Assembly (NCBI GenBank): GCA_963819715.1 | Contig: CAWFXE010000001.1 | Coordinates: 196,332 to 260,331 of the forward strand | Direction of reading: 5' to 3' | DNA from: an uncultured Solirubrobacterales bacterium | GTDB lineage: Bacteria; Actinomycetota; Thermoleophilia; Solirubrobacterales; 70-9 | DNA: 64,000 nucleotides | Shown: piece after piece, positions 1 through 64,000 of the stretch | Position numbering within the stretch: the stretch's first letter is position 1 | Layout: every line of letters begins with the position of its first letter | Program-made: the position numbers and the translations under genes | Notes under the pieces: generated by a model | Database searches by the model: none | The model's input: only the letters and a program-made list of their open reading frames with translations | What the model was told of the DNA's origin: nothing

Positions 1-207
1 GTGTGAGTAGACGTAGTCCCGGCTGACCCCAAACCGCCGAGCGACCTCGGCGGCGTGGACCAGGTACGGCTCGGGTCCACCCTTGGCGGCCAGGCGATCA
101 GCGACACGCTCGGCCAGCTCGTCAACAATGCCGGCGAGCTGGCGCCCCAGAGTGTCGGCGACCGCATCCTCGATCGTGGCCAGGAGCTGCTCGCGCGCGT
201 CGCTCAC
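1..207 (-). CDS. excisionase/MerR-like HTH DNA-binding protein, partial (C-terminus left of window)
   Basis: Manual minus-strand translation from GTG at 207 gives VSDAREQLL...PEPYLVHAAEVARRFGVSRDYVYSH, which ends in an HTH typical of the excisionase family. Its start overlaps the upstream ORF stop as GTGA. It is absent from the ORF track because it runs off the window. Confidence 0.5.
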   Translation of the reverse strand, partial: MSDAREQLLATIEDAVADTLGRQLAGIVDELAERVADRLAAKGGPEPYLVHAAEVARRFGVSRDYVYSH

Positions 208-725
208 GTCGCAGCCTCGCCTAGGAGCGCGCTCCTCGCGTGGTCCTCCCAGCGACGGATGGCGGCCAATGCGCGATCGCGATCATCAGCTGCGGACGCA
301 GCGTCGATCTCCTGTTCAAGCTGCTCCCAGGCGTCGCCGTCCACGTCGGGCCAAGCCGATTCGGGAATGTGGCCGTAGATCGCGTTCACCTTCCGCACCG
401 CTGCTGCAAGCTCGGCCCTGATCCCGGGGGTAGCTGGCTTGCGCGCCTCGCGGTTGATGCGGTGTTCGCGTAGCCATTCGACACCGCGCTCGGCACCAGC
501 CTTCCGGATCTGCTCAGCGAGCCTCTCCAGCGGCTCGTATCGCTCGCGGTCCTCGTAGCCCAGCGCCTCCTGGTAGAGGGCCTCAGCGCAGGCACCCACG
601 ACGGCGTTAACGAGCGCGGCGGGGGAGTCTGGACCTGACTCGGCCAGGACTGCCGAGGCCGGGGTGACCGTGAGCGTTTTTCTGGGCGCCACGAGGTCGC
701 CCCGTCTGCCCGAGGATTCAGGCAT
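204..725 (-). CDS. hypothetical protein of integrated element
   Basis: ORF 204..755. The likely start is the ATG at 725, which overlaps the stop of the upstream gene. Its C-terminus DRDRALAAIRRWEDHARSAL resembles DADRALAAIAEWEDHWLAAI in ORF 39756..40187. Confidence 0.5.
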   Translation of the reverse strand: MPESSGRRGDLVAPRKTLTVTPASAVLAESGPDSPAALVNAVVGACAEALYQEALGYEDRERYEPLERLAEQIRKAGAERGVEWLREHRINREARKPATPGIRAELAAAVRKVNAIYGHIPESAWPDVDGDAWEQLEQEIDAASAADDRDRALAAIRRWEDHARSALLGEAAT

Positions 726-2255
726 CTTGCCCCGCCTCAGGTGTCGGGGTGACACCCTCCGAATCGGGGGTGTCGGGTGTCATTTCCCCTAGGGCGCTGA
801 CACCGTGACACCCCTCCAAGGTGTCGGGTGTCGCCAAAGGTGTCACCCCCGACACCCTTCGATAGCGGCCGTCATCGAGCCGCTCAAGCTCCCCGCCGTC
901 CACCAGATCCGCGCAGAGTCGGCGCACCGTCCGGTTCTTCGGGTCACGGTCGATCGCTCTCGCCAGATCCGCCAACGTGGCCGGCTCGGCCGCTGCGTCC
1001 AGCAGCGCCGGCGCCAACGCGATGCGAGGGGCGGCCGGTTGTTCCTGCTCGTCCCGCTCGAAGGGCTCGGCGGCGTCGATGAACACCTGGCCGCGTTCCA
1101 GGTGGAGGCGTAGCCAGCGGTCGGGCGGCTCCGGGGCCGGCCGACACTTGAAGCAGCGAAGGCGGCGCCGGTCCCGGGCTTCGGGATCGTCCGGCAACCG
1201 CGAGAGTCGGAAGCCGAGCTCGATCGCCGCTCCGATCGCCGAGGTTCCCCGGTAGTCGTTGCCGGCGCGAGAGACGTGGTGGAGCAGGAGGCCGGCGACC
1301 TTTCGTCGGCGCAACATGTTGCGCAGGGGGTCGAGCACGGCCGAGACGGCAGCCGCTGTCGTTCTCTTCGCCCGAGGGCCAGAGAGACCGGAAGCTGTCG
1401 AGGATCACGAGGCCGGGATCCACCTTGTCGATCAGGTCCTCGAGCGCGGCGAGATCGTGGCCCAAGTTGTAGCCGTCGGCTTCGACCACGGTCACACCTT
1501 CAGCCGGGAGCCCCAACGTGTGGACTCGGCGGTGAATCTCGTACTGGCCATTCTCAGCGTCGACGATCAGGACCTCGGTTCGCTTGCAGGGCACTCCCGC
1601 CACGTCCTCGCCAAGGGCGACGCCGGCGGCGAGGCTCATCGCCAACAGGCTCTTGCCCTCGCCCTCCTTGCCCGAGATCAAGGTGAGGGAACCTTCTACA
1701 GCGAGCCCCTCGACGACCCACGGAACCGGCGGTGGGGAGGATCCGACCATCGCCTCGACGTCGAGGACTCGCAGCTGCGCACGTGCCTTCAGCCCGTCGC
1801 CGAGCAGCCCCTCGATCTTTCGGACGATCGCATTGGCTTCGCCGTTCGTGTAGGAGAGCTCGCGGAGTTCAGCGGCGTACTCGTGCAGCTTTCGCAGGCG
1901 GGCGTCCCGCTTCACGATGGCCGCGTAGTGGACCGCGCTGCCCGGAGCCGGCACCTTGGCGGCGAGGCTCGCCACCTTGTCCTTGCCGCCGACGCGCTCT
2001 AGCTCGCCCTCCTGGTTGAGCTGATCGATGACGGTCAGCACGTGGACGACGCCGTCGGCGGCGCGCAGGTGATGGATCGCGCTGAAGATCGCCGATGGCG
2101 GTCGCTGTAGAAGTCGGCGGCCTCAAGCTGGACCTCGTGACGACGGGCTTAATCGTCGACTCGGAGACCAACATCGCCCCGAGCACGGACTCCTCTGCCT
2201 CCGGGTTCTGGGGCGGGCCGATCGTCACGGCCGCTCCGATCAGCGAGGAGAACAC
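718..2255 (-). pseudogene. DnaB-N-terminal-domain + RecA-like AAA ATPase (RepA/AAA_25-type helicase-like), at least 3 frameshifts
   Basis: PPQNPEAEESVLGAML (DnaB N-terminal motif) lies in frame A. DFYSDRHR is in a second frame and AIFSAIHHLRAADGVVHVLTVIDQ in a third (shifts near 2135 and 2095). A Walker A-like GKEGEGKS and DAENG follow. A further shift near 1340-1380 joins ORF 944..2041 to ORF 718..1338. Confidence 0.6.
740..856. repeat. iteron-like cluster of hexamer GGTGTC/GACACC (10 copies in 117 bp)
   Basis: GGTGTC counted at 740, 769, 776, 820, 827 and 839. GACACC counted at 751, 799, 807 and 851. The cluster lies in the 3' end of the helicase-like gene and gives the repetitive peptide GVTP/DTP. 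Confidence 0.6.
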
Positions 2256-2299
2256 GCAGCAGGTTTGGAGAGCAGCTACCCCAGCGGGGATGGGGATGA

Positions 2300-3163
2300 G
2301 AAAAGCTTAACGGCGGATGGCTTCTTCGCGCAGGATCATGACGATGAGCTCGCGATAGAGCTGCGGGTGCTTTTGGCTGCACGGGGCGCGTGTTACATGC
2401 GCTGTGGTCTGCGTACGGCGAGCTCTCGATGCTGTGAATCCAAGCGGCTGCGGCGCGACGTGATCGCTAGTTGTGCAACGTTGGATCGCGCGGCGGCGCG
2501 GGACCTAGACTAGCGACTCTCTCGGGATTCTTAGCTATGTGGCGCGCAGCTTCTTTAGGGTGGGTGCACGCGTTGCGCAATTTCGCGTTGCGGTTCGACA
2601 GCGCTGGATTGGGGGTGGCTAGCAGCTTCACTTGCTTCTCGGTGCATAGCTAGGCGCGCGGTTCTTGGGCTGCGGGGTAGTTAGAGCAAAGTGGGTAGCG
2701 AGCTAAGGTTGGCTCTTTCTCTCGGGCTGGTAGAGCGCTTCGGGACGGATGACGCTATAAGTCGATGCTTTGCTGGTTAGATTTGCGTATGTGGGATAGT
2801 GCTCTGGTGCTTTCGCAAGGGTGTGCGGGGGTCTTGCTGGTTTAGGTGCTGGGCTCGACGTAGAGCGCTATCGCGAGTATGAGGCGGGTTGCTGCTGCTT
2901 AGGTCGACGCTCTCGCGCTCGAGTGTGGAGATAGCGCACGGTGATTGTAGCAGGGAGGCGAGCTGCTTCTGGGTGAGGTGCGGTAGAGTCGAAGCTCTCG
3001 GATCGCTATCGAACAGTAGTAGAGAATGGATGTAGAACGGGTTTAGGGGTGAAGGGGAGCGCTGGGAATTTAATAGGTAGAATGAGATTTCTGTTAGAAT
3101 AAGGTGGATGTGGGTGGTTGGAAATAGAGGGGAAAGTGGGAAAGAGTGGTGGAAAAGTGGTTT
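2300..3163. other. ORF-free, strand-asymmetric (G>>C) tract of falling GC content with degenerate internal repeats
   Basis: The six-frame track shows no ORF of 60 aa or more between 2654 and 3163. My counts of C per 60 nt fall from 17 (2401-2460) to 6 (3001-3060). Positions 3061-3165 contain 2 C against 41 G. The motifs GCTGGT(T)AGAG and TAGAGCGCT recur at irregular spacing. Confidence 0.5.
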
Positions 3164-3202
3164 TTATGAGTCCGCTGCTCTGACCAGCTGAGCTACCGGC
3201 CC
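3164..3202 (-). pseudogene. 5' half of tRNA-Met/Ile2 (anticodon CAT), truncated right after the anticodon loop
   Basis: The reverse complement reads GGGCCGG-TA-GCTC-AGCTGGTCA-GAGC-A-GCGGA-CTCATAA: acceptor strand, D arm, 5' anticodon stem and a loop with CAT. The expected TCCGC is replaced by AAACC, and no T arm or 3' acceptor strand follows. Confidence 0.7.
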
Positions 3203-3241
3203 TGTCGGGGCCGAGCGTACCGTCCGGGGTAGATTCGACGG

Positions 3242-3589
3242 ATGGCTCGGGAGCAGGAGGAGCTCCAGGAGACGACCTTCACCTGGCCGCTGCTCGGCGC
3301 GCTCTATGGGTCGGTGGTGATCGTCGTCATCGTGGCCCTGCTCAATGCCCATGTGGGACGGAGCCTCGACGACAGGATCGACGCGCCGGCGCGGACTCTG
3401 ATCGCGGTGCCGGTGATCGCAAGCGCGGCAATCGTGTTCGCGGCCAGCATGGTGGCGCTGTTGCTGCCCTCCTACCGGCGGGTGGCGATGCGGGTGGCGG
3501 AGATCGCCAGTTGGCTGATTCCGGCATGGCTGGTGATGAGCGCCATGGTGTTGGGGGCGATCTCGTTCGCCATCGACCACGCCGGCTGA
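3242..3589 (+). CDS. small integral membrane protein (hypothetical)
   Basis: ORF of 115 aa with about four hydrophobic segments. Confidence 0.5.
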   Translation: MAREQEELQETTFTWPLLGALYGSVVIVVIVALLNAHVGRSLDDRIDAPARTLIAVPVIASAAIVFAASMVALLLPSYRRVAMRVAEIASWLIPAWLVMSAMVLGAISFAIDHAG

Positions 3590-3591
3590 CG

Positions 3592-3960
3592 TCAGTCGGC
3601 CAGGGCCGCCAGGGAGTCTCCGACTGACGAGGGCTCGGCAACGCCCTCCGCAGCCGCCTGGGCGCCCTCATTGAAGGCGCTCGCGCCCGCGACCAGCGCC
3701 GCGGCGGCACCGGGCTGGATCCGTCCGACGTCGACGCAGCCGGCCAGGAACAGCTCGATCTCCCTGGCCAGGTCGGCGAGCCGATTCTGGCCCACGACCA
3801 GGGCCGCGCCCTTCAGGCCGTGCGCCTCGACGCGCAGCTCCTCGATGCGTTCCGAGTTCTTCTCGTCCGAGCCGGCGATCTCCTCGAGCCCGTCGATGAT
3901 CGTCGGCGTCCGCCGCCCGGCCTCGGCCGCCAGCATGCTGAGGAGCTCGTCATCCCCCAT
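3592..3960 (-). CDS. Hpt (histidine phosphotransfer) domain protein
   Basis: ORF of 122 aa. It carries the EAHGLKGAALVVG motif (HxLKG) typical of Hpt domains. Confidence 0.6.
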   Translation of the reverse strand: MGDDELLSMLAAEAGRRTPTIIDGLEEIAGSDEKNSERIEELRVEAHGLKGAALVVGQNRLADLAREIELFLAGCVDVGRIQPGAAAALVAGASAFNEGAQAAAEGVAEPSSVGDSLAALAD

Positions 3961-3970
3961 CGAGGGAGTT

Positions 3971-4960
3971 CTACCCGTTCGCGACCTTCTGCACCGCGGA
4001 CTCGAGCTCCTGAACGCTGTAGGGACCCTGCAGGACGGTGCTGACTTTCCCGCTGCGGTCGATCACGTATGCCCAGGGCTCCGTCTGCAGGTGGAAGGCC
4101 TGCATCTGCGGGCGGGGGCCGTCGTTGATGTTGTTGTTGTTGTAGATCTCCTGGTGGATGAAGGCGACCCTGTCGCCGAACTCCTGCTTCACCTGTTCTG
4201 CGATGTCGGTGACAGGCCCGCAGACTCGTGACTGGCAGAGAGCCGGGGTCGCGAAGAGCAGGACCATCGGCTTCTTGCCGACGACGTCCGCGAAGTCGTC
4301 CGAGTGCATGTCGTCGGGCGGGACGCGCGTGTCGATCTGGGAGATGTTCGAGACCTGGCCCGGGGTCAGGGTGTGGATCGCGGGGACGCTCTGGCCGACC
4401 TGGGGCATCGGGTAGTCGCCGACCGGGTTCGGCGTCGGCATCAGGCTGTACTGGTAGGCACCGCCGTTCTTGATGAGAGCCGCGAAGGCCCAGGGGCCGG
4501 GCTTGTTCAGCGGGATGTCGGCGACGTAGGCGACCTGCGCCGCGCTTGGGTCGTCGGCGGTCGTCTTGGCGCGGAAGGCGGGCTTCGTGGTGAGATCCTC
4601 GATCCGCGCCGGGAAGGGACCGATCGCCTTGCCTTCGACGCCGCGGCCCGGGGCGGCGTAGACGGCGACCTCCGCGTCGGTGATGGGGTCATGGCCGGTG
4701 GTGAAGACGCCGAAGGGGAAGCGGTTGGTGCCGAGGTGGAAGTTGGCGGCCGCCGGGGACGCGACGGGGCCCTGGGCGGCCTGCGAGGAGACGATCAGCT
4801 GGCGGAGCGTCTGGCCGTTCGCCGGGGGGAACGCGGACGCGGCGGGCGCGGGGCGGCTGCGGCTGCCGCTGCCGTTGTCCGAGCCGCCGCAGCCTGCGAC
4901 GAGCGCGAGAGCGAGCACGGCGGCGGCTGCTGCGAGGGGCTTGCGGGTCACGGGCGGCAT
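3971..4960 (-). CDS. thioredoxin-fold (redoxin/TlpA-like) lipoprotein
   Basis: Within ORF 3971..5113, the likely start is MPPVTRKPLAAAAAVLALALVAGCGGS, which includes a lipobox. The C-terminus KKPMVLLFATPALCQSRVCGPV suggests a thioredoxin-like fold. Confidence 0.6.
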   Translation of the reverse strand: MPPVTRKPLAAAAAVLALALVAGCGGSDNGSGSRSRPAPAASAFPPANGQTLRQLIVSSQAAQGPVASPAAANFHLGTNRFPFGVFTTGHDPITDAEVAVYAAPGRGVEGKAIGPFPARIEDLTTKPAFRAKTTADDPSAAQVAYVADIPLNKPGPWAFAALIKNGGAYQYSLMPTPNPVGDYPMPQVGQSVPAIHTLTPGQVSNISQIDTRVPPDDMHSDDFADVVGKKPMVLLFATPALCQSRVCGPVTDIAEQVKQEFGDRVAFIHQEIYNNNNINDGPRPQMQAFHLQTEPWAYVIDRSGKVSTVLQGPYSVQELESAVQKVANG

Positions 4961-5048
4961 CGTAGTTGGGGCACCGCTAGGGTGGCGCCCGCCAGCATTA
5001 GATGGGTCGCGCCTAAAGGCGCGCCCTCTCATCTCTAAAGGAGGCGAC

Positions 5049-5789
5049 GTGGCGGAGAAGGCGGCCCTGATCACCGGCGGTTCGAGCGGCATCGGCTTGG
5101 CGATCGCCCGCATGCTCGGCGAGGACGGCTACGGGCTGACCGTCTCGGCCCGTCGCCCGGACAAGCTCGAGGCCGCGGCCGAGGATCTGCGCTCCGAGGG
5201 CCTGGATGTGCAGAGCATTCCGGCGAACATGGCCGACGAGGAGAACCTCTCCGCGCTCGTGGCCGCTCACAAGGAGCGGTATGGGCGGTTGGACGTGCTG
5301 ATCAACAACGCAGGAGTCGGGATCGGCGAGGCGATGGATTCCCTGACCACCAAGTTCGTCGACATGCAGCTCGGTGTGAACCTGAGGGCCGTGGTGCTGA
5401 TGACGCGCGAGTGCCTGCCGATGCTGAAGGAAGCCGGGGCCGAGCACGGCAAGGCGCTGCTCGTGAACACCGCCTCCGTCTCCGGCAAGGCCGGCCAGCC
5501 GTGGCTGTCGGTGTACTCGGCAACCAAGGCCGCAGTGATCGGCTTCTCGCAGGCGACACAAAAGGAGATCGCGGGGTCGGGGGTTCAGGTGACGGCGTTC
5601 GCGCCCGCCTTCGTCGACACGCCGATGACGGAGTTCGTCAAGCAGCAGGTCTCGGCCGAGGCGATGATCCGGCCCGAGGACATCGCCGAGGCCGTGAGGT
5701 TTCTTCTCCGCACCTCGCCGAACTGCCTCGTCCCGGAGATGGTGTTCCTGCGCCCCGGGGACACGATGGACACGCCCGAGCTGGGCTAG
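5049..5789 (+). CDS. short-chain dehydrogenase/reductase (SDR)
   Basis: A GTG at 5049 is preceded by AAGGAGG. Motifs TGGSSGIG, NNAG and YSATK are present. Confidence 0.85.
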   Translation: MAEKAALITGGSSGIGLAIARMLGEDGYGLTVSARRPDKLEAAAEDLRSEGLDVQSIPANMADEENLSALVAAHKERYGRLDVLINNAGVGIGEAMDSLTTKFVDMQLGVNLRAVVLMTRECLPMLKEAGAEHGKALLVNTASVSGKAGQPWLSVYSATKAAVIGFSQATQKEIAGSGVQVTAFAPAFVDTPMTEFVKQQVSAEAMIRPEDIAEAVRFLLRTSPNCLVPEMVFLRPGDTMDTPELG

Positions 5790-6697
5790 GTTCCCCAGAT
5801 TCTTCCGCCCTTGCGCAGGCCGGCGCGGGCGCCCACCCACCACGCGATCTGGCGCATCAGGTCGTACCAGGCGTCCTCGATCCAGCGGGTCTCGCCGCGG
5901 CCGCGGGCCTTCGCGGTGAGGACGATTCCGAGGCCGCGGGCGGTGCGGCCGATCTCCTTGGCGCGGGGCGGCTTGACCTGGTGGCCCCCCATCGCCTCGA
6001 ACTTGGCGCCGACCAGGCCGGCGCCGTAGGCCCAGCCGAGCTGCTGGCGAAAGAAGCCGAGCTGGGTCGTGCGGTTGCGGTGGCGGGCGGTTGCCGTCTC
6101 CGCGAAGGCGAGGCGGCGACCGCTCCGCTCCTGGAAGCGGAGGCCGAGCTCGACATCCTGGGCGCGCGTCATGTGGGGGTCGAAGGGGCCGATGCGGTCG
6201 ATCACCTCGCGGCGGTAGGCCGCGTTGGCGGTGATCGGATAGGCCGGGTTGGAGTTGAAGGCGAATTGCTGCCAATTGCCGAGCATGCGGGCCACCTGGC
6301 GCTCGGTCGGAGTCGTGGCGGGCGCGTGCTCGAGGTTGCCTCCCACCGCGCCGACCTCCGGGTCCTCGAAGGGACGAACGAGCTCGGCGAGCCATTGGGG
6401 CTCGACTAGGCAGTCGGCGTCCACGAAGGCGAGGATCTCGCCCGTGCTCTCGGCGATGCCGCGGTTGCGCGCGTTGGAGACGCCGGGCTCTGGCTCGTGG
6501 AGGTAGCGGACTGGGCGCTCGTGGATCTGGACCGCGGTGCGGTCGGTCGAGGCGTTGTCGACGATGAGGATCTCCCGGCGCTCCGGCGGGTAGTCGGTTG
6601 AGAGGATCGCGTCGATGCAGTCTCCGATCGTGTCCTCGCCGTTGCGGACGGGGACGATGACCGAAACGGTCGGCTGATCGGCGGGCACCCGGGTCAC
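5786..6697 (-). CDS. family 2 glycosyltransferase
   Basis: ORF of 303 aa. VSVIVPVRNGEDTI, ILIVDNASTD and FVDAD are typical GT2 motifs. Confidence 0.85.
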   Translation of the reverse strand: MTRVPADQPTVSVIVPVRNGEDTIGDCIDAILSTDYPPERREILIVDNASTDRTAVQIHERPVRYLHEPEPGVSNARNRGIAESTGEILAFVDADCLVEPQWLAELVRPFEDPEVGAVGGNLEHAPATTPTERQVARMLGNWQQFAFNSNPAYPITANAAYRREVIDRIGPFDPHMTRAQDVELGLRFQERSGRRLAFAETATARHRNRTTQLGFFRQQLGWAYGAGLVGAKFEAMGGHQVKPPRAKEIGRTARGLGIVLTAKARGRGETRWIEDAWYDLMRQIAWWVGARAGLRKGGRIWGT

Positions 6698-6719
6698 GGG
6701 CGCAAGTTAGCCGCGGAGG

Positions 6720-7283
6720 CTAGGAGCCCGCGCGCTCGAGCTCGGCTTCGGCCCGTTCCAGCTCGGCGGACCAGGCCTCGGCAGAGTCGGGAGTGGCGGG
6801 CTCGGGCAGCCGCTCCTCGTCGTGGGCGTGCTGGGCGTACGCGCTGACGAGCACGTCCTCGACCGAGAGGTCGGATGCCTCCCGTGCCTCGGCGGCAGCG
6901 AGGCGGCGGCGGGTCGCCTGGACGTCGCGGACCTCCTCGGCCAGGGGGCGCTCCGGGAGGGTCTCGCCCCCCGCGCCATCTCGCAGCAGTCCCGTCTCGA
7001 GATACCCCTCGAGGGTGCGGACCTCCCGGCGGGAGGCGCGACGCGGCTTGCGGGGGTTGGCGCCTGTGAAGGCATCCCAGGCGCGGGCGAAGGTTCCGAA
7101 GTTGGTGCGGCCGCCGTTGCGGTGCGCCGCCAGCATCGGGCAGACGCCTCCGCGCTTGTCGACGTAGGCGCCGACGATCACGCGGTTGGAACGGATGCCC
7201 CGCAGCATCGCCTGCTTCGTGCCGTTCGGCATGGCGCTGACGGAGTTGCGGAGGCGCTCGGCGTTGTTGCGTCGCGTTGCCAC
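6720..7283 (-). CDS. hypothetical protein
   Basis: ORF of 187 aa with a coding-like composition. No family recognised. Confidence 0.45.
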   Translation of the reverse strand: MATRRNNAERLRNSVSAMPNGTKQAMLRGIRSNRVIVGAYVDKRGGVCPMLAAHRNGGRTNFGTFARAWDAFTGANPRKPRRASRREVRTLEGYLETGLLRDGAGGETLPERPLAEEVRDVQATRRRLAAAEAREASDLSVEDVLVSAYAQHAHDEERLPEPATPDSAEAWSAELERAEAELERAGS

Positions 7284-7321
7284 GGATCACAGGATGGCGG
7301 TGACGCCCTAGGGTCCGCGCA

Positions 7322-8572
7322 ATGGGCCGTTCAGATCGCCTGAGGCTGCTCGTGGCCGCATTCGGGGATCCCGGGCACGCGTTCCCGGCGATCGCGCTGG
7401 CCCGGGAGCTTGGGCGGCGCGGCCACGACGTGCTGGTAGAGACCTGGGAGCGGTGGCGGGAGCCGGTCGAGGCCGAGGGGCTGGCATTCACCGGGGCGCA
7501 GGAGTACACGGTGTTTCCGCCGCCGGGCCCCGATACGCACGACGGGCAGACGGCCGCGGCCGCGGCGCGGGCGCTGGCCCGGTTGATGGAGGAGTTCGAG
7601 CCGGATCTGGTGGTGAGCGACATCCTGACGCTGGCGCCGACGCTCGCCGCGGAGGTGGCCGGGGTGCCGCACGCGACCTTGATCCCGCACGTCTATCCCG
7701 TGCAGCAGCCTGGGATGCCGCTGTACTCGCTCGGGCTGCGACCGCCGCGGACGGGGTTCGGGCGGGCGGCGTGGCGAGCGACCGGGCCGCTCCTGGGGAT
7801 GGGGCTGCGCCGAGGCCGTGATGAGCTCAACGAGACCAGGGCCCGGTTGGATCTGCCGCCGATCGAGCGGTTTCACGGCGGGATCAGCGAGCTGCTCGCG
7901 ATCGTGGCGACGTTCCCGCAGCTCGAGTACCCGCGAGAGTGGCCCGCGCACGTGCGGGTGACCGGACCGCTGTTCTTCGAGCTGCCCGGCGAGGAGATCG
8001 AGATCCCCGAGGGCGACGAGCCGCTGGTGGTGATCGCGCCGAGCACGTCCCAGGATCCGGAGTGCGAGCTGCTGCGGGCCGCGCTCGACGGGCTGGCGGA
8101 CGAGTCGGTGCGGGTGCTGGCGACGACTAACCGGCATCGGCCGGAGCGGCCGATCGAGGTGCCCGCCAACGCGACGCTGGTCGATTGGCTGCTCTATTCG
8201 CAGGCGATGCCGGCGGCGGACGCGGTGATCTGCCACGGCGGGCACGGAACCGTGATCAGGGCGCTGGCCGCCGGAAAACCGCTGCTGGTCTGCCCGTCCG
8301 TCGGCGACATGGGTGAGAACGCGGCGAGGGTGGCGTGGTCGGGGACCGGGCTTTCGGTGCCGCGACGGTTGCTGTCACCACGGGCGATCAGGCTGGCCAC
8401 CCGGCGGCTGTTGAATGAGTCTGGGTTCCGAGGTCGGGCATTTGGCGTGGCCGAGTGGTCGCGGGCTCATGATGGAGCAGGCGCCGCTGCCGATCTCGTC
8501 GAAAGAGCGGCCTACAATGGCGTGACTCCCGGGCCTCTCCCGGGCAGTTCATCTCGGTCCCCCGTGTTGTAA
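7322..8572 (+). CDS. GT1-family (MGT/UDP-glycosyltransferase-like) glycosyltransferase
   Basis: ORF of 416 aa. The C-terminus has VICHGGHGTVIRALAAGKPLLVCPSVGDMGENA. The last 15 nt overlap the tRNA-Asn, so the true end may be slightly different. Confidence 0.75.
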   Translation: MGRSDRLRLLVAAFGDPGHAFPAIALARELGRRGHDVLVETWERWREPVEAEGLAFTGAQEYTVFPPPGPDTHDGQTAAAAARALARLMEEFEPDLVVSDILTLAPTLAAEVAGVPHATLIPHVYPVQQPGMPLYSLGLRPPRTGFGRAAWRATGPLLGMGLRRGRDELNETRARLDLPPIERFHGGISELLAIVATFPQLEYPREWPAHVRVTGPLFFELPGEEIEIPEGDEPLVVIAPSTSQDPECELLRAALDGLADESVRVLATTNRHRPERPIEVPANATLVDWLLYSQAMPAADAVICHGGHGTVIRALAAGKPLLVCPSVGDMGENAARVAWSGTGLSVPRRLLSPRAIRLATRRLLNESGFRGRAFGVAEWSRAHDGAGAAADLVERAAYNGVTPGPLPGSSSRSPVL

Positions 8573-8628
8573 TGGCAGCAAACTTGACTGTTAATCAAGG
8601 AGTCCTGGTTCGAATCCAGGCGGGGGAG
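8558..8628 (+). tRNA. tRNA-Asn (GTT)
   Basis: Manual fold. Acceptor TCCCCCG pairs with CGGGGGA. D arm is TTGT...GCAA. Anticodon arm is CTTGA-CTGTTAA-TCAAG. T arm is CCTGG-TTCGAAT-CCAGG. The discriminator is G and CCA is not encoded. Confidence 0.85.
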
Positions 8629-8652
8629 CTTCAGGCAGCACCGCTCGGCGGT

Positions 8653-9363
8653 TCATGCAGCGAGTCTTAGTCGAGCGGCAGCGGGAACTTCCGCCACGCC
8701 GTTCTCGACCTCGGCGTGGCAGTTAGCGCAGAGCAGATCGCATTTATGGGCTTCCGCTCGGGACTTCTCGAGCGAACGGGTGACGCCCTCACGACTAAGG
8801 GCGAACAGCTTCGTCTTCCTATCGCGATGATGGAACTCGAGTGCCGCAAGGCATCGGCTGTATCCACAGATAAGGCATGCACCTCCGGCCTCCTCGACCA
8901 GTATTCGCTTCTGCTCACGACGGGATTCTGCAACGGCCTCCGCTCGACAGCGCTTACATCGGATCCTGTTGCCGTTCTCGAGGATATGCATCGTCATCCC
9001 ATGCCTCCGACACGGCACTTCGACTTCGCGCTCGCCGGCCAGTCGAGCCCGTTTCGCTGCGGCTCTCCTCCGGCCTCCCGCGGTTGTACCGAGGCCGTAC
9101 TTCTCTATCCAGTAGCGGACTGTCGCGACCCCGCGGTCAAGCTCGGTTGCGATCTCGCGGAGCGTCGCACCTTCAGCGTGGAGCTCTCGTAATTGGTCCT
9201 CAGGAATCGGCCCGCGGCGCAGATGCCGCTGTCGATTCACCGGCTTCAAACCATGCTTCTTGAGGTGGTAGCTGATCGTCGACGGGCTGCGCCCGACGCG
9301 CTTGCCGATCTTCTCCAGTGAAAGACCCTCAGCCAGAAATTGCTCGAGCTCTCTTTTGGACAT
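8653..9363 (-). CDS. double-HTH + HNH-nuclease-motif protein
   Basis: ORF of 236 aa. It has two HTH-like segments (LEKIGKRVGRSPSTISYHL and LREIATELDRGVATVRYWI). The C-terminus CLICG...EFHHRD...LLCANCH looks like an HNH motif. GC content appears lower than in the neighbours. Confidence 0.65.
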   Translation of the reverse strand: MSKRELEQFLAEGLSLEKIGKRVGRSPSTISYHLKKHGLKPVNRQRHLRRGPIPEDQLRELHAEGATLREIATELDRGVATVRYWIEKYGLGTTAGGRRRAAAKRARLAGEREVEVPCRRHGMTMHILENGNRIRCKRCRAEAVAESRREQKRILVEEAGGACLICGYSRCLAALEFHHRDRKTKLFALSREGVTRSLEKSRAEAHKCDLLCANCHAEVENGVAEVPAAARLRLAA

Positions 9364-9476
9364 TTGCAGACATTTTCAGGGCCCAGTCGGATGGAGCCTG
9401 CCCAGAATAGTGCCCAAATGCAGGGGAAATGTGACGTCGGCCGGGCGGAAGTGTGGCGAATGCGTAACGAATCGAG

Positions 9477-11252
9477 CTAGGCGGCTTCCGGCCAGGTACC
9501 GCCGTGAGCGATCCGACTCGAGATGCTTGCTCGCTCCCTTGACAGCTGCCGATGCTTCTCATAGTCACCGGCCTCCTGCGCGGCGGCGATCAAGCCCTCC
9601 AGGCGCTGGAGCTCCAGCAGGTCGAAGTTGAGCTGCATCGCGCCCTCCGATGCGGGCTCGCTCTCCGCCCTCATCACCAGCTCGGTGATCAGCGACGTCA
9701 GCGCCGGATCGTCCCTCGGCAGCCCGTCCATCGGGTCCGCCAGGTTCGTCCGCAGCCACGCCAGCGCCGGCTGCCCCGACAGCGACAGGTGCTCTTCCGT
9801 GAGCCGGTCGATGAACGCCTGACCCTCCCCCGGCTTCGCGAGGCACATCGCCAGCAGCGCCCGCTCGCGCGTCTCGCGCGGGGTCAGGGAAACGGCGACC
9901 GGCTTCGGCGGCTTCGCCCCGTTGCCATCGCCCGTCGGCGCCGCGCTGGCCTCCGGGGCCGAGCGCACCCGCGCCAGAACCAGGCTCGCATCCGTGTCGA
10001 GCCGATCGGCGATCTTCCGGACCAGCTCGTCGAATCCGAGAGCCGTCTCCCCCATCGCCTTCAGCACCGGCCCGACCTCCTCCAGCACCCGCTCCCGCCC
10101 GGTGACCGTTCCGAGATCCCCGCGTCCGAGCGCGACATCGACCCGGAAGCTCGGCAGGTCGATCGCGTCCTCCACCAGCTTCATGAATCGGTCGAGCGTT
10201 CCCTCCTTCAGCATGTCCGCCGGGTCCTCCCCATCGGGCATGGCCGCGACGCGCAACTCGAGGCTCTTGCCCGCGGCCACCTTCTGCGCGCGGATCATCG
10301 CGTCCGCCCCGGCCCTGTCCGCGTCGAGCGCGAGCACCACGGACTCCGTCAGCCCGGCGAGCATCGTGATTTGCTCCGGCGTGATCGCCGTCCCCATGAT
10401 CGCCACGGCCTCCTCCACCCCGGCCTGGTGCAGGGCCAGCACGTCGGTGTAGCCCTCCACCACGATCGCCCGCCGCGCCTTCGCGATCGGCCCGCGCGCC
10501 CGGTCGATGCCATAGAGCGTGTGGCTCTTGCGGTAGAGCTCGCCCTCAGGCGAGTTCATGTACTTCGGCTGCGAGTCCGGACTCAGCGCCCGCGCGCCGA
10601 AGCCGAGCACGCGCCCGCGCTGGTCGCGGATCGGGAAGGTGATCCTGTTCCTGAAACGGTCGTAGTGGCCGCCCTGCCGCCCCTTCAGGATCAACCCGGC
10701 CGCGAGCAGCTCGTCGGTCTTGAAGCCCGCCCGCTGGCTCCCGGTCAGAACCTGGTCCCAGGGGCTCGGCGCCATTCCGACGCCGAACCGCCGCAGCACG
10801 TCCTCCCCCAGACCACGCTCAACCAGGTAGGCCCGAGCCTTGTCGGCCTTCTGCGACTCCCACAAGTAGCGCTCGTAGAACTTCGCCGTCCGCTCCAGCA
10901 GCTCCCACAGCCGCGCCTTCCTCCGGCGCCTCGCCTCGGCCTGCGGATCCTCGTTCTCCCGCTCGATCTCGACGCCGTAGCGCTCGGCGAGCGACTCGAC
11001 CGCTTCGGGGAAACCCAGCCCCTCCTTCTCCTCGACGAAGCTGAAGACGTCACCCTTTGCCTCGCAACCGAAGCAGTAGTAGAGCTTGTCGCGTGGATTT
11101 ACCTTGAACGAAGGAGTTCGCTCGTCGTGGAACGGGCAATTGCCCCAGTAGTCCTGGCCGCGCTGTGAGAGGTCGGTGTAAGCCGAGACGATCTCGACGA
11201 TGTCCGCCGCCTCCTTCACCCGGTCCTTGCTCTCGTCCGTGAACTTCGCCAT
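9477..11252 (-). CDS. dnaG: DNA primase
   Basis: ORF of 591 aa. It has the zinc finger CPFHDERTPSFKV...YYCFGCEAKGD and the TOPRIM region VVEGYTDV. Confidence 0.95.
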   Translation of the reverse strand: MAKFTDESKDRVKEAADIVEIVSAYTDLSQRGQDYWGNCPFHDERTPSFKVNPRDKLYYCFGCEAKGDVFSFVEEKEGLGFPEAVESLAERYGVEIERENEDPQAEARRRRKARLWELLERTAKFYERYLWESQKADKARAYLVERGLGEDVLRRFGVGMAPSPWDQVLTGSQRAGFKTDELLAAGLILKGRQGGHYDRFRNRITFPIRDQRGRVLGFGARALSPDSQPKYMNSPEGELYRKSHTLYGIDRARGPIAKARRAIVVEGYTDVLALHQAGVEEAVAIMGTAITPEQITMLAGLTESVVLALDADRAGADAMIRAQKVAAGKSLELRVAAMPDGEDPADMLKEGTLDRFMKLVEDAIDLPSFRVDVALGRGDLGTVTGRERVLEEVGPVLKAMGETALGFDELVRKIADRLDTDASLVLARVRSAPEASAAPTGDGNGAKPPKPVAVSLTPRETRERALLAMCLAKPGEGQAFIDRLTEEHLSLSGQPALAWLRTNLADPMDGLPRDDPALTSLITELVMRAESEPASEGAMQLNFDLLELQRLEGLIAAAQEAGDYEKHRQLSRERASISSRIAHGGTWPEAA

Positions 11253-11261
11253 CAGTCCAAT

Positions 11262-12359
11262 CTACTTCCGGGCAACGAGTGCCTCGTACGTGCTGAGGCA
11301 AAAACGGTCGGTCATTCCGGCGATGTAGTCGGTCACGCGCTGCACCGGACCGGCATCCGGGTCCGTCGCCGGCACCTCGTCCAGGTTCGCGAGGTAATGG
11401 TCGAACAGCGTCCGCAGAGCCACCCGCGCGTACTCCTGCTCGGCGCGAGCCTCCTCTCCCAGGTAGACCCGGTCGAACATGAACTTCCGCAGGCGCAGCA
11501 TGGCTCCGCCGATCTCGTCGCTCTGCGCGACGTCCCCCTCGGCCCGCGAGCGCCGCACCATGTCCTGAACCAGCAGGTCGATCCGCTGCGCCCCCGTCTC
11601 TCCGAGCAGCTCGATCTGCTCCGTCGGCAGATCGGCCTGCGCGATGATCCCCGCCCTCAGTGCGTCGTCGATGTCGTGGTTGATGTACGCGACCCGGTCC
11701 ATGATCCGCACGACCCGCCCCTCCAGGGTCGCGGGCTTCCCCGAGCTCGTGTGATTGAGGATCCCGTCCCTGACTGGCTCGGTCAGATTGAGCCCGCGCC
11801 CGTCGCGTGCCAGCTCGTCCACCACCCGCAGTGAGTGCTCGTTGTGCCTGAAGCGCATCCCGTGCTCCTGGAGCGCCTCGTCGAGCACTTCCTCGCCGAT
11901 GTGCCCGAAGGGCGGATGCCCGAGGTCATGCCCCAGCCCGATCGCCTCGGTCAGGTCCTCGTTCAACGCCAGCGCCCGCGCCACCGTCCGCGAGATGAAG
12001 CAGGCCTCGAGCGTGTGCGTGAGCCGGGTCCGATAGTGGTCCCCCTCCGGAGCCACGAACACCTGCGTCTTGTGCTTCAGGCGCCGGAACGCCTTCGAGT
12101 GCACGATGCGGTCGCGGTCGCGCTGGAACGGAGTCCGCACCGGGCTGTCGGCCTCGGGCTCCCGGCGCCGCGCCGGATACGACGGCACGGCGAGGTCCCA
12201 GAGGTACTCGGCCTCCCAGGAGCGAACGCGATCTTCAAGCGTCTCCGTGTGCGTTGGCATGCCTCTCGATGTTCGCACCCGGCCCGGCACATCCGCCGGG
12301 ACGCGGCCCGCGAGGTTTGGAAATAGGCTCCCGCCCGTGTCAGAGACGGCACTGATCAC
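11262..12359 (-). CDS. dgt: dGTPase-like HD-domain triphosphohydrolase
   Basis: ORF of 365 aa with HSKAFRRLKHKTQVF and HDLGHPPFGH. Lying upstream of dnaG is the usual actinobacterial arrangement. The start is uncertain (possibly the internal MPTHTE). Confidence 0.8.
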   Translation of the reverse strand: MISAVSDTGGSLFPNLAGRVPADVPGRVRTSRGMPTHTETLEDRVRSWEAEYLWDLAVPSYPARRREPEADSPVRTPFQRDRDRIVHSKAFRRLKHKTQVFVAPEGDHYRTRLTHTLEACFISRTVARALALNEDLTEAIGLGHDLGHPPFGHIGEEVLDEALQEHGMRFRHNEHSLRVVDELARDGRGLNLTEPVRDGILNHTSSGKPATLEGRVVRIMDRVAYINHDIDDALRAGIIAQADLPTEQIELLGETGAQRIDLLVQDMVRRSRAEGDVAQSDEIGGAMLRLRKFMFDRVYLGEEARAEQEYARVALRTLFDHYLANLDEVPATDPDAGPVQRVTDYIAGMTDRFCLSTYEALVARK

Positions 12360-13096
12360 CGGAGCGTCGGCCGGAATCGGCGAGGAGTTCGCCCGCCAGC
12401 TGGCCGCCCGGGGCTACGACCTGATCCTGGTCGCGCGGCGGAAGGACCGGCTCGAGAAGCTCGCAAAAGAGCTGCCGACCAAGGTCACGGCAATCGAGTG
12501 CGACCTCGCCGCGGAGGCCGACAAGCTGCCGGCCAAGGTGAAGCGACGGGGCCTGCAGGTGGACCTGCTGGTCAACAACGCGGGCTTCGGCCTGCGGGGC
12601 CGCTGTTCTGGAGCTCGATTCCAAGCGCGAGGCCGAGATGGTGCGGGTCAACTGCGAGGCGGTCGTCACGCTGACTCACGCGTTCGTTCCGGGAATGGTC
12701 GAGCGCGGCCGGGGCGGCGCGATCACCGTCGCCAGCACCGCCGGCATGCAGCCCCTCCCCTACGAGGCGACCTACGGCGCCACCAAGGCCTTCGCCATCT
12801 CCTTCATGGAGGCCCTCTGGATGGAGCTGCGCGGCAGCGGCGTGACGCTCACGGTGGTCAACCCCGGCCCGGTGAAAACCGAATGGCAGGAGGTGGCCGG
12901 CCACACCGAGGACACGCCGTTGCCGCCCGGCATGATCAGTGCCGAGCGCTGCGTCAAGGACGCCCTCCGCGCCTACGACCGCAAGAAGCGATCGGTGGTC
13001 ACCGGCCGCTTCTTCCCCTGGTTCATGCGCGCCAGCAAGGCGCCGAAGGGCGTCAAGCTCCGCGTCACGGAGCGGATGTACCGCCCACCTACATAA
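12337..13096 (+). pseudogene. SDR-family oxidoreductase interrupted by a frameshift near 12600
   Basis: The N-terminal half (VSETALITGASAGIGEEF...LLVNNAGFGLRG) is in the frame of ORF 12070..13230. The C-terminal half (...LELDSKREAEMVRVNCEAVV...YGATKAF) is in the frame of ORF 12638..13096. The junction lies at a G/C run. Confidence 0.7.
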
Positions 13097-13177
13097 GGTC
13101 GCGGCCACAAGCGGCCGCCCCACGTAAGTCGCTATGGGCTTCGCCCTGCGCTCCGAAATGGAGCGGCCTGGTGGCCG

Positions 13178-13903
13178 CTAGGCCGCCGCGCGCAGGTGCA
13201 CGTGCGCGTGGTGCTCCAGCGTCTCGGTGATCGCGCGATCGGCCTGTGCCGCCACCCGCCGGTCCGCCTCCGGGGCCTCCGCCAGGGGACGGGCCAGCGC
13301 CTCGACCATAAACTGGTGCGCCTCCTCGCTGAACGGGAAGCCCTCGCCCTCGCAGCTCGCGCAGACCACCCCGCCGGCGGAGCCGGAGAACGCCGCCAGG
13401 TGCTCCGCCTCCCCGCAGCTGGCGCAGCTCGCCAACTCGGGTGAGAACCCCGCCGCCAGCGCCAGCTTGAGCCTGAAAGCGAGCGCGGCACCGGGAGCGC
13501 TGGCCCCCTCGGGGTCGGAGTCGAGCAGCCCCAGGTAGGTGCATAGCAGGTTGTACGCGGCCTCATTCGGCTCGCCCGAGTCGAGCAGCCGCAGCACCGC
13601 ATCGCAGGCCCGCCCGGCCGATCCCAGCGCCGCCCCATTCGAGCGCAGCGCCCCGTGTCCCTGGACGGTCGACGCGCCGGTCACCGTGAACAGATCGCCC
13701 CGCCCCTCATAGAGGACGAGGTCGAGCCGGAAGAACGGCTCCAGCCGCCCCCCGAACCGCGACTTAGGCCGTCGCGACCCCTTCGCAATCGCCCCGATCC
13801 GCCCTCGCGTCGCGGAGTAGAGATGGACGATCCGATCGGCCTCGCCGTAGCGGATGCTGCGGAGCACGACGGCCTCGGTCTTGAAGTTCCCGGGCATGAC
13901 CAT
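13178..13903 (-). CDS. recO: DNA repair protein RecO
   Basis: Internal start MVMPGNFKTEAVVLRSIRYGEADRIVHLYS. A Cys cluster CASCG...CASCE is present. Confidence 0.85.
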   Translation of the reverse strand: MVMPGNFKTEAVVLRSIRYGEADRIVHLYSATRGRIGAIAKGSRRPKSRFGGRLEPFFRLDLVLYEGRGDLFTVTGASTVQGHGALRSNGAALGSAGRACDAVLRLLDSGEPNEAAYNLLCTYLGLLDSDPEGASAPGAALAFRLKLALAAGFSPELASCASCGEAEHLAAFSGSAGGVVCASCEGEGFPFSEEAHQFMVEALARPLAEAPEADRRVAAQADRAITETLEHHAHVHLRAAA

Positions 13904-13929
13904 CAAAGCTGCCGCAGCGCCCGGACAGA

Positions 13930-14859
13930 TCAGACCTCGCGCACCGCGTCCCGGATCGCCGCGGCCGTGACCGTCGCCGCGGCCGCGCCGATCTGGAACG
14001 GGGCGAACTGGTCCGGCGCGCCCCGCCCGGAGGCGAGGCAGAAGACGACGTCGCCGTCGACCGGCGTGAAGACCGGGTCGATGGCGCGACCCATCCCAGC
14101 CGTGGCAGCCCGTGCCACGATCGAGCACTGCCGCTTGTCGAGCGCCGCGTCCGTGCAGACGACGACCGGGGTCGAGTTGCCCTCGGGGACCCGGAACTCC
14201 GGCGGCTGCTCCATCGCCGCGATCAGCTCGGCGCCCCGCAGCTCCTCGCCCTCCTCGCCCCTCGGACCGGCGAGCGCCGAGCCGTCCTCGTCGATCACGT
14301 CGCCGGCGGCATTCACCGTCGCGATCGCGGCCACGGTGTGCCCGGTCCCCGTGACCAGCGCCGCGTACCCCACCCCGCCCCGGCTGGCGCGCTCGCGGCC
14401 GAGCAGCTTGCCCACCGTCGCGCCGGTCCCGGCCCCCACCGCCCCGCGCTCGGGGACGCCCTCGCGAGCCGCCTCGCAGGCCGCGTAGCCCTGGTTCGCA
14501 CCCGGCCGCACGTCTCCCTCGCCCGAGGGCAGGTCGTAGATCACCGCCGCGGGCACGATCGGCACCCGCCCGTACGGAGTGAAGTAGCCGCGGTCGTGAT
14601 CCTCGAGCCAGCGGACCACCCCGTCGGCGGCCGCCAGCCCGAAGGCGCTGCCGCCCGTCATCAGGATGGCGCTGGCCTCATCAGCGTTCGCGAGCGGCCG
14701 CAGGGTGTCCGTCTCCCGTGTCCCGGGCCCCCCGCCGTGCACGCAGACGCCGCCGCGTGTCTCCGGCGGCGGGATCACGACAGTGCAGCCCGTCCCACCG
14801 GCTGCGTCGGACCAGTGCCCGACCGCGAAGCCATCGGGGAGGGCGACGAGGCCGGTCAT
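13930..14859 (-). CDS. P1/S58 (DmpA-like) family peptidase
   Basis: ORF of 309 aa containing GGTGCTVV, PGTRETD and MTGGSAFGLAAADGV. Confidence 0.7.
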   Translation of the reverse strand: MTGLVALPDGFAVGHWSDAAGGTGCTVVIPPPETRGGVCVHGGGPGTRETDTLRPLANADEASAILMTGGSAFGLAAADGVVRWLEDHDRGYFTPYGRVPIVPAAVIYDLPSGEGDVRPGANQGYAACEAAREGVPERGAVGAGTGATVGKLLGRERASRGGVGYAALVTGTGHTVAAIATVNAAGDVIDEDGSALAGPRGEEGEELRGAELIAAMEQPPEFRVPEGNSTPVVVCTDAALDKRQCSIVARAATAGMGRAIDPVFTPVDGDVVFCLASGRGAPDQFAPFQIGAAAATVTAAAIRDAVREV

Positions 14860-15803
14860 CGGCTCTTCGCCTTACGCCTGGCGCTCTTGGCCCGCCGCGG
14901 CCGCCGCCGCAATCGCTCCTGGCAGACGGGGCAGTAGTAGGTCGAGCGCCCGCCCACGACGATCCGCTGGATCACGCCGCCGTCATCGCGGCGACAGGCC
15001 TCTCCCTCGCGGGTGTGAACCAGGAACTCGTCCTGCATCGAGCCGGGCTCCCCGCGCGAGTCGAGATAGTCGTCGATACTCGCCCCGCCGTTGTCGAGGC
15101 CGGCCTGGAGCGCGTCGACGATCCCCTCCACCAGGCGTTCCGCGTGTTCCCGCTTCATCGACCCAGCCGGCGAAAGCGGATGCAGGCGCGCCCGCCAGAG
15201 AGCCTCGTCGGCGTAGATGTTCCCGATCCCCGCGACCCGGGACTGGGTCAGCAGGAATGACTTGAGCGGCGCCGTCCGGTCTTTTGCCAGCTCGAGGAGG
15301 CGGTCAGGCGTGAGCTCCCCCGACAGCGGCTCCACGCCGAGGCGGCTCGCGAAGAACTCGTTCAGCTGATCGCCGGCGTCCAGGACGACCGCCTGGCCGA
15401 AGCGCCTCACATCCGTGAACACCAGGGTCCTCCCGTCGTCCAGCTCGAATCGAGCCCGCACATGACTCGGCTCGGGCGCCGACTCATAGAGGCGGGGCCG
15501 GCCGAGCCGCTCGTTCTTCATCAGATCCGCAGTCTCGCCGTGCTCGGAGTCGCGCAGCAGGAGGTTCCCCGTCATCCGCAGGTGCATCGCCAGGGTGCGG
15601 CCGCCCTCGAGGCCGATCAGCAGGTACTTCCCCCGTCGCGCCACCGCCGTCACCTCCCTGTCGCGCACGGCGCGCTCCAGCGCCTGCGGCGGCTCAGGCC
15701 GCGTCAGCCGCTCGTCGAGCACCGACGCCGAGACGATCCGCTTGCCGACCAGCTCCGGCTCGAGCTGGCGACGGACGGTCTCCACCTCGGGCAACTCGGG
15801 CAT
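14856..15803 (-). CDS. mutM: formamidopyrimidine/endonuclease VIII-family DNA glycosylase
   Basis: The N-terminus is MPELPEVETVRR. The C-terminus has a zinc finger (YYCPVCQ) followed by a basic tail. Confidence 0.8.
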   Translation of the reverse strand: MPELPEVETVRRQLEPELVGKRIVSASVLDERLTRPEPPQALERAVRDREVTAVARRGKYLLIGLEGGRTLAMHLRMTGNLLLRDSEHGETADLMKNERLGRPRLYESAPEPSHVRARFELDDGRTLVFTDVRRFGQAVVLDAGDQLNEFFASRLGVEPLSGELTPDRLLELAKDRTAPLKSFLLTQSRVAGIGNIYADEALWRARLHPLSPAGSMKREHAERLVEGIVDALQAGLDNGGASIDDYLDSRGEPGSMQDEFLVHTREGEACRRDDGGVIQRIVVGGRSTYYCPVCQERLRRRPRRAKSARRKAKSR

Positions 15804-15812
15804 GCCTCAAGG

Positions 15813-16769
15813 CTATTGAGGCGAATGGGCCCGTGGGTGGGCCTTGAAGTAGGCCTCCTTCAGCTCCTCGCCGGAGAGGTGGGTGTAGAGCTGGGTCGTC
15901 GAGAGATCGGCGTGGCCGAGCATCTCCTGGACCGAGCGCAGGTCGCATCCGCCCGAGAGCAGGTGCGTCGCAAAGGAGTGGCGCAGGGTGTGCGGGCTCA
16001 TCCGGTCCGCGAGCCCGGCAGTCTCGGCGTGCCGGAGCACGATCTTGTAGAGCCCCTGCCGGGTCAGCGGGCCGCCGCGGAAGTTGACGAACAGCTTGCG
16101 CTCGTCGTGCGAGCGGATCATCTCCGGCCTGCCCGAGCGCAGGTAGACCCGAACCGCCGCGAGCGCCTTGCCGCCGACCGGTACCAGCCGCTCCTTCGAG
16201 CCCTTGCCACGGGCGCGGACGATGCCGTGGTCGAGGTCGACGTCCGAGACCTCGAGCGAGATCGTCTCGGAGGCCCTCAACCCCGAGGCGTACATCACCT
16301 CGAGCAGCGCTCTGTCACGCAGGATGGCCGCGCCGTCGCCACGGGGCTGGGCGAGCAGGCGCTGGACCTCCGAGTAGCTCAGGACCTCCGGAAGCTTCTT
16401 GCCACGTCTCGGCGTCTCGAGCCGCGCGGCGGGATCGTCTGAGATCTCCTCCTCGCGGCGCAGGTGCCGGTAGAAGGAGCGCAGGCAGGCCGCCTTGCGG
16501 TTGACCGTGGCGGTCGAGCAGGGAGCGCGCCCGTTGCCGTCGCCCTGCGCCACATCGGCCAGGAAGTCGGAGAGGTCGCCCGGCTCGACGGTGGTGGCGT
16601 CGCGATCGCGTTCGGCCAGGAATCGGCCGAACTGCAGGAGATCGGTGCGATAGGCAGCGAGGGTGTTGCGCGACAGCCCACGCTCGAACTCGAGGTGCGC
16701 GAGGAAATCGAGGACGAGTGACTCGTAGCGCGCCTCGGCCGTCTCGGGGACGGGCGCCATGGTGGCCAT
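15813..16769 (-). CDS. xerD: site-specific tyrosine recombinase XerD
   Basis: Internal start MATMAPV within ORF 15813..17495. Motifs: LEFERGLSRNTLAAYRTDL, ASGLRASE, HTLRHSFATHLL and LGHADLSTTQLYTH. Confidence 0.85.
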   Translation of the reverse strand: MATMAPVPETAEARYESLVLDFLAHLEFERGLSRNTLAAYRTDLLQFGRFLAERDRDATTVEPGDLSDFLADVAQGDGNGRAPCSTATVNRKAACLRSFYRHLRREEEISDDPAARLETPRRGKKLPEVLSYSEVQRLLAQPRGDGAAILRDRALLEVMYASGLRASETISLEVSDVDLDHGIVRARGKGSKERLVPVGGKALAAVRVYLRSGRPEMIRSHDERKLFVNFRGGPLTRQGLYKIVLRHAETAGLADRMSPHTLRHSFATHLLSGGCDLRSVQEMLGHADLSTTQLYTHLSGEELKEAYFKAHPRAHSPQ

Positions 16770-16804
16770 ACGGAGTACTTCCGCGGCCGGCTTCCTGTCC
16801 CTGC

Positions 16805-17335
16805 CTAGAGAAGCTCCTTCAGCATCAGCAGCCCGATCAGCGACTTGGCGTCCTCGCAGCGCCGGATCGCGCCGTCGATGTCGCTGAGCGGGATCTCCAC
16901 GATCTCGATCCGCTCCTCTGGCGTGGGCTCGCTCTTGACGTCGTAGAGCTCGGAGGCCAGGAAGAGCCAGACGCGCTCGTTCGCGAAGCCGGGGCTCGTG
17001 TAGAAGCGCTTCAGCTCGCGCCAGTCGCCGGCGGCCTTGCCGACCTCCTCCGCCAGCTCGCGCTGAGCGCATTCCAGCGGCGTCTCCCCCGGGACGTCGA
17101 GCTTGCCCGCCGGGAGCTCCAGCAGCGCGGGCTCCTCGACCGCCTCCCGAGGCTGCTCGACCATGTAGAGGGTGCGCCCGTCGTGGGGAATCACGCAGAC
17201 GGCGCCCGGATGGGTCACGACCTGGCGAGAGGACCTGCTCCCGTCCGCGTACTGAAAGGTCTCCATCCGCACGGACACGACCGGCCCGCGATGGATGAGC
17301 TTGCCCCCGACCTTCTTGAGGCGCTCGTCGCTCAC
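16805..17335 (-). CDS. NUDIX hydrolase (ADP-ribose pyrophosphatase-like)
   Basis: ORF of 176 aa with the Nudix box GKLDVPGETPLECAQRELAEEVG. Confidence 0.8.
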   Translation of the reverse strand: MSDERLKKVGGKLIHRGPVVSVRMETFQYADGSRSSRQVVTHPGAVCVIPHDGRTLYMVEQPREAVEEPALLELPAGKLDVPGETPLECAQRELAEEVGKAAGDWRELKRFYTSPGFANERVWLFLASELYDVKSEPTPEERIEIVEIPLSDIDGAIRRCEDAKSLIGLLMLKELL

Positions 17336-18384
17336 GTGGCGAGCTCCGCGAGGGCCGCCATTGCCAGCGCGTCGCCTGAGGCGAGAGCAGCGGCGAAGAA
17401 GAGGCGATCGTCCGCGATCCCCCGCCCCATGTGCGTGCTCGGCAACGCGGTCGCCGCGTATTCGTCCACGGCGGCCTCGCGCGGCCAGATCTCATGGCGC
17501 TCGCCGCACGCGTGGCGCAGCTCGTCGAGGGAACCGTCGCCTCCCCCGATCCGAGGCCAGGGGGCCGGCCTGCGAGCCGGCGCCGGCACCCGCACGTTCC
17601 CGAGCAGCATCCGGAGGACGGTCGCCGTGTGGTGGCTCAGCCCACGGTGACGAGACCGAGGATCGACGCTCGACATCCGGGGCGCCAGCAGCGTCTCGAG
17701 GCCGAGGACCAGGGAGGCGTGCGCGGTATCGAGGGCCGCCATCCCTCCGTGACCCAACTCCGAGCCGGACCCGACGATGCCCGGCCCAGGCCCGGCGATC
17801 ACCGCGTCCCAGCCGAGCGGACCCGCGGCGGCCTTAAGCGCACCGATCACGCTCAGCGCCTCGAGCTCCCCGCCGTACGCCGGCCCCGCCGTGGCGTGCC
17901 CGCAGAGCAGCCCCGAGCGCCGCAGCTGCGCGACGTCCTCGGAGAGCGATCCGGGCAGGGCTCCCCCGGAGGTCTGGACGAAGCCGACGCGCATCTCCGA
18001 AGTGACGCGGCGGGCCGCCCAGGTGGCGGGCGCCAGCTGGCCATGGAGGGAGAGCACCAGCACGGGGATCCGCCGGATCGAGCCCTCGAACTCAAGCGCC
18101 TCGACCGGGTCCACCGGGTGCTGGAGGGACGTGTAGTTGAGCTTCATGGCCGCCGCCTCCGGCGCACCCGGTGCTTCGAGCCCCCGAGTGAGATTGGCGT
18201 GCACGACGTCGAAGCCGCCGGACCCCAGGCCCAGGTCCACGGCCTCGGTGTTGAGGATCAGCTCATCGCCTTCGCGAATCTCGCCGACCAGCGACTCGTC
18301 GGCCCAGGCCCGCCGCTCCTCATCGCCGATCCGCACTCGCAGCGGGTCCAACGAAGTCACGACCCCCCGCCGCAGCTTCAGCAT
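17332..18384 (-). CDS. DUF3866-like conserved protein
   Basis: ORF of 350 aa. The N-terminus MLKLRRGVVTS...LNTEAVDLGLGSGGFDVVHANL resembles the DUF3866 family as I recall it. Confidence 0.55.
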   Translation of the reverse strand: MLKLRRGVVTSLDPLRVRIGDEERRAWADESLVGEIREGDELILNTEAVDLGLGSGGFDVVHANLTRGLEAPGAPEAAAMKLNYTSLQHPVDPVEALEFEGSIRRIPVLVLSLHGQLAPATWAARRVTSEMRVGFVQTSGGALPGSLSEDVAQLRRSGLLCGHATAGPAYGGELEALSVIGALKAAAGPLGWDAVIAGPGPGIVGSGSELGHGGMAALDTAHASLVLGLETLLAPRMSSVDPRSRHRGLSHHTATVLRMLLGNVRVPAPARRPAPWPRIGGGDGSLDELRHACGERHEIWPREAAVDEYAATALPSTHMGRGIADDRLFFAAALASGDALAMAALAELAT

Positions 18385-18387
18385 CGT

Positions 18388-19524
18388 CTATCCCCCGTCC
18401 GTGGTCGCTGCCACCTTCGCGGCCTCGTCGATGGCCGACTCGCACACCTCGAGCATCTCCACGATCGCGCCTTCCGTAACCGACTCTTCGGGAGTGTGGT
18501 TCGCTTCGGTCCCGTTGGCGAGGAGCACCGCCTCGTAGCCCGCCGCGACCAGGGCGTTGGCGTCGCTGCCGCCGCCGGTCGCGACCTCTTCCGGCTCGTG
18601 TCTGTTCCGCCTCAGCGCGTCGCTCGCGATTCGCACCGCCTCCGACTTGGGATCGAGCCGGTAGCCGCGGAACATCTCGATCACCTGCGCATCGACGTCG
18701 CAGCCGCTCTCCCCCGCAGCCCAGGTGCAGGCGTCGACCATCTCGCCGATCGTCGTCGCCGCCTTCTCCCCGTCGACGCTGCGTGCTTCGCCGAGGATCC
18801 GGCAGTGACCGGCGATGACGTTGGACGCCGTCCCGCCCTCGATGATCCCGATGTTCGCGGTCGTCTCCTCGTCGAGGCGCCCCAGCTTCATTCCCGCCAC
18901 GGCAGCCGCCGCCGCCGCGATCGCAGAGTGTCCGTCCTCGGGGTTGATCCCGGCGTGCGCCTCCTGTCCGGTGAAATCGGCGATCAGCCGCTTGTAGGTG
19001 GGCGCCGCGGTGATCACCTCTCCGATCGGCGTGGCGTGGTCGAGCACGTATCCGAACGGCGCCCGCAGCGCCGAGATATCGAGCTCCTTCGCGCCGCGCA
19101 GGCCGTCCTCCTCGGCGACGGTGAAGACGAGCTCCAGCCCCAGGGGCGCCGGGTCGGTGGCGTGGCGTGCGGCGAGCTCCATCAGGACGGTCACGGCAGC
19201 CTTGTTGTCGGCGCCGAGAATCGTGTCTCCCCGGGTGGAGAACCGGCCGTTCTCCCGCGCAACCTCGATCGGACCCTCGTGCGGAACGGTGTCGAGATGC
19301 GCGAAGAAGGAGACCCAGCCGTCCCCACTGCCCGGAACGCGAGCGATCAGGTTGCCGGCCGCGGCCTGCGCCGCCTCAGCGGACCCGTCCTCGGCGACGT
19401 CAATCCCGAGCTCGCGCAGCTCGGCAACGACCGCATCGGCAACCTGACGCTCCTCACCCGTGGGACTCGCGATCTCGCAGAGCCGCACGAAACGGTCGAG
19501 TATGCGCTGGTCATCCGCGGTCAC
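18388..19524 (-). CDS. M20-family metallopeptidase
   Basis: ORF of 378 aa with FFAHLDTVPH and GADNKAAV. Confidence 0.75.
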   Translation of the reverse strand: MTADDQRILDRFVRLCEIASPTGEERQVADAVVAELRELGIDVAEDGSAEAAQAAAGNLIARVPGSGDGWVSFFAHLDTVPHEGPIEVARENGRFSTRGDTILGADNKAAVTVLMELAARHATDPAPLGLELVFTVAEEDGLRGAKELDISALRAPFGYVLDHATPIGEVITAAPTYKRLIADFTGQEAHAGINPEDGHSAIAAAAAAVAGMKLGRLDEETTANIGIIEGGTASNVIAGHCRILGEARSVDGEKAATTIGEMVDACTWAAGESGCDVDAQVIEMFRGYRLDPKSEAVRIASDALRRNRHEPEEVATGGGSDANALVAAGYEAVLLANGTEANHTPEESVTEGAIVEMLEVCESAIDEAAKVAATTDGG

Positions 19525-19584
19525 GATCGCGACAGGCTATGACGCGGGGCGCGCGAGCGCCAGCCGCGCTGATAGAAGACCTGC

Positions 19585-23388
<3,804 letters not shown>

Positions 23389-23413
23389 CCGCAGAGCCTA
23401 TGCAGCCAGGAGC

Positions 23414-25090
23414 TCAGGCGGCGCGGAGCAGCTCTCGCGCGTGGCGATCTGCGGCCTCGTCACCGTCGCTCCCGCCGAGCATCCGAACGATCTCGGCGAC
23501 CAAGCCCTCCCCATCCACTCGCTCCACCCGTGCCGTCGACTGGCCCGCGTCGACGCTCTTCTCGATTCGGAAGTGCGTGTCGGCCATCGAGGCGACCTGG
23601 GGCAGGTGGGTGATGCAGAGCACCTGGCGCTCGGAGCCCAGGCTCCGCAGCCGCTCGCCGACCGCCTTCGCGGTGTTGCCGCCGATGCCCGCGTCGATCT
23701 CGTCGAAGACGTAGGTCCCAGCGCCGCCGCGAGCGCCCTGTCCGGCGAGCGCCAGCATCACCCGCGAGAGCTCCCCTCCGGAGGCCGCCTCCCGCAGCGG
23801 CGAGATGGGCATCCCGGGGTTTGTCGCGACCTGGAAGGTCACCCGCTCCTGGCCGAGCGCGCCGAAGCCGTCGGGATGCGGATCGAGCGTCACCTCGAGC
23901 TTCGCCCCGCTCATCGCCAGCTGGTCGAGTTCTGCCGCCACGCTCTTCTGGAGCCGCCGCGCGGCCTTCGCCCGGACCTCGCTGAGCTGGGCGGCGAGAT
24001 CAGTGCGCTTGCGCTGCGCCCCGGCGAGCTCGGACTCCAGGCGGTCAGTCGTCTCCTCCGCCCCCTCGATCGTCTCGATCTCCGCGCGGCAGTGCTCGGC
24101 GTGCGCCAGAACGGACTCGATGGTCCCGCCGTGCTTGCGCTTGAGGCGGTCCAGCACATCGAGTCGCTCCTCGACCTGCTCCAGCCGGCCCGGCTCCGCC
24201 TCGATCCCCTCCGCGTAGCCGCGCAGCTCCACCGCGAGCTCCTGGAGCTCGACCCGGAGGCCGCGTGCCACCTCCGCCAGCTTGTCGAGCTCGGCGTCGA
24301 CGCCCTCCTGGGCGCCCAGCGCGGACTCCGCCGAGCCCATCGCCTCCGATGCGCCGCCGTCGCCGTCACAGGTCACGGCGGCGAGTGCCTCCGACGCCGC
24401 CCCGCGCAAGACCTCCGCGTGGCGGAGCCGGTCGCGCTCCGGCGCCAGGTCCGCCTCCTCGGCGGGATCCGGCTTGGCGGCCTCGATCTCCTCCAGCTCG
24501 AAGCGCAGGATGTCGAGGTCACGCTCGCGGGCCCCGTCGCGCTCGCGGATTCCGGCCAGCTCCCGCTCGATCCGGACCACCTCGGCATGCGCCTCGCGAT
24601 ACTTCCGGCGCCGCTCCAGATGGTCCTCGCCGGCGAAGCCGTCAAGAGTCTCGAGCTGCGCGCCGGCGAGCGTCAGCTTACGGTGCTCGTGCTGGCCGTA
24701 GAAGGCGAGGAGCCGCGAGCCCAGGGCCTGCAGCTCGGGCGCAGATGCGGAGCGGCCCGCGAGGAAGGCGCTGGTCCGGCCGCTCGCCGAGACGCGCCGA
24801 CCGATCGCCAGCTCGGTCGCTCCCTCCGGCAGGCGGTCCCCGACGTCAGCCAGCTCGGGGTCGTCGAGCAGTCCCTTCGGCAGCTCGAAGACCCCCTCGA
24901 CGTAGGCCTCGCTCGCCCCCGGGCGGACGATGTGGCTCCGCGCCTTGCCGCCCATCAGCAGGTCGAAGGAGTGGGCGAGGATCGTCTTGCCCGCCCCGGT
25001 CTCGCCCGTGATCGCGTTCAGGCCCGGCCCGAGCCGGAGCTCGGCGCGTTCGATCAGAAGCAGGTTCTCGATTCGAAGCTCGAGGAGCAT
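23414..25090 (-). CDS. recN: DNA repair protein RecN
   Basis: ORF of 558 aa starting MLLELRIENLLLIE. It has the Walker A motif GETGAGKT, an SMC-like coiled coil, and SGGELSRVMLAL. Confidence 0.95.
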   Translation of the reverse strand: MLLELRIENLLLIERAELRLGPGLNAITGETGAGKTILAHSFDLLMGGKARSHIVRPGASEAYVEGVFELPKGLLDDPELADVGDRLPEGATELAIGRRVSASGRTSAFLAGRSASAPELQALGSRLLAFYGQHEHRKLTLAGAQLETLDGFAGEDHLERRRKYREAHAEVVRIERELAGIRERDGARERDLDILRFELEEIEAAKPDPAEEADLAPERDRLRHAEVLRGAASEALAAVTCDGDGGASEAMGSAESALGAQEGVDAELDKLAEVARGLRVELQELAVELRGYAEGIEAEPGRLEQVEERLDVLDRLKRKHGGTIESVLAHAEHCRAEIETIEGAEETTDRLESELAGAQRKRTDLAAQLSEVRAKAARRLQKSVAAELDQLAMSGAKLEVTLDPHPDGFGALGQERVTFQVATNPGMPISPLREAASGGELSRVMLALAGQGARGGAGTYVFDEIDAGIGGNTAKAVGERLRSLGSERQVLCITHLPQVASMADTHFRIEKSVDAGQSTARVERVDGEGLVAEIVRMLGGSDGDEAADRHARELLRAA

Positions 25091-25123
25091 GGGTCCCTCG
25101 TTCTAACGAGGGACCCCGACGGA

Positions 25124-26656
25124 TTACGCGGCGGCGGGTTCTTCCGCCTCCGCTGGTGCCTGCTGCGGTGCCCCATGCGGAACGAAGTCGCTCTGCCGGA
25201 CCAGAGCGACAACAGCGATCGCACCGGTGAACAGGATCAGCGCGCCGACCAGGAGGATGTCGTTGAAGGCGTCCGTGAAGGCGACCCCCGCAGCGTGGAA
25301 TGCCTGGTCGTGTAGCTGGGGCGGCGTCTGGTCGGCGGCCTGGGTTCCGCTCGCGGCCACGCCGTCGGCGAACCCGCTCGGCGCCCCTGGCAGCAACGTA
25401 TGGAGAGAGTCGGTGATCTTGCTCTGGAAAATGGCGCCAAGACCGGCGATCCCCGTTGAGACGCCGGCAATTCGCATCGTGTTGTTGATCCCCGAGGCCA
25501 TGCCCGAACGCGCCGCCGGCACGACCCCGAGCGCGGTCGAGGCGATCGACGGATTGGATAGGCCGATGCCGACACCACTGACTATGAATCCGGCGAGCAG
25601 GGTGGTCCAGTCGGAGTCCGGCTTGGCGCCTCGCATCAGCAGCAATCCGGTCCCGACCAGCGCCAGCCCGATGGTCAGCGGCACGCGCGCAGGGACCTTC
25701 GCGACCAGATTGCGGGTGACGAGCGGCACGATGAACGCGAACAGCGTCAGCGGCAGGAAGCGAACGCCGGCCTGGAGCGGCGTCATCCCGATCACGCTCT
25801 GCATGTAGATCGTGATGTAGAGGAACATCGCGAACATCCCGGCGCCGATCGCGAAGGTTCCGTAGGAGACGCCCGAGAACGCCGGCTTGCGAAACAGGCT
25901 GAGGTCGAACATCGCGTGATCCTGGCGCCACTCGAAGAGCACGAACGCGACGAGCAGGACGACTGAGGCGACCAGCGAGCCGACGATCAGGCCGCTGCCC
26001 CAGCCTTCCGCGTTCCCGCGCAACAGCCCGAAGATCAGCGCGAAGAGCCCGCCCGAGAAGGTGATCAGGCCCGCCCAGTCGAGGCGCTTGGCATCCGGAT
26101 CGCGAGACTCGCCGGCCTGGGTCCGGGCGAGGATCACGGTGCCGATCCCGATCGGGACGTTCACGAAGAAGATCCACTCCCAGCCGAACCCGTCGGTGAG
26201 CGCTCCACCGACCAGCGGCCCGACCGCGACCGCGCCGCCGATCGTCGCGCCCCAAGCGGCGATCGCGGTGCCGCGCTCCGGACCCTGGAACTCCTGCGCG
26301 ATCAGCGCGAGCGAAGTCGCGAACATGGCCGCGCCCCCGATGCCCTGAAGGCCCCGTGCCACATGGAGGAAGGTGTCGCTCGTAGCGAGCCCGCAGAGCA
26401 GCGATGCGACCGTGAACAGCCCGACGCCGATGATGAACAGCCGCCGCCGCCCGAAGCGGTCGGCGAGCGTCCCCATGGTCAGGGTGAAAGCGGAGAGCAG
26501 CAGCGTGTAGGCGTCGACCACCCATTGCAGACCGGTGAGATCCGTGTGCAGGTCCTGCTGGATCTTGGGCAGCGCCACGTTGACGACGGTGATGTCCAGC
26601 AGCAACATGAACGTCGCCAGGCAGACCGCGAGCAAGCTCCACCACTTACGTTCCAT
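25124..26656 (-). CDS. MFS transporter, DHA2 (EmrB/QacA, 14-TMS) type
   Basis: ORF of 510 aa with LDITVVNVALP and GTLADRFGRRRLF. Confidence 0.85.
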   Translation of the reverse strand: MERKWWSLLAVCLATFMLLLDITVVNVALPKIQQDLHTDLTGLQWVVDAYTLLLSAFTLTMGTLADRFGRRRLFIIGVGLFTVASLLCGLATSDTFLHVARGLQGIGGAAMFATSLALIAQEFQGPERGTAIAAWGATIGGAVAVGPLVGGALTDGFGWEWIFFVNVPIGIGTVILARTQAGESRDPDAKRLDWAGLITFSGGLFALIFGLLRGNAEGWGSGLIVGSLVASVVLLVAFVLFEWRQDHAMFDLSLFRKPAFSGVSYGTFAIGAGMFAMFLYITIYMQSVIGMTPLQAGVRFLPLTLFAFIVPLVTRNLVAKVPARVPLTIGLALVGTGLLLMRGAKPDSDWTTLLAGFIVSGVGIGLSNPSIASTALGVVPAARSGMASGINNTMRIAGVSTGIAGLGAIFQSKITDSLHTLLPGAPSGFADGVAASGTQAADQTPPQLHDQAFHAAGVAFTDAFNDILLVGALILFTGAIAVVALVRQSDFVPHGAPQQAPAEAEEPAAA

Positions 26657-26675
26657 CAGGCACCTCCGGCCCAGA

Positions 26676-26698
26676 GATCATCAGTTGCACTGACGATC
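26676..26698. promoter_or_regulatory. imperfect palindrome in the MFS/MarR divergent intergenic region (candidate MarR operator)
   Basis: GATCATCAGT-TGC-ACTGACGATC has 9 of 10 arm positions complementary. It lies between divergent starts at 26656 and 26722. Confidence 0.4.
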
Positions 26699-26721
26699 AG
26701 AATAATAGATAATCAGGAGCC

Positions 26722-27177
26722 ATGTCGCCCGCCGCCGACACCGCAACCGACTCCATACCCGTTTCGCTCGCCGACCAAATCGGCTATCTGCTTTCGAAGT
26801 CCCACCTCCGCGTTCACAACGCCGCCAACGAGGCGCTCGAGCCGCTGGGACTGCACGTCAAGCACTATGGGCTGCTCACTCTGCTGGTCCACGAGGGCCC
26901 GGTCTCGCAGGGCCGCCTCGGCGAGGTCATGCGGATCGACAGGACCACGATGGTCGCCCTGATCGACGACCTCGAGCGCGCAGGACACGTCGACCGCACA
27001 CGCAACCCCGAGGATCGCCGCGCCTACGCGCTGGCGGCGACCGCCTCCGGCAAGCGGGTCCAGGGCAAGGCGGCCACGCTGATGAAGCGGGTCTACGACG
27101 AGACGCTCTCCCCCCTCTCCGCGGACGAGCGGGTCGAGCTGCAGCGGATGCTGCAGGCGATCGTCGCCGGTGGCTAG
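26722..27177 (+). CDS. MarR-family transcriptional regulator
   Basis: ORF of 151 aa. The winged-HTH region reads QGRLGEVMRIDRTTMVALIDDLERAGHVDRTRNPEDRR. Confidence 0.85.
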   Translation: MSPAADTATDSIPVSLADQIGYLLSKSHLRVHNAANEALEPLGLHVKHYGLLTLLVHEGPVSQGRLGEVMRIDRTTMVALIDDLERAGHVDRTRNPEDRRAYALAATASGKRVQGKAATLMKRVYDETLSPLSADERVELQRMLQAIVAGG

Positions 27178-28013
27178 GCGAGCATCCCGAACTTCTCCCG
27201 GATGCGCCGGTAGAAGCTCCGGCCCGGCAGCTGGGCGAGGCAGCTGACCGACTCCTCGAAGCGAATCTCGAGCTCGTCGCCCGGCGCGAGCTCTCCGGCC
27301 GGCTCACCGTCGAGCGAGATCTCGACCGGCTCCCGCCCCTCGGCATTGCGCACCTGAAGCGCATCGTTGGGCGCGACGACGAGCGCCCTGGCGGCGAGCG
27401 TGTGCGGGGCGATGAAGCTGACCACGTAGCCCTTCACGCCCCAGGCCAGTATCGGGCCCGCGTTTGCGAGGTTGTACCCCGTCGACCCGGCCGGGGTCGC
27501 GGCCACCAGCCCGTCGCAGCGGACGCTCCCCACCTCCTCGTCGCCGATCGCATACGAGAGCTCCGCCACTCGCCCGTGCGGCCGCCTCACGAAGCTGACG
27601 TCGTTCAGCCCGACGGGCATCTCGAGCGGCAGATTGACCCGGAGCGCCGGCAAGTCCATGGCCTCGAAGTCGCCCTTGAAGGCCCGCTCGAGCCCGGATT
27701 CGAGGTCCTCTCGCTCCACCGCGGCGAGGAAGCCGACGGTCCCGAAGTTGATGCCGAAGACCGGTACCCCGGTGCCGGAAAAGCGGCGCAGCGCGTAGAG
27801 GATGCTGCCGTCGCCGCCGAGGACGATGCAGACATCGGGTCGCTCGCCATCGCCGGCGCCCTCGACCCCGGCTGCCGCCTTGCCATGCTTTTCGATCTCA
27901 TCGGGCGTGCAGATGAGCTGAACGCCGGCTGACCTCGCCGCCTCGACGGTCTTCGCAACGGCCTCAGCGGAAGCCTCCGGGTGAGTGTGGGTGATCAGCA
28001 TCGCCCTCATCAC
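27174..28013 (-). CDS. nadK: NAD+ kinase
   Basis: ORF of 279 aa with VLGGDGSILYA and NFGTVGFL. Confidence 0.9.
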   Translation of the reverse strand: MMRAMLITHTHPEASAEAVAKTVEAARSAGVQLICTPDEIEKHGKAAAGVEGAGDGERPDVCIVLGGDGSILYALRRFSGTGVPVFGINFGTVGFLAAVEREDLESGLERAFKGDFEAMDLPALRVNLPLEMPVGLNDVSFVRRPHGRVAELSYAIGDEEVGSVRCDGLVAATPAGSTGYNLANAGPILAWGVKGYVVSFIAPHTLAARALVVAPNDALQVRNAEGREPVEISLDGEPAGELAPGDELEIRFEESVSCLAQLPGRSFYRRIREKFGMLA

Positions 28014-28792
28014 GGCTCCACCTCCTCGAGCGCCGCATCGAGGTCGACCTCATCGCCGGAGCGGGACGCCCAGACGAAGGTCTCGCGATTTCCCTTCGGG
28101 CCTGGCAGACCTGAGGAGGCCACTCCCCGAACCGCGAGGGCCTCCTTCCGCACAGCCTCGGCGACCTTGCGGATCGCATCGCGGCGATCGCTCGCGTCGC
28201 GAACGACGCCGCCCTTCCCGACCTTCTCCTTGCCGAGCTCGAACTGCGGCTTGACCAGGGCCAGGAGATCGAACTCGTCGGCCGCGGTGGCCACGATCGG
28301 CGCGATCAGCATCGCCAGGGAGATGAAGGAGACGTCCACGGTGATCAGCTGGGGGCGAAAAGGCAGGTAGGAGTCTCCCAGGGCGCGGGCATTGAGCCTC
28401 TCCATCACCAGCACGCGCGAGTCCTGTCGCAGCCGCCAGTCGAGCTGCCCGTAGCCGACGTCCACGGCGAGCACCGTCTGCGCCCCGCGCTGCAGCAGGC
28501 AGTCGGTGAAGCCACCGGTCGAGGCTCCGACATCCAGGCAGAGACGTCTCTCGACCTCGACGGGCAGCTCATCGAGAGCATTCTTCAGCTTGATCCCCCC
28601 TCGCGAGACGAACTCCTCGCCCTCGTCGACCACCAGGTCGGCCTTCTCGTCCACGAGCTCGCTCGGCTTCTCCACGGCGGCGCCGTCTTTGCCCAATCGC
28701 ACGCGGCCGGCCCGGACGGAGGCGGCCGCGGCCGTTCGCGACGGAGCCAGCCCGCGCTCGGCGAGCAGGGTGTCGGCACGACGGCGTGGCAT
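28010..28792 (-). CDS. tlyA: TlyA-family rRNA 2'-O-methyltransferase/hemolysin
   Basis: Internal start MPRRRADTLLAERGLAPSR (S4 domain). VSRGGIKL and DVGASTGGFTDCLL are present. Confidence 0.85.
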   Translation of the reverse strand: MPRRRADTLLAERGLAPSRTAAAASVRAGRVRLGKDGAAVEKPSELVDEKADLVVDEGEEFVSRGGIKLKNALDELPVEVERRLCLDVGASTGGFTDCLLQRGAQTVLAVDVGYGQLDWRLRQDSRVLVMERLNARALGDSYLPFRPQLITVDVSFISLAMLIAPIVATAADEFDLLALVKPQFELGKEKVGKGGVVRDASDRRDAIRKVAEAVRKEALAVRGVASSGLPGPKGNRETFVWASRSGDEVDLDAALEEVEP

Positions 28793-28862
28793 GCGCCAAC
28801 CGTACCTGCGGGTGGGCCGGCCTCGCGGGAGGCGATTGCCACGCCTGCCACTTGTCCTGGGT

Positions 28863-28897
28863 GTGACCGCGCTCACGCATAGGTCATCTTTGTAGAA
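28863..28897. repeat. left terminal inverted repeat
   Basis: GTGACCGCGCTCACGCATAGGTCATCTTTGTAGAA. The reverse complement of 31731-31765 differs at 3 positions. Confidence 0.6.
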
Positions 28898-29045
28898 GAG
28901 AAGGGATTGGCCCGACGCGTGGGAATAGGTCCGAGCGCCCCCGACCCCAGACGCAGGGTGGTGATTCGCACAGATCGGCAATCCATCCTCTGGGACCACC
29001 GGGGGCGCGCTACAAGCGGATTGACCTAGACGCGCGAGTGATTGG

Positions 29046-29723
29046 GTGTTGCCAAACACCGGGGACCGGTGCGATAGTCGGGACATGGACGGGGACGAGT
29101 CGCCGCAGCACGAGCCCGAAGACCAGGCGGAGCTAGAAGAAGACGACGACCAGTACGAACTGGCCTACGTCATCTTCACCACGCCGAATATCGATTTCCC
29201 GGAAGCCGAGGCGCTACTGGACGCGATGGGTCAGTGTGCGACTGCGAACATCGAAGAGGTCCATCTATTGATCTCGACGTTCGGAGGAAACGTCACCGCG
29301 GGGGTCAACGCGTACAACATTCTTCGCGGCATGCCCTTTCGCCTCGTGACGCACAACACCAGCGATGTCATGTCCATCGGGGTTGCCGTCTACCTCGCCG
29401 GCGACGAACGCCTCGTTTGCCCGGACGCCAAGTTCTTGACGCACGGAGTCACCCACAGAACGACGGGCCAGGCTTTTGGGGCGCAATGGTTTGGCGACAC
29501 GCGCAAACTGATCCTTGCCGACGAGGCCAAAATCAACGCGATCCTCGCGGATCGCACGTCGCTTTCGTTGGACGAACTGGACGCGGCCGCTGGCACTGAG
29601 CACACGCATGACGCCGACGCAGCCATCGCTAATGGCATCGCCCACCGGAAAGAGGACGTAGACATCCCCGCAGACGCCTTGGTCCTCACGGTGACGACTC
29701 GAAATACAGTCGTTGCCTCGTGA
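29046..29723 (+). CDS. ClpP/crotonase-fold serine protease-like protein
   Basis: ORF of 225 aa. LLISTFGGNVTAGVNAYNILRGMPFRLVTHNTSDVMSIGVAVYLAGDERLVCPDAKFLTHGV parallels ClpP INSPGG..AG..IYD...ASMG...IMIHQP. Candidate Ser (MSIG) and His (THG) residues are present. The N-terminus is acidic. Confidence 0.6.
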   Translation: MLPNTGDRCDSRDMDGDESPQHEPEDQAELEEDDDQYELAYVIFTTPNIDFPEAEALLDAMGQCATANIEEVHLLISTFGGNVTAGVNAYNILRGMPFRLVTHNTSDVMSIGVAVYLAGDERLVCPDAKFLTHGVTHRTTGQAFGAQWFGDTRKLILADEAKINAILADRTSLSLDELDAAAGTEHTHDADAAIANGIAHRKEDVDIPADALVLTVTTRNTVVAS

Positions 29724-29760
29724 GATTGAGAGGTTCGGAAACCGCACAGTCCACTCCTAC

Positions 29761-29803
29761 TGTCAAGTCCCTTGACAAATGCAGAACTGTCAAGTATCTT
29801 GAC
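29761..29803. promoter_or_regulatory. two tandem palindromes TGTCAAG-N3-CTTGAC(A) upstream of the transposase start
   Basis: They lie at 29761-29777 and 29788-29803, with centres 27 bp apart and about 70-110 bp upstream of the ATG at 29871. Confidence 0.4.
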
Positions 29804-29870
29804 GGTTGTGCCCCCTGCGAATCGCCATAACCCAACACGGCAAGCGTCCTCAGACTCGGACTACTCGCTG

Positions 29871-30746
29871 ATGGAGTTCATGCAGGAGTTCCCTGACGAT
29901 GCTGCCTGCCTGGAACACCTGTGGCGATCCCGCTACTCGGAGGACGGCGAACATGCCGACTGCCCCAAGTGCGAGCGGGAGCGGGTTTTCAAGAAGTACG
30001 CGACCAAGCAGGGCAGGCAGTCTTGGACTTGCACGGGCTGCGGGCATCACATCCACCCGACAGCGGGAACGATCTTCGCCAAGTCCTCTACGTCGCTGCA
30101 CCTTTGGTACTACGCGATGTATCTGATGGCCAGCACTCGCTGCGGGATCTCCGCCAAGCAGCTAGAGCGCGAGCTGGGCGTGTCCTACAAGACGGCGTGG
30201 CGCATGTTCAACAAGATTCGGAACCAACTGATGGCCGACGATGGCGAGCCGCTGTCCGGCGATGTAGAGATCGACGAAACCTCCACGGAAGGCCGACCGC
30301 GCAAGAAGATGAATCCGCGAGAGGCGGCGCAGTACCGCGAACGTAGTCGGCAAACCGTGATTGGCATGGTCGAGCGCGGGGGCAACGTCAGGCTCCGCGT
30401 GATCGCCTCTCGGCGGGGTGCGCCCCTGCGTAGTGCAGTTCGCGCCAACGTCGATCCTTCCGCGCTGATCTTCACGGACGATTGGCCCGCCTACAACTTC
30501 GTGGGCCGGGAGTTCCTGGGCCATAGTCGGATCAATCACTCGGCGGGCATCTACGTCGATGGCGACAACCACACGAACACGATCGAGGGCTTTTTCGGCA
30601 ACCTCAAGACTGGGATGCGTGGGACGTACAAGCATGTCTCGGCCAAGTGGTTGCAGTCCTATCTGGACGAATACGCCTACCGCTACAACCGCCGCCACGA
30701 TCCGCGAGCGATGTTCACGGGACTTCTGGACAAGGCTGCCAAGTGA
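29871..30746 (+). CDS. IS1595-family transposase (N-terminal zinc ribbon + DDE domain)
   Basis: Within ORF 29772..30746 the likely start is MEFMQEF. Motifs: CPKC...CTGCGH, ISAKQLERELGVSYKTAWRM, VEIDET, FTDDWPAYN and NTIEGFFGNLK. Confidence 0.85.
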   Translation: MEFMQEFPDDAACLEHLWRSRYSEDGEHADCPKCERERVFKKYATKQGRQSWTCTGCGHHIHPTAGTIFAKSSTSLHLWYYAMYLMASTRCGISAKQLERELGVSYKTAWRMFNKIRNQLMADDGEPLSGDVEIDETSTEGRPRKKMNPREAAQYRERSRQTVIGMVERGGNVRLRVIASRRGAPLRSAVRANVDPSALIFTDDWPAYNFVGREFLGHSRINHSAGIYVDGDNHTNTIEGFFGNLKTGMRGTYKHVSAKWLQSYLDEYAYRYNRRHDPRAMFTGLLDKAAK

Positions 30747-30943
30747 CCAACGACGAAGCCATCAGGGGCATCAAGCAGGCCGCTAGGAAGCGCGAGAGAG
30801 CGGCTAAGGCCCGACAGGAAGCGACTGAGGAACTACGGCGCTACGTCGAGGCGGCACAAGCAGCCGGCGTTTCAATCAGTCAGATTGCTCGCGAGGCGGA
30901 TCTGTCTCGGCAGGGCGTTTACGACCTACTCGCCCACCAGTAA
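30743..30943 (+). CDS. small HTH protein translationally coupled to the transposase
   Basis: The GTG at 30743 overlaps the transposase TGA (GTGA). The translation is VTNDEAIRG...AGVSISQIAREADLSRQGVYDLLAHQ. Confidence 0.5.
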   Translation: MTNDEAIRGIKQAARKRERAAKARQEATEELRRYVEAAQAAGVSISQIAREADLSRQGVYDLLAHQ

Positions 30944-31052
30944 CGCGCTCCAAGAGCGAGTCAAAGTCTTTGCGCTTTGGAACGGGAATCTCCGTTCCCT
31001 TGGGCGTGCGCTGCTTACGCTGTCGCTTCGCCATCACGAATGAGAGTACTGC

Positions 31053-31604
31053 GTGGACTCCCACAGACTGACCGTCTACAAGGTCGAACTGAAATCGCAA
31101 TTGGAACTGGCAGCAATAGCCGCTGACGACCTAGAGACTGCGCGACAGAACAAGGCACCCGGGACGCTCTGGTACGCGCTCCAAGGAATTCTGATGATCG
31201 CCGGAAACGTCTCCAAGCTGCTTTGGGGCTCGTCGGGAACCGAGGAGCAGAGAAAGGCGCGAGAGCCCTTGCGAAAGGCATCGGGCGTGGCTGACGATTC
31301 ACCGCTGCGTCCACGGAAGGTGCGCAACGCTTTTGAGCACTTCGACGAACGCATCGAGGAGTGGTACGAAGTAGGCGATATCGCGACGTTTGTCTCGCGA
31401 AGCGTCGGATCAGGAACCAACGAAGTAATCAGGGGGCATGGCGTTCCGCATGCCTTCGGCAACTACAATCCACGAAACGGAATCGTTCGCTTCTGGGACC
31501 ACGAGGTTTCAATCCCCGATCTCGTGACCGAAATGGACGCGATCTGGGACCGCCTTTGGCCCGACGAGAAGCGTCGGCTTAGGCCACCAGCACCGGGCCC
31601 CTGA
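31053..31604 (+). CDS. hypothetical alpha-helical protein with HEPN-like Rx4H motif (RNAFEH)
   Basis: ORF of 183 aa starting at GTG. An in-frame TGA at 31041 limits the N-terminus. The motif R91-N-A-F-E-H96 follows predicted helices. The HEPN assignment is an inference only. Confidence 0.4.
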   Translation: MDSHRLTVYKVELKSQLELAAIAADDLETARQNKAPGTLWYALQGILMIAGNVSKLLWGSSGTEEQRKAREPLRKASGVADDSPLRPRKVRNAFEHFDERIEEWYEVGDIATFVSRSVGSGTNEVIRGHGVPHAFGNYNPRNGIVRFWDHEVSIPDLVTEMDAIWDRLWPDEKRRLRPPAPGP

Positions 31605-31730
31605 CGGGTGCGGCCACTCCGTATCGCAGTGCTCGGCGTGGTTCGCCTTCCACTGGAGTTCTAGCTCGGCTCGTAGCTCGGTGTTCTCTCGCTGCAGGGC
31701 GGCAAGTTCGTGCGTAGCGGGCTTGTCAGT

Positions 31731-31765
31731 TTCTACAGAGATGACCTATGCGTGACCGCGCTCAC
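31731..31765. repeat. right terminal inverted repeat
   Basis: TTCTACAGAGATGACCTATGCGTGACCGCGCTCAC. The outer 14-mer GTGACCGCGCTCAC is identical to the left copy and in the same orientation. Confidence 0.6.
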
Positions 31766-31800
31766 AGACGAATCGCACATACGTTCGTACGCTGTTTTTC

Positions 31801-32166
31801 GTGATGACTCTGTTCAGGGCAATCCCGCTTCACGTGCACGCCGCTCTCGAGGTGGCCGCCGCCCCCATTTTGATGGTGGCGCCCTTCGCGCTCGGCTTCA
31901 CGGCCTTCGCGGGCGCCCTGAGCATCGCTCTCGGGATTTTGCTGCTTGGGCTCGCCGCGTCGGTCTATGGCGACACCGAGCGGGGGAATGTGCCCCTGAG
32001 TGCCCATGCGGGTCTCGACTACACGCTGGCCGCCGCCACCATCGCGGCCGGGGTCGTGGCGGGAATCGCCGGCGATTACGTCGCAACAGTCTTTTTGGTC
32101 GGGTTCGGCTCCGCGCACATGGCGCTGACCGCTTCAACGCGGTTCAGTCGTCCGCTCGGCGCCTGA
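31801..32166 (+). CDS. small integral membrane protein (hypothetical)
   Basis: ORF of 121 aa with four hydrophobic segments, followed by the hairpin at 32223-32251. Confidence 0.55.
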   Translation: MMTLFRAIPLHVHAALEVAAAPILMVAPFALGFTAFAGALSIALGILLLGLAASVYGDTERGNVPLSAHAGLDYTLAAATIAAGVVAGIAGDYVATVFLVGFGSAHMALTASTRFSRPLGA

Positions 32167-32198
32167 GTACCGGCTACCTCCCACAGACAACACACATA

Positions 32199-32252
32199 TC
32201 TCTCCTCCCTGTAGTACCCCTGAAACGGCCCTCTTTCCCGGAGGGCCGTTTC
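32199..32252. repeat. attL: 54-bp direct repeat including a terminator-like hairpin
   Basis: TCTCTCCTCCCTGTAGTACCCCTGAAACGGCCCTCTTTCCCGGAGGGCCGTTTC is identical to 42319-42372. Confidence 0.75.
32223..32251 (+). terminator. hairpin AAACGGCCCTC-tttcccg-GAGGGCCGTTT
   Basis: An 11-bp stem and 7-nt loop downstream of the 31801..32166 gene. The copy at 42343-42371 is followed by CGCTTTTCG and lies downstream of the convergent gene at 42396..42764. Confidence 0.55.
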
Positions 32253-32314
32253 TCTTATGGGTGCAGGTATTTTGTGGCCGTTGTCCAGCTAAAAAGCGGC
32301 GACGACGCGCCTTC

Positions 32315-32348
32315 GTGCGCCAGTCTGTGCGCCAGTGTGTGCGCCAGT
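32315..32348. repeat. three tandem GTGCGCCAGT copies (12-bp period), candidate integrase arm-type sites
   Basis: Copies at 32315, 32327 and 32339, about 63 bp inside attL. The same decamer occurs twice near attR. Confidence 0.5.
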
Positions 32349-32376
32349 CAGCGGCAGCGTAGACTCGCCCGGAGTC

Positions 32377-32937
32377 TTGACGAAGGCACGGGAGATCACC
32401 CGCGTCATCGACGCGCTGCTAGCCGAGCGCCCGGCGATGGTCGCTGCCTATGGCCTGGACAGCTGCATCATCTGCACTCGGATCGCCGTCGAGATCGCTC
32501 GTGGTCAGGGCTTGCGTATTGAGCCGCTCGCCGTCGCCGTCCGGCTGAGCAAGCAGGGATTGCCGGCCGGTAGCCTCGGCTTCACATCGCGGCCTCTGAC
32601 GACCGGGGATTGGGACGGCCATGTTGTCGCGGTGATCGAAGGCCGACACGCGCTCGACCTCACCCTCGATTCAGCGCGAATGGGCGGCTTCGACGTCGTG
32701 CCTGTGACTTTTGAGGTGGCCCCGGAATTCCGGCGCGGTGATGGCGAGGCGACCATCCAGGTCGGAGGCACCGAGGTCCGATATCAGGCGCGTCCGGACG
32801 AGAAGGAATACCTGAGTCTCGAGGACTGGAGTGACGTGGACGAGCGGAACCGTGTCCTGCCCTCATCCGCCGCCGGCTCACGGCCTAGGGAAACCGCGGT
32901 CGGGCCGGTGGACGTCTACTTGAACTTCCCGCAGTAA
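32377..32937 (+). CDS. hypothetical protein (possible Cys-His-Asp fold)
   Basis: ORF 32335..32937. The upstream part overlaps the arm repeats, so the TTG at 32377 is the more likely start. DSCIICTR ... WDGHVVAV ... LDLTLD are candidate catalytic residues. Confidence 0.45.
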   Translation: MTKAREITRVIDALLAERPAMVAAYGLDSCIICTRIAVEIARGQGLRIEPLAVAVRLSKQGLPAGSLGFTSRPLTTGDWDGHVVAVIEGRHALDLTLDSARMGGFDVVPVTFEVAPEFRRGDGEATIQVGGTEVRYQARPDEKEYLSLEDWSDVDERNRVLPSSAAGSRPRETAVGPVDVYLNFPQ

Positions 32938-33151
32938 TCCCCGATCGAGTCCCCGCGAGGTCGAGTTGCGCCTTCAACAGCGCTCGCTTGACGTCTTTCC
33001 CCTCGTGGCGCGGGCTTGAGAGCGTTGCCCCGTGATCTTCCTTCTCGAGAATCTTGTGGCTGCCAGAGGTTCGGCAGTGGACCCAGCCGAAGCGGACCAG
33101 CGCCCGGACATGCCTCTCCCCCGGCGCCAGGGGAAGATCCCGCAAGCCCAC
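32885..33151 (-). CDS. hicA: HicA-family mRNA interferase toxin
   Basis: ORF of 88 aa. ALVRFGWVHCRTSGSHKILEKEDHGATLSSPRHEGKDVKRALLKAQLDLAG matches the HicA pattern. Confidence 0.75.
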   Translation of the reverse strand: MGLRDLPLAPGERHVRALVRFGWVHCRTSGSHKILEKEDHGATLSSPRHEGKDVKRALLKAQLDLAGTRSGITAGSSSRRPPARPRFP

Positions 33152-33553
33152 TTAGCCTAGGCGGGCTGGCGTTCGTGCCGGTCTGGAGGGAACGGGAAGG
33201 CGTGATCCTTCGCCTCCCGCAAGGGAACGGTGATGCTCGTCGCCTGGCCCAAAATCGGGCATCTGTGTCGAGGTTGCCTCCCGCGCGGCTCGATCCATGC
33301 GCGCCCCGATGACGCCAACAATCGCCTCATTCAAATTCTCCAGAGCTTCCTGCTCGGTCTCACCCTGGCTGGCGCAGCCAGGCAGATTCAGGCAGAAAGC
33401 GACGAAGCCGCCATCGACTTCATCCTCTTCGACGAGCACCTCAAGCTGCAGCTGGTCGTCAACTGATGCTGCTCCTCGTCGACCCCCAGTATGCGCGCGC
33501 GGGTATTGCCAACCGCCCGCGAAGGCGTCGATCATCTTTTCCATGGGCGTCAT
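33152..33553 (-). CDS. hicB: HicB-family antitoxin
   Basis: LEVLVEEDEVDGGFVAFCLNLPGCASQGETEQEALENLNEAI is a HicB/UPF0150 signature. The stop abuts the hicA start. The start codon is uncertain. Confidence 0.7.
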   Translation of the reverse strand: MTPMEKMIDAFAGGWQYPRAHTGGRRGAASVDDQLQLEVLVEEDEVDGGFVAFCLNLPGCASQGETEQEALENLNEAIVGVIGARMDRAAREATSTQMPDFGPGDEHHRSLAGGEGSRLPVPSRPARTPARLG

Positions 33554-33700
33554 ATCGGATCCTGGGCTGTTGGGACTTGAGGAGCGCCCGTAGGCCCTTC
33601 GGGACGCGGCCACGCTCTACTGCATCTATTGCGTCTATCAGGCTACCCCGTCCGCAACCTGGGTTTCAAGCAGCGTTCGACTCCGAACGCCCAATCCCGC

Positions 33701-34876
33701 TCATAGCGCCAAATCCGCTGCAGGTTCACGCCCCTGCGCACCCAGGTAGGCGTCCATCCGCTCCCGCACCTCGTCATGGCTCCCGGGCATCAGGTGCCCG
33801 TAGGTGTCGAACGTCGTCTGGATCTTCGAGTGCCCCATGTAGGTCTGGATCGCCTTCGGATTGGCGCCCGAGTCGATCATCAGCGAGGCGAACGTGTGCC
33901 GGCACTCGTGGAGCGTGATCGGCTCGAGCTCGCTCGCCTCCCAGCACTCCTGCGCGCGGTTGTCGATCGTCGAAGGCACGAACGGGTCGGATCCGGTGCG
34001 GCCGAACACGAGCGCCTCGCCGGAGCGCCCGGTGGTGATCATGTACTCGTCGAGGTGATCGCGCAGGGTCGCCAGGAGCGGCACCGTCCGCCGACTCGAC
34101 TCCGACTTCGGGTCGATCGCGCCTTCCTCCTGGTCCCAGGATCGCTCGACGTGGATCCGCGACGAGGCCAGGTCGACGTCGACGCAGCGCAGCGCCATCA
34201 GCTCGCCGCGGCGCAGTCCGGCATAGAACGCCACCGCCCATAGAGCGCGGTCGCTGTCGGGCAGAACCGCGAGGAGCGCGGCTGCCTCCTCGGCCGAGGC
34301 GATCCGCTTCGGCCGGACGTTCCCCGGCACCGGCAGATCGATCCGCTCGGCCGGGTTGTTGGCGAGCTCGTCGCGGTCGATCGCGCGTCGGTAGAACGCC
34401 TGGACAGGGTTGAGGATGTTGCTCGCGCTGCCCGCGGCGAGCCCCTGCGCGAGCAGCTCGTCCGCCAGCTGCTGGACGTCGGCCCGCTGCACATCGCCGA
34501 CACGGATCGCGCCGAGTCGCGAGGGCTCGATGTAGTTGCGCACCGCCCGCTCGTAGGAGCGGATCGTGTTCGGCTTGTAGCGAGCTCGGTTCTTGGGTCT
34601 GACCGTGCCCGCCTCCATCCCCGCCACGAATTCGGCTAGGGCTTCGGCCAAGGTTCGCGCGTCCCGGCGGATCGGCCGCAGCGCGCCGCGGTTCGCAGCC
34701 GCCAGCGCATCGGCACGCCAGGACTTCGCCTCGGCCTCGCGAGCAAACGTCTTGCGGACCTTCTTGCCGGATCGCGGCAGGTAGACCCAGGCCTCGTATC
34801 CGGCGTTGCAGCTGCAGCGCCGACCCGATCGGGCGCCGCAGCCTCGTGAATGCCGTTTCGTGATCCCAGTGGCCAT
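33701..34876 (-). CDS. int: tyrosine-type integrase
   Basis: ORF of 391 aa with AFYAGLRRGELMAL, HECRHTFASLMI and MGHSKIQTTFDTYGHL. Confidence 0.9.
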   Translation of the reverse strand: MATGITKRHSRGCGARSGRRCSCNAGYEAWVYLPRSGKKVRKTFAREAEAKSWRADALAAANRGALRPIRRDARTLAEALAEFVAGMEAGTVRPKNRARYKPNTIRSYERAVRNYIEPSRLGAIRVGDVQRADVQQLADELLAQGLAAGSASNILNPVQAFYRRAIDRDELANNPAERIDLPVPGNVRPKRIASAEEAAALLAVLPDSDRALWAVAFYAGLRRGELMALRCVDVDLASSRIHVERSWDQEEGAIDPKSESSRRTVPLLATLRDHLDEYMITTGRSGEALVFGRTGSDPFVPSTIDNRAQECWEASELEPITLHECRHTFASLMIDSGANPKAIQTYMGHSKIQTTFDTYGHLMPGSHDEVRERMDAYLGAQGREPAADLAL

Positions 34877-35378
34877 CAGCTCGCCTCCGCGTAGGACAGC
34901 CCCTCGACGGCCAAAGCAGCGTCCAGCTGCGCCATCGCCACCGGCTCGCCGCCGGCTGTCGCTGGGAGTGGAACCTTGCGGCGGTGCTCATCGCCCACTC
35001 AAGGGCATCGAGCAGTGGCCGTGAGCTGTCCACCTGTTGGTCATCGAGCGGGCTCACGTCGAGCTCGGAGGACAACCGACTGTTAGCGATTCGTGCCATC
35101 GCTTCTGCGACGTGCGCCAGGACGTCGTCGTCTGCTTGGACCTCAGCGCGTGTTGGCGAGCTCGCGTTGAGCTCGTCCATTAGGTCGATCGCGGCGGACA
35201 AGTAGCGCGCCGGGCCGTGAAGATCCGCGGTCATGGGATCGTCGCGGGCAAGCAGGCGCCGACTCATCTCTTCGGCCTGCTGCTGCGCCCACTTTGCGTT
35301 GCTGTCGATCTCCGCGGCTACAGACAGCCGGAACAGCTCGACGTGCTCGGCGGGAATGCTCAGGGTTCTCTCAGCCAT
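34876..35378 (-). CDS. hypothetical protein upstream of int, reading frame apparently disrupted
   Basis: MAERTLSIPAEHVELF...DALEWAMSTAAR looks coding, then becomes R/W-rich. A second frame gives ...EPVAMAQLDAALAVEGLSYAEAS and stops at TGA, overlapping the int ATG (TGATG). This implies a frameshift near 34950. Confidence 0.4.
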
Positions 35379-35546
35379 GCGTGCCCTCTCCTCTTCCGGA
35401 GGGGACGCGAGCGGCGGATACGCTCCCGGGGCGCCGGGCTATCTATCCCGGTGCCACGGGGGCGGCGACACCACTCGCGCGCCCCATTTCTGTTGGGGCG
35501 ACCCTACCCGCCACGGTGGCCAGACGCAAGGGTCGCTCACAAGCCC

Positions 35547-35564
35547 TCGCAACGCTTCGCAACG
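35547..35564. promoter_or_regulatory. TCGCAACG-CT-TCGCAACG motif upstream of cargo gene 1
   Basis: An 18-mer repeated with one mismatch at 36338-36355, upstream of the next cargo gene. The two half sites are 10 bp apart. Confidence 0.35.
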
Positions 35565-35706
35565 GTTCCTTGGCTTGAGCCCTACTCGGCACACGCGCTA
35601 GGTCCGATCGCCCGCCCCTGGCCGTCTGAGGCCGCCTCGGCCGGCAGGAATCCGGGGAGGCCCCCTGGTGATCCGGGGGGCTTGTCCGTCGCGCTAGGCT
35701 CGCACC

Positions 35707-36318
35707 GTGCGCCGCCCGATTTCTCTCGCGATCCTCGCGGCCCTCGTACTCGTTGCCCTTGCCGTCGGCTTCTCGAGCGCCAACCGACCGACGGCCGCGA
35801 AGGGAGCGTCTACCTGCGGCGTCGAGCGCTGGGCAGTCAAGACCCTCTCTGATCCGCGCGAGAAGCTGGTCAGATTCAAGCCCCATGACACCTCGGTCGG
35901 CCGACTCGGTAAGAAGCCCGCCCCGCACGTCGGCTCTAGCACCCCGCGGATCAAGGGAGTGGAGACGACGACCTATCGAGTGCAGGCGCGCCTGGTCGAG
36001 ATGAAGCTCGAGGACGACCGCGACGTCCATCTCGTGATCGCCGTCCCGAGCGCACCCTCCAAGACGATGATCGTGGAGTTCCCCGACACGACCTGTCCGG
36101 GCGCTTCCAGCTCGCCGAAGAAGGCGAGAATGGCGAGCGCGAGGGCCTCGCTGATCGCGGCCTGTGGTCAGCCGTCGTCCAGCCACTTCACCGACCTCAG
36201 CGGCACGGCGACGGTGACCGGCGTCGGCTTCTTCGACGTCCCGCACGGGCAAACCGGGGTGGCACCGAACGCCATCGAACTCCATCCCGTGCTTAAGGTC
36301 GCTCGTCTGACCTGTTGA
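35707..36318 (+). CDS. secreted hypothetical protein (signal peptide)
   Basis: ORF of 203 aa. The N-terminus MRRPISLAILAALVLVALAVGFSSA looks like a signal peptide. Conserved-looking blocks: GVERWAVKT, DVHLVI, FFDVPHGQTGVAPNAIELHPV. Confidence 0.6.
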   Translation: MRRPISLAILAALVLVALAVGFSSANRPTAAKGASTCGVERWAVKTLSDPREKLVRFKPHDTSVGRLGKKPAPHVGSSTPRIKGVETTTYRVQARLVEMKLEDDRDVHLVIAVPSAPSKTMIVEFPDTTCPGASSSPKKARMASARASLIAACGQPSSSHFTDLSGTATVTGVGFFDVPHGQTGVAPNAIELHPVLKVARLTC

Positions 36319-36337
36319 GCCGGTAGCTGAGCGTCCA

Positions 36338-36355
36338 TCGCAACGCTTCGCAGCG
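36338..36355. promoter_or_regulatory. second copy of the TCGCAACGCTTCGCA(A/G)CG motif
   Basis: About 45 bp upstream of the start at 36400. Confidence 0.35.
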
Positions 36356-36399
36356 CTCTTGCGGACCCACTTAGCCCGGGCGCCCAGCACCATTGTTCG

Positions 36400-36651
36400 A
36401 TGCGGTACGTTCGCCGTGTGACGCGCTTTGTATTCGAATACGAGGATGAGTCCGGGGACTGGCAGGTTCTCGGCACGGCACAGGGGTCGGGCGACGAGAC
36501 GCACCTCGCCGACGCTCTGAAAGACCTCCAGGAGAATGAGCGCGAGGAATTGCGAGCGGGCCGCTACCGCTACCGGCCCGATGACGATTCGACGGAGCGC
36601 TCGACTGTCTTCACCCTGGATGCGAGCGGGCACGTGCACCTGTTGCCCTAG
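36400..36651 (+). CDS. hypothetical protein (83 aa, acidic)
   Basis: ORF with coding-like composition. No family recognised. Confidence 0.5.
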   Translation: MRYVRRVTRFVFEYEDESGDWQVLGTAQGSGDETHLADALKDLQENEREELRAGRYRYRPDDDSTERSTVFTLDASGHVHLLP

Positions 36652-36747
36652 GGAACCTTCAAAGTCGCCAACCCGCGCGGCATCACGCCATCTGGGCCTA
36701 TTGCCTGCCCTTGACCCGACCCATGTGGGCACGGGAGACTGGCCCAC

Positions 36748-37473
36748 GTGTTCGAAACTGCAACTTGGAGAACCGAGAACCGGCGGCACTTCGCTGTTGT
36801 GGAGCGTCTCTATCAGGAGGTTGGCCTGACGGTCAAGATCGAGGATTGGAACCTCGGCGATCACAGCGAGTTCGCTGCACTTCTCGCGCACCAGGTCGGC
36901 GCACAGCTCTTGAGCAGTTCGATCGCATTCGGCACGTCGCAACACGGGAAGGTTTCGAACCGTCGCAAGAACAAGGCCTGGGCCCCGGTCGAGCCGGAAG
37001 CCGGCGCACGAGCGGCCATCTTCCTCACTCTTGCGATGGCCGCGATGCTCTCTTCGGAGCTTGTTGAGGGCCTGGCCCCGCAGCCTGTCGAGCATGCGCG
37101 CCTTCTCGTGCAGAACGCATACTCGCCGCCCGACGAAGATCTGGAAGCGATCGAAGCCGTTAATACCCGAGTCCTCAACCGGCGTTCCTCGAAGGAAACC
37201 CAGGAGGCCACAGAACGCGGGGGCTTCGCGGCGAACATGATCGTGGAGGACGGCCGGGCGGCTCTTTGCTTTCAAGCACTTGAACTTGCCGGAGCCGATC
37301 CAGCGAACATGCCGGCCTTCGAGTTCGTGGCCGACGTCGATCAGTCGCAGTGGTATGACGTCCAGAACTACGAGTGGTTCGAAGCGGTTTCGATGGTCTT
37401 CCCCCCGTACTGGAACGCGGCGGAAGACAGATTCCTCGAAATCGCGTTCGCTCCCTTCGTCGAAGCGGAATGA
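36748..37473 (+). CDS. hypothetical protein (241 aa)
   Basis: ORF with coding-like composition. No family recognised. Confidence 0.55.
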   Translation: MFETATWRTENRRHFAVVERLYQEVGLTVKIEDWNLGDHSEFAALLAHQVGAQLLSSSIAFGTSQHGKVSNRRKNKAWAPVEPEAGARAAIFLTLAMAAMLSSELVEGLAPQPVEHARLLVQNAYSPPDEDLEAIEAVNTRVLNRRSSKETQEATERGGFAANMIVEDGRAALCFQALELAGADPANMPAFEFVADVDQSQWYDVQNYEWFEAVSMVFPPYWNAAEDRFLEIAFAPFVEAE

Positions 37474-37502
37474 CAACCGACTTCTGCGTCGGAGTCTGAG
37501 TC

Positions 37503-38607
37503 TCACTGGGCGGCCGGATAACCGTCTGCGTCGGGATGCAGGGCCGCCAGCTCCCCGTAGCTGAAGCCGTAGGCACTTGCCATGGACGCTCGCACGCAGT
37601 CGTTGCCCTTTCGCTTGAACTCACGACGGACGAGGCCGCCCGGTAGCCGCTCGACGCTGATCGGCTCCCGGGTCGCGCGGCCTCCTTCTCGATCACTTCG
37701 AGCAGCGCGGCGGTCAGATGCTCGAAGTCGCGCTGCACCTGATTCCTACCCGGGCCGGTTCTCGCCGCCAGCTCGGCACGCGCACGCTCCATTCGGGCCC
37801 CCTGCTTCTCTGCGTCCCGGGACAGATCCGGATTCGTGAGGCAGAAATGCTGCGGGGCGCCCCCGAAGCTCGCCATTGCGTCGCGGACCATTCGCCGCTT
37901 GCGCTGGCGCAGATGGATCGTCTGCATGCCCTCGATTAGCCGCAGCTGCTCCTCGGCGTCCGCGCCGGCGGCGGTCTCTTCGGCAGAGACCCACTCGTCC
38001 CAGTGGTCGACCATCGCGTCGGCCTGGGCGTAGAGGGCATCGTTCGCGAGCCGCTTCGTGGCCTCCACCTTGCGGCCCGCCTTGCCGACGTCCGCTCGCC
38101 TAACGGGCTCGGTCGCCTTGGGGATGTCGTCACCCTTCTCGAGCGCAGCCGCCGCGGCTGCCCGATCAGCGGCGGGTGCTGCCTCGTGGGCCCGGCGGGC
38201 ATCGTCGAGCTCGGCCTTCGCGGCGTAGAGGGCGGCAACGGCGGTCCTGGCCTTCGCCGCTGCCTTCTGGATCGGATCCGGCGCCTCCGTGCCTTCGGGC
38301 ACGACGTAGTGCAGATCGGGGTCGCCCCAGATCCGGCGCTTGGCTTCCTTGGTCGGTCGTGTCGCAGTCGCGGTGCTCATGCGTTTCTCCTCGTTGGAGT
38401 GGTCTTCGGGGGTCATGTCTTCGAGTGCCGGCTGGCGGTCGTCATCCGCCTCCAGGCCCGCGTCCTCGAGGGCCTGGCGTCGCGCGTCCCGGTACTCCGT
38501 CGTCTCGAACTTCGGATCGGGCTCGCCGGTGCCGCAGGGCGGTGTTGCGCTTCACCATCTCGTCGACGCGTGAGCTCGTCGGGGTTCTTGAATCGGCGGA
38601 CGCTCAT
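37503..38607 (-). pseudogene. hypothetical element protein, at least 3 frame changes
   Basis: Manual translation changes frame three times. It reads MSVRRFKNPDELTR, then RVDEMVKRNTALR, then GEPDPKFETTEYRDARRQALEDAG...MSTATATRP...EVIEKEAA (ORF 37175..38416), then REPISVERLPGGLVRREFKRKGNDCVRASMASAYGFSYGELAALHPDADGYPAAQ, with a stop at 37503. Confidence 0.45.
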
Positions 38608-38788
38608 CGCGACCACCCCCAGGCGGCGGGCTCAAGGTCGGTCTTGTGCCGCGTCGCGATCTTGGCCGCGCTGGCCTTGATCTCGGCGTCGATCTCCGGG
38701 AAGTCCCGGCGCACCGCGCGATCGCGCGCGATGATCGGCATCGATTTGTACGGCTCACGCTTGTAGGGGATTGTCTGTCGCCGGTCAT
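38604..38788 (-). pseudogene. small hypothetical protein with early frameshift
   Basis: The ATG at 38788 is preceded by AAGGAG. A natural-looking peptide TIPYKREPYKSMPIIARDRAVRRDFPEIDAEIKASAAKIATRHKTDLEPAAWGWSR lies in the adjacent frame. Confidence 0.35.
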
Positions 38789-39087
38789 CGGCGAGCTCCT
38801 TTCACTCGTTGTCTAAGTCGTTCGCACCGGTCCAGGTGACGATCGGCGACGTCGGCGGCGCCGAGCTTCGCGATGTGCTTCTCGAGCGCGGCAAGCTTTG
38901 CGCCGGCGGACTTCTTACTCGCACTCAGCTGCGCTGCCTTCTCTCGAATGGAGTCGGAGATGACTGCGGCCGGCGTATCGGGCTCGCAGGCCATCAGCAA
39001 GCGCGAGAGGTCGCGAAAGCGCTGCTCCGGATTCTCACCGGAGTCCGGCGGTTCGCTCTCGCGGAGATCGCGCCTAAGCCGCGCCAT
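38785..39087 (-). CDS. hypothetical protein
   Basis: Internal start MARLRRDLRESEPPDSGENPEQRF... within ORF 38785..39261. Confidence 0.4.
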   Translation of the reverse strand: MARLRRDLRESEPPDSGENPEQRFRDLSRLLMACEPDTPAAVISDSIREKAAQLSASKKSAGAKLAALEKHIAKLGAADVADRHLDRCERLRQRVKGARR

Positions 39088-39521
39088 ACGTTCCCCCCTT
39101 CGGGTGAGCCGCCGCTTGGCTCGGGATCTCCGGGAGCCGGCGTTCCATGGCGGGCGTGGGCGGCCTTCCGGGCCCGCCTGGTCGCCGACGTCTCGGGCGC
39201 GAGCTCGTCGTCTTCGGGGAACCCAAGCTCGCCGAGCAGGCTGCGCAGCGCGAGTCGACACGCGCGGAGCTCCGGGACCGCTTTATTGACGACGGCTGTC
39301 CCTTCGATCCCTCGACCATGACGCCATCGCGCCGAACGGCCGTCTCGAGCTGGGAGATCATGTCCTGCTGACGGCATGCTGTCGTCAGCAGGACCAGCTC
39401 GCGCGCATCGAACTCCGCAGCCGGATGGAGGTCCTCGAGCAGGCGCCTCCAGAGGGCCCTGCCGGCATTGCCGAGCCCCTTCGGTGCGGCCGGCCTCTTC
39501 GGTGCCGGCTCGCTCAGGCAT
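39074..39521 (-). pseudogene. phage small terminase subunit, P27 family, frameshifted
   Basis: Pieces lie in different frames. They read MPERAGTEEAGRT, then GLGNAGRALWRRLLEDLHPAAEFDARELVLLTTACRQQDMISQLETAVRRDGVMVEGSKGQP, then VVNKAVPELRACRLALRSLLGELGFPEDD. This pattern is typical of P27-type TerS. Confidence 0.55.
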
Positions 39522-39755
39522 CCCTGCCCCCCTGAAAAACCATCGTTTGAGCACTGCGCGGACCGGGGCAGTCCCAGCCCTCATTCGGTCCCGCGCGTGC
39601 GAGGCGGTAGTTCCCCCCCTGGTACCCCCGGGGGGTCCTGGCAAGACGGAGCGCTGGCGACGGGCGCGAAGACCCGCCGCCAGCGCAGCGGCGCCGCCGT
39701 GAGCACCGTCCCCGCCGGGGCCAAGGAATCGCCGGCGAAGTTGATCGACAAGTCA

Positions 39756-40187
39756 TCAGCAGACCTCCTCGGCGAGCGGGCGCTCGGCGTTCTCCTGCGC
39801 CCAGCGCTCGAGCTCCTGGACCGGGACCAGGCGCATCCGGCCGCGGCGGATCAGCTGCACCTCGTGCTGGACGTGTCGCTCGAAGCTGTCGAGTGACATG
39901 CCGAGGGCGGCTGCAGCCTCCTCGCGATTGAGCGCGATGCGTGGCACCGTCCGCTGGCTCACGCTGCGACCTCCTCGAATCGCTGCGAGCCAGTGGTCCT
40001 CCCACTCGGCGATCGCGGCGAGCGCACGGTCCGCGTCGCCGGCACGGCACGCCTCGTCGACCTCAGCCTCGAGCGGATCGAACTCAGCCGGGTCCGGGCA
40101 CTGATCGGGAGGCAGGGCAAAGAACGCAGCGTTCACACGGCGCACGGCACCGGCAAGAGCGGTGTTCACTCCGGGCAGGGTTGTCAT
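39756..40187 (-). CDS. WEDH-motif protein fused to (or followed by) an excisionase-family HTH
   Basis: ORF of 143 aa. The N-terminal half is paralogous to ORF 204..725. The C-terminal half reads IALNREEAAAALGMSLDSFERHVQHEVQLIRRGRMRLVPVQELERW, an HTH_17/xis-like sequence. Confidence 0.6.
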   Translation of the reverse strand: MTTLPGVNTALAGAVRRVNAAFFALPPDQCPDPAEFDPLEAEVDEACRAGDADRALAAIAEWEDHWLAAIRGGRSVSQRTVPRIALNREEAAAALGMSLDSFERHVQHEVQLIRRGRMRLVPVQELERWAQENAERPLAEEVC

Positions 40188-40918
40188 GCCGCCACTCCCA
40201 GCCGATCGGCCCAGCGTGCCGTTTGAAGTTCGACCTCGATCCGGTCCTCGAGATGATCGGTGAGTCGCTCGATCTCTCGGTCCGCGTGCGCCTTGATGCG
40301 CCCTCGCGATGTGGATCCCGACGACTCCTTCAGGTCGGCGATCTGCTGACGGATCTCGTCGAGGCCTGGCTCCTCTTCGTCATTGCCGGTGTTACCTGGA
40401 ATCGAAATCGCCGTTTCTATTCCGATTCCACTTCCGACTTCTACTTCCGATTCGGGCGACACAGCTCTGTCGCCCTTCTCGGCCCCAGGTGTCGCCCTTG
40501 CGGGCCCCTGAGTGTCGCCCTTCGCGTCACCACCGTCGCCCTTGGTCCGATCCGCCCCCTGCTTAAGGGCGACACTGCTGTCGCCCTTAAGGGCGACCGG
40601 GCTGTCGCCCTTGGGATCCCATCCGGTCCTCTTCCTCGTCGGCTGCGGCTCCGCTTTGAGCGGCAGCGCGTCGAGGTCGATCTGGTAGGTCCGAGGAGTC
40701 TTGTGCCCGCCTGGATGTACGACGCGCAGCGCGCCCAGCTCCTCGAGCCCGCGAACCCGGCGCTGCACCGTCCGGTAGCTGACCCCGAGCTTCCATGCCA
40801 GGTGGTCGATCCCAGGCCAGCAGAGATCGTCCTCGCGCTCCTCATTGACGTGATCGGCCATCGCAACGAGGACGCCCTGGAGCGCCGGCGGGAGCTCGCG
40901 TTCGAAGACTGCGCCCAT
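40184..40918 (-). CDS. HTH-domain replication-initiator-like protein
   Basis: MGAVFERELPPALQGVLVAMADHV...CWPGIDHLAWKLGVSYRTVQRRVRGLEELGAL is a winged HTH of the kind seen in phage/plasmid replication organisers. The central KGD-repeat region is encoded by the iterons. Confidence 0.55.
   Translation of the reverse strand: MGAVFERELPPALQGVLVAMADHVNEEREDDLCWPGIDHLAWKLGVSYRTVQRRVRGLEELGALRVVHPGGHKTPRTYQIDLDALPLKAEPQPTRKRTGWDPKGDSPVALKGDSSVALKQGADRTKGDGGDAKGDTQGPARATPGAEKGDRAVSPESEVEVGSGIGIETAISIPGNTGNDEEEPGLDEIRQQIADLKESSGSTSRGRIKAHADREIERLTDHLEDRIEVELQTARWADRLGVAA
40454..40612. repeat. iteron array GTCGCCCTT/AAGGGCGAC (8 full + 1 partial copies), candidate origin of replication
   Basis: Direct copies at 40469, 40491, 40514, 40535, 40580 and 40604. 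Inverted copies at 40565 and 40589. A partial copy at 40454. Spacing is 21-24 bp and includes the palindrome GTCGCCCTTAAGGGCGAC. Confidence 0.6.
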
Positions 40919-40984
40919 TAGTCGGCCGCTCACTCGATCCACCACCCGGGCGGGCCGGGTGGCGGGAACTGTCGGGCAGCAGAA

Positions 40985-41206
40985 CTAGGCTGCACAGGTC
41001 GGCCCGTCCTGGCCGTCTTTGACGGGGGCGCCCTGGTCCGGGCGCCCTTCGTCGTTCTGGAGGGACTCTCGAAGGCGGCGCTTCACTTCGGAGGAAACGG
41101 TCCGATCAGCCGCGGCTGCACGACGCCGCAGCGCCTCGGCCATCTCGGCGGGTATGACTGCGGCTACTCGCTCAGAGTGCGCAGGGTGAGAAGAGCTTGC
41201 CGGCAT
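40985..41206 (-). CDS. ribbon-helix-helix (CopG/Arc-like) protein
   Basis: ORF of 73 aa. IPAEMAEALRRRAAAADRTVSSEVKRRLRESL is typical of RHH proteins. Confidence 0.55.
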   Translation of the reverse strand: MPASSSHPAHSERVAAVIPAEMAEALRRRAAAADRTVSSEVKRRLRESLQNDEGRPDQGAPVKDGQDGPTCAA

Positions 41207-41444
41207 GGAGCCTCCACGAGAGATCGCGTCTATTCGTGCAGCGCCCTTCGGCGCTCAGAGGCCGCCATTCGGCAGCAGCTGGCAAGCGGGTGTGACGTTC
41301 GGCCGTTCGGCCTGTCGATCCGTCCCGGGTTGCCAGCGGTTTACTCATGGCCACGATTCTGAATTTTGGTTCGGACACCAAACCGTCAACAGCCGTGAGC
41401 GGTGGGGCCCCAAAGCGCGGCCTCCTCCAACTCCGGGGGCGACG

Positions 41445-41957
41445 TTAGAGCCCGAGCTGGGCCTTGATAGCAGCGGTGACGACGCTTTCGAGAATGGGTT
41501 GTCCGCGCTCCCATAGCCCGGGCGCTAATGCCTTGACGCGACCCCACCGCTTGCCCGCCTCCTCGTCCGATAGGTCGGGGTTGGCGAGTGCCTCGAGCTG
41601 CTCCTTCACCGTGAGTTCGTCGGCAGGATCAAGCTTCTCGTCAGCCAGCATGTTCTCGAGCTCGTAGATACGCCCCTGGCGATCAAGCCAGGGAAATGGT
41701 GACCCGCAGGAATCACAGAACCTGGGCTTGTCGTATCCACCGCCGAGCACTGCGACCCCTGGGACGTCGTAGTAGCCACGCAGCCGCGCCCCGCAGCTCG
41801 GACATTTCGTGAGAACTTCAGCGCCGCACTCGGGACACCGCGCCGGAACCTCCGAGTTCTCCAGGTTGGTCGTTTCGACATGGCCACGCCGGCAGATGGC
41901 CGCAGGCTTGTAGTGGGCCGACTCGTACTCCCGCCTACCGAAACCCCATTCCATCAC
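41445..41957 (-). CDS. zinc-ribbon protein (hypothetical)
   Basis: ORF of 170 aa with CPECG...CPSCG...CDSCG. Confidence 0.55.
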   Translation of the reverse strand: MMEWGFGRREYESAHYKPAAICRRGHVETTNLENSEVPARCPECGAEVLTKCPSCGARLRGYYDVPGVAVLGGGYDKPRFCDSCGSPFPWLDRQGRIYELENMLADEKLDPADELTVKEQLEALANPDLSDEEAGKRWGRVKALAPGLWERGQPILESVVTAAIKAQLGL

Positions 41958-42024
41958 TGCAGAGTACGTGAGCTACGGGGCCCGCTTGCCCGCACGGCGG
42001 GAGGGGTCGGGACTCTGAGATTCC

Positions 42025-42189
42025 TTATTCGTCGGCCTCCGGCCAAAGCGCCGCCTCGATGTTCGCGAGGTGCTCCTCGATGTCGATCAGCTTCGACTCC
42101 ATCGAACCCAGCGCGCCAACCTCACTCAGCACCGAACGGACAGCGTCTTCAATCTCGTCGAGTCGTTTTGCGATCTCCTCATTCGTCAT
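42025..42189 (-). CDS. small coiled-coil protein (hypothetical)
   Basis: Internal start MTNEEIAKRLDEIEDAVRSVLSEV... within ORF 42025..42240. Confidence 0.4.
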   Translation of the reverse strand: MTNEEIAKRLDEIEDAVRSVLSEVGALGSMESKLIDIEEHLANIEAALWPEADE

Positions 42190-42214
42190 CGGCCCGAGGC
42201 TATCGCGGCCTCCC

Positions 42215-42311
42215 GTGCGCCAGTCGTGCGCCAGTCCCACCCCATTTCAGGCGGTCTTGAGCGGTCCCAAGCGGTCCAATTCGTGCCTGAGTCTCAGATT
42301 CCGTGCCTGAG
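42215..42311. repeat. attR-proximal cluster of short direct repeats
   Basis: GTGCGCCAGT occurs twice (42215, 42226). GCGGTC occurs three times at an exact 10-bp period (42251, 42261, 42271). CGTGCCTGAG occurs twice (42282, 42302). Confidence 0.5.
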
Positions 42312-42318
42312 CGCCCGT

Positions 42319-42372
42319 TCTCTCCTCCCTGTAGTACCCCTGAAACGGCCCTCTTTCCCGGAGGGCCGTTTC
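42319..42372. repeat. attR: 54-bp direct repeat
   Basis: Identical to 32199-32252. Confidence 0.75.
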
Positions 42373-42395
42373 GCTTTTCGGGGGGAATCTGTTCG

Positions 42396-42764
42396 CTACG
42401 TGTGATTGGGCGGGTCGTCGGCGCCGCCGCCCCCGCCCCCACCGTTGCCGCCGCCTGACTTCCCTGAGATCTGGACCTTGGAGGCGATCCAGGTCCCCTT
42501 GGCGTTCTTGGTGGCTCTGACCTCCACATTCTTGAGGCCCGGCTTGATCGCGCCGAATCCTGCGATTCGCTGATATTTCGTATCAGCGGTGACCTTGATG
42601 GTGAAGGTACCGCCCCCCTGGCCCTGCTTCAGGCGGAACGTCTTGGCGGGCTTGTTCTTCGAGACCACGGTGCCCTCGAACTTGGCCGCCTGGGCCACCG
42701 CGGGCAACGCGCTGAGAAGTGCGATGGCCGATGCGGCGATCGCGATCTTGAGACGTGTGGACAT
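42396..42764 (-). CDS. secreted protein with Gly-rich C-terminus
   Basis: Internal start MSTRLKIAIAASAIALLSALPAVAQA (signal peptide). The C-terminus is GGGNGGGGGGG. Confidence 0.6.
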   Translation of the reverse strand: MSTRLKIAIAASAIALLSALPAVAQAAKFEGTVVSKNKPAKTFRLKQGQGGGTFTIKVTADTKYQRIAGFGAIKPGLKNVEVRATKNAKGTWIASKVQISGKSGGGNGGGGGGGADDPPNHT

Positions 42765-42969
42765 CTTGATTGCTCCTTCGGTAGTTGCGATGGATCCGAA
42801 GGTGACAGCCGATGGATACGTCAAGCCCAAGTTCAGGTTAGAAACGGGCAAAGCCTGGCCCCTTACCAAGGCTTAACCCAGTTCTTGCCATCCCGTGTCT
42901 CGTGCCTGGGGTTCCTCTGACGTTCGCCGCCAATAGTGGCCGCGACAGACAACGTTCAAGGAGGGATGT

Positions 42970-43443
42970 ATGAGCACCATGTCCAAGACACTGTTGGCCG
43001 TACTCGTGGGAGTCCTCGTCGGAGGAGCGACCTACGTGATGGCGGCACCCGGCGGGAAGAGCTCGCCAAGGCCGGCGAAGCCGGTGGCGGCGCGGACGAC
43101 GACGCAAGCTGCCGAAGTCAGAGGCCCATGCGACGAAGCGGAGCATGCGAACGATCCGCGATGTGCCCCTCGGCAGCCTGAGGATCGCCTCAATCACGAC
43201 CAGAATCGGGCCGACGACGATCAGGTCGCCCATGACGATGGCCCGTCTCACGATGTCGGCGACGACAATCCCGGCGAGGACGACGGCAACCGCGGGCCGG
43301 GGTCACAGAACTCGGGACCGGGAAGCACCCACAGCGACGATGGCCCCAGTCACGACGTGGGAGATGACCACGGTGGCAGCGGATCCGATGATTCGGGATT
43401 CGACGACCACGGTGGCTCCGGCCACTCGGGCTCGGATGACTAG
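42970..43443 (+). CDS. secreted acidic repeat protein
   Basis: ORF of 157 aa with an N-terminal signal/anchor. DDGPSHDVGDD occurs twice and the tail is rich in D, G and S. Confidence 0.55.
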   Translation: MSTMSKTLLAVLVGVLVGGATYVMAAPGGKSSPRPAKPVAARTTTQAAEVRGPCDEAEHANDPRCAPRQPEDRLNHDQNRADDDQVAHDDGPSHDVGDDNPGEDDGNRGPGSQNSGPGSTHSDDGPSHDVGDDHGGSGSDDSGFDDHGGSGHSGSDD

Positions 43444-43538
43444 CCAGCGAGGACATTGACGCTGGATCGGGGCCGCCGGGTGGATCATCTCCCGGCGGCC
43501 CGGTCCACCGGGTCAGCCACCCCTAGCATCAGAGTGCT

Positions 43539-44249
43539 GTGAACGCGTCGTCCCAGCGCCCCACCGTCCTGCTCGTCGAGGACGAGCGCGCGATCACCGA
43601 GCCCCTCGCCGAGGCCCTCGAGCGAGAGGGATTCAACCCGGCCATCGCCGGGACCGCCGCGGAGGCCATCGAGACGGCGGCGAGTCGCACACCGGCTCTG
43701 GTCTTGTTGGACATCGGCCTCCCCGATGGGTCGGGCCTCGACGTCTGCCGCGAATTGCGCCGCAAGAGCCGGGTCCCGATAATCATGCTGACTGCGCGAG
43801 GCGCGGAGGCTGACCGCGTCGCCGGCCTCGAGCTGGGCGCCGACGACTACATCGTCAAGCCTTTCTCGGCACGGGAGCTGGTGGCGCGAGTCCGAGCCGT
43901 CTTGAGAAGGGCCGATCCGGAGCCGGGTCAGGACGGCGTGCCGATCAAGATCGGCGACCTCAGCCTCGATACCGCCCGGCACGAGGCCCGGCTCAAAGAC
44001 GCGCCACTGGATCTCTCACGCAAGGAGTTCGAGCTTCTGCGGGTGCTGATGGAGAGCGCCGGGTCGGTGATCACCCGACAAGCCCTGATCGACGAAGTCT
44101 GGGACATGAACTGGTTCGGCTCCACGAAGACGCTGGACGTGCACATCAGCGGACTGCGCAAGAAGCTCAGCGACGACCCGGCGGAGCCGCGCTATATCCA
44201 CACCGTGCGCGGGGTGGGATTCCGGTTCTCCGGTGCCGACGAGGCCTAG
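43539..44249 (+). CDS. OmpR-family response regulator
   Basis: ORF of 236 aa with a receiver domain (LLDIGLPDGSG) and a winged-helix domain (YIHTVRGVGFRF). Confidence 0.9.
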   Translation: MNASSQRPTVLLVEDERAITEPLAEALEREGFNPAIAGTAAEAIETAASRTPALVLLDIGLPDGSGLDVCRELRRKSRVPIIMLTARGAEADRVAGLELGADDYIVKPFSARELVARVRAVLRRADPEPGQDGVPIKIGDLSLDTARHEARLKDAPLDLSRKEFELLRVLMESAGSVITRQALIDEVWDMNWFGSTKTLDVHISGLRKKLSDDPAEPRYIHTVRGVGFRFSGADEA

Positions 44250-44258
44250 AGGGGACAG

Positions 44259-45644
44259 ATGAGCCTGCGTGCCCGCCTGCTGGCGGCATTCGCCTACACG
44301 CTGATCGTGGTGATCGTCGCCCTGGAGGTGCCGCTGTCGGCCAACGTCAGCGATCGCGTCAATGCGGAAGTGGAGGCGGACTCGGCCGCCCAGGCGCAGG
44401 TCGTCGCCGCTTCGGTGGCGGACCAGCTCCACCAACCCGCTCGCGTTCAGCAGGTTGCCGCCGAGGCGGGGAAGAACCTCGATGGACTGGTCTTCGTGAT
44501 CGACGGGCGCGGCAGGCAGATCGCGAGCTCGCAGAACGGCATCACGTCCCCACCCCGGCCAACGGACGACCCGATCGCACTCGAGGCGCTCGGGGGAAAC
44601 ATCGCGCAAGGCCGGCACCACGAGGGTCGGGACGTGCTCTCGACTGCCGTCCCGATTGTCCGGAACGGCCGCACCATCGGTGCGCTGGAGGTCGAGCAGA
44701 GCCTGGACGCGGTGCACAGCCAAGTTCGCCAGGACGTCTTCGCATTGATCGGAATCGGGCTCCTTGCCCTCGCGCTGGGCCTCGGAGTCGCCTGGATCCT
44801 CGCCGGCTCGATCGCGCGTCCGCTGCGCTCGCTCGGTGAGGCCGCACGCCGGCGGGCGGCGGGAGACACTGAGGCGCGTGCCCCCGCACGCGGCTCCCGC
44901 GAACAGGTGGAGGTTGCAGAGGAGTTCAACGAGATGGCCGACCGACTCGATGCGGTGCTCGAGTCACAGCGGGCATTCGTCGCGGACGCGTCGCACCAGC
45001 TCCGGACACCGCTCACGGGTCTGCGGCTTCGCCTCGAGGCCGCCGGCGTGAAGACCGAGGATCCCGCCGTCCGCCGGGAGCTCGAGGCGGCCGAGCGGGA
45101 GAGCGCGAGACTGGAGAGCCTCGTCTCCGACCTGCTCGACCTGGCGTCCAGCGAGGAGTCGGCCGACGAGGAGACAGCCGACCTTGGAGCGGCCGCACGC
45201 GACGCGATCGAACGCTGGCGCGGTCCCGCCGATGAGAGCGGCCACGAGATTCGGCTCGATGAGCACGGTGGGGGCGTCGTTCTGGCGAGCGCCACCGAGC
45301 TTGCCGCCATCCTCGACAACCTGATCGAGAACGCCATCAAGTATTCGCCCCGTGGCTCGGCCGTGACCGTGGAAAGCGGACGCGTCGACGGCGCCGGCAG
45401 GATCGGCGTCCTCAGCGAGTCGGGACCGATCGACCCTGAGCTCAGCCGGAAGGCCTTTGAGCGTTTCTACCGCGGCGGCACCGGCAGGGACGGAACCGGG
45501 CTCGGGCTGCCGATCGTCGCCGCGTTGGCCCGCCGCAGGGGTGGCACGGCCCGGATCGAGAACGCCGACGGAGGCCTCGTCAGGGCCCAGGTCACGCTGC
45601 CCGGCCCGGCTTTGCCAACTTCTAACCCGGGGCCTCTACGGTGA
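44259..45644 (+). CDS. sensor histidine kinase
   Basis: ORF of 461 aa with a HAMP region, an H-box (FVADASHQLRTPLT) and an ATPase domain (GTGLGLPIV). Confidence 0.9.
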   Translation: MSLRARLLAAFAYTLIVVIVALEVPLSANVSDRVNAEVEADSAAQAQVVAASVADQLHQPARVQQVAAEAGKNLDGLVFVIDGRGRQIASSQNGITSPPRPTDDPIALEALGGNIAQGRHHEGRDVLSTAVPIVRNGRTIGALEVEQSLDAVHSQVRQDVFALIGIGLLALALGLGVAWILAGSIARPLRSLGEAARRRAAGDTEARAPARGSREQVEVAEEFNEMADRLDAVLESQRAFVADASHQLRTPLTGLRLRLEAAGVKTEDPAVRRELEAAERESARLESLVSDLLDLASSEESADEETADLGAAARDAIERWRGPADESGHEIRLDEHGGGVVLASATELAAILDNLIENAIKYSPRGSAVTVESGRVDGAGRIGVLSESGPIDPELSRKAFERFYRGGTGRDGTGLGLPIVAALARRRGGTARIENADGGLVRAQVTLPGPALPTSNPGPLR

Positions 45645-45648
45645 TCCG

Positions 45649-46122
45649 GTGACCACCAGAGAACGACTTCTGACCGTGCTTCTCGGAATCACCGGGATCA
45701 TCGCGGCGGGCGCGATCGCGCTTGCCGCGAATGTGGTCTCCGGAAGGGACATCGGCCTGTCCGCCCAGCCGGTCTCACTTGCTGCGTCGGCGCCCAAGCC
45801 CGCGCCCGTGCCGGCGGCCGTGACCCGGCATCGCCCCGAATCCGCGGACGACGGCGCCGGTGTTGCCGACATCTCGGAGCGCGGCTCCGGGTCATCCGGG
45901 CCTGGGAGCTCGGGATCCGGGGATCGAGGGCCATCCTCCTCCTCCTCCGGGCCGGGGGGCGGCGGGAGCTCGAAGGTGAGTGGCGACAGCCACGGTGGCA
46001 CCAACACCAGCACCAGCGGGAGCAGCGGCGGGAGTGGAGACAGCGGCGGGGGCGGAAGCTCAGGCAGCAGCGGGACCAGCGGTGGCGGTGGCGGGTCGGA
46101 TGACCCCACCGGACACGACTGA
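45649..46122 (+). CDS. membrane-anchored Gly/Ser-rich protein
   Basis: The GTG at 45649 follows the kinase stop. One TM segment is followed by a long G/S low-complexity tail. Confidence 0.45.
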   Translation: MTTRERLLTVLLGITGIIAAGAIALAANVVSGRDIGLSAQPVSLAASAPKPAPVPAAVTRHRPESADDGAGVADISERGSGSSGPGSSGSGDRGPSSSSSGPGGGGSSKVSGDSHGGTNTSTSGSSGGSGDSGGGGSSGSSGTSGGGGGSDDPTGHD

Positions 46123-46147
46123 TCCGGCTCTCAGCGAAGAGGCCCAG

Positions 46148-47614
46148 CTACGGGCCGTGGCCGCGCGGCGAGTGGCCCGCCAGCAGCAGCCTGCGGAGGT
46201 GCGGAGAGTGCACCCTCCCCTGAATCAGGAAGGCGGCGATCAGGAAGCCACCGACGGCGATCGCGGCATCAACCGCGAACGCTGTCTGGATGCCGTCGAT
46301 GAAGCCACTGCCGCTCTGAGCGCGGTCGCTGGCGCCGATGAAGATCGTCGTCGTCAGCCCCAGGCCGACGGAGCCTCCGGCGATCTGGAACATGTAGATG
46401 ATCGCCCCGGCGAGGCTGCGCCGTGACTCCTCCACGGCGGTGACGCCGACCGTCGTGGCGGTCGGGTAGAAAAGGCCGATCCCGAGCCCCAGGACCGCCA
46501 TGCCCGGGACGATCGCCGCCAGCGTCTCCCTGTCGGCGAGCAGCGCAATCAGAGCGGGGCCGATCGCGATACAGGCCGATCCGAGAATCAGCATCGGCTT
46601 CGCGCCGTAGCGGTTGTAGAGGTTCCCGGCCACGAACGAGACCGCGGCGAAGGTCGCCATCATCGGCAGCATCCCCGCCCCCGCCCCGATGGGCGAGTAG
46701 CCCAGGACGTTGATCATGTATTGCGGCAGGTAGAGCATCGCCGCGAAGAAGACCGCGGACATCATCAGGATCGCCCCGCAGGTGTAGGCGAAGTCCCGGT
46801 TGCGCATCACCTCCGGCGGGACGAGCGCGTGGTCGCCGGCGCGGCGCTCCACCAGCACGAAGCTCCCGATCAGGACGACGAAGAGAGCCAGTAGGGCGAT
46901 GATCCGCGGGTCGCCCCAGCCCCAGTCGATCACCTGGTCGAAGGCGAGCAGCAGCGAGACCAGGCCGACGGACACGGTGACGATGCCGGCGTAGTCCATC
47001 CGGGTGTCCTCCACCTCGGGCCTGTCGGCCTTGATCTCGCGGAGGGTGACGAAGACCGCGAACGCGGCGACTGGGAGGTTGAGGAAGAAGATCCAGCGCC
47101 AGCTGAGCAGATCGGTGAGCGCGCCACCGATCAGCGGACCCGCAGCGTTCCCGATCCCGGCCGCGCCGAGGATGAAGCCGCCCGCGAGGCCCGCCCGATC
47201 GTCGGGGAGCGCTGCGTAGGTCATGCCCAGGATCGCCGGCCACATCAGGGCGCCGCCGACGCCCATCAGGACCCGCGTGGCGATCAACCAGGCCTCGCTC
47301 TGCGCGGCGCCGCCCAGCACGGAGAAGAACGCGAAGATCGCGGCGCCGATGATGAACGAGCGCCGGCGGCCGAACAGGTCGGCGATACGCCCGCCGGTGA
47401 CGATCAGCACCCCGAAGGTGAGCGCGTAGGCGTTGACCACCCACTGAGCGGTCGTCACGTCCGTGTGGAAATCGTGCTCGATCTGCGGGATCGCGACGTT
47501 GATCGCGGAGAAATCGTTCGCGATCACGAAGACCGCGATTCCCATCGCGATCAGCGCCAGCCAGGTACCGCGATCGATCGGCTGCGGCTGCGTGGTTCCC
47601 TCCACCGGTGCCAA
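46148..47614 (-). CDS. MFS transporter, DHA2 type
   Basis: ORF of 488 aa with GRIADLFGRRRSF and 14 hydrophobic segments. Confidence 0.85.
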   Translation of the reverse strand: MAPVEGTTQPQPIDRGTWLALIAMGIAVFVIANDFSAINVAIPQIEHDFHTDVTTAQWVVNAYALTFGVLIVTGGRIADLFGRRRSFIIGAAIFAFFSVLGGAAQSEAWLIATRVLMGVGGALMWPAILGMTYAALPDDRAGLAGGFILGAAGIGNAAGPLIGGALTDLLSWRWIFFLNLPVAAFAVFVTLREIKADRPEVEDTRMDYAGIVTVSVGLVSLLLAFDQVIDWGWGDPRIIALLALFVVLIGSFVLVERRAGDHALVPPEVMRNRDFAYTCGAILMMSAVFFAAMLYLPQYMINVLGYSPIGAGAGMLPMMATFAAVSFVAGNLYNRYGAKPMLILGSACIAIGPALIALLADRETLAAIVPGMAVLGLGIGLFYPTATTVGVTAVEESRRSLAGAIIYMFQIAGGSVGLGLTTTIFIGASDRAQSGSGFIDGIQTAFAVDAAIAVGGFLIAAFLIQGRVHSPHLRRLLLAGHSPRGHGP

Positions 47615-47747
47615 CCCTAACCGCGCGCGGAGCGGAAGTCCCTACCCGCTCGTCGGTACTCGACGGATGGAGGGGTCATTTGACAGCACCCCCGGGGAAT
47701 GATCCAATCGCATCGGATCCGCGAAGATCCGGGGGGAGCGGCCGGTT

Positions 47748-48476
47748 ATGGGGCGAAGAGAGGACAGACACCCGCTGTCGGCGCCGCTGCCCTTCGCGGC
47801 AATGGTCGCGTGCGTGATCGCGAGTTTCCTGGCGCTCGATCACTTCGCCAACGCCGATGAGCAGCTCCTTCTGGGCGCGGCGACCTGGCTGATCCTGATC
47901 GCGTCCTGCGCATCCCTGGGCCGCGAGGACCGCACCCGCGCGCTGCTCGTGGTCGTGGTGGCGAGCGGCGCCGAGGTGCTCGGATCGATCGTGCTCGGCG
48001 CCTACACCTATCGGCTGGAGAACCTGCCCGCCTTCGTCCCGCCCGGGCACGGGCTCGTCTTCCTGGCCGGCCTTCGCATCAGTCAGTCTGAGCCGGTCCG
48101 CCGACATCCCCGAGCCTTCCTCTGGGGCGTGATCGGGCTGGTGGGCGCCTGGGGGGCCGCCGGATTGGTGCTGCTCGGCCGGACCGACGCCCTCGGGGCG
48201 ATCACGGGTGCACTCCTGATCTACGCCCTGCTTCGCGGCCGCACCGCGACTCTCTATGCAGGCGTCTTCCTGATGGTCGGGTTCCTGGAGATCTACGGCA
48301 CCTCGATAGGCGCGTGGCACTGGGCAGCGACCGCTCCAGACACCCCGCTCCCCACCGGCAACCCGCCGAGCGGAATCGCCGGGGTCTACGTCCTCTTCGA
48401 CGTCGCCGCGATCGCGCTGGCGCCGAGGGCGCTGGCGGCGTTCGACGCCCTCCGCCGCCTCCCCAGGATCGCCTAG
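47748..48476 (+). CDS. integral membrane protein (hypothetical)
   Basis: ORF of 242 aa, polytopic. Confidence 0.5.
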   Translation: MGRREDRHPLSAPLPFAAMVACVIASFLALDHFANADEQLLLGAATWLILIASCASLGREDRTRALLVVVVASGAEVLGSIVLGAYTYRLENLPAFVPPGHGLVFLAGLRISQSEPVRRHPRAFLWGVIGLVGAWGAAGLVLLGRTDALGAITGALLIYALLRGRTATLYAGVFLMVGFLEIYGTSIGAWHWAATAPDTPLPTGNPPSGIAGVYVLFDVAAIALAPRALAAFDALRRLPRIA

Positions 48477-48498
48477 TCGGTGACCCCGGGCGCCGGGA

Positions 48499-49092
48499 TC
48501 AGTTCCCGGTGCCGGTAAGCGTCGCCTGGGCATCGCTGCCAGGCGTCGCTACGACGTGGAGCACCGACGTGTAGGGCTGTGGATTGGCGTTGCTGGTGGG
48601 CTTGAAGTAGGCGGTTACGGTGCAGCTGCCTCCCGGTGGCACTGCTGCCGTACAGGTGTTCCCGCTGACGACGAATCCGGGGGGATCGCCCGGGATCGGG
48701 TTGTTCGTTTCGACGATCGATGTCGCCGGAACCCCGCTCGCAGCGCTGCCCGTGTTGGTGACTGTGAAGGCCTGCTCGGTGCAATCCATATCCGGCGGGG
48801 AGGAACATGTCCCGTGCTGGACATCGGGGTAGGTGAACGCGGTCGGGCTGATCGTCAGCGTCGTGGTCGCAGTCGGCGTCGGCGTCGTCGGGTCCGCCAC
48901 GCACGTCTTCTTTTTCTTGCCGTTCTTCTTCTTGACGGTCACCTTATGGGTCCCCGCCGGGCACCTCTTCTTCTTCTTCTTCTTGGCAGCAGTGGCGCCC
49001 GGATCGCCGGCACCTGAAGCCGAGGTCGTCAGGCCCACCAGCAAACCGACCATCAACATCGCGGATACGACGAGCGCAATTCGATTTCTCAT
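48499..49092 (-). CDS. secreted protein with poly-Lys tracts
   Basis: ORF of 197 aa with a signal peptide. It contains AAKKKKKKRCPAGTHKVTVKKKNGKKKKTC followed by a Thr/Pro linker and a beta-rich domain. Confidence 0.55.
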   Translation of the reverse strand: MRNRIALVVSAMLMVGLLVGLTTSASGAGDPGATAAKKKKKKRCPAGTHKVTVKKKNGKKKKTCVADPTTPTPTATTTLTISPTAFTYPDVQHGTCSSPPDMDCTEQAFTVTNTGSAASGVPATSIVETNNPIPGDPPGFVVSGNTCTAAVPPGGSCTVTAYFKPTSNANPQPYTSVLHVVATPGSDAQATLTGTGN

Positions 49093-49203
49093 GGACGCCT
49101 TTCTCCCGCGGTTGGCGCCCGAGGCTCCCCACTGGCCAGCCGACTGACGATTGACAGGAGATGATCGTATGCGAGTCGCGGCATCGGGCGCAACCGCCCG
49201 TTG

Positions 49204-49580
49204 CTAGGGCTCGACTCTCCACCGAGCCCGCCACTCCGGCGGGTCAAAGCCCTCCGTGACGTAGATCGACTCGCGGGCGATCCGCTCACCGCGGAGCTCG
49301 AGGATGCTGATTCCGAAGCTCGGAGGACCGCCGTCGTAGGTGACGGTGAGCTTGGCGACCCAGACGTCCCCTTCGCCCCGGACCCGCTGGAACTCGAACG
49401 ATGTTTCGCCGGGTAGCTGCTCCGCCACTCGCGGAAGTTCTCGACGCCGACAAAGCGCTCACCGGACTGCGGGAACTCGAGCACCGCGTCCTCCGTGTAC
49501 ATCGCGTGACCCTTGTCGGGGTCTTCGCGGGCGTGGTCGAAATGCTGCTGCAGCATCGCCTGGACCGTCGCTGCATCCAT
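49204..49580 (-). pseudogene. NTF2/SnoaL-like protein, frameshifted near 49420
   Basis: The N-terminal half (MDAATVQAMLQQHFDHAREDPDKGHAMYTEDAVLEFPQSGERFVGVENFREWRSSYP) is in ORF 49089..49580. The C-terminal half (GETSFEFQRVRGEGDVWVAKLTVTYDGGP...) is in ORF 49204..49428. Confidence 0.6.
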
Positions 49581-49585
49581 GTGCG

Positions 49586-51607
49586 CTAGCCCAGGATGGT
49601 CTCGCGAGTGCCCAGCGCCGTGAGCACGCGCTCGGCGACCGCCTCGCCCGTGAAACCGACCTCCTCGCGGAGGAGCGCCGGCTTGCCATGCGTCACATAG
49701 CGATCCGGCAGGCCGATGCGCAGGACCCGCGCGCGCTCGGAGCCGTCGGTGAAGACATCCTCGACGTGCTCCAGGACTCCGGAGCCGAACCCACCCGCGA
49801 GGACGTTCTCCTCGACCGTGACGAGAAGATCGTGTTCGGCCGCGAGCTTCTCGATCAGCTCGCCGTCGAGGGGCTTGGCGAAGCGGCCGTCGGCGACGGT
49901 GGGCTCGAGACCCCGGCCGCGGAGGATCTCCGCCGCGCGAAGCGCGACCTGCACTCCGTAGCCGTAGCCGAGCAGCGCGACGCGTTCCCCGGGCAGCAGA
50001 AACTCGCCCTTCCCGATCTCGATCCCCTTGGGGGCATCCGGCATCGGAGCGCCCTCGGCGGCGCCGCGCGGATAGCGAAAGGCGATTGGGCCGTCGTCGT
50101 AGGCCAGCGCGGTATGCAGCATGTGCACCAGCATCGCCTCGTCCCGCGGGGCCATCACCACCACGTTCGGCAGCTGGCGGAAGTAGGAGACGTCGATGAA
50201 GCCGTGGTGGGTCGGGCCATCGTCGCCCACGAGGCCGGCGCGGTCCATCGCGAAGACCACGTTCAGCTTCTGCAGGCAGACGTCATGGACGAGCTGGTCG
50301 AAGGCGCGCTGCAGGAAGGTCGAGTAGATCGCGCATACGGGCTTCGCGCCCTGGATCGCGAGGCCGGAAGCGAACAGGACCGCGTCCTGCTCGGCGATGC
50401 CGACGTCGTAGTACTGATCGGGGAGCGCATCGGCCAGTTTGTTGAGTCCGGTCCCTCCCGCCATGGCGGCCGTGATCCCGATCACCCGCGGATCGCGCTC
50501 GGCTTCCTCGACGAGTGCGTCCGCGAAGACGGCCGTGTACTGGGGGGGCGCCTTGGGCGGCGGCTTCTCGAGCTTCTCGATCTTCTCCGGAGAGTCGGAC
50601 TCGCTGACAGGGACGACCGGCTTCTTCTCGGCTGGCTTGCCGTCGACAATGGAGCCGGGCTTGGCGGCGTGCCATTTCTCCATCCCCTCCAGGCCGCCCT
50701 CCTCGGCAGGCTCGAAGCCCTTGCCCTTGACGGTCTGGATGTGCACGACGACCGGCCGGCGAGCCTCGAGCGCCTTGCGCAGCGCATTGCGGAGCTCGGT
50801 CACGTTGTGCCCGTCGATCGGTCCCATGTAGGCGAGGTCGAGCTCTTCGAAGAAGAGCCCGGGCGCGTAGTAGGCCTTGATCGCGGCCTTCACCTCGGGG
50901 CCGAGTCGCTCGATCCGGCGGCCGAGACCCAGGGGCAGCTGGGTCAGCCGCTCCTCGGTGGTGGAGCGCGCCTTATAGAGACCCGGATTCAACCGCACGC
51001 GCTGGAAGTAGCGGGACATCGCCCCGACGTTCGGCGAGATCGACATGCCGTTGTCGTTCAGGACGATCACCATCGGCGTCTGCAGGCCACCGGCGTGGTG
51101 CAGCGCCTCGTAGGCGACGCCTCCGGTCAGCGCGCCGTCGCCGATCACCGCGACGACCCTGCCGTCCTCCCCGATTCCCTTCCGCATGGCCTCCTTGAGA
51201 CCGACGCCGTAGCCGATCGAGGTCGAGGCGTGGCCCGCGCCCATGATGTCGTGCTCGGACTCGAAGACCGAGCAGAAGGGAGCGAGGCCCTCGTACTGGC
51301 GGATGGTGCCGAGCTCGTCCTTGCGGCCGGTGAGGACCTTGTGCGGATAGGCCTGGTGGCCGACGTCCCAGAGGATCTTGTCCGTCGGCGAGTCGAGCAG
51401 GCTGTGGAGAGCGACCGTCAGCTCGCACGTGCCCAGGTTGGCGCCGAAGTGGCCGCCGATCTCGCCGATCGTGTCGATGATCAACTCGCGGACCTCCTGC
51501 GCCACCTGCTGGAGCTGCTCGTCCGAGAGCTCGGTCAGGTCGGCGGGAGAATCGATCGAGTCGAGCAGGCGCTGCTCGGGCTTCGGGTCGGTTGATTCCT
51601 CGGTCAT
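49586..51607 (-). CDS. dxs: 1-deoxy-D-xylulose-5-phosphate synthase
   Basis: ORF of 673 aa with GGHFGANLGTCELT, WDVGHQAYPHK and GDGALTGG. Confidence 0.95.
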   Translation of the reverse strand: MTEESTDPKPEQRLLDSIDSPADLTELSDEQLQQVAQEVRELIIDTIGEIGGHFGANLGTCELTVALHSLLDSPTDKILWDVGHQAYPHKVLTGRKDELGTIRQYEGLAPFCSVFESEHDIMGAGHASTSIGYGVGLKEAMRKGIGEDGRVVAVIGDGALTGGVAYEALHHAGGLQTPMVIVLNDNGMSISPNVGAMSRYFQRVRLNPGLYKARSTTEERLTQLPLGLGRRIERLGPEVKAAIKAYYAPGLFFEELDLAYMGPIDGHNVTELRNALRKALEARRPVVVHIQTVKGKGFEPAEEGGLEGMEKWHAAKPGSIVDGKPAEKKPVVPVSESDSPEKIEKLEKPPPKAPPQYTAVFADALVEEAERDPRVIGITAAMAGGTGLNKLADALPDQYYDVGIAEQDAVLFASGLAIQGAKPVCAIYSTFLQRAFDQLVHDVCLQKLNVVFAMDRAGLVGDDGPTHHGFIDVSYFRQLPNVVVMAPRDEAMLVHMLHTALAYDDGPIAFRYPRGAAEGAPMPDAPKGIEIGKGEFLLPGERVALLGYGYGVQVALRAAEILRGRGLEPTVADGRFAKPLDGELIEKLAAEHDLLVTVEENVLAGGFGSGVLEHVEDVFTDGSERARVLRIGLPDRYVTHGKPALLREEVGFTGEAVAERVLTALGTRETILG

Positions 51608-52503
51608 CAGGTGTGTCGGGTGTGGATGAAGTCGGTTATCCGAGCCAGATCGTCGGTCGCAGCGTCCGTCTCGGCGAGCGCTTCCCGCGCCTTTCGGTGC
51701 GACTGGGAGGCTAGCTCGCGCGCACGGTCGAGGCCAAACGCGCTGACGTATGTGAGCTTTCCGTGCCTTTCGTCGCTACCGCTCGGCTTGCCGAGCTCTT
51801 CGTCCGATCCGGTCACGTCGAGAATGTCGTCGACGATCTGAAACAACACGCCGAGCTCATCGGCGAAACGTCGGTACGGAATTGTCTCACCTTCCGGGAT
51901 CTCACCCAAGACCAATACGACGCCCACGCTGGATGCGATCAATCGCCCAGTCTTGAGCGAATGCATCTCGCGCAGCAGCTCCGCGTTGACCTCGCCCCCG
52001 GCCCCCGGACCGCCCTCCTCGAACTCCGTGACGTCGACGAACTGGCCGCCCACCATCCCCGCGACACCGGTCGCCGAGACGAGCTCACCGAGGGCGCCGA
52101 GCACGGCTGCCGGCTCGCCTTCCTGCTTGCGGGTGAACAGGCGCATCGACTCCGCGAAGAGCCCGTCACCGGCGAGGATGGCGACGTTCTCCCCGTATTT
52201 GACGTGCGAGGTGGGCATCCCGCGCCGGAGCTCGTCGTCGTCCATGGCCGGCAGGTCGTCGTGGATCAGCGAGTAGGTGTGGATCAGCTCGATCGTCGCG
52301 GCGGCGGGCAGCACCCGCTCGGGATCCATGCCGATCGAGCGGGCGGTGGCCAGCGCCAGCACCGGCCGAATCCGCTTGCCGCCCGCGAGCAGCGAGTAGC
52401 GCATCGCCTCGGCCAGGCCGGCCGTGGATGGCGTCTCCGAGAAGCTGAGGCGGGTCAGGTAGCGGTCGACCATCTCCCGAAGGTCGTCGGGGTACTCGCT
52501 CAT
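51607..52503 (-). CDS. polyprenyl (farnesyl/geranylgeranyl) diphosphate synthase
   Basis: ORF of 298 aa with LIHDDLPAMDDDELRRG and the second Asp-rich motif QIVDDILD. Confidence 0.9.
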   Translation of the reverse strand: MSEYPDDLREMVDRYLTRLSFSETPSTAGLAEAMRYSLLAGGKRIRPVLALATARSIGMDPERVLPAAATIELIHTYSLIHDDLPAMDDDELRRGMPTSHVKYGENVAILAGDGLFAESMRLFTRKQEGEPAAVLGALGELVSATGVAGMVGGQFVDVTEFEEGGPGAGGEVNAELLREMHSLKTGRLIASSVGVVLVLGEIPEGETIPYRRFADELGVLFQIVDDILDVTGSDEELGKPSGSDERHGKLTYVSAFGLDRARELASQSHRKAREALAETDAATDDLARITDFIHTRHT

Positions 52504-52511
52504 CCGGCGGC

Positions 52512-52715
52512 TCAGCCCTCTGGCGAGCCCTGAGCGCCGCGGAGTGCGCCCTCGACCGCGCGGCCCGCCTGCGAGGCGAGCTCGGAGGCCTCGCGGACGA
52601 GCTGGGCGGCGTGCTCGTCGTCGACGTCGCCCTCGAGCTGCGTCGCGAGCTGTTCGAGGCGGGCGGTGATCCGCTCGAGCTCCGCCGCGCCGCCGCCGGT
52701 CGATTCGCCTTCCAT
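52512..52715 (-). CDS. xseB: exodeoxyribonuclease VII small subunit-like protein
   Basis: A 67-aa helical peptide MEGESTGGGAAELERITARLEQLATQLEG... within ORF 52512..53276. The classic xseB-ispA-dxs gene order supports the call. Confidence 0.5.
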   Translation of the reverse strand: MEGESTGGGAAELERITARLEQLATQLEGDVDDEHAAQLVREASELASQAGRAVEGALRGAQGSPEG

Positions 52716-52741
52716 CGCGCGCGATGCTAGCTGTCCGCTTA

Positions 52742-53524
52742 CTACTGAGCGATCAATGCCGGAACGTCGGCGATCGAATCCACGATGGCCGTAGGGTCGA
52801 CGCCCGATCGCTCCACGAGATCCTCGCGGTACTTGCCCGTGCGGACCAGGATCCCGGCGAGCCCGGCCTCCATCGCGCCGCCGACGTCGGCCTCGACGTC
52901 GTCGCCGACCATCGCCGCGCGGTCTGCGCCGACGCCGAGCTCGCCGAGAGCCAGCTCGAAGAAGGCGGAGGACGGCTTGCCCATCACCTCGGCCTCGCGG
53001 CCCGTCGCGTACTCGAGCGAGGCGACGAACGGGCCCGCGTCCAGCGAGAGGCCGCCAGCCGTCTCCCAGTAGCGGTTCTTCTGCAGGGCGATCAGCTCGG
53101 CGCCGTCCATCAGCCGGCGGAATGCGCGGTTGAGGATGTCGTAGTCCCACCTCTCCCCCAGGTCGCCGACGATCACGGCGTCCGCGGAGTCGCCCTTCTC
53201 CTCGAGCCCCTCCAGGTCCTCGCGCAGCTCGTCGAGGACGACAAGCGCGACGGACTCGTAGCCCGCCTCCTCGCAACGCCGCTTCGCCAGGGTTGCCGGA
53301 GTGATCAGCTCATCCGGCTCGGCCGCGATCCCGAGCCGCTCCAGCCGCTCCAGGATCGAGCGGCGCGGGCGCATCGTCGTGTTGGTGACCAGCCGGATCG
53401 GGATGTCGTCAGCGCGAAGCCTCTCGAGAGCTTCGGCCGCACCCGGGACAGCGTCGTCCTGGACGTAGATCACGCCGCTGAGGTCGAGGAGGAGCCCCTC
53501 CACACCCTCGAGCGCGCCGGCCAT
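52742..53524 (-). CDS. HAD-superfamily (IIA-like) hydrolase
   Basis: ORF of 260 aa with LLLDLSGVIY, LVTNTT and MVGDDVEADVGGA. Confidence 0.75.
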   Translation of the reverse strand: MAGALEGVEGLLLDLSGVIYVQDDAVPGAAEALERLRADDIPIRLVTNTTMRPRRSILERLERLGIAAEPDELITPATLAKRRCEEAGYESVALVVLDELREDLEGLEEKGDSADAVIVGDLGERWDYDILNRAFRRLMDGAELIALQKNRYWETAGGLSLDAGPFVASLEYATGREAEVMGKPSSAFFELALGELGVGADRAAMVGDDVEADVGGAMEAGLAGILVRTGKYREDLVERSGVDPTAIVDSIADVPALIAQ

Positions 53525-53904
53525 CAGCCCGCGGCGCCTCGCTCCGCCAGGGCCGCGCCCAGGATCCCGTTGACGAACCCGGGAGCATCCGCGCCGCAGT
53601 ACTCCTTGGCGAGCTCGACGGCTTCGTCGATCGCGACCTCAACCGGCACGTCGTCCTCGTGCTGGGCCTCGTACAGCGCCACCCGCATGATGTTCTTCTC
53701 GAGCGGGGCGATCCGGCTCAGAGCCCACCCCTTCGCGTGGGCGGAGATCAGCTCGTCGAGCTCGGGCGTGTGGGCGTCGACCGCCTCGGCCAGCTCACGC
53801 GAGAACGGCTTCGTGCCCTCGAGCAGCGCATCGAGAGACCTCCCGGTGACCTCGTGCTGGTAGAGGGCGAAGACGGCGTCGCGTCTCTGGTCGGACCGCT
53901 TCAT
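53524..53904 (-). CDS. nusB: transcription antitermination factor NusB
   Basis: Internal start MKRSDQRRDAVFALYQ. The C-terminus has PGFVNGILG. It lies downstream of efp. Confidence 0.85.
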   Translation of the reverse strand: MKRSDQRRDAVFALYQHEVTGRSLDALLEGTKPFSRELAEAVDAHTPELDELISAHAKGWALSRIAPLEKNIMRVALYEAQHEDDVPVEVAIDEAVELAKEYCGADAPGFVNGILGAALAERGAAG

Positions 53905-53938
53905 ACCTGCATTAAACGGCTTGTCCTGGCAGTGGCGA

Positions 53939-54499
53939 CTACGCCCGGGAGACGTACTCGCCACTGCGGGTGTCGACTCGGACCCGCTCCCCCTCCTCGA
54001 TGAAGAGAGGGACCTGGACCACGACGCCCGTCTCGAGCGTCGCGGGCTTGGTGCCGCCGCCCGAGGCGGTGTCGCCCTTCAGGCCCGGATCGGTCTGGGT
54101 GATCGCCAGGTCCACCGCGCTCGGCGCCTGTGCCCCGGCGGGGCGTTCGTCGACGAACAGCAGCTCGACGTCGGAGTTCGGCGGCACCCACTTGAGCGCG
54201 TCGCCGACGACCGACTTCGAGATCTCGACCTGGTCGTAGCTCTGGTTGTCCATGAAGACGGCTGCCTCACCCGAGTCGTAGAGGAACTGCATCTTCCGGT
54301 TCTCGGTGCGCACCGGCCGGAACTTCTCGCCGGCCTTGAAGGTCTTGTCGATCACAGCCCCGTCGTCGACGCGCTTCAGCTTCGAGCGCACGAAGGCGCC
54401 GCCCTTGCCGGGCTTCACGTGCTGGAACTCGACGATGCGGAAGATCGTCCCGTCCACCTCGATGTGGGTGCCGTTCTTGAATTGGTTCGTACTGATCAC
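53939..54499 (-). CDS. efp: elongation factor P
   Basis: ORF of 186 aa with a GTG start. The sequence reads ISTNQFKNGTHIEVDG...VEFQHVKPGKGGAFVR. Confidence 0.95.
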   Translation of the reverse strand: MISTNQFKNGTHIEVDGTIFRIVEFQHVKPGKGGAFVRSKLKRVDDGAVIDKTFKAGEKFRPVRTENRKMQFLYDSGEAAVFMDNQSYDQVEISKSVVGDALKWVPPNSDVELLFVDERPAGAQAPSAVDLAITQTDPGLKGDTASGGGTKPATLETGVVVQVPLFIEEGERVRVDTRSGEYVSRA

Positions 54500-54530
54500 G
54501 AGCTGGAAGGCTAGACGGCCAGCCGCTCAG
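54478..54530. repeat. efp 5' junction, copy A (the functional efp start)
   Basis: Matches copy C (58625-58677) at 42 of 53 positions and copy B (56977-57019) at about 65%. Confidence 0.6.
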
Positions 54531-54626
54531 CCAGGGCCCTCACTCCAGTGGAGCAGCTGGAGACGACCAAAGGTCCCCTCCACGCCGCAGGAAACGAGGG
54601 GTCAGCCCGGGCTGATACCCCTCGAC

Positions 54627-55301
54627 CTATTTCGGGTCGCTGTCCCTCGGCCGAACGATCCCGGACTCATAGCCGAGCACGACAGCCTGGGCGCGGTCAT
54701 GGATGTCGAGCTTGGAGAAGATTCGGGCGACGTGACTCTTGACTGTCGCATCGCTGATCACCAGCTGGTCCGCGATCTGAGCGTTGGTGAGACCACGCGC
54801 AACCATCCCGAAGACCTCGCGCTCACGGTTGGTCAGCTCGTTGTAGCCCGGTGGCGGGTCGGCGCCGGGATCGGGAAGCTCGACGAAGCGCTCGATCAGC
54901 CGGCGAGTCACAGCCGGGGCGAGCAGCGCGTCGCCTGAGGCGACGGAGATGACCGCGGCGGCGAGCTCCTCGGCGGGCAGGTCCTTGAGGAGGAAACCGC
55001 TCGCTCCCGCTCGCAGCGCGCCGTAGACGTACTCGTCCAGGTCGAAGGTCGTCAGCACCAGCACATGCGTGCCCAGCTCGGGCGACTCATCCAGGAGGCG
55101 CCGGGTCGCCTCGATGCCATCGAGGACCGGCATGCGAACGTCCATCAACACCACGTCGGGGCGGGTTCGCCGGGCAGCCTGTAGCGCCTCCATCCCGTCG
55201 GCGGCCTCCGCAACCACCTCGACGCCGTGCTGCTCGAGGATCAACCGGAAGCCGGTGCGGATCATCTCCTGGTCGTCGGCGATCACCGCCCGGACGGTCA
55301 T
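54627..55301 (-). CDS. NarL/LuxR-family response regulator
   Basis: ORF of 224 aa with a receiver domain and a LuxR HTH (LTNREREVFGMVARGLTNAQIADQL). Confidence 0.9.
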   Translation of the reverse strand: MTVRAVIADDQEMIRTGFRLILEQHGVEVVAEAADGMEALQAARRTRPDVVLMDVRMPVLDGIEATRRLLDESPELGTHVLVLTTFDLDEYVYGALRAGASGFLLKDLPAEELAAAVISVASGDALLAPAVTRRLIERFVELPDPGADPPPGYNELTNREREVFGMVARGLTNAQIADQLVISDATVKSHVARIFSKLDIHDRAQAVVLGYESGIVRPRDSDPK

Positions 55302-56500
55302 TCGGGCTCCTGGTCCAGGGGTAGGCGGGCGAAGGCCCGGAACTCGCCGTGCTCGGTGAGGCCGGCCTCCAACTCCCCGCCGTAGAGATTTGCTCGCTCG
55401 CGCATCCCGATCAGCCCGTGTCCGCCACCGCGGACGCTCGATCGCTCGGCGATCGGGTTCCGGAGCTCGATCTCGAGCTGCTCGGGTCTGTAGCGAAGGG
55501 CCAAAGTTGCGGGGCTCTCACCGTGCTTGATCGCGTTTGTGATCGCCTCCTGCACGATCCTGTAGGCGGCCAAGTCAATCCCGGCCGGAAGCTCAGGCGG
55601 GCTGCCCTCACCCTCCACCCGGAGCTCGAGCCCCGCCTGACGGGCCCGGGCAACCAGCCCGTCGAGGTCGCCGAGCCCCGGTTGCGGCGCTACCCCGAGC
55701 CCCTCAGGGTCGGTGCGAATCAGCCCGAGGAGCCTGCGCATCTCCGAGAGCGCCTCGCGGCCGGTGGCCTCGGTTGAGCGAAGAAGCTCTTCGCTGCGCC
55801 CCGGCTCGTCGCGAAGCAGTTGACGAGCGGCGCCGGTTTGGACCACAACCACGCTCATTGTGTGGGCGAGAACGTCGTGCAGCTCGCGGGCGATCCTCGC
55901 CCGCTCCTCGGCTATCGCGCGCTCCCGCTCGGCGGCGCTCTGCGCTTCCGCTCTCGCGGCTCGGTTCTCGAGCTGGGCGGCGACCAACCGCCGGCTCCGC
56001 ATCGCATAGCCGCCGAGCCACGCCCCTCCACCGAGCAGTACGGAGAAGGCATAGTCGCCAGGGCCGCGGCCTCCCTCCAGGGCGAGCGCCATCCAGGCGA
56101 TCCCTTGCCCGACGGGAAGACTTGCCATCACGATTCGCCCATCGGCGGTGTGGGCCGCGAGCGAGTAGATCGCGACCAGCAGCCCGATCGAGACCGCAAT
56201 GCTCTGCTCGGCGTGACCTCCAGCGATCGCCTGCGCCGCGTAGGCGCCGTAGACCACTACGAATGCCGCGACCGGCTGCCGCCGGCGCCATGCGAGAGGG
56301 AGGGTGATCGCTGGAACGGCAACCGCGGCGGCCCCATCGTCTCCTGGAAAGCTCGTCGAGGCGAGCACCTCGAGCTCGGCGGCGACCGCGAGCCCGACGG
56401 CCAGCAAGGCGTCGGCCACAAACGGCGAAATCGAGCGGGCACGACGAGTGAAGGCCGGGCGCATGAGCGCGAAGGTAATGGACCGAGGTGGGACGTACAT
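55298..56500 (-). CDS. sensor histidine kinase (HisKA_3/NarX-DesK type)
   Basis: ORF of 400 aa with N-terminal TM segments, IARELHDVLAHTMS and an ATPase domain. The start may be the internal MRPAF. Confidence 0.85.
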   Translation of the reverse strand: MYVPPRSITFALMRPAFTRRARSISPFVADALLAVGLAVAAELEVLASTSFPGDDGAAAVAVPAITLPLAWRRRQPVAAFVVVYGAYAAQAIAGGHAEQSIAVSIGLLVAIYSLAAHTADGRIVMASLPVGQGIAWMALALEGGRGPGDYAFSVLLGGGAWLGGYAMRSRRLVAAQLENRAARAEAQSAAERERAIAEERARIARELHDVLAHTMSVVVVQTGAARQLLRDEPGRSEELLRSTEATGREALSEMRRLLGLIRTDPEGLGVAPQPGLGDLDGLVARARQAGLELRVEGEGSPPELPAGIDLAAYRIVQEAITNAIKHGESPATLALRYRPEQLEIELRNPIAERSSVRGGGHGLIGMRERANLYGGELEAGLTEHGEFRAFARLPLDQEPE

Positions 56501-56639
56501 CCGCCCACGAGGGGATCGGCGACCGGGAACATCATCCCCTGGGTGTAGCCAGGTTCAAGCGCGAGGCCGATGACAGGGCGCCGCTCGCGACCTAGCCTGC
56601 ACCTCGCTCGAAATCACCCACTCAACGGAGGCAACAAAG

Positions 56640-56852
56640 ATGATCAAGCGACAGACCCTGATCCCGCTCGGCGCCCTGCTGGTCGTCTGCTTCATCGGCA
56701 GCGGGGTGCTTAAGGACCAGAATTCGGGCGTGCTGGGAGTGCTCAGCTATGCGGCCTGGTTCGGATTCATCGTCCTCGCCGTGTTCTTCGTCGCCGTTGC
56801 GGCGGTGACGATCGTCCGAAACCTTCGCCGCCTCAACGGCAGCGAGTCCTAG
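56640..56852 (+). CDS. small membrane protein (hypothetical)
   Basis: ORF of 70 aa with two hydrophobic segments. Confidence 0.45.
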   Translation: MIKRQTLIPLGALLVVCFIGSGVLKDQNSGVLGVLSYAAWFGFIVLAVFFVAVAAVTIVRNLRRLNGSES

Positions 56853-56909
56853 CCGGGGACGGCATGATCCGCCGGGGATCGCCGGCGATCCAATCGAAGC
56901 TCTGCGGCC

Positions 56910-56941
56910 GCTAGCCGTCGCCATCTGTGGCGACGGCTAGC
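56910..56941 (+). terminator. perfect hairpin GCTAGCCGTCGCCA-tctg-TGGCGACGGCTAGC
   Basis: A 14-bp stem and 4-nt loop downstream of 56640..56852. There is no T tract. Confidence 0.4.
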
Positions 56942-56976
56942 TGTACCGGCAGTCAATGTGCGCATTGGTCCGCTAC

Positions 56977-57019
56977 AGAACCGGTTGGTGCTGATCAAGG
57001 GCAGAGAGGCTACGACGCC
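56977..57019. repeat. efp 5' junction, copy B (orphan stub LISTNRF...)
   Basis: On the minus strand, the TAG stop of the arginase-family gene is followed by 11 nt and then TTGATCAGCACCAACCGGTTC. Confidence 0.5.
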
Positions 57020-57903
57020 TCTGACTTGCTCTCGTAGCCGAGGACCTGTTCGAGCGCATCGACTACCCGAGTGGCATGGACGCCCTCGGGGTCGAGGTCC
57101 GGATTGAAGTCGGCGACCGAGATTCCGAGGAGGTTGGGAGCGGCTGCGAGTGGTCCCACGAGGGCGATCAGCTCGTCCCAGTCCAGCCCAAGCGCCTGCG
57201 GGTAGCTGACGGCCGGCAGCGCCCGCTCATCAAGGACGTCGAGGTCGAGGTGCAGCCATGCCGGACGCTCCGCGAGCCGGTCGGCGGCATCGCTCGCCAC
57301 CCGCGCGGGACCGCGCTCACGTATCTCCGCAGAGGTGAAGGCGTGGATCGCGGGGTCGAGGCGGGCGTTCTCGCGGGCGACGTCCGGGTGAAGCTCGGCG
57401 GGCCGATGTCCCAACAGCACGACGGCGGCCGGGTCGACCAGCGCTCCCTGATCTTCAAGGAGCCCGGGCGGCCCGTGACCCGTGAGGATCGCGAGATCCA
57501 TGTCGGCCGCCTCGCCGGTCGGCGAGCTCCCGCCATCGAAGAAGTCCGCGTGCCCGTCGACGAACCAAAGGCCGCTGGCGCGGGGCAGGGCGCGGAAGAC
57601 GCCGAGCAGCAGCGTGCAGTCCCCGCCAAGGACGAAGGGGCGCTCGTCGGCGTCCAGAAGCTCGCGCAGATCGGAGGCGATCGCGATCGTGGCCCGGCGC
57701 ACATCGGTCGCACCGACCACCCCGGTATGCGGATCCCGTTGTGTGTCGCGGATGCGGGCGTCGGCCTCTCCGGCATCGCGGGCGCCCAGGCTCCGGAGAA
57801 GTCCGGCCGAGCGAAGTGCGCCGGGCCCCCGCTCTTCCCCACGGCTCGCCCCCGAGCAATCGAGCGGGGCGTCGAGGAGGGCGAAGCAAGCCATCTCCTC
57901 CAT
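57010..57903 (-). CDS. arginase-family hydrolase (agmatinase/formimidoylglutamase-like)
   Basis: ORF of 297 aa with VLGGDCT, WFDGHADF and DLDVLD, which look like metal-binding motifs. Confidence 0.75.
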   Translation of the reverse strand: MEEMACFALLDAPLDCSGASRGEERGPGALRSAGLLRSLGARDAGEADARIRDTQRDPHTGVVGATDVRRATIAIASDLRELLDADERPFVLGGDCTLLLGVFRALPRASGLWFVDGHADFFDGGSSPTGEAADMDLAILTGHGPPGLLEDQGALVDPAAVVLLGHRPAELHPDVARENARLDPAIHAFTSAEIRERGPARVASDAADRLAERPAWLHLDLDVLDERALPAVSYPQALGLDWDELIALVGPLAAAPNLLGISVADFNPDLDPEGVHATRVVDALEQVLGYESKSEAS

Positions 57904-58015
57904 TCTTCCGGGCTGGGGCGCACCTCGGCCCCTGAAATGTGCGGGATTTTGCGGATACCGGCACCAATTCCGGCAGCTAGCATCGCCGTCGCGTCACCAC
58001 CGAGGGAGAGGACAC

Positions 58016-58597
58016 ATGAGGCGAAACGTTGCGACGATCGCTGCTGCCGTGATTGCGTTGGCGGTGGGCGGCATGGGCATCGCACGGGGAAGCTCCGGCC
58101 TGTCGCCCGAGCGCGCGAAAGCGGCAAAGAGCAAGAAGAGGCGCCACGCCCTCGACGTCGATTACAAGACGGGGCAAATAGACGTCATCAGCGAGGGCGA
58201 GGGACTAAGCGATGTGCAGTTCTCCGATGAAGCCAAGCTCGCGGGCCGTCCCTTCGGGAGCTACAAGGCGCACCTGGAAGAGGATCGTTTCTTCACGTTC
58301 AACGCCCCAAACCAGGTCCCCCGCATGGACTTCAGCGGCACGGAGCAGGTCAGCTTCAAGGCTGCCGTGTACGCGAGCAAGAAGTTCAGGGGCAGGGCCA
58401 CCGGCAAGTTCAGGGGCGTCTATGACTACTCGCTCGACTCTGACGGCAACATCCTGAATCCCATAACCGGCGTGATCACCAGCGGCAGCGGCACCTTCAA
58501 GGGCGCCGGGGGCAGGTTCGACGTGCTCGACCTCCACAGAACAAGCAACGACCCCGAGCGGCTAGGGGGACACTGGACGGGCTTCATCCGCTACTAG
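58016..58597 (+). CDS. secreted hypothetical protein
   Basis: The ATG at 58016 lies within ORF 57482..58597. The signal peptide is MRRNVATIAAAVIALAVGGMGIA. Confidence 0.55.
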   Translation: MRRNVATIAAAVIALAVGGMGIARGSSGLSPERAKAAKSKKRRHALDVDYKTGQIDVISEGEGLSDVQFSDEAKLAGRPFGSYKAHLEEDRFFTFNAPNQVPRMDFSGTEQVSFKAAVYASKKFRGRATGKFRGVYDYSLDSDGNILNPITGVITSGSGTFKGAGGRFDVLDLHRTSNDPERLGGHWTGFIRY

Positions 58598-58624
58598 ACG
58601 GCCGTGTGCATGTTGTTCCGGTAC

Positions 58625-58677
58625 TGAACTGGTTAGTACTGATCAAGGCCCGGAAGGCTAGCCGCCACGCCGCTCGG
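58625..58677. repeat. efp 5' junction, copy C (orphan stub LISTNQFSTG...)
   Basis: The minus strand reads CTAGCCTTCC-N5-TTGATCAGTACTAACCAGTTCAGTACCGGA. The homologous efp sequence is GTGATCAGTACGAACCAATTCAAGAACGGC. Confidence 0.6.
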
Positions 58678-58851
58678 CGACCGCTTCCACCCAAAGGGCG
58701 CGGCGGGCGCCGCCCCTCAGAGTGGGAGCCGGTACCGGCTGGGCTGAAAGGCGCTGACCCGTCGCTGCTCCTTTGCGCGACAACCGGCACTGCCAGGCCT
58801 CGCCACTGGAATGGATCCGAAGCAGTTTGGATAAGTAGGCTGGCTCGACTC

Positions 58852-59258
58852 ATGTCGCTTGAGTCGAACAAGGACGTCGTGCGACGGTTCTACGCGGAGG
58901 TCATCAACGACCGAGACCTCGACGCGGTCGATCGGTTGCCGAGCGAGGACTTCACCACAATGGCGAGCGACGCGGCCGCCCAGGGCAGCGCCAGGCGGTG
59001 GAGGCATTCCTGCGGGGCTTCCCTTACCTGCAGAACGAGATCGCTTTCATGATCGCCGCGGGAGACCTGGTCGCGGCCCACCAGGAATGGCGCGGCACGC
59101 ACGGCGGCGAGTTCCTCGGCCTCGACCCGACGGGCAAGGTGGTCACCTTCACCTCCACCGCCGTGCTGCGCATCCGCGAAGGGACGATCTCCGAGGCCTG
59201 GGACGAGGTCGACATGCTTGCGGTGTTCCAGCAGGTCGGGGCACTTCCTGGCCACTAG
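58852..59258 (+). pseudogene. SnoaL-like ester cyclase, frameshifted near 58990
   Basis: MSLESNKDVVRRFYAEVINDRDLDAVDRL... is in the frame of ORF 58606..59052. The C-terminal part VEAFLRGFPYLQNEIAFMIAAGDLVAAHQEWRGTHGGEFLGLDPTGK... is in ORF 58998..59258. Confidence 0.6.
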
Positions 59259-59369
59259 AGCAGGTGGCGGCCTCCAAATCGCCGCCGCTTCGCGCGAAGG
59301 CGGTTGCGATCGAGGCCACCGCTGCGATCGAGCCAACCGGGACGGTTTGAATAGGGTGGGCCACCGCCG

Positions 59370-60311
59370 ATGACGGTGCCCAAGGCAATCGAGGTTCGCG
59401 GTCTGATCAAGCGCTATGGCAGCTTTCAGGCGCTGCACGGGCTCGACTTCGAGGTGGCCCCCGGAGAGGCGTTCGGCTTCATTGGCCCGAACGGCGCAGG
59501 CAAAACGACCTTGATCCGGACGATGCTCGACCTGCTGCACCCGACCGCCGGCTCGATCACGATCCTCGGCTTCGACTCCCATCGCCAGGCGCGAAGCGTC
59601 CATCAGCAGGTCGGTTACGTTCCGGGGGACCTCGATCTGTGGGAGAGGCTGACCGCGCGGCAGACGCTCAAGTTCCTCGCCGGCATGCGTGGAGGCCGCG
59701 GGACGAGCCGGATCGAGCCGCTGGCCGAGCGGCTGAAGCTCGAGCTCGAACGCGAGGTGCGGGACCTCTCGAAGGGCAACCGGGAGAAGGTGGGCCTGAT
59801 CCAGGCCTTCATGCACGATCCCGAGCTGATCGTGCTCGACGAGCCGACCAGCGGCCTGGACCCGCTCGTCCAGCACGAGGTATTCGAGATGATCGACGAG
59901 GCAAAAGGGCGGGGTCGGACGATCTTCTTCAGCTCCCACTACCTGAATGAGGTCGAACGGATTGCCGACCGCGTGGCGCTGATCCGGGACGGCGAGATCA
60001 TCGCCCTCGACACGATCACCCACCTCAAGGAGAGAGCTCGGCGGCGGGTCGAGATCACCTTCAGCCGGCCTGTGGACGCCACGGCACTCAGCGGGATCTC
60101 AGGGGTTGACGATGTGCGTATCTCGGGCGCGCACGCGCGCCTCGCCATCTCGGGGCCCATGGGGGAGCTGATCAAAGCCCTCGCGGCGCTGCCCGTCGAG
60201 ATCGTCTCGACCCCCGACCCGGACCTGGAGGAGGTCTTCCTCGGCCTCTACGGCGCCGAGGGTGAGCGATCCGAGGCCCGAAGCGACGCGCAGGACCGCG
60301 ATGCTCACTAG
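59370..60311 (+). CDS. ABC transporter ATP-binding protein
   Basis: ORF of 313 aa with GPNGAGKTT, LSKGNREKV and LDEPTSGLD. Confidence 0.9.
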   Translation: MTVPKAIEVRGLIKRYGSFQALHGLDFEVAPGEAFGFIGPNGAGKTTLIRTMLDLLHPTAGSITILGFDSHRQARSVHQQVGYVPGDLDLWERLTARQTLKFLAGMRGGRGTSRIEPLAERLKLELEREVRDLSKGNREKVGLIQAFMHDPELIVLDEPTSGLDPLVQHEVFEMIDEAKGRGRTIFFSSHYLNEVERIADRVALIRDGEIIALDTITHLKERARRRVEITFSRPVDATALSGISGVDDVRISGAHARLAISGPMGELIKALAALPVEIVSTPDPDLEEVFLGLYGAEGERSEARSDAQDRDAH

Positions 60312-61107
60312 CGTTCTCGGCAAGACGCTGTTCGAGCAGCGCCGGGCCATGCTGGGATGGGGAATCGGGACCCTGGCCCTGGTGCTCGTGATCTTCGCCT
60401 ACTACCCCTCGGTCCGCGACAACGCGACCCTCTCGGACTTCTACAAGAACCTGCCGCCGGCGGTGCGGGCGCTCTCCGGAGGGGGCGCGGGGATCGACGT
60501 CACCTCCCCGGCCGGCTATCTGAACTCGCAGATGTTCTCAAACGTGGTTCCGATTCTGTTCATCATCTACGCGGTCATCCTGGGCTCGGGCGCAATCGGT
60601 CGCGAGGAGGACCGTGGAACAGCCGAGCTGCTGCTGAGCACTCCGGTCTCTCGGCGTCGGGTGATCTTCGAAAAGGCAGTGGCCGGCGCGGCGCTCCTGG
60701 TGGCGCTCGGTGTGGCGCTGGTCGTCGCTCTCCTCCTCGGGAGAAAGCTCGTCGGGATGGACATCGCCATCGAAGGGCTGATTGCGGCAGCAGTCGCAGC
60801 CGTCTTCCTCGGCGCGATCTTCGCCGCGACCGCGTTGGCGATCACCGCCGCTCTCGGTCGTCGAGGCCACGCCGGAGCTTGGGCCGGCAGCCTCGCCGTT
60901 GCCAGCTTCATGATCTATTCGCTCGCCCCCGTCGTGCCGAGCCTGAACGAGTGGCAGAAGGCCTCTCCCTTCTACTGGTATCAGGGATCGGATCCGCTGA
61001 GCAATGGCTTCGATGTCGGGCATCTCGCCGTGTTGTTGGCCGCCAGCGTCATCCTGACCATGGCCTCGGCGGTGCTCTTCGAACGCCGCGACGTCTACGT
61101 CGCCTGA
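60301..61107 (+). CDS. ABC-2 type transporter permease
   Basis: The ATG at 60301 overlaps the end of the ATPase gene. The protein is polytopic. Confidence 0.75.
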   Translation: MLTSVLGKTLFEQRRAMLGWGIGTLALVLVIFAYYPSVRDNATLSDFYKNLPPAVRALSGGGAGIDVTSPAGYLNSQMFSNVVPILFIIYAVILGSGAIGREEDRGTAELLLSTPVSRRRVIFEKAVAGAALLVALGVALVVALLLGRKLVGMDIAIEGLIAAAVAAVFLGAIFAATALAITAALGRRGHAGAWAGSLAVASFMIYSLAPVVPSLNEWQKASPFYWYQGSDPLSNGFDVGHLAVLLAASVILTMASAVLFERRDVYVA

Positions 61108-61109
61108 GC

Positions 61110-62300
61110 ATGGAGTCCGCGGCGCCGACGCGGAGGACGCGCCTGGGAGCGGCGTTCCGCCAGGGGGACCGGGTGATGCCTCTCGAGCTCTTCTTCGACC
61201 TCGTCTTCGTCCTGGCGATCACCCAGTGCACGAGCCTGATGTCGCACGAGCCCACCTGGACGGGTCTCGGGCGCGGTGTGCTGATCCTGGCGCTGCTCTG
61301 GTGGTCGTGGGTCGGCTACGCCTGGGTGACCAGCGTCCTCGACCCCGAGGAGGGCGCCGTGCGAATCGTCCTCTTCGCGGCCATGGCCTCGTTCCTGATC
61401 GCCGCCATCTGCGAGCCGGAGGCATTCGACGGCCTCGCGGTTGAGTTCGCCGTCGCCTACGGCGCCGTTCGCGCGGCCCACATCGCGCTCTTCATGCTCG
61501 CGAGCCGCGACGATCCGGGGCTCCGCCGGTCCACGATCGGCCTCGGCGCAGGCGCGGCGGTCGGGGTGAGCCTCCTGATCGTGGGCGCCCTGCTCGATCC
61601 CGGCCCGCGGGCCGCCGTCTGGGCACTGGCCCTTGTGCTGGACATGGGCGAGCCCTATCTGTTCGGGTCGGAGGGCTGGCACCTCGTGCCGGGCCACTTC
61701 GCCGAGCGGCACGGGCTGATCGTGATCATCGCCCTCGGCGAGTCGATCGTCGCGATCGGCGTCGGGGCAGGCTCCGAGATGACCTGGGGCATCGCGGCCG
61801 CGGCCGCTCTCGGAATCGCGATCGCGGCCGCGCTGTGGTGGCTGTACTTCGATGTCGTCGCCCTGGTGTCGGCCCGGCGGCTGGCGGACGCCCCCGAGGG
61901 CAAGGTGCGGAACGAGCTCGCCCGGGACTCCTACTCCTACATCCACTTCGCCCTGGTGGCCGGCATCGTCCTCGCCGCGCTCGGCCTGAAGAAGACCCTC
62001 GGGCACGTCGACGACGAGCTGGACGTCGTGCCGGCGTTCGCGTTGCTCGCGGGGGTGGCTCTGTACCTGCTTGGCCTGGTCGCCTTCCGCTACCGCCACG
62101 TCAGGACCGTCAACTGGCGCCGGCTCGCATTGGCCGTGGTGCTCGTCGCCCTCCTTCCGGCGGCCACGGCCCTCCCCGCGCTCGCGACGATCGCGATCGT
62201 CGCGAGCCTGCTTTGGATCGTGGTGGCGATCGAGACCCGCGGCTACGGGGAGGGGCGCGCCGAGATCCGCCACGGCGAGGCCTTTCCCGCCGCCCGCTGA
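61110..62300 (+). CDS. LtrA-family (low temperature requirement A-like) membrane protein
   Basis: The ATG at 61110 lies within ORF 60357..62300. PLELFFDLVFVLAIT and LWWSWVGYAW are present. Confidence 0.7.
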   Translation: MESAAPTRRTRLGAAFRQGDRVMPLELFFDLVFVLAITQCTSLMSHEPTWTGLGRGVLILALLWWSWVGYAWVTSVLDPEEGAVRIVLFAAMASFLIAAICEPEAFDGLAVEFAVAYGAVRAAHIALFMLASRDDPGLRRSTIGLGAGAAVGVSLLIVGALLDPGPRAAVWALALVLDMGEPYLFGSEGWHLVPGHFAERHGLIVIIALGESIVAIGVGAGSEMTWGIAAAAALGIAIAAALWWLYFDVVALVSARRLADAPEGKVRNELARDSYSYIHFALVAGIVLAALGLKKTLGHVDDELDVVPAFALLAGVALYLLGLVAFRYRHVRTVNWRRLALAVVLVALLPAATALPALATIAIVASLLWIVVAIETRGYGEGRAEIRHGEAFPAAR

Positions 62301-62361
62301 TCCGGGGAACTGCGACCGGTGTGAACGCGTTGTGATTTAGTGATCGGCCGTGTACCGAAAA

Positions 62362-64000
62362 ATGGGGATAGGGAGCTTTCTGGTGGTCGCGCTTGCCGCA
62401 CTCGCGTTTGCGGGCAGCGCCTCGGCTGCCAGCTTCGACGCCCGCGGCAGCACCGAGCAGGTGGACGTCACCGGCCTGACCCCGAACGCCGCGGTCTCCC
62501 TCCTCGATTCCTCCGACAACGTCGTCCAGACGAGGAACGCCAATTCCCGCGGCGGGGCGCTCTTCCGCGACGTCAGCCCCGGCGCCGGCTACACGGTGCA
62601 GTCCGGCGCGGAGACCTCGGACCCGCTGACGGTGACGCAGGACCCGATCAAGGCGGGTACATCGGCAGCGCCTCCCGATCCCTCCATCTACGACCAGACG
62701 CTTCTCACCCACGGCTACGGCTACATGACGATGCGCGACGGCACGAAGCTCGCCTATGACGTCCACCCTCCCACGGATGTCGCGAGTTCCCTTCCACTCC
62801 CTTCCGCTCTGGCCGACGCGATCACCGCAGCCGCGCCGCCGCCGAGCTCACTGACTCCGTCGCCCACCCTGGTCGAGTACTCCGGCTACGGCTACGCGAA
62901 TCCGGCCGGCCCGGTCAGCGGCATCGAGGCTCTCGCCAACCTGATGGGCTTCACGGTCGTCGACGTCAACATGCGAGGCACGGGCTGCTCCGGCGGTGCA
63001 TTCGACTTCTTCGAGCCGCTGCAGAACCTCGACGGCTACGACGTGGTCGAGACGGTCGCCCACCAGCCCTGGGTCGCCCACAACAAGGTCGGGATGCTCG
63101 GCATCTCCTACGGGGGCATCAGCCAGCTCTTCACGGCCCAGACCCAGCCGCCGGACCTGGCCGCGATCTCACCGCTGTCGGTGATCGACCAGACCCAGAC
63201 AACCCTGTATCCCGGCGGAGTCCTCAACACCGGCTTCGCCGTCGACTGGGCCGAGGAGCGCCAGGACCAGGCCAAGGCGGCTGATCCGAGCGACCCGGAC
63301 AACGGGGCACAGCCGTACGCGGTCCAGCGAATCGCCGGCGGGGACACAACCTGTCAGGCGAACCAGGACCTGCATCCCGAAGCCACCGACCTGCTGGCGA
63401 AGATCCGGGCGAACGATCACTACGTGCCCGAGGTCGCCGATCCGCTCTCCCCCACGACCTTCGTCAACAAAATCAACGTCCCGACCTTCATGGCGTGCCA
63501 GTGGACGGACGAGCAGACGGGCGGCCACTGCCCAACGCTTGCCGAGCACATGTCAGGGACCGACAAGAAGTGGTTCACCTACACGAACGGGGTCCACACC
63601 GACTCGCTCGATCCCGAGACGTACAACCGCCTCTATGACTTCCTGTCGATCTACGTCGCCCAGCAGGCTCCGGGGGCGAACCTCTTCGAGCCGATCGTCC
63701 AGGCGAGCTGGCCGATTGCGATGCAGTCGATCTGGGGGATCCAGGGCCCCGGCGGACTGCCGCCCGTGGCCACCCTCCCATCTGACCCGATTCAGACACA
63801 GCTGACGCTGGGGGGAGCACAGTCGGCATTCGAAGCCCTGCCGTCGGTTCGCGTCCTCTTCGACAACGGCGCAGGGAACCCATCGAACCCGGGATGGCCT
63901 TATCCGGCGTTCGAGCAGTCTTTCTCCAGCTTCCCGATCCCCGGCAACCAGGCCCGCTCCTGGTACCTCGGAGCCGGCGGTGCGCTCGCCGACCAGTCCC
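62362..64000 (+). CDS. CocE/NonD-family (S15 X-Pro dipeptidyl-peptidase-like) hydrolase, partial (runs off window)
   Basis: Manual translation from the ATG at 62362 gives MGIGSFLVVALAALAFAGSASA (signal peptide). It continues ...YMTMRDGTKLAYDV...NMRGTGCSGG...GISYGG. The ORF is absent from the track because it has no stop within the window. Confidence 0.7.
   Translation, partial: MGIGSFLVVALAALAFAGSASAASFDARGSTEQVDVTGLTPNAAVSLLDSSDNVVQTRNANSRGGALFRDVSPGAGYTVQSGAETSDPLTVTQDPIKAGTSAAPPDPSIYDQTLLTHGYGYMTMRDGTKLAYDVHPPTDVASSLPLPSALADAITAAAPPPSSLTPSPTLVEYSGYGYANPAGPVSGIEALANLMGFTVVDVNMRGTGCSGGAFDFFEPLQNLDGYDVVETVAHQPWVAHNKVGMLGISYGGISQLFTAQTQPPDLAAISPLSVIDQTQTTLYPGGVLNTGFAVDWAEERQDQAKAADPSDPDNGAQPYAVQRIAGGDTTCQANQDLHPEATDLLAKIRANDHYVPEVADPLSPTTFVNKINVPTFMACQWTDEQTGGHCPTLAEHMSGTDKKWFTYTNGVHTDSLDPETYNRLYDFLSIYVAQQAPGANLFEPIVQASWPIAMQSIWGIQGPGGLPPVATLPSDPIQTQLTLGGAQSAFEALPSVRVLFDNGAGNPSNPGWPYPAFEQSFSSFPIPGNQARSWYLGAGGALADQS

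Follow-up and report, generated by a model that had tools for sequence, protein, structure and literature searches.

A stranded tRNA 5′ half as the attR of a tyrosine-integrase element, and an adjoining C-poor tract that is probably a long-read consensus artefact

The integrative elements of actinomycetes, of which pSAM2 is an example, and the tRNA-targeting integrases, among which K. P. Williams' 2002 survey reportedly distinguishes an anticodon-loop class, provide the closest described counterparts of the locus studied here. The present element shares with tRNA-targeting tyrosine-integrase elements an integrase gene beside the att site, a tRNA identity that ends at the anticodon loop, tRNA-derived direct repeats, a tRNA gene that is rebuilt on integration, and empty sites in relatives. 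It differs from them insofar as it duplicates the 5′ half of the tRNA and not the usual 3′ part, lies upstream of the tRNA and must supply its promoter, and has the stop codon of its integrase inside the anticodon loop. The window, a stretch of 64,000 nt from an uncultured Solirubrobacterales bacterium, contains the right part of this element, with the following features (positions are those of the window unless a contig is named):

1 to 3163, no strand: in-window part of the ~10.0-kb element (C1:189478-199494), whose integrase, HNH gene and intact tRNA lie left of the window
718 to 2255, minus strand: replicative helicase gene (DnaB-N/AAA_25) of the element, distributed over three frames (Pfam and PHROG matches)
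2282 to 3041, plus strand: non-coding, T-enriched CC-free zone (2 CC), from dinucleotide counts
3042 to 3163, plus strand: nearly C-free block (3 C), 72% purine, abutting the att core, from counts per 110 nt
3164 to 3202, minus strand: orphan 5′ half of tRNA-Met(CAT), the attR core, in direct repeat (39 bp) with the 5′ half of the intact tRNA at C1:189403-189477
3203 to 3245, minus strand: native upstream region of the tRNA, promoter-like (its promoter function is inferred), before the orphan half

The half tRNA is the attR of the ~10.0-kb element, whose integration site is the 5′ half of the tRNA. An earlier note, made from the letters of the window alone, had read 3202-3164 on the minus strand as a tRNA 5′ half through the CTCATAA anticodon loop, and this reading holds: the 39 nt are GGGCCGGTAGCTCAGCTGGTCAGAGCAGCGGACTCATAA and end with that loop. 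The note had suggested looking for an intact tRNA with the same 5′ half elsewhere in the genome and for an intact tRNA at this locus in relatives, and both exist. A second copy of the 39-mer, identical at 39/39 positions (100%), lies 10 kb away at C1:189439-189477, within an intact tRNA-Met(CAT) called by ARAGORN, and in 8 genomes of the genus an intact tRNA is joined straight to the same flank, as expected of an empty site. Abutting the intact tRNA-Met is a tyrosine integrase, a 438-aa ORF with PF00589, PF14659 and PF22022, whose C-terminal end lies inside the tRNA 5′ half and whose TAA stop codon is formed by the last three bases of the anticodon loop. It is the copy of the 39-mer in the intact tRNA-Met, together with the adjacent integrase and the empty sites in relatives, that identifies the stub as attR. 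At the stub itself the tRNA and covariance-model scans that the note had also proposed (ARAGORN, and Rfam over 1500-4000 with E up to 10) gave no tRNA and no relevant RNA family.

In 4 other genomes different elements occupy exactly the same crossover point, and the tRNA-Met site is an integration hotspot. The elements at this point in sister genomes range from ~2 kb to ~53 kb (G006:C7:473734-494425, G017:C1:134302-187600, G002:C136:103-2258 and G012:C132).

The tyrosine-integrase element has recombined within the 39 bp common to attP and the 5′ half of the single-copy tRNA-Met(CAT), and the shared att stretch stops at the anticodon loop. The working tRNA now receives its 5′ half and a -10-like box from the element, and the original 5′ half has been stranded, with its native upstream region, 10 kb off as attR. 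The genome has three CAT tRNAs, each in single copy, and the rebuilt tRNA must therefore work. A block ACGAATCTACCCCGG..GTACGCTC, situated 11-18 nt before the tRNA start, is kept in all empty-site relatives and is present here as well, before the orphan half. Three different elements at the tRNA-Met site (L005:3479-3520, L018 and L020) have in common ..GAAA(A)CCGC..AAGC[CG]ATAATCGA.. about 15 nt before the rebuilt tRNA. The box AAGC[CG]ATAATCGA looks like an element-borne -10 box that would replace the native promoter.

Between the two 39-bp repeats the element encodes an HNH gene, unassigned ORFs and the DnaB-N/AAA_25 helicase, and its cargo proteins gave no matches in NCBIfam or PADLOC. Intact helicase homologues of 486-535 aa align to the present gene in frames 3, 2, 1 and 2, and the two frameshifts nearest the C-poor tract are 1-nt deletions relative to the host dnaB. 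The first ~54 nt of the element helicase (window 2168-2226) are 93% identical at the DNA level to the start of the host dnaB (C2:1103245-1103298), and its N-terminal domain has ~50% protein identity to that of the host; this suggests recombination with, or recent capture of, the 5′ end of the host dnaB.

Between attR and the helicase gene lies a tract of 882 nt (2282-3163) whose strand asymmetry is more extreme than anywhere else in the genome. The plus strand of 2282-3171 has only two CC (at 2440 and 2504), and 102 GG were counted on the same strand over 2330-3163. The CC-free run of 668 nt is the longest run free of CC or of GG in the 3.02-Mb genome, the next longest being 181 nt, and elsewhere in the genome every 400-nt window holds at least 14 of CC and of GG. 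The extreme excess of G over C to which the earlier note had drawn attention is borne out, with a GC skew of 0.58-0.72 in the tract, against ~0 over the rest of the element; the value at C1:199301-199500 (0.72) is the maximum of ~30,000 genome windows of 200 nt. The steady decay of C toward the stub that the note had described resolves instead into two regimes. In the first (2282-3041), counted per 110 nt, the C that follows G, A or T keeps close to the density of the flank, CC is lost, T increases by 8-10 and A is unchanged. The second (3042-3163) is nearly devoid of C altogether, has 3-4 tandem GGAAAG(A)GTGG-like repeats, a motif confined to this local cluster, and resembles the C-free end blocks of tracts in sister genomes (G048:C11, G049:C18 and G056:C5). 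Both edges of the tract are sharp.

The composition of the tract can be reproduced by a simple rule without parameters, namely that a C preceded by C becomes T, when this is applied to random segments of the genome:

TG: observed 68, rule 67, unmodified 36
CG: observed 77, rule 75, unmodified 106
TT: observed 44, rule 48, unmodified 16
GCT: observed 41, rule 45.5, unmodified 16.7
CTAG: observed 5, rule 4.2, unmodified 0.4

For the base composition the rule predicts A.157, C.245, G.344 and T.254, and A.162, C.211, G.379 and T.249 were observed. Models were compared by the sum of z-squared over 15 dinucleotides, which was ~32-33 for CC>CT, 65 for random replacement of that C, 112 for collapse of C runs, 127 for no change and 152 for editing of the 5′ C. 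Deletion models and the spectrum obtained from the sister tract of G048 gave a poorer fit to the tract (49-112) than pure CC>CT, and deletion-only models were set aside for this reason. The recurring motifs listed in the earlier note (GCT..., TAG...) are present, as by-products of CC>CT and CA>TA and not as iterons or tandem repeats. The suggestion in the same note of a hypermutated relic of the integrase/att end is correct insofar that the tract stands at an att end of the element and has a one-strand signature of C>T type. The part that concerned an integrase relic was rejected, as was any other hypermutated ORF, since an intact integrase stands at the other end of the element and a period-3 signal is missing from the tract, whether in S/W, in S+T or in G alone, the last being undisturbed by C>T. 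When T runs after C were reverted to C, 67% GC was regained, without periodicity and with only low-complexity open frames. The structured non-coding RNA considered in the note found no support in the Rfam scan or in folding, in which stability relative to shuffled sequence was ordinary (z-scores of -1.7, +0.6 and +0.1). Scans of the tract for iterons, tandem repeats, sigma-70-like promoters and intrinsic terminators returned nothing above chance.

Searches for a source of the tract were equally negative. When the same genome and related loci were searched for a parent copy, blastn in plain, C>T-collapsed and G>A-collapsed form gave chance matches only. The att-proximal 300 nt, compared with the equivalent arms of related elements both with G>A allowed and without, reached a z of at most 3.1. 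Homologues were not found in 40 relatives plus ~300 genomes of the order, nor in ~820 kb of related-integrase and related-helicase loci (80 integrase loci included). Phages, plasmids and IMG/VR, the last scanned with a T-to-Y-degenerate pattern, likewise revealed no homologue, nor any donor for the foreign DNA considered in the earlier note, and a search for an independent assembly carrying the locus found none.

Look-alike tracts do occur in sister assemblies. A scan for C-free 74-mers in 53 genomes of the genus found them in 13, the present one and 12 others; all 13 are assemblies of ~40 contigs or fewer, and none has ~100 contigs or more. The C-free 74-mers are confined to the forward strand of the contig in 10 genomes and to the reverse strand in 0, and in G055 the "reverse" matches stem from the same poly-A run, read as its complement. 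These are poly-A, (TG)n, A-rich or purine-only tracts of 0.1-1.3 kb, found at:

G055:C13:32338-32509 (L128): 172 A with a 19-bp duplication on its flanks
G021:C2:152-450 (L127): (TG)n run at the start of the contig
G024:C1 (L130): tract of the same class
G049:C18 (L126) and G059:C8 (L131): tracts whose flanks are adjacent in no relative searched
G056:C5 (L129): tract with a good copy in its own assembly
G048:C11 and G048:C6 (L151 and L125): tracts of the same class, the first with a good copy in its own assembly
G060, G009, G065, G066 and G067: further tracts of the same class

The build of the sister tracts in G056:C5, G059:C8, G049:C18 and G048:C11 is the same throughout: normal sequence passes into 300-900 nt that are CC-free or C-poor, then into C-free low-complexity sequence (purine-only, AT-only or poly-A), and then abruptly becomes normal again. 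G048:C11 is the closest twin of the present tract; it has no CC over ~900 nt, contains 30-45% T, and is located between the end of a tRNA-linked element and a serine-recombinase gene. The good copies available for two sister tracts show base by base what has happened there:

G056:C5 against G056:C8:886-1414: A kept 117/120, T 80/85, G 154/180; C unchanged 65/165, C>T 2, C>A 12, C deleted 86
G048:C11 against G048:C5: A kept 53/55, T 84/87, G 121/130; C unchanged 42/93, C>T 25, C>A 1, C deleted 23

In G048:C11, 65% of C in CC context became T, and deletions account for 25-52% of C in the G048 and G056 tracts. The tract class is therefore a C-specific failure on one written strand, which worsens along the contig and is only partly a matter of clean substitution. 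The poly-A, (TG)n, A-rich and purine-only tracts of the sister genomes look like quality defects of public assemblies.

We infer that the present tract belongs to this class, and consider that 2282-3163 probably misreports the true att-proximal spacer of the element, as an artefact of long-read consensus and not of biology. The assembly artefact, which the earlier note had named as an outcome that would overturn its interpretation, is now the best-supported reading, on the evidence of a class that is tied to the contig strand and shows both C>T and C deletions against good copies; the excess of G over C that the note had seen stands. Long-read consensus sequences of low-coverage MAGs contain systematic indels and strand-specific miscalls. 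The likeness to such errors extends to the confinement to low-contig, presumably long-read assemblies, to the deletions, to the frameshifted neighbouring genes, and to the setting at repeats and strain-variable junctions. Confinement to low-contig assemblies and a tie to contig orientation, as an artefact of this kind should show, were both found in the tract class, and base-specific miscalls or skips against a good copy were seen in the sister tracts of G056:C5 and G048:C11, the present tract being one that lacks a good copy. The argument rests above all on the strand bias, since a biological process cannot know in which orientation a contig is written, and further on the C deletions and the joins of regions that are adjacent in no relative searched. 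Along the forward strand of the contig, the consensus would have called T for C, in CC to begin with, or omitted the C, to a growing extent until the loss culminated in an almost C-free block; at the att core it would have recovered abruptly, possibly because the sequence from the core onward is shared with element-free cells and read support rises there. The fault would arise in basecalling or in polishing, and we assume that read support over the tract is thin. To our knowledge no publication describes a C-specific dropout that progresses to a low-complexity end, and our literature search for an artefact of this kind found none. Several observations count against the artefact and call for some caution. 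The pure CC>CT rule fits the present tract better than deletion models or the G048 spectrum do, the contiguity of the assembly (7 contigs) speaks against a coverage that is low globally, and the step that would link the fault to contig orientation cannot be named. Moreover, the tract stops exactly at the att core, a biologically meaningful point, and its twin G048:C11 also lies between the end of a mobile element and a recombinase gene, which a real process at recombination sites would predict likewise.

Such a process could be single-strand deamination, a reading that we regard as unlikely for this tract. The plus strand of the att-proximal spacer would once have been single-stranded, for example as the 3′ tail of a resected break at the recombination core, and a cytosine deaminase preferring 5′-CC would have edited it, with uracil or abasic sites copied as T or skipped, to leave a kataegis-like cluster ending at the core. 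In its favor are the fit of the CC>CT rule to composition and dinucleotides, ahead of 5′-C editing, random C replacement and C-run collapse, the two sharp edges, an edited strand whose 3′ end points at the att core with C loss greatest beside it, and the same pattern next to a serine-recombinase gene in G048:C11. Bypass of abasic sites can leave 1-nt deletions and could explain those observed. The resemblance to APOBEC3G hypermutation of retroviral DNA, or to kataegis on resected single-stranded DNA, lies in clustered C>T on one strand with C before the target, in sharp edges and in a length of ~1 kb. The differences are that the present tract has no available ancestor sequence, that its look-alikes show many C deletions, poly-A ends and a contig-strand bias, and that a search of the genome, 85% complete, for three deaminase families (DddA-like, YwqJ and APOBEC_N) found none. 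Deaminase toxins are known from bacteria and vary in what they prefer before the target C (10.1101/2023.06.29.547047; PMC7901873), and de Moraes et al. proposed that genomes be mined for natural footprints of DNA deamination (PMC7901873). A literature search for natural bacterial kataegis found no report. The C>T signature in itself fits deamination, and an ancestor or parent copy was not found even with C/T- or G/A-collapsed searches. Against this reading, tracts confined to the forward strand occur in at least ten genomes and tracts confined to the reverse strand in none; of the C in the sister tracts, between roughly a quarter and a half has been deleted and not substituted; these tracts pass into poly-A or purine-only stretches and connect regions that no relative searched has side by side; neither the att core nor the integrase side is affected; and C>T cannot account for the excess of purine in 3042-3163. 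When the tract class, as distinct from the present tract, was tested for a substitution-only and orientation-independent pattern, it did not show one. For the class as a whole, the idea that the tracts are real, and mark ~1-kb single-stranded 3′ tails at mobile-element recombination sites on which a CC-preferring deaminase left C>T and 1-nt deletions, seems to us rather improbable. Further proposals were dismissed: deamination associated with transcription from the tRNA promoter, because it would be the template strand that is affected; strand-specific editing of the element over its whole length as a chronic process, as the skew is ~0 elsewhere; and avoidance of a CRISPR PAM or restriction site, by the reasoning that the other strand is full of CC.

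A selected function would make the composition of the tract itself the trait, and we hold this to be highly doubtful. Transcribed from the stranded tRNA promoter, the tract would yield a C-rich, GG-free RNA that could act as a rut region shielding the replication module (or, in the excised circle, be the stretch downstream of int); alternatively, the tract would be a replication origin. Of the first 100 nt in tRNA orientation, 40 are C and 1 is G; the predicted minimum-free-energy fold leaves these 100 nt unpaired, and they hence agree, as far as the prediction goes, with the C>G, unstructured RNA of ~80 nt or more that defines a rut region. The native upstream region is kept before the orphan half, Rho is encoded in the genome, and for an origin it could be said that the tract is directly upstream of the replicative helicase gene. 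With rut regions such as lambda tR1 the tract would share a C-rich, G-poor, unstructured RNA right downstream of a promoter, but it differs in its 882 nt, in a loss specific to GG and in being conserved in no related element. It is absent from 9/9 complete related elements, 80/80 related-integrase loci and 3/3 related-helicase loci; there are no iterons; the fold z-scores (-1.7 to +0.6) are ordinary; and selection on G content predicts neither a loss of GG only nor replacement by A only. Strand bias and sister tracts are also left unexplained by either function. It is barely credible that the tRNA is instead split by a large intron, or by a tRNA-primed retroelement or other foreign insert, with its 3′ half further off. 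Bacterial tRNA group I introns sit near the end of the anticodon loop, and the tRNA similarity does stop there, just past the anticodon. However, Rfam, group I and II introns included, gave no match, the element contains no 3′ half, and the att structure, with its identical 39-mer, intact tRNA, integrase and empty sites, refutes an intron, a split tRNA or an insert.

If the tracts are artefacts, as we favor, the result is a warning: species-representative long-read MAGs, 13/53 of this genus, contain stretches of 0.1-1.3 kb of corrupted consensus that can be mistaken for hypermutation, purine-rich non-coding RNAs or poly-A tails; these occur at mobile-element junctions and in some cases join regions that are adjacent in no relative searched. 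Scanning forward strands for long C-free or CC-free runs is a cheap means of detection. Should they prove real, the tracts would amount to the first natural record in bacteria of clustered deamination on single-stranded DNA.

Whatever the origin of the tract, the locus is a record of integrases that target a tRNA gene in its 5′ half and carry with them a promoter for it. When 80 metagenome loci encoding related integrases were compared, a co-oriented tRNA (Arg-CCT, Met, Val or Ala) was seen after the integrase in the closer relatives; this clade comprises L005:3404-4756 (C1:189403-190755), L043, L050, L051, L053, L058-L060, L063, L065, L067, L068, L070, L073, L074 and L085. Orphan 5′ halves were found in 9 of these loci, 3.4-10 kb upstream and in some cases as tandem arrays. 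The integrase frame runs into the tRNA 5′ half in several members of the clade, and more distant relatives have the usual arrangement at the tRNA 3′ end. In the tRNA-Arg(CCT) elements, the att-proximal arm contains a conserved hairpin TTTGGGCAGCGAGAAC..CGCTGCCCAAA and a CGATTACGCACGATT block, located ~135 nt after each orphan tRNA-Arg half (L050, L058, L059, L060, L065, L068 and L074).

Follow-up and report, generated by a model that had tools for sequence, protein, structure and literature searches.

The segment at positions 28863-31765 of the window (the whole 64-kb stretch of DNA that was analysed) is very probably one intact IS1595-family transporter insertion sequence (tIS) of ∼2.88 kb, with two cargo slots whose contents are independent of each other, inserted in a TGTGA-N6-TCACA palindrome. 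Several points we regard as established: which family the transposase belongs to, the two sets of repeats (inverted and direct), the empty site and the motif at the target, as well as the modularity of the slots and the non-co-occurrence of the cargo genes. The 2.9 kb element is bounded by inverted repeats and contains four ORFs, all present in an ORF check. Its G+C content (0.58-0.63) is lower than that of the left flank (0.67-0.72) and the right flank (0.63-0.67). A single copy is found within the window, at an intergenic point 67 bp upstream of the start of tlyA (28010-28795, minus strand); tlyA itself is uninterrupted. The repeats, the G+C content and the transposase profiles given below bear out a preliminary description of this DNA, in which the segment was taken for a lower-GC, inverted-repeat-bounded IS1595-family element with passenger genes.

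The repeat arms, 28862-28897 and 31731-31766, are 36 nt each and 92% complementary; their 24-nt core, CACGCATAGGTCATCTYTGTAGAA, has just these two occurrences in the window, with 0 expected. The same description gave the element 35-bp terminal inverted repeats; the complementary arms are real, but their outer 14 bp are a direct, target-derived repeat. These outer 14 nt, GTGACCGCGCTCAC, have identical plus-strand sequence at both ends (28863-28876 and 31752-31765) and therefore form a direct repeat, which appears inverted because it is an imperfect palindrome. Together with the flanking T the left copy reads TGTGA-N6-TCAC, and the right copy is followed by A, giving ...TCACA; the same anatomy was seen in seven other elements. 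Judging from the sequence, the true inverted repeats of the IS are the inner 21-24 nt, that is, GCATAGGTCATCTTTGTAGAA at 28877-28897 (plus strand), conserved in the relatives L171 and L172, and its counterpart at 31731-31751 (minus strand), with one mismatch between the two. The left repeat is 24 nt long if CAC at 28874-28876 is counted as part of the IS. The 21-24 nt repeats bracket the transposase gene, are unique in the window and have homologous ends in nine relatives.

The 14-bp repeat derives from the target: either 8 bp, ACCGCGCT, were duplicated within a GTG...CAC target, or 14 bp were. Among the elements the central 8 bp vary and the outer GTG/CAC are constant; in L153, which is more distantly related, the duplication is a plain one of 8 bp. 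Target duplications of the IS1595 family are listed as 8 bp long (ISfinder value), the length seen in L153; the direct repeat here would fit it if 8 bp rather than 14 bp were duplicated. Evidence of mobility came from related soil metagenome contigs in which the two flanks are joined without the element. In a contig from run X4 (soil metagenome) position 28852 is joined to 31752, with one copy of the 14-mer and 11 diverged letters between the sides; in a contig from run X2, 28804 is joined to 31761.

Direct repeats of the form GTGA-N6-TCAC, a motif expected only 0.62 times per 64 kb, flank eight complete elements at seven independent sites, with N6 differing from element to element, and the base preceding the repeat is T at 9 of 10 left junctions. 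Every complete element of the lineage sits in TGTGA-N6-TCACA. By comparison of sequences this target is identical to the operator consensus of the CRP/FNR type; for E. coli CRP the consensus is given as TTGTGANNNNNNTCACAA (PMC545781). We propose that the transposase would bind the inverted repeats and insert the element at the centre of the TGTGA-N6-TCACA palindrome, duplicating the central 8 bp, possibly all 14 bp; as the duplication would be central in a palindrome, a near-complete palindrome would be regenerated at each junction. Symmetric or palindromic targets are used by IS10 (NGCTNAGCN), IS231 (GGG-N5-CCC) and the REP-targeting IS1397/ISKpn1. The likeness to these lies in intergenic sites and in a symmetric target, at whose centre a dimeric DDE transposase would make its staggered cuts; the difference is that the consensus found here equals the CRP/FNR-type operator consensus and is regenerated at both junctions.

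The site upstream of tlyA is occupied in the window and in L171, L172-174 and L004, the closest relatives there having different cargo. One may ask if this reflects a single ancient insertion that has been passed on vertically while its cargo came and went in place, rather than repeated homing; we see this as a serious candidate with somewhat less than an even chance. In its favor, the element and the host have diverged to a similar extent. Between the window and L171 the amino-acid identity is 92% for the transposase, 80% for TlyA, 82% for NAD kinase and 87.5% for an SPW-like protein, and the nucleotide identity is about 83% in the transposase region and 79-86% in the flanks. Between the window and L004 the values are 67% for the transposase and 70-71% for host proteins, and the two share DNA-level homology in the right end and in the 3′ part of the right-hand cargo gene (the RNxFEH gene, described below). 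However, contigs at least 85% identical to the window flanks are empty at this site and carry the 14-mer once, which under a single ancient insertion would require precise excision; moreover, the lineage selects the target motif at six other unrelated sites. Given the shared site and the similar divergence of element and host, the four occupied cases may be one old insertion; hence the number of independent sites was lowered to seven, and the motif stays.

The transposase gene (29808-30746, plus strand) encodes 312 aa from GTG 29808, the ORF being open from TTG 29772; close homologues are mostly 312-317 aa long and cover 100% of the 312-aa version. The product has a zinc ribbon, an HTH and an ISXO2-like DDE domain. 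Its assignment to the IS1595 family, made earlier from the sequence, was confirmed by matches to NF033547 (E-value 6.7e-56, 189.5 bits with a cut-off of 75, profile positions 2-215 of 215) and to PF12762 (E-value 3e-35); the score against PF12760, 22.2 bits, was slightly below the cut-off of 25.4. At least 7,987 proteins make up the transposase clade, and NCBI names some of them 'IS1595 family transposase [Solirubrobacterales bacterium]'.

A 66-aa HTH gene (30743-30943, plus strand; phrog_686, E-value 1.8e-9) overlaps the transposase stop codon by GTGA, in agreement with the coupling proposed in the preliminary description. HTH homologues are located directly 3′ of the transposase gene in L011, L015, L171 and L172/173, and L173 was called with the same overlap. 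Upstream of the transposase gene, two palindromes GTCAAG-N3-CTTGAC (29762-29776 and 29789-29803, 27 bp apart) overlap the -35 (TTGACA, 29772-29777) and the -10 (TATCTT, 29795-29800) of a promoter-like site. Such pairs were present in all three HTH-bearing elements scanned (the window, L011 and L015, the latter two with 1-2 mismatches in each palindrome) and absent in all five HTH-less elements scanned (L001, L004, L013, L017 and L019). The promoter and operator assignments are consensus matches; the paired palindromes are likely operators of the HTH protein, which is itself likely to be a translationally coupled autoregulator and would repress the transposase gene.

Convergent with the transposase and HTH genes is a small basic ORF of 52 aa (MAKRQRKQRTPKGTEIPVPKRKDF..., 30876-31034, minus strand). 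A profile built from seven copies matched all elements of the lineage, L011 and L015 included, and gave no match in any other locus; by tblastn the ORF is also present in L171, which is without the 183-aa gene of the right-hand slot. By this distribution the small ORF belongs to the IS backbone and not to the cargo. Homology to L171 extends over 29754-30925 and resumes from 31727 onward, with none over the two cargo regions. The backbone as we picture it would thus consist of the 21-24-bp inverted repeats, the DDE transposase, the coupled 66-aa HTH gene, the two palindromic operators and the small convergent ORF.

With the IS1595 family the element shares the DDE transposase, the N-terminal zinc ribbon, the ISXO2-like domain and the terminal inverted repeats; with the tIS of this family it shares non-transposition genes inside the inverted repeats. 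Several IS families include tIS members with non-transposition genes (PMC7986276). In comparison with the family this element is distinguished by strong sequence specificity for TGTGA-N6-TCACA, by the coupled HTH gene, the paired operators and the conserved small antisense ORF, and by two exchangeable cargo slots. A search of the literature outside ISfinder found nothing linking IS1595 to ClpP-like cargo or to a TGTGA-N6-TCACA target.

Slot 1 is flanked by the left inverted repeat and the transposase promoter, its bounds being set by the loss of homology to L171 between 28898 and 29753, and holds a gene for a ClpP-like serine peptidase with its own promoter-like site. The gene (29085-29723, plus strand) encodes 212 aa from ATG 29085, or 225 aa from GTG 29046. 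The promoter-like site (29049-29078, plus strand) is a consensus match, TTGCCA and GATAGT separated by 18 nt, with TG, and would allow a leaderless transcript starting at ATG 29085. The protein matches Pfam CLP_protease with E-value 2.9e-13; its scores against the NCBIfam ClpP equivalogs are far under the cut-offs. Ser110 and His133 (numbering of the 225-aa version) are invariant in the family and align with S97 and H122 of E. coli ClpP. Glu185 aligns with Asp171 of E. coli ClpP, in a column that contains E in 11 family members, D in three, M in one and Q in one. The Ser-His pair with an acidic residue is a plausible catalytic set; the plausible Ser/His residues and acidic N-terminus noted at first sight are both recovered. 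The first ∼40 residues form an acidic, poorly conserved tail, which does not align to the ClpP N-terminus, i.e. to the canonical region of the pore gate and of the contact with ClpX/ClpA.

Among solved structures the best match is PpClpP1 of Pseudomonas plecoglossicida (PDB 9UXT, E-value 3.4e-13), an N-terminally truncated protein in which Ser and His are essential and which forms wide-pore tetradecamers with no binding of ClpX (PMC12900304). In both PpClpP1, a divergent ClpP paralogue, and the ClpP-like protein the canonical N-terminal region is missing and the third residue of the triad is non-canonical, being Glu here, Glu or Asp in most of the ClpP-like family and Pro in PpClpP1. The acidic N-terminal tail is specific to the ClpP-like family; also, the ClpP-like gene resides on mobile elements, whereas PpClpP1 is encoded by a chromosomal paralogue paired with canonical ClpP. 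By analogy, the ClpP-like protein may form ring oligomers like those of PpClpP1 and work without ClpX docking. The gene is situated inside IS1595 inverted repeats in L011, L136, L153 and L163, and the family also adjoins IS1-like and IS4/5-like/DDE_Tnp_1 transposases as well as tyrosine integrases.

Slot 2, with the small ORF on one side and the right inverted repeat on the other, holds the 183-aa RNxFEH gene (31053-31604, plus strand). The RNAFEH motif pointed out in the preliminary description is real: R91, N92, F94, H96 and D98 are invariant over 37 homologues, and K55, W58, D81, S83 and L85 are invariant as well. The family comprises about 3,500 clusters at 50% identity, yet the protein has no match in Pfam, NCBIfam, PADLOC, PHROGs or PDB. 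The gene adjoins the right inverted repeat in L001, L004, L013, L015, L017, L019 and L170 and the IS1595 transposase in L014 and L167, and among related IS1595 elements, whether complete or partial, at least nine have a family member at the right end. On the other hand, most of 72 RNxFEH genome loci have no IS1595 transposase nearby; members are carried by temperate phages of Gordonia, where they lie between structural genes and the integrase, by a plasmid of Bacillus cereus and by variable chromosomal regions.

This distribution bears on the possibility that the 183-aa protein is not cargo but an accessory factor of the IS lineage, for instance one that regulates, or that assists transposition or the choice of target. 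In most elements of the lineage the gene does keep its position and orientation, next to the right inverted repeat. Still, L011, with another gene in this place, and L171, with none, retain the target motif and intact ends, and the family of ∼3,500 clusters occurs mostly away from IS1595 transposases, phages and plasmids included; we consider an accessory role quite improbable.

The protein had also been read as a putative HEPN RNase. The likeness to HEPN RNases (HepT toxins and Abi HEPN proteins) consists in an invariant R-N-x-x-x-H at a helix start in a mainly helical protein of ∼180 aa, which likewise stands alone on mobile elements; no conserved partner gene of RNxFEH was seen across 70 loci. 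On this reading the protein would be a stand-alone HEPN-type RNase, with the R-x4-H active site built by dimerisation, serving as a single-gene abortive-infection, exclusion or addiction factor, and IS elements, prophages and plasmids would retain the gene for the protection or stability that it gives them. RNxFEH fits Rx4-6H, and Asn after Arg is common in HEPN families. The AF2 model (pLDDT 88.4, pTM 0.84) has long N-terminal helices with the motif at a helix start, the Gordonia phage and B. cereus plasmid settings suit such a factor, and some loci, for which no background rate is available, adjoin DNA methylases, AbiEii-type ATPases and PDC-S06 candidates. The searches nevertheless gave this reading no support: none of the 37 members matched the Pfam HEPN clan at E-values up to 5, a profile search of PDB sequences with the family gave no match, and Foldseek of the model against PDB gave a best E-value of 0.9 and TM < 0.4, with no HEPN among the 50 matches listed. 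The only good Foldseek match (in BFVD) was to a family member from a Gordonia phage, likewise uncharacterised. The three-stranded sheet of the model, an extra beta element, is outside the minimal HEPN fold, and the invariant K55, W58, D81, S83 and D98, several of them polar, exceed what the HEPN motif needs. We find a HEPN-type RNase possible but doubtful and, as profile and fold support is missing, do not claim HEPN membership. The RNxFEH protein would be an enzyme that acts by itself, most likely a conflict or addiction factor of the nuclease or RNase type from which mobile elements benefit.

The presence of both genes in one inverted-repeat-bounded element, the strong ties of both families to mobile elements and the invariant Rx4H motif could suggest that the two genes make up a toxin or abortive-infection module, moving with the transposon as one unit, in which the protease might, say, activate or degrade a HEPN RNase. 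The module, also put forward in the preliminary description, did not withstand the co-occurrence check, which that description had itself named as a way to refute it: a ClpP-like gene was found within about 6 kb of the 183-aa family gene in 0 of 76 loci, and a 183-aa family gene at 0 of 83 other ClpP-like family loci. The genes are in different slots, with the transposase and HTH genes in between, and the slots vary independently: the closest IS relatives at the same chromosomal site carry neither cargo gene (L171, L172-174) or the 183-aa gene only (L004), and L011 carries the ClpP-like gene plus a different gene. In PADLOC-DB v2 there was no credible match for the four element proteins or for the 37 RNxFEH family members, the sole matches being weak ones of the transposase (WYL, E-value 0.0022; PDC-S64, E-value 0.049). 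A joint module is thus very improbable; the loci compared do not support a pair and point to separate hitch-hikers, acquired independently and not acting together. The two genes could cooperate by chance in this single element, and a defence, abortive-infection or toxin role is possible for either gene alone, but the proposal of a protease-RNase defence system can be set aside.

More tentatively, and with rather less confidence than we place in the element itself, we suggest that a large Solirubrobacterales-type IS1595 lineage homes to CRP/FNR-type palindromes, rebuilds near-complete boxes and shuttles two conflict-type cargo families. With the box rebuilt at the junctions, host Crp-family regulation of the neighbours, perhaps of the IS, could be kept or co-opted. 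If this is true, two exchangeable slots would spread an orphan ClpP-like peptidase and the RNxFEH family, both unannotated and conflict-type. The occurrence of the ClpP-like peptidase beside recombinases of four kinds suggests that mobile elements profit from a compartmentalised protease of their own. RNxFEH is a very large family without annotation and with an invariant site; since IS elements, temperate phages and plasmids all carry it, the family may reasonably be considered as a candidate single-gene conflict factor of a new kind. With a site-specific IS1595 lineage one could cleanly study the reading of a 16-bp palindrome by a simple DDE transposase; such a lineage also raises the question of whether the host regulator, or the bend that it makes in DNA, guides insertion.

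The lower-GC element at 28863-31765 is a modular transporter insertion sequence of the IS1595 family. Its G+C content is 0.58-0.63, against 0.67-0.72 in the left flank and 0.63-0.67 in the right one, and all four ORFs of the preliminary description are present. The transposase matched the entire NCBIfam model 'IS1595 family transposase' (6.7e-56); its clade holds at least 7,987 proteins at E 1e-30 or better, many of them 72-91% identical and 312-317 aa long, a length that speaks for translation starting at GTG 29808. The ClpP-like protein matched Pfam CLP_protease (2.9e-13), and the 66-aa ORF that overlaps the stop codon of the transposase gene matched phrog_686 (1.8e-9) and, weakly, several HTH families. 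No Rfam family was found in 27500-36000 and no tRNA in 20000-50000.

The terminal inverted repeats reported earlier were retained in their inner part only. The arms (28862-28897 and 31731-31766, 36 nt) are 92% complementary, but the outer 14 nt, GTGACCGCGCTCAC, read identically on the + strand at the left and right ends; this 14-mer is a direct repeat that seems inverted because it is near-palindromic. The inner 24-mer of the ends occurs in just two places in the window, with none expected. The same anatomy was observed in the seven further complete elements with related transposases (L001, L004, L011, L013, L015, L017 and L019) and at the sole surviving end of the partial elements L167 and L170: a direct repeat GTGA-N6-TCAC, with N6 varying per element, followed by inward inverted repeats beginning GC(A/T)TA.

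Sequences that skip the element were found in two public soil metagenome runs. A contig of run X4, resembling the flanks, joins 28852 to 31752 and has one copy of the 14-mer, with 11 diverged letters separating the two flank sides; a contig of run X2 joins 28804 to 31761. Exact pieces of the element are present in run X1. The base outside the direct repeat is T in 9 of 10 junctions on the left and A in most on the right, and from these bases we reconstructed the target as TGTGA-N6-TCACA. Every complete element of the lineage occupies such a sequence (the ends listed include those of L171 and L172), and each junction rebuilds a near-complete box. As the 14-mer pattern GTGA-N6-TCAC is expected only 0.62 times per 64 kb, this occupancy indicates target specificity rather than chance. 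One more GTGA-N6-TCAC, lacking the outer T and A, is present in the window at 50472-50485 and is unoccupied.

The duplication would span all 14 bp or, if CAC and GTG come from the IS ends themselves, the central 8 bp alone. The norm for the IS1595 family is a target duplication of 8 bp (ISfinder value), and a plain 8-bp duplication was seen in the more distant relative L153. As a sequence, TGTGA-N6-TCACA is the consensus of a CRP/FNR-type operator; the E. coli CRP consensus is TTGTGANNNNNNTCACAA (PMC545781).

In related organisms the element's closest relatives stand at the same place on the chromosome, upstream of the genes for TlyA and NAD kinase, but with different cargo. At locus L171 (3946-6529) the transposase is 92% identical, while host TlyA and the SPW-like protein are 80% and 87.5% identical; at loci L172-174 (L172 from 2376, L173 from 1936) the transposase is 87.6% identical; at L004 (526-2812) it is 67% identical and the host proteins 70-71%. 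Two histories fit the site. A single old insertion with turnover of cargo in place agrees with the similar divergence of elements and hosts across the window, L171, L172-174 and L004. Repeated homing to a hot spot agrees with the empty sites in contigs 85% or more identical to the flanks, and with six unrelated sites elsewhere at which the motif is clearly preferred.

Further features of the window lie close by. A HicA/HicB toxin-antitoxin pair (32885-33613, minus strand) and a tyrosine integrase (33701-34876, minus strand) are located ∼1.1-3.1 kb downstream of the IS and are followed by large ORFs at 35443-37506 and 37175-38416 with no Pfam match; together these genes probably make up a second integrated element. 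The ORF at 32335-32937 (200 aa), which closely follows the gene for the SPW-like membrane protein, also had no Pfam match.

At the DNA level the window and L171 are homologous over 29754-30925 and again from 31727; homology is absent over 28898-29753 and 30926-31726, which defines two cargo slots. In the window element slot 1 holds the ClpP-like gene and slot 2 the gene of the 183-aa protein with the RNxFEH motif. Slot 1 of L171 contains an unrelated 231-aa ORF on the opposite strand and slot 2 nothing; in L172/173 slot 1 is empty and the contig ends before slot 2. L004 combines an empty slot 1 with an RNxFEH gene, and L011 a ClpP-like gene with an unrelated ORF giving a weak HNH hint. A PDB search with the alternative cargo proteins (231 aa from L171, 270 aa from L011) gave no match. 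We saw that the sister element L011 (5664-8872) has a frameshifted transposase and an HTH gene besides the ClpP-like gene, with a 73-aa Excalibur-domain ORF before the latter; the ORF occupying the position of the RNxFEH gene has a weak N-terminal match to HNH_5. Solo IS right ends still joined to an RNxFEH gene were observed in L170 (5001-5600) and L167 (∼4250); L170 has no transposase and adjoins a PhdYeFM antitoxin gene and PadR/MMPL genes. Such solo ends suggest cargo left behind by decayed elements.

The backbone contributes its own small genes and signals. A conserved, very basic 52-aa ORF with the motif EIPVPKRKDF (30876-31034, minus strand, convergent with the transposase and HTH genes) had no match in the searches run; a profile of seven copies recovered it from every element of the lineage and from none of the other loci. 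We rejected this ORF, which lies upstream of the 183-aa gene, as an antitoxin of that gene, since in L011, L015 and L171 it goes with the transposase backbone instead, and it is absent from non-IS loci. Two palindromes GTCAAG-N3-CTTGAC, 27 bp apart at 29762-29803, overlap the -35 and -10 boxes of a promoter-like site before the transposase gene. The pair was present in all three HTH-bearing elements scanned (the window element, L011 and L015) and in none of five HTH-less ones, which suggests that the HTH protein autoregulates through these palindromes. By consensus match, another promoter-like site (29049-29078) is positioned for a leaderless ClpP-like transcript from ATG 29085.

It was proposed in the preliminary description that the ClpP-like protease and a putative HEPN RNase travel together as a toxin or abortive-infection module. 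This proposal is unsupported: among the loci collected, the two genes are paired in the window element only, and nowhere outside this genome. No ClpP-like gene was found within ∼6 kb of the 183-aa family loci (72 genome loci and 8 metagenome loci). The ClpP-like family, sampled at 80 metagenome loci plus another three independent metagenome contexts, had no member of the 183-aa family in its surroundings, even with six diverse query members. When ORFs within 3 kb were clustered over the 72 loci, the sole recurrent partner was the IS1595 transposase (8 loci); the remaining clusters were antisense ORFs overlapping the 183-aa gene itself or groups of just 3-4 loci. The 97 flanking proteins searched against Pfam and PADLOC were heterogeneous, with no conserved partner of the 183-aa gene. 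Some chromosomal neighbours of RNxFEH genes are integrases, DNA methylases, AbiEii-type ATPases and PDC-S06 candidates; others are housekeeping genes.

The 183-aa protein (31053-31604) belongs to a family of 3,482 clusters (50% identity) at E 0.001 or better, of which 752 reach 1e-30 or better. Its members are almost always stand-alone, with a length of 165-200 aa, and the ten longer ones checked had no informative fused domain. Residues K55, W58, D81, S83, L85, R91, N92, F94, H96 and D98 are invariant. The motif fits the HEPN assignment made earlier, but profile and fold searches lent it no support. The single protein had no match in Pfam, NCBIfam, PADLOC, PHROGs or PDB sequences, 37 aligned members gave only scattered chance matches in Pfam and PADLOC, and the family profile had no match among PDB sequences. 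The AF2 model is confident (pLDDT 88.4) and shows two long helices and further, shorter ones, along with a small sheet and a helix at the C-terminus; RNxFEH stands at the start of a helix. Foldseek with this model gave nothing usable in the PDB (best E-value 0.9), and its sole find in BFVD was an uncharacterised protein from a Gordonia phage (E 1.4e-5, TM 0.66). The 190-aa protein of L011 and the 178-aa protein of L008 were rejected as homologues, being 15-19% identical in alignment.

By tblastn, family members were located in Gordonia phages ZiggyZoo and Samba and in a Glutamicibacter phage, as well as on the Bacillus cereus plasmid pBFI_4 and a Rubrobacter plasmid. The temperate actinobacteriophages with genes of the family include phage Madeline. 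In ZiggyZoo, gp33 (L085) belongs to a block transcribed leftward, with the structural genes on one side and the serine integrase on the other; such a position often holds prophage-expressed genes. Our preferred, though tentative, reading is that the RNxFEH protein acts by itself as a nuclease- or RNase-type conflict factor.

The Ser and His residues noted earlier in the ClpP-like protein (29085-29723) held up: Ser110 and His133 are invariant and align with Ser97 and His122 of E. coli ClpP. Asp171 of the latter aligns with Glu185, in a column where 14 of 16 homologues have an acidic residue (Glu or Asp). The first ∼40 residues form an acidic tail, unalignable with the ClpP N-terminus. The nearest solved structure is PpClpP1 (9UXT, E 3.4e-13), a paralogue whose N-terminus is truncated and whose triad is Ser-His-Pro, with Pro where the ClpP-like protein has Glu185. 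PpClpP1 assembles into wide-pored tetradecamers of low activity that do not bind ClpX (PMC12900304).

We collected 84 neighbourhoods of ClpP-like genes, only 40 of which had 2 kb of flank on one side or more. An IS1595 transposase was near the gene in 15 loci, an IS1-like DDE transposase in nine (four directly upstream on the same strand), a DDE_Tnp_1 transposase in six and a tyrosine integrase in seven. In L136, L153 and L163 the inverted repeats that enclose the gene belong to more distantly related IS1595 elements. Over L087-L166 we saw it directly beside three DDE transposase families and tyrosine integrases (e.g. L121, L132, L142, L157; L095, L126, L155; L119, L141). This orphan ClpP-like family looks like general mobile-element cargo.

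Searches of the literature on IS1595 with passenger genes, Clp or defence turned up neither such cargo nor such a target. Judged from sequence, what appears to be new here is a CRP-box-like target, two cargo slots and two cargo families, associated with mobile elements, that carry no annotation. We infer that the ClpP-like protein would be a self-compartmentalising peptidase, without the usual unfoldase docking, carried for the mobile elements' own benefit.

Follow-up and report, generated by a model that had tools for sequence, protein, structure and literature searches.

The window analysed here is a stretch of 64,000 nucleotides from an uncultured Solirubrobacterales bacterium, and at positions 32199-42372 it holds a genuine, site-specifically integrated tyrosine-integrase element of about 10.1 kb. 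The element is bounded by the perfect 54-nt direct repeat TCTCTCCTCCCTGTAGTACCCCTGAAACGGCCCTCTTTCCCGGAGGGCCGTTTC, with exact copies at 32199-32252 (attL, + strand) and 42319-42372 (attR, + strand), as the sequence-only reading that preceded this work had reported. These are the only copies in the 64-kb window even when three mismatches are allowed (0 expected, from 100 shuffles), and the similarity between the two repeats reaches 63 nt at 95%. Each repeat contains a hairpin with a 5-nt loop and a stem of 12 Watson-Crick pairs and a single G-U pair, rather than the 11 bp first proposed; folding of the attL region gives -40.4 kcal/mol (z = -3.8).

The recombination core is restricted to the first 22-23 nt of the repeat (32199-32221 at attL), which are invariant in eight junctions from six loci. 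The hairpin, GAAACGGCCCTCT-TTCCC-GGAGGGCCGTTTC (32222-32252), lies outside this core, and other occupants of the same site have a different one. On the element side, the P′ arm (32315-32348, + strand) carries GTGCGCCAGT in three direct copies with a 12-nt spacing, which are putative arm-type integrase binding sites, and the P arm (42215-42311, + strand) carries two copies of GTGCGCCAGT (42215 and 42226) and two of CGTGCCTGAG (42282 and 42302). All five exact copies of GTGCGCCAGT in the window lie within the element beside the att cores, three near attL and two near attR. The same motif adjoins the core in the related contig L036, and a paired CGTGCCTG motif stands 5′ of the core in L001-right, with a single copy in L002.

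To the left, the element follows a chromosomal gene (31801-32166, + strand) for a conserved 120-aa membrane protein, which has 753 homologs (76-92% identity among the best matches listed) and whose 3′ intergenic region contains attB. To the right stands a chromosomal ORF at 42396-42764 (- strand); both flanking ORFs had been announced by the sequence-only reading and both exist. The GC and GC3 of the element are lower than those of the host flanks. The hairpin had been taken for a terminator shared by these two convergent genes. It is indeed native downstream of the membrane-protein gene, but the right-hand neighbour varies between genomes and the hairpin is not among the calls of a consensus terminator scan.

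The integration site in related genomes

The earlier reading placed the element in an intergenic hairpin site rather than in a tRNA gene and proposed beforehand that relatives be searched for the empty site. That site is found in two related Solirubrobacterales contigs, L032 and L033, where the same membrane-protein gene is followed by one core with the native hairpin and by the right flank GCTTT, as at attR. The membrane-protein gene also lies 5′ of the core in L001 and in L034-L036. L001 is syntenic with the window, and only a 0.79-kb remnant separates its two cores. L034/L035 and L036 are read as scars because they have the core, another hairpin and arm repeats and no element; L001, L034 and L036 were counted as scars of earlier integrations at the same site. 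Att repeats, an empty attB in relatives and element-side arm-type repeats are together what a tyrosine-recombinase integrative element displays. That the 54-mer could be a dispersed REP-like repeat was rejected, in agreement with the earlier reading, on its two copies in the window and on the two matches to the hairpin core among 185,579 species genomes (single copies in two MAGs).

Gene content of the element

The integrase gene (33701-34876, - strand) encodes 391 aa in a single frame, matches PF00589 (7.6e-23) and phrog_1 (2.1e-66, over residues 28-383), and shows the catalytic R, K, HxxR, H and Y motifs (LRRGEL, KSESSRR, HECRH, MGHSK and TYGHL). It is preceded by a frame-broken gene (34880-35378, - strand), whose N-terminal part begins at 35378 and whose C-terminal end, ...LDAALAVEGLSYAEAS and a stop, is read in another frame (about 34888-34983) and finishes just before the int ATG. 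In a tblastn comparison, a 116-aa protein of the related element L004 aligns to this pre-integrase gene in frame -2 (residues 82-113, E 4.8e-5) and in frame -3 (residues 38-89). Upstream of this operon lies a conserved non-coding leader (35385-35520, - strand) with a TAGAGT -10-like box and two hairpins, 74-78% identical to L003 8125-8298 and L004 7928-8018, where the flanking genes cannot be aligned. A leader hairpin shows compensatory changes, as judged from three sequences only, and the leader matched no Rfam family.

Three further genes on the - strand have predicted roles in the regulation or replication of the element. The first (39756-40187) is a fusion whose N-terminal half is the conserved 78-aa protein of the element family, 44-51% identical to 76-78-aa proteins of L003, L004 and L026, and whose C-terminal half, 62% identical to a 70-aa protein of L037, is an excisionase/AlpA-like HTH_17 domain with a MerR-like excisionase fold. 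The PF12728 match of this half is weak (E 4e-4, below the Pfam cut-off); the L003 homologs have a precomputed match to the same family. The second, rep (40184-40945), encodes an HTH_36, lambda-O-like replication initiator (PF13730, 4.1e-7; phrog_391, 2.3e-11; phrog_270, about 1e-11) and contains some eight GTCGCCCTT iterons, direct and inverted, at 40468-40612 with a spacing of about 22 nt; from its position and form, this array is the predicted internal origin. The Rep gene of L037 has internal iterons of its own. The third (40985-41206) encodes an Arc/ribbon-helix-helix regulator (PF03869, 3.8e-5, above cut-off).

The terS gene (39074-39521, - strand) belongs to the P27 family of small terminases and is frame-broken. 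It matches terminase profiles only when read across the frame break, the read-through then giving PF05119 at 1.7e-8 (35.2 bits, for a cut-off of 24.7) and phrog_1496 at 8.6e-21 over the full length of TerS. An intact 147-aa homolog, P0001, is 98% identical, and a DNA alignment with it reveals at least five indels in the window copy (+1, -1, +1, +1 and +2). P0001 itself scores 32.6 bits against the curated P27 model TIGR01558, whose cut-off is 45.6. Most differences from the L003 terS are synonymous, a sign of purifying selection in the past. Homologs of this type are annotated as small terminases in actinophages; among 50,697 phage records and IMG/VR, no close TerS was found, the best being 40-41% identical. 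Next to terS lies its conserved, family-specific partner (38785-39087, - strand), which encodes a helical protein of 100 aa, 61% identical to a 105-aa protein of L003 and matching L026 and L037 as well. This post-TerS protein has just 19 relatives in 1.84e9 representative proteins.

The remaining genes are largely putative cargo or without assignment. A hicA toxin gene (32885-33151, - strand; PF07927, 2.4e-11, 44 bits, above cut-off) adjoins a hicB-like antitoxin gene (33152-33613, - strand; phrog_497, 5.8e-10; PF15919, 2.7e-4, below cut-off). A DUF2321 zinc-ribbon protein (PF10083, 1.7e-21; phrog_16447, 3.4e-17) is encoded at 41445-41957 (- strand) and a small helical protein, orf71, at 42025-42240 (- strand). 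On the + strand, orf200 (32335-32937), whose true start is probably downstream of the arm repeats, has no Pfam, PHROG, PADLOC or NCBIfam match; sec203 (35707-36318), a signal-peptide protein and putative cargo, has no family or PDB match, and a fragment of a homolog adjoins the att copy in L002; orf83 (36400-36651) was assigned to no family; and orf241 (36748-37473), also putative cargo, has no family or PDB match and an unusable AF2 model (pLDDT 38).

The coiled-coil gene orf413 (37175-38616, - strand) is credibly coding over about 37685-38416. In frame plots and translations its conserved N-terminus is found in another frame (38413-38616) and its 3′ 500 nt resemble an out-of-frame run-on; its homologs, a 71-aa protein of L037 and a 79-aa protein of L003, map to two frames, and no homologs of the main part were found. 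The AF2 model, all-helical with a long hairpin (pLDDT about 90), has no fold match and shows that orf413 does not have a capsid fold; among the unassigned ORFs, a capsid fold was rejected by structure for this one only.

On the whole the gene calls of the sequence-only reading (integrase, HicAB, HTH_17, Arc/RHH, O-like Rep with iterons and P27 TerS) held in Pfam and PHROG searches. So did its statement that capsid, portal, tail, large terminase and lysis genes are missing: profile searches of all element ORFs detected no virion or lysis gene. For six ORFs no relatives could be detected, and a very divergent structural gene may be among them.

Related small elements

Close relatives of TerS (48-98% identity) are found in five other small elements: L003, L004/L005, L026, L037 and L038. 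In all six contexts examined, the window included, a small family-specific ORF follows terS; TerL never does. An HNH nuclease is encoded in two relatives, L004 and L026, and the whole of L026 fits into about 10 kb, flanked left and right by host genes. The related elements are about 10 kb, and the layout of integrase, regulator, rep with iterons and terS recurs among them; the replication modules differ among the five independent relatives, and relatives have proteins that combine DnaB-N with DUF3631 or DnaB-N with AAA_25. No virion PHROG or Pfam match was found in the window element or in its relatives, and tail, holin, portal and head-tail connector genes are absent from the window element, L003, L004 and L026. 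A search of phage records and IMG/VR gave no close candidate for a helper phage. A second related element lies within the same 64-kb window, and its primase reads in three frames.

Discussion

Our reading, which we hold to be probable, is that these loci represent a family of small integrative elements that had not been described, occurring in uncultured soil Solirubrobacterales (Actinomycetota, class Thermoleophilia) and having the architecture of a satellite of the phage-inducible chromosomal island (PICI) type, the window copy most likely being in decay. The terS gene with its small partner in place of TerL in the relatives, and the HNH nuclease in two of them, support the existence of a PICI-like satellite family in this class. 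To our knowledge, no phages or satellites have been characterised for Thermoleophilia (Solirubrobacterales).

The junctions show how the element came in. A tyrosine integrase recombined attP with attB, about 32 nt past the stop codon of the membrane-protein gene, and the crossover falls inside the 22-23-nt core. The attP of the window element also bears the native hairpin in a copy of its own, and this gives the 54-nt identity of the att repeats; sister elements bring in a different, T-tailed hairpin. The further way of life of such an element can be sketched from homology and layout. The integrase and the Xis/AlpA-like HTH_17 protein would excise the element, and the lambda-O-like Rep would fire the iteron origin within its own gene. 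P27-type TerS proteins usually go with cos/HNH packaging, the HNH nuclease being their usual cos partner. TerS and its small conserved partner, with an HNH nuclease in some relatives, would redirect the large terminase and the capsids of a helper to package the DNA of about 10 kb. HicAB and several unassigned genes would ride along as cargo. Put together, the stronger proposal would be that of a lineage, not described before, of phage satellites of Thermoleophilia that lack a capsid gene, with their own TerS, in some cases an HNH nuclease too, and a small partner protein peculiar to them, all acting together to redirect cos/HNH-type helper packaging, with interchangeable replication modules (lambda-O-like with iterons, or a DnaB/DUF3631 helicase), and with an attP that supplies the host gene with a new transcription terminator in place of its own; to this whole we give about even chances.

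Does the window copy still work as a satellite? The earlier reading of a PICI-like island stands as far as its layout goes, since this recurs in the related small elements. However, terS is broken by at least five indels, and at least two other genes, the pre-integrase gene and orf413, are frame-broken, so that the window copy is probably not a working satellite. Because these three genes are broken while nearby host genes (495, 261 and 181 aa) keep one frame throughout, we consider a decaying satellite, unable to be packaged now, the most likely state of this copy, judging by its reading frames; excision and replication may still be within its reach.

A somewhat unlikely alternative, which nevertheless deserves attention, is that the satellite is fully functional and that the breaks are consensus errors of the long-read metagenome assembly, local to the element, for example through lower coverage or mixed reads from the related elements present in the community or genome. 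In its favour, the genes of an SMC protein (159+399 aa) and an MFS protein (112+390 aa) are split in L033 and intact in L032, sister contigs from the same kind of ENA assemblies, and the L003 integrase and the C-terminal end of a 350-aa ORF of L003 also look frame-broken. Moreover, of the five terS indels three change the length of a short run of G or A by one base, most substitutions in the gene are synonymous, and the second related element in the window could confuse read placement. Yet the large host genes across some 50 kb of the window are all uninterrupted, three of them as checked against L001, whereas the breaks concentrate in the element (at least seven in 10 kb) and in the primase of the second element. 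In addition, terS has a 2-nt insertion and a deletion outside homopolymers, neither of which is typical of homopolymer errors.

It is improbable that the element is a non-phage integrative or mobilizable element, or an integrated plasmid, that moves by conjugation or not at all and whose TerS-like protein is a DNA-binding regulator or a recombination-directionality factor. The packaging role of TerS is predicted, and P0001 falls under the curated NCBIfam cut-off. Furthermore, the window element, with its size of about 10 kb and its high-GC actinobacterial host, shares host phylum, size class, site-specific integration and the int-xis-rep backbone with actinomycete integrative and conjugative elements (AICEs) such as pSAM2 and those of the SLP1 type. 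However, Pfam scans of the window element and its relatives found no FtsK/SpoIIIE-type Tra, Spd, Kor, Nudix or relaxase domain; the element has a phage small terminase instead, fitting phage profiles over its full length and so annotated in actinophages, and two relatives have the HNH nuclease.

A defective prophage, that is a temperate phage reduced to its integrase, early genes and terS by loss of structural and lysis genes, is very improbable: the integrase, O-like Rep, Arc-like regulator, HTH_17 and TerS are all of phage type and several genes are broken, as in decaying prophages, but neither virion structural, large terminase and lysis genes nor their remnants were found, a large internal deletion would have had to spare two intact and identical att copies, five independent relatives with different replication modules (L026 complete between host genes) share the compact size and the terS/small-ORF junction, the post-TerS gene is rare and family-specific, and TerS is distant from all phage records searched.

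Comparison with known satellites

The preferred reading, a decaying member of a PICI-type family, can be measured against the five core components used by SatelliteFinder (PMC10085698). The integrase is present in a single frame with its catalytic motifs. For the AlpA/MerR/Stl regulator there is the weak HTH_17 match below cut-off, together with the Arc/RHH regulator. In place of a primase-replicase the element has the HTH_36, lambda-O-like initiator with iterons, and it has no primase or helicase domain; by its predicted role, the initiator is a functional analogue of the primase-replicase and not the defining gene. No ORF has a Pfam or PHROG capsid or scaffold match, and Type B PICIs are likewise without a capsid-morphogenesis gene (PMC10085698). 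TerS homology is clear, yet the window gene is broken. The tail, holin, portal and head-tail connector genes forbidden to a PICI were not detected, with six ORFs lacking assignment.

The replication gene recalls lambda O and ori-lambda, in which the initiator gene holds its own origin as an iteron array, and its PHROG matches are described as replication initiation O-like. Unlike lambda O, only the N-terminal winged-helix region matches, and the element has no P-like helicase loader.

That PICIs are not described from this kind of high-GC host, as the sequence-only reading had it, goes too far: with SatelliteFinder, PICI variants are reported for 66% of mycobacterial genomes (PMC10085698), and there are other known satellites of actinobacteria. 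The candidate PICIs of Mycobacterium, including phiRv1 and phiRv2 (PMC10654092; PMC10085698), are, like the window element, small integrated phage-like islands of high-GC Actinomycetota, predicted computationally as satellites, with mobilisation not yet shown. However, they are defined by a major capsid protein gene and an integrase, whereas the window family has no recognisable capsid gene, and many of them lie in tRNA genes, the window element following a protein-coding gene. Streptomyces MulchRoom and MiniFlayer (PMC10690885) and the Mycolicibacterium EPIPs (PMC12822802) are actinobacterial satellites with small genomes (about 11 kb for EPIPs), and EPIPs also have a small terminase and an HTH protein. 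In contrast to the window element, known from its genes, these were isolated as particles and encode capsid, portal or adaptor proteins (EPIPs also a tape-measure protein). Where the window element has a tyrosine integrase, EPIPs rely on a serine integrase and MiniFlayer lacks an integrase altogether.

The classical pac-type PICIs SaPI1 and SaPIbov1 (PMC10085698) share no sequence relationship with the element beyond generic domains, and neither a homolog of Cpm, Ppi or Rpp nor a capsid-remodelling gene was recognised in it. Their primase-replicase is replaced here by the lambda-O-like initiator, or in relatives by a DnaB/DUF3631 or DnaB/AAA_25 helicase; moreover, TerS is of the P27 type and broken, the host belongs to Thermoleophilia, and the element is known from genes alone. 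Like SaPI1 and SaPIbov1, it is free of capsid, portal, tail, large terminase and lysis genes, and is a site-specific island of about 10 kb with a tyrosine integrase, flanking direct repeats, small DNA-binding regulators, its own initiator and putative iteron origin, its own small terminase, and accessory cargo.

Integration site

The reading of 32199-42372 as an integrative element is confirmed and can be refined. The 54-nt direct repeat TCTCTCCTCCCTGTAGTACCCCTGAAACGGCCCTCTTTCCCGGAGGGCCGTTTC is indeed present at 32199-32252 (attL) and 42319-42372 (attR), with 10,066 bp in between, and these are its only two copies in the 64-kb window when up to 3 mismatches are allowed (0 expected in shuffled sequence). 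Similarity between the two copies extends to 63 nt at 95%. The GC content of the element is about 0.62-0.71, and both GC and GC3 are below those of the surrounding host genes (host GC3 0.85-0.95). The hairpin occupies the 3′ 31 nt of the repeat and has 12 Watson-Crick pairs, one G-U pair and a 5-nt loop; the sequence-only reading, which gave it an 11-bp stem, had slightly undercounted. With the loop left free, the hairpin core occurs at only two loci among the genomes of 185,579 species (one genome each), both in uncultured Solirubrobacterales MAGs. This and the two copies in the window rule out a dispersed, REP-like repeat, and the two MAGs also identify the lineage of the host.

The states of the site were read from the contexts of homologs of the 120-aa membrane protein encoded in the left flank (31801-32166; 753 homologs in soil metagenomes) and from alignment A6. 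The empty site that had been expected in relatives is present, and clean, in L032 and L033, two assemblies of one related locus. There the membrane gene is followed by ...ACACACATA, the core TCTCTCCTCCCTGTAGTACCCC, a single native hairpin GAAACGGCCCTC-TTCG-GAGGGTCGTTTC and GCTTTC, that is, by the left flank of the window's attL joined to the right flank of its attR. The left side of another related locus, L001, is syntenic with the window (membrane gene 91% identical, further genes 83-91%) and lacks the 10-kb element. It holds a mini-remnant, in which the core is present twice, 0.79 kb apart: the first core is followed by a different, T-tailed hairpin AGAGACCCCGCTTCGGCGGGGTCTCTTTTTT, and the second is preceded by two copies of CGTGCCTG, the motif also found before the window's attR, and followed by the native hairpin. 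L034/L035 and L036 carry attL-type scars, made of the core, the alternative hairpin and arm-type repeats (in L036 the window's own GTGCGCCAG motif), with no second core. L036 is moreover syntenic with the right flank of the window from 42864 onward, at 72% identity, so the two-component system and the MFS gene found there belong to the chromosome.

All eight junctions of the alignment share the 22-nt core without a change, which places the crossover within it; judged from these comparisons, the crossover core must measure 22-23 nt. By the same comparison the hairpin is part of the native site, and the identity runs to 54 nt because the window's element has a hairpin copy of its own. Sister elements bring a replacement hairpin, a putative terminator, in place of the native one. 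The proposal that the hairpin is a shared terminator of two convergent genes thus stands by half: it lies natively behind the membrane gene, and the gene on its other side varies among genomes. Since a consensus terminator scan did not call the att hairpin, its terminator role stays putative. Just inside the ends, exact copies of GTGCGCCAGT are found three times next to attL (32315-32348) and twice next to attR (42215-42235), with no further copy anywhere in the 64-kb window, and two copies of CGTGCCTGAG adjoin the attR core on its left. These putative arm repeats have the same organisation as the arms of a classical attP. Taken together, the occupied, scarred and empty versions of one attB document repeated integration and decay in nature with unusual clarity, and it is this record that fixes the crossover to the 22-23-nt core.

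Several neighbouring loci deserve mention. Directly right of attR (within 42373-42863) lies a DUF5666 secreted-protein gene that is lacking from L036, the one locus with right-flank synteny, and from L001 and L032; these three hold other small secreted-protein genes at this position. The stretch that adjoins the att site on the right itself differs from one genome to the next. Just upstream of the membrane gene lies a separate 2.9-kb IS1595-family transposon (28877-31751), with 21-bp terminal inverted repeats GCATAGGTCATCT[T/C]TGTAGAA and a 14-bp duplication (28863-28876 and 31752-31765) of the near-palindromic target GTGACCGCGCTCAC, which is uninterrupted in L001 and L032-L036. It encodes a DDE_Tnp_IS1595 transposase (29772-30746) and two passengers, a 98-aa HTH protein and a 183-aa protein without assigned function, and its GC content is about 0.60, against 0.69 in the flanks. 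Further left, within 8558-9363, the gene adjoining tRNA-Asn (8653-9363, minus strand) encodes 236 aa with an HTH-like N-terminus. Its GC3 of 0.66 is atypically low beside the roughly 0.9 of its neighbours, and a further small insertion of foreign DNA may have occurred here at a tRNA. A solitary att core with hairpin was also found in an unrelated chromosomal context, L002 (MAG MFD00822.bin.2.93, CAVTPZ010000014.1, 3740-4000), with SCO1/SenC-type genes on one side and an SRPBCC gene on the other. Arm-like repeats border it, two to three copies of GTGCCAGAG on the left and two of GTTCGCCAG on the right, much as in an attP but with no element present; about 350 nt from the core lies a fragment resembling the 3′ end of sec203, a cargo ORF of the window's element. 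This core is probably a relic of tandem or decayed elements.

Gene content

Most of the listed ORFs are spurious because the host is very GC-rich; genes were called from a codon-position GC plot and from profile searches (Pfam, PHROGs). The matches bear out the functions recognised by the sequence-only reading. All of the following lie on the minus strand: HicA (32885-33151; PF07927, 2.4e-11), a HicB-like protein (33152-33613; phrog_497, 5.8e-10), the tyrosine integrase, with visible catalytic R/K/HxxR/H/Y motifs (33701-34876; PF00589, 7.6e-23; phrog_1, 2.1e-66), an HTH_17 protein (39756-40187; weak match, 4e-4), an HTH_36 or 'replication initiation O-like' protein, Rep (40184-40945; phrog_391, 2.3e-11), an Arc/RHH protein (40985-41206; PF03869, 3.8e-5), a DUF2321 zinc-ribbon protein (41445-41957; PF10083, 1.7e-21) and the P27-family small terminase, TerS (39074-39521; PF05119, 1.7e-8; phrog_1496, 8.6e-21), which the profiles pick up only across two joined reading frames. 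The rep gene contains about eight copies of GTCGCCCTT, direct and inverted, at a spacing of about 22 nt (40468-40612), an array inside the initiator gene as in lambda O/ori. A 'second integrase' at about 15.8-16.7 kb (15813-16730, minus strand) is a housekeeping XerC/XerD-type recombinase outside any mobile element, and the 560-aa ORF listed there is an upstream run-on.

In line with the sequence-only reading, no virion or lysis gene was detected: no element ORF matched a capsid, portal, tail, large-terminase, holin or endolysin profile, nor a protease family, in Pfam or PHROGs, and the unassigned ORFs matched no PADLOC defence model. No homologs were found for orf413, the largest of these. 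It is modelled as an all-helical coiled coil and retrieved only generic coiled-coil similarity in a fold search, so it is not an HK97-type capsid protein. The model of the cargo ORF orf241 was too poor for use, and PDB sequence searches with orf241 and sec203 were empty. Exact-sequence look-ups of two flanking proteins, the integrase and the small protein encoded directly after terS (post-TerS) found nothing on record, and the whole element had no megablast match in phage and plasmid collections.

State of the window's copy

Compared with its homolog on the related contig L003, the window's terS is 83% identical in nucleotides overall and 97% in amino acids over the N-terminal 109 residues, and it differs by indels of +1, -1, +1, +1 and +2. 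From the ATG through the N-terminal 70 codons to the next 52 conserved codons, the frame alternates. Programmed -1 frameshifting is no explanation, as there is no slippery heptamer at the break and four further indels are present. The pre-integrase gene likewise has its conserved C-terminal end, ...LDAALAVEGLSYAEAS*, out of frame with its N-terminal part, and the conserved N-terminus of orf413 lies in another frame. The integrase, rep, hicAB and HTH_17 genes are intact.

Most likely, the packaging module of this copy has decayed. That the frame breaks are an assembly artefact is unlikely though far from negligible, because sister assemblies contain indel errors in host genes. Indeed, at the empty-site locus assembled twice in ENA, genes that are whole in L032 are split in L033 (SMC into 159 and 399 aa, MFS into 112 and 390 aa); these long-read metagenome assemblies therefore contain such errors, a caveat for every frame break. 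However, unlike the broken genes of the element, the host genes of the window read through in single frames: all the large ones are uninterrupted, including those of 495, 261 and 181 aa shared with L001. We thus retain decay as the preferred explanation.

Relatives and the satellite reading

The read-through TerS has 12 close relatives; metagenomes were scanned with a 6-sequence TerS alignment. The closest, P0001, is an intact 147-aa protein 98% identical to the read-through and is encoded on L003 (10.9-kb contig); another, P0003, is on L004 (10.8 kb), and a JGI relative lies on the 71.6-kb contig L026, where the whole element takes up about 10 kb between host genes. All three have an integrase (apparently truncated in L003), a helicase-type replication protein (DnaB-N/DUF3631 or DnaB-N/AAA_25), a conserved 76-78-aa protein, TerS and the post-TerS protein, and no virion-like genes. 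An HTH_17 protein is also found in L003 and L004; the small HTH protein of L026 is a distant match to the HTH_17 proteins of L030/L031. In the latter two, genes for an RHH protein, a DUF3631-type replication protein and the HTH_17 protein precede a terS-like sequence that matches only in part and less strongly (46-47% identity across the C-terminal two-thirds). A short-read contig, L037, repeats the window's layout of HTH_36 Rep, with its own internal iterons, HTH_17, TerS and post-TerS, and in L038 a small overlapping ORF again follows terS. In none of six contexts, the window included, is terS followed by a large terminase (TerL) gene. The post-TerS protein has 19 relatives among 1.84 billion representative proteins, and the nearest TerS in 50,697 phage records or IMG/VR, from Mycobacterium and Microbacterium phages, are 40-41% identical.

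No att site shared with the window was found in L003 or L004; their integration sites therefore differ. Neither showed the terminal overlap of a circular contig, and identification of the SCO1 neighbour of L003 with the L002 locus was rejected.

HNH endonucleases (phrog_374, 5.8e-62; PF01844, 2.3e-5) are encoded in L004 (7318-7908) and L026 (4192-5028) and are absent from the window's element. In cos packaging, P27-type TerS is usually paired with an HNH nuclease, and the presence of both suggests that the family packages its DNA by a cos/HNH-type route. The pre-int/int operon is preceded by a non-coding leader of about 130 nt (window 35385-35520, minus strand; L003 8185-8318; L004 7925-8058) that is 74-78% conserved between elements whose neighbouring genes no longer align. 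It holds a TAGAGT box and is predicted to form two hairpins, of which one shows compensatory changes in the upper stem, and gave only sub-threshold noise against Rfam. With n=3 sequences, its candidate roles are those of a regulatory RNA, an operator or a packaging (cos/pac) site.

The left edge of the window cuts through a second member of this family (1-2300, minus strand). Its DnaB-N/AAA helicase-type replication gene, matching those of L026, L003 and L004, is split over three reading frames (1132-2216), and it encodes the conserved 78-aa protein (207-434; 54-58% identical to L003/L004). The genome thus holds at least two family members, both frame-broken.

The family represents a recurrent, compact kind of element in which the replication gene is modular and the packaging pair is conserved and evolving privately. 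Its architecture looks like that of a PICI-type (phage-inducible chromosomal island) satellite and not like a prophage deletion remnant, and we infer helper dependence. The satellite reading is supported, for the family as a whole, by comparative architecture; the window's copy is probably degenerate. If these are true satellites, PICI-type parasitism reaches a deep, uncultured and very abundant lineage of soil actinobacteria, and a capsid-less, TerS-bearing type is added to Actinomycetota. The TerS and post-TerS pair is a specific marker with which soil metagenomes and viromes could be mined, and matching cos/HNH/TerL modules could lead from such elements to their helper phages. As the copy is probably degenerate and the host uncultured, the finding gives comparative and virome studies a starting point and is not a ready experimental system.

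Comparison with known systems

Membership of the actinomycete integrative and conjugative elements fails because Tra, Spd, Kor and Nudix genes are lacking. SatelliteFinder defines PICIs by an integrase, an AlpA/MerR/Stl-type regulator, a primase-replicase, a capsid-morphogenesis gene and terS, and forbids tail, holin and portal genes (PMC10085698). The window's element has the integrase and none of the forbidden genes; for the regulator there is a candidate in the weak HTH_17 match, and for terS a homologous but broken gene. It has no primase-replicase, with the O-like initiator as an analogue, and no capsid-morphogenesis gene. It may thus be called PICI-like by its layout, and is not a sequence relative of described PICIs.

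The sequence-only reading overstated the case in holding PICIs not to be described in this kind of high-GC host, as PICI variants are reported in 66% of mycobacterial genomes (PMC10085698). The literature searched held nothing on phages or satellites of Solirubrobacterales. Satellites described in actinobacteria include the mycobacterial candidate PICIs, phiRv1/phiRv2, MulchRoom/MiniFlayer of Streptomyces and the EPIPs of Mycolicibacterium (PMC10654092; PMC10690885; PMC12822802). Every satellite of Actinomycetota in this literature carries capsid genes, whereas the window's family is without a recognisable one. What would be new is PICI-like satellites in a new host class, the kind itself being already known.
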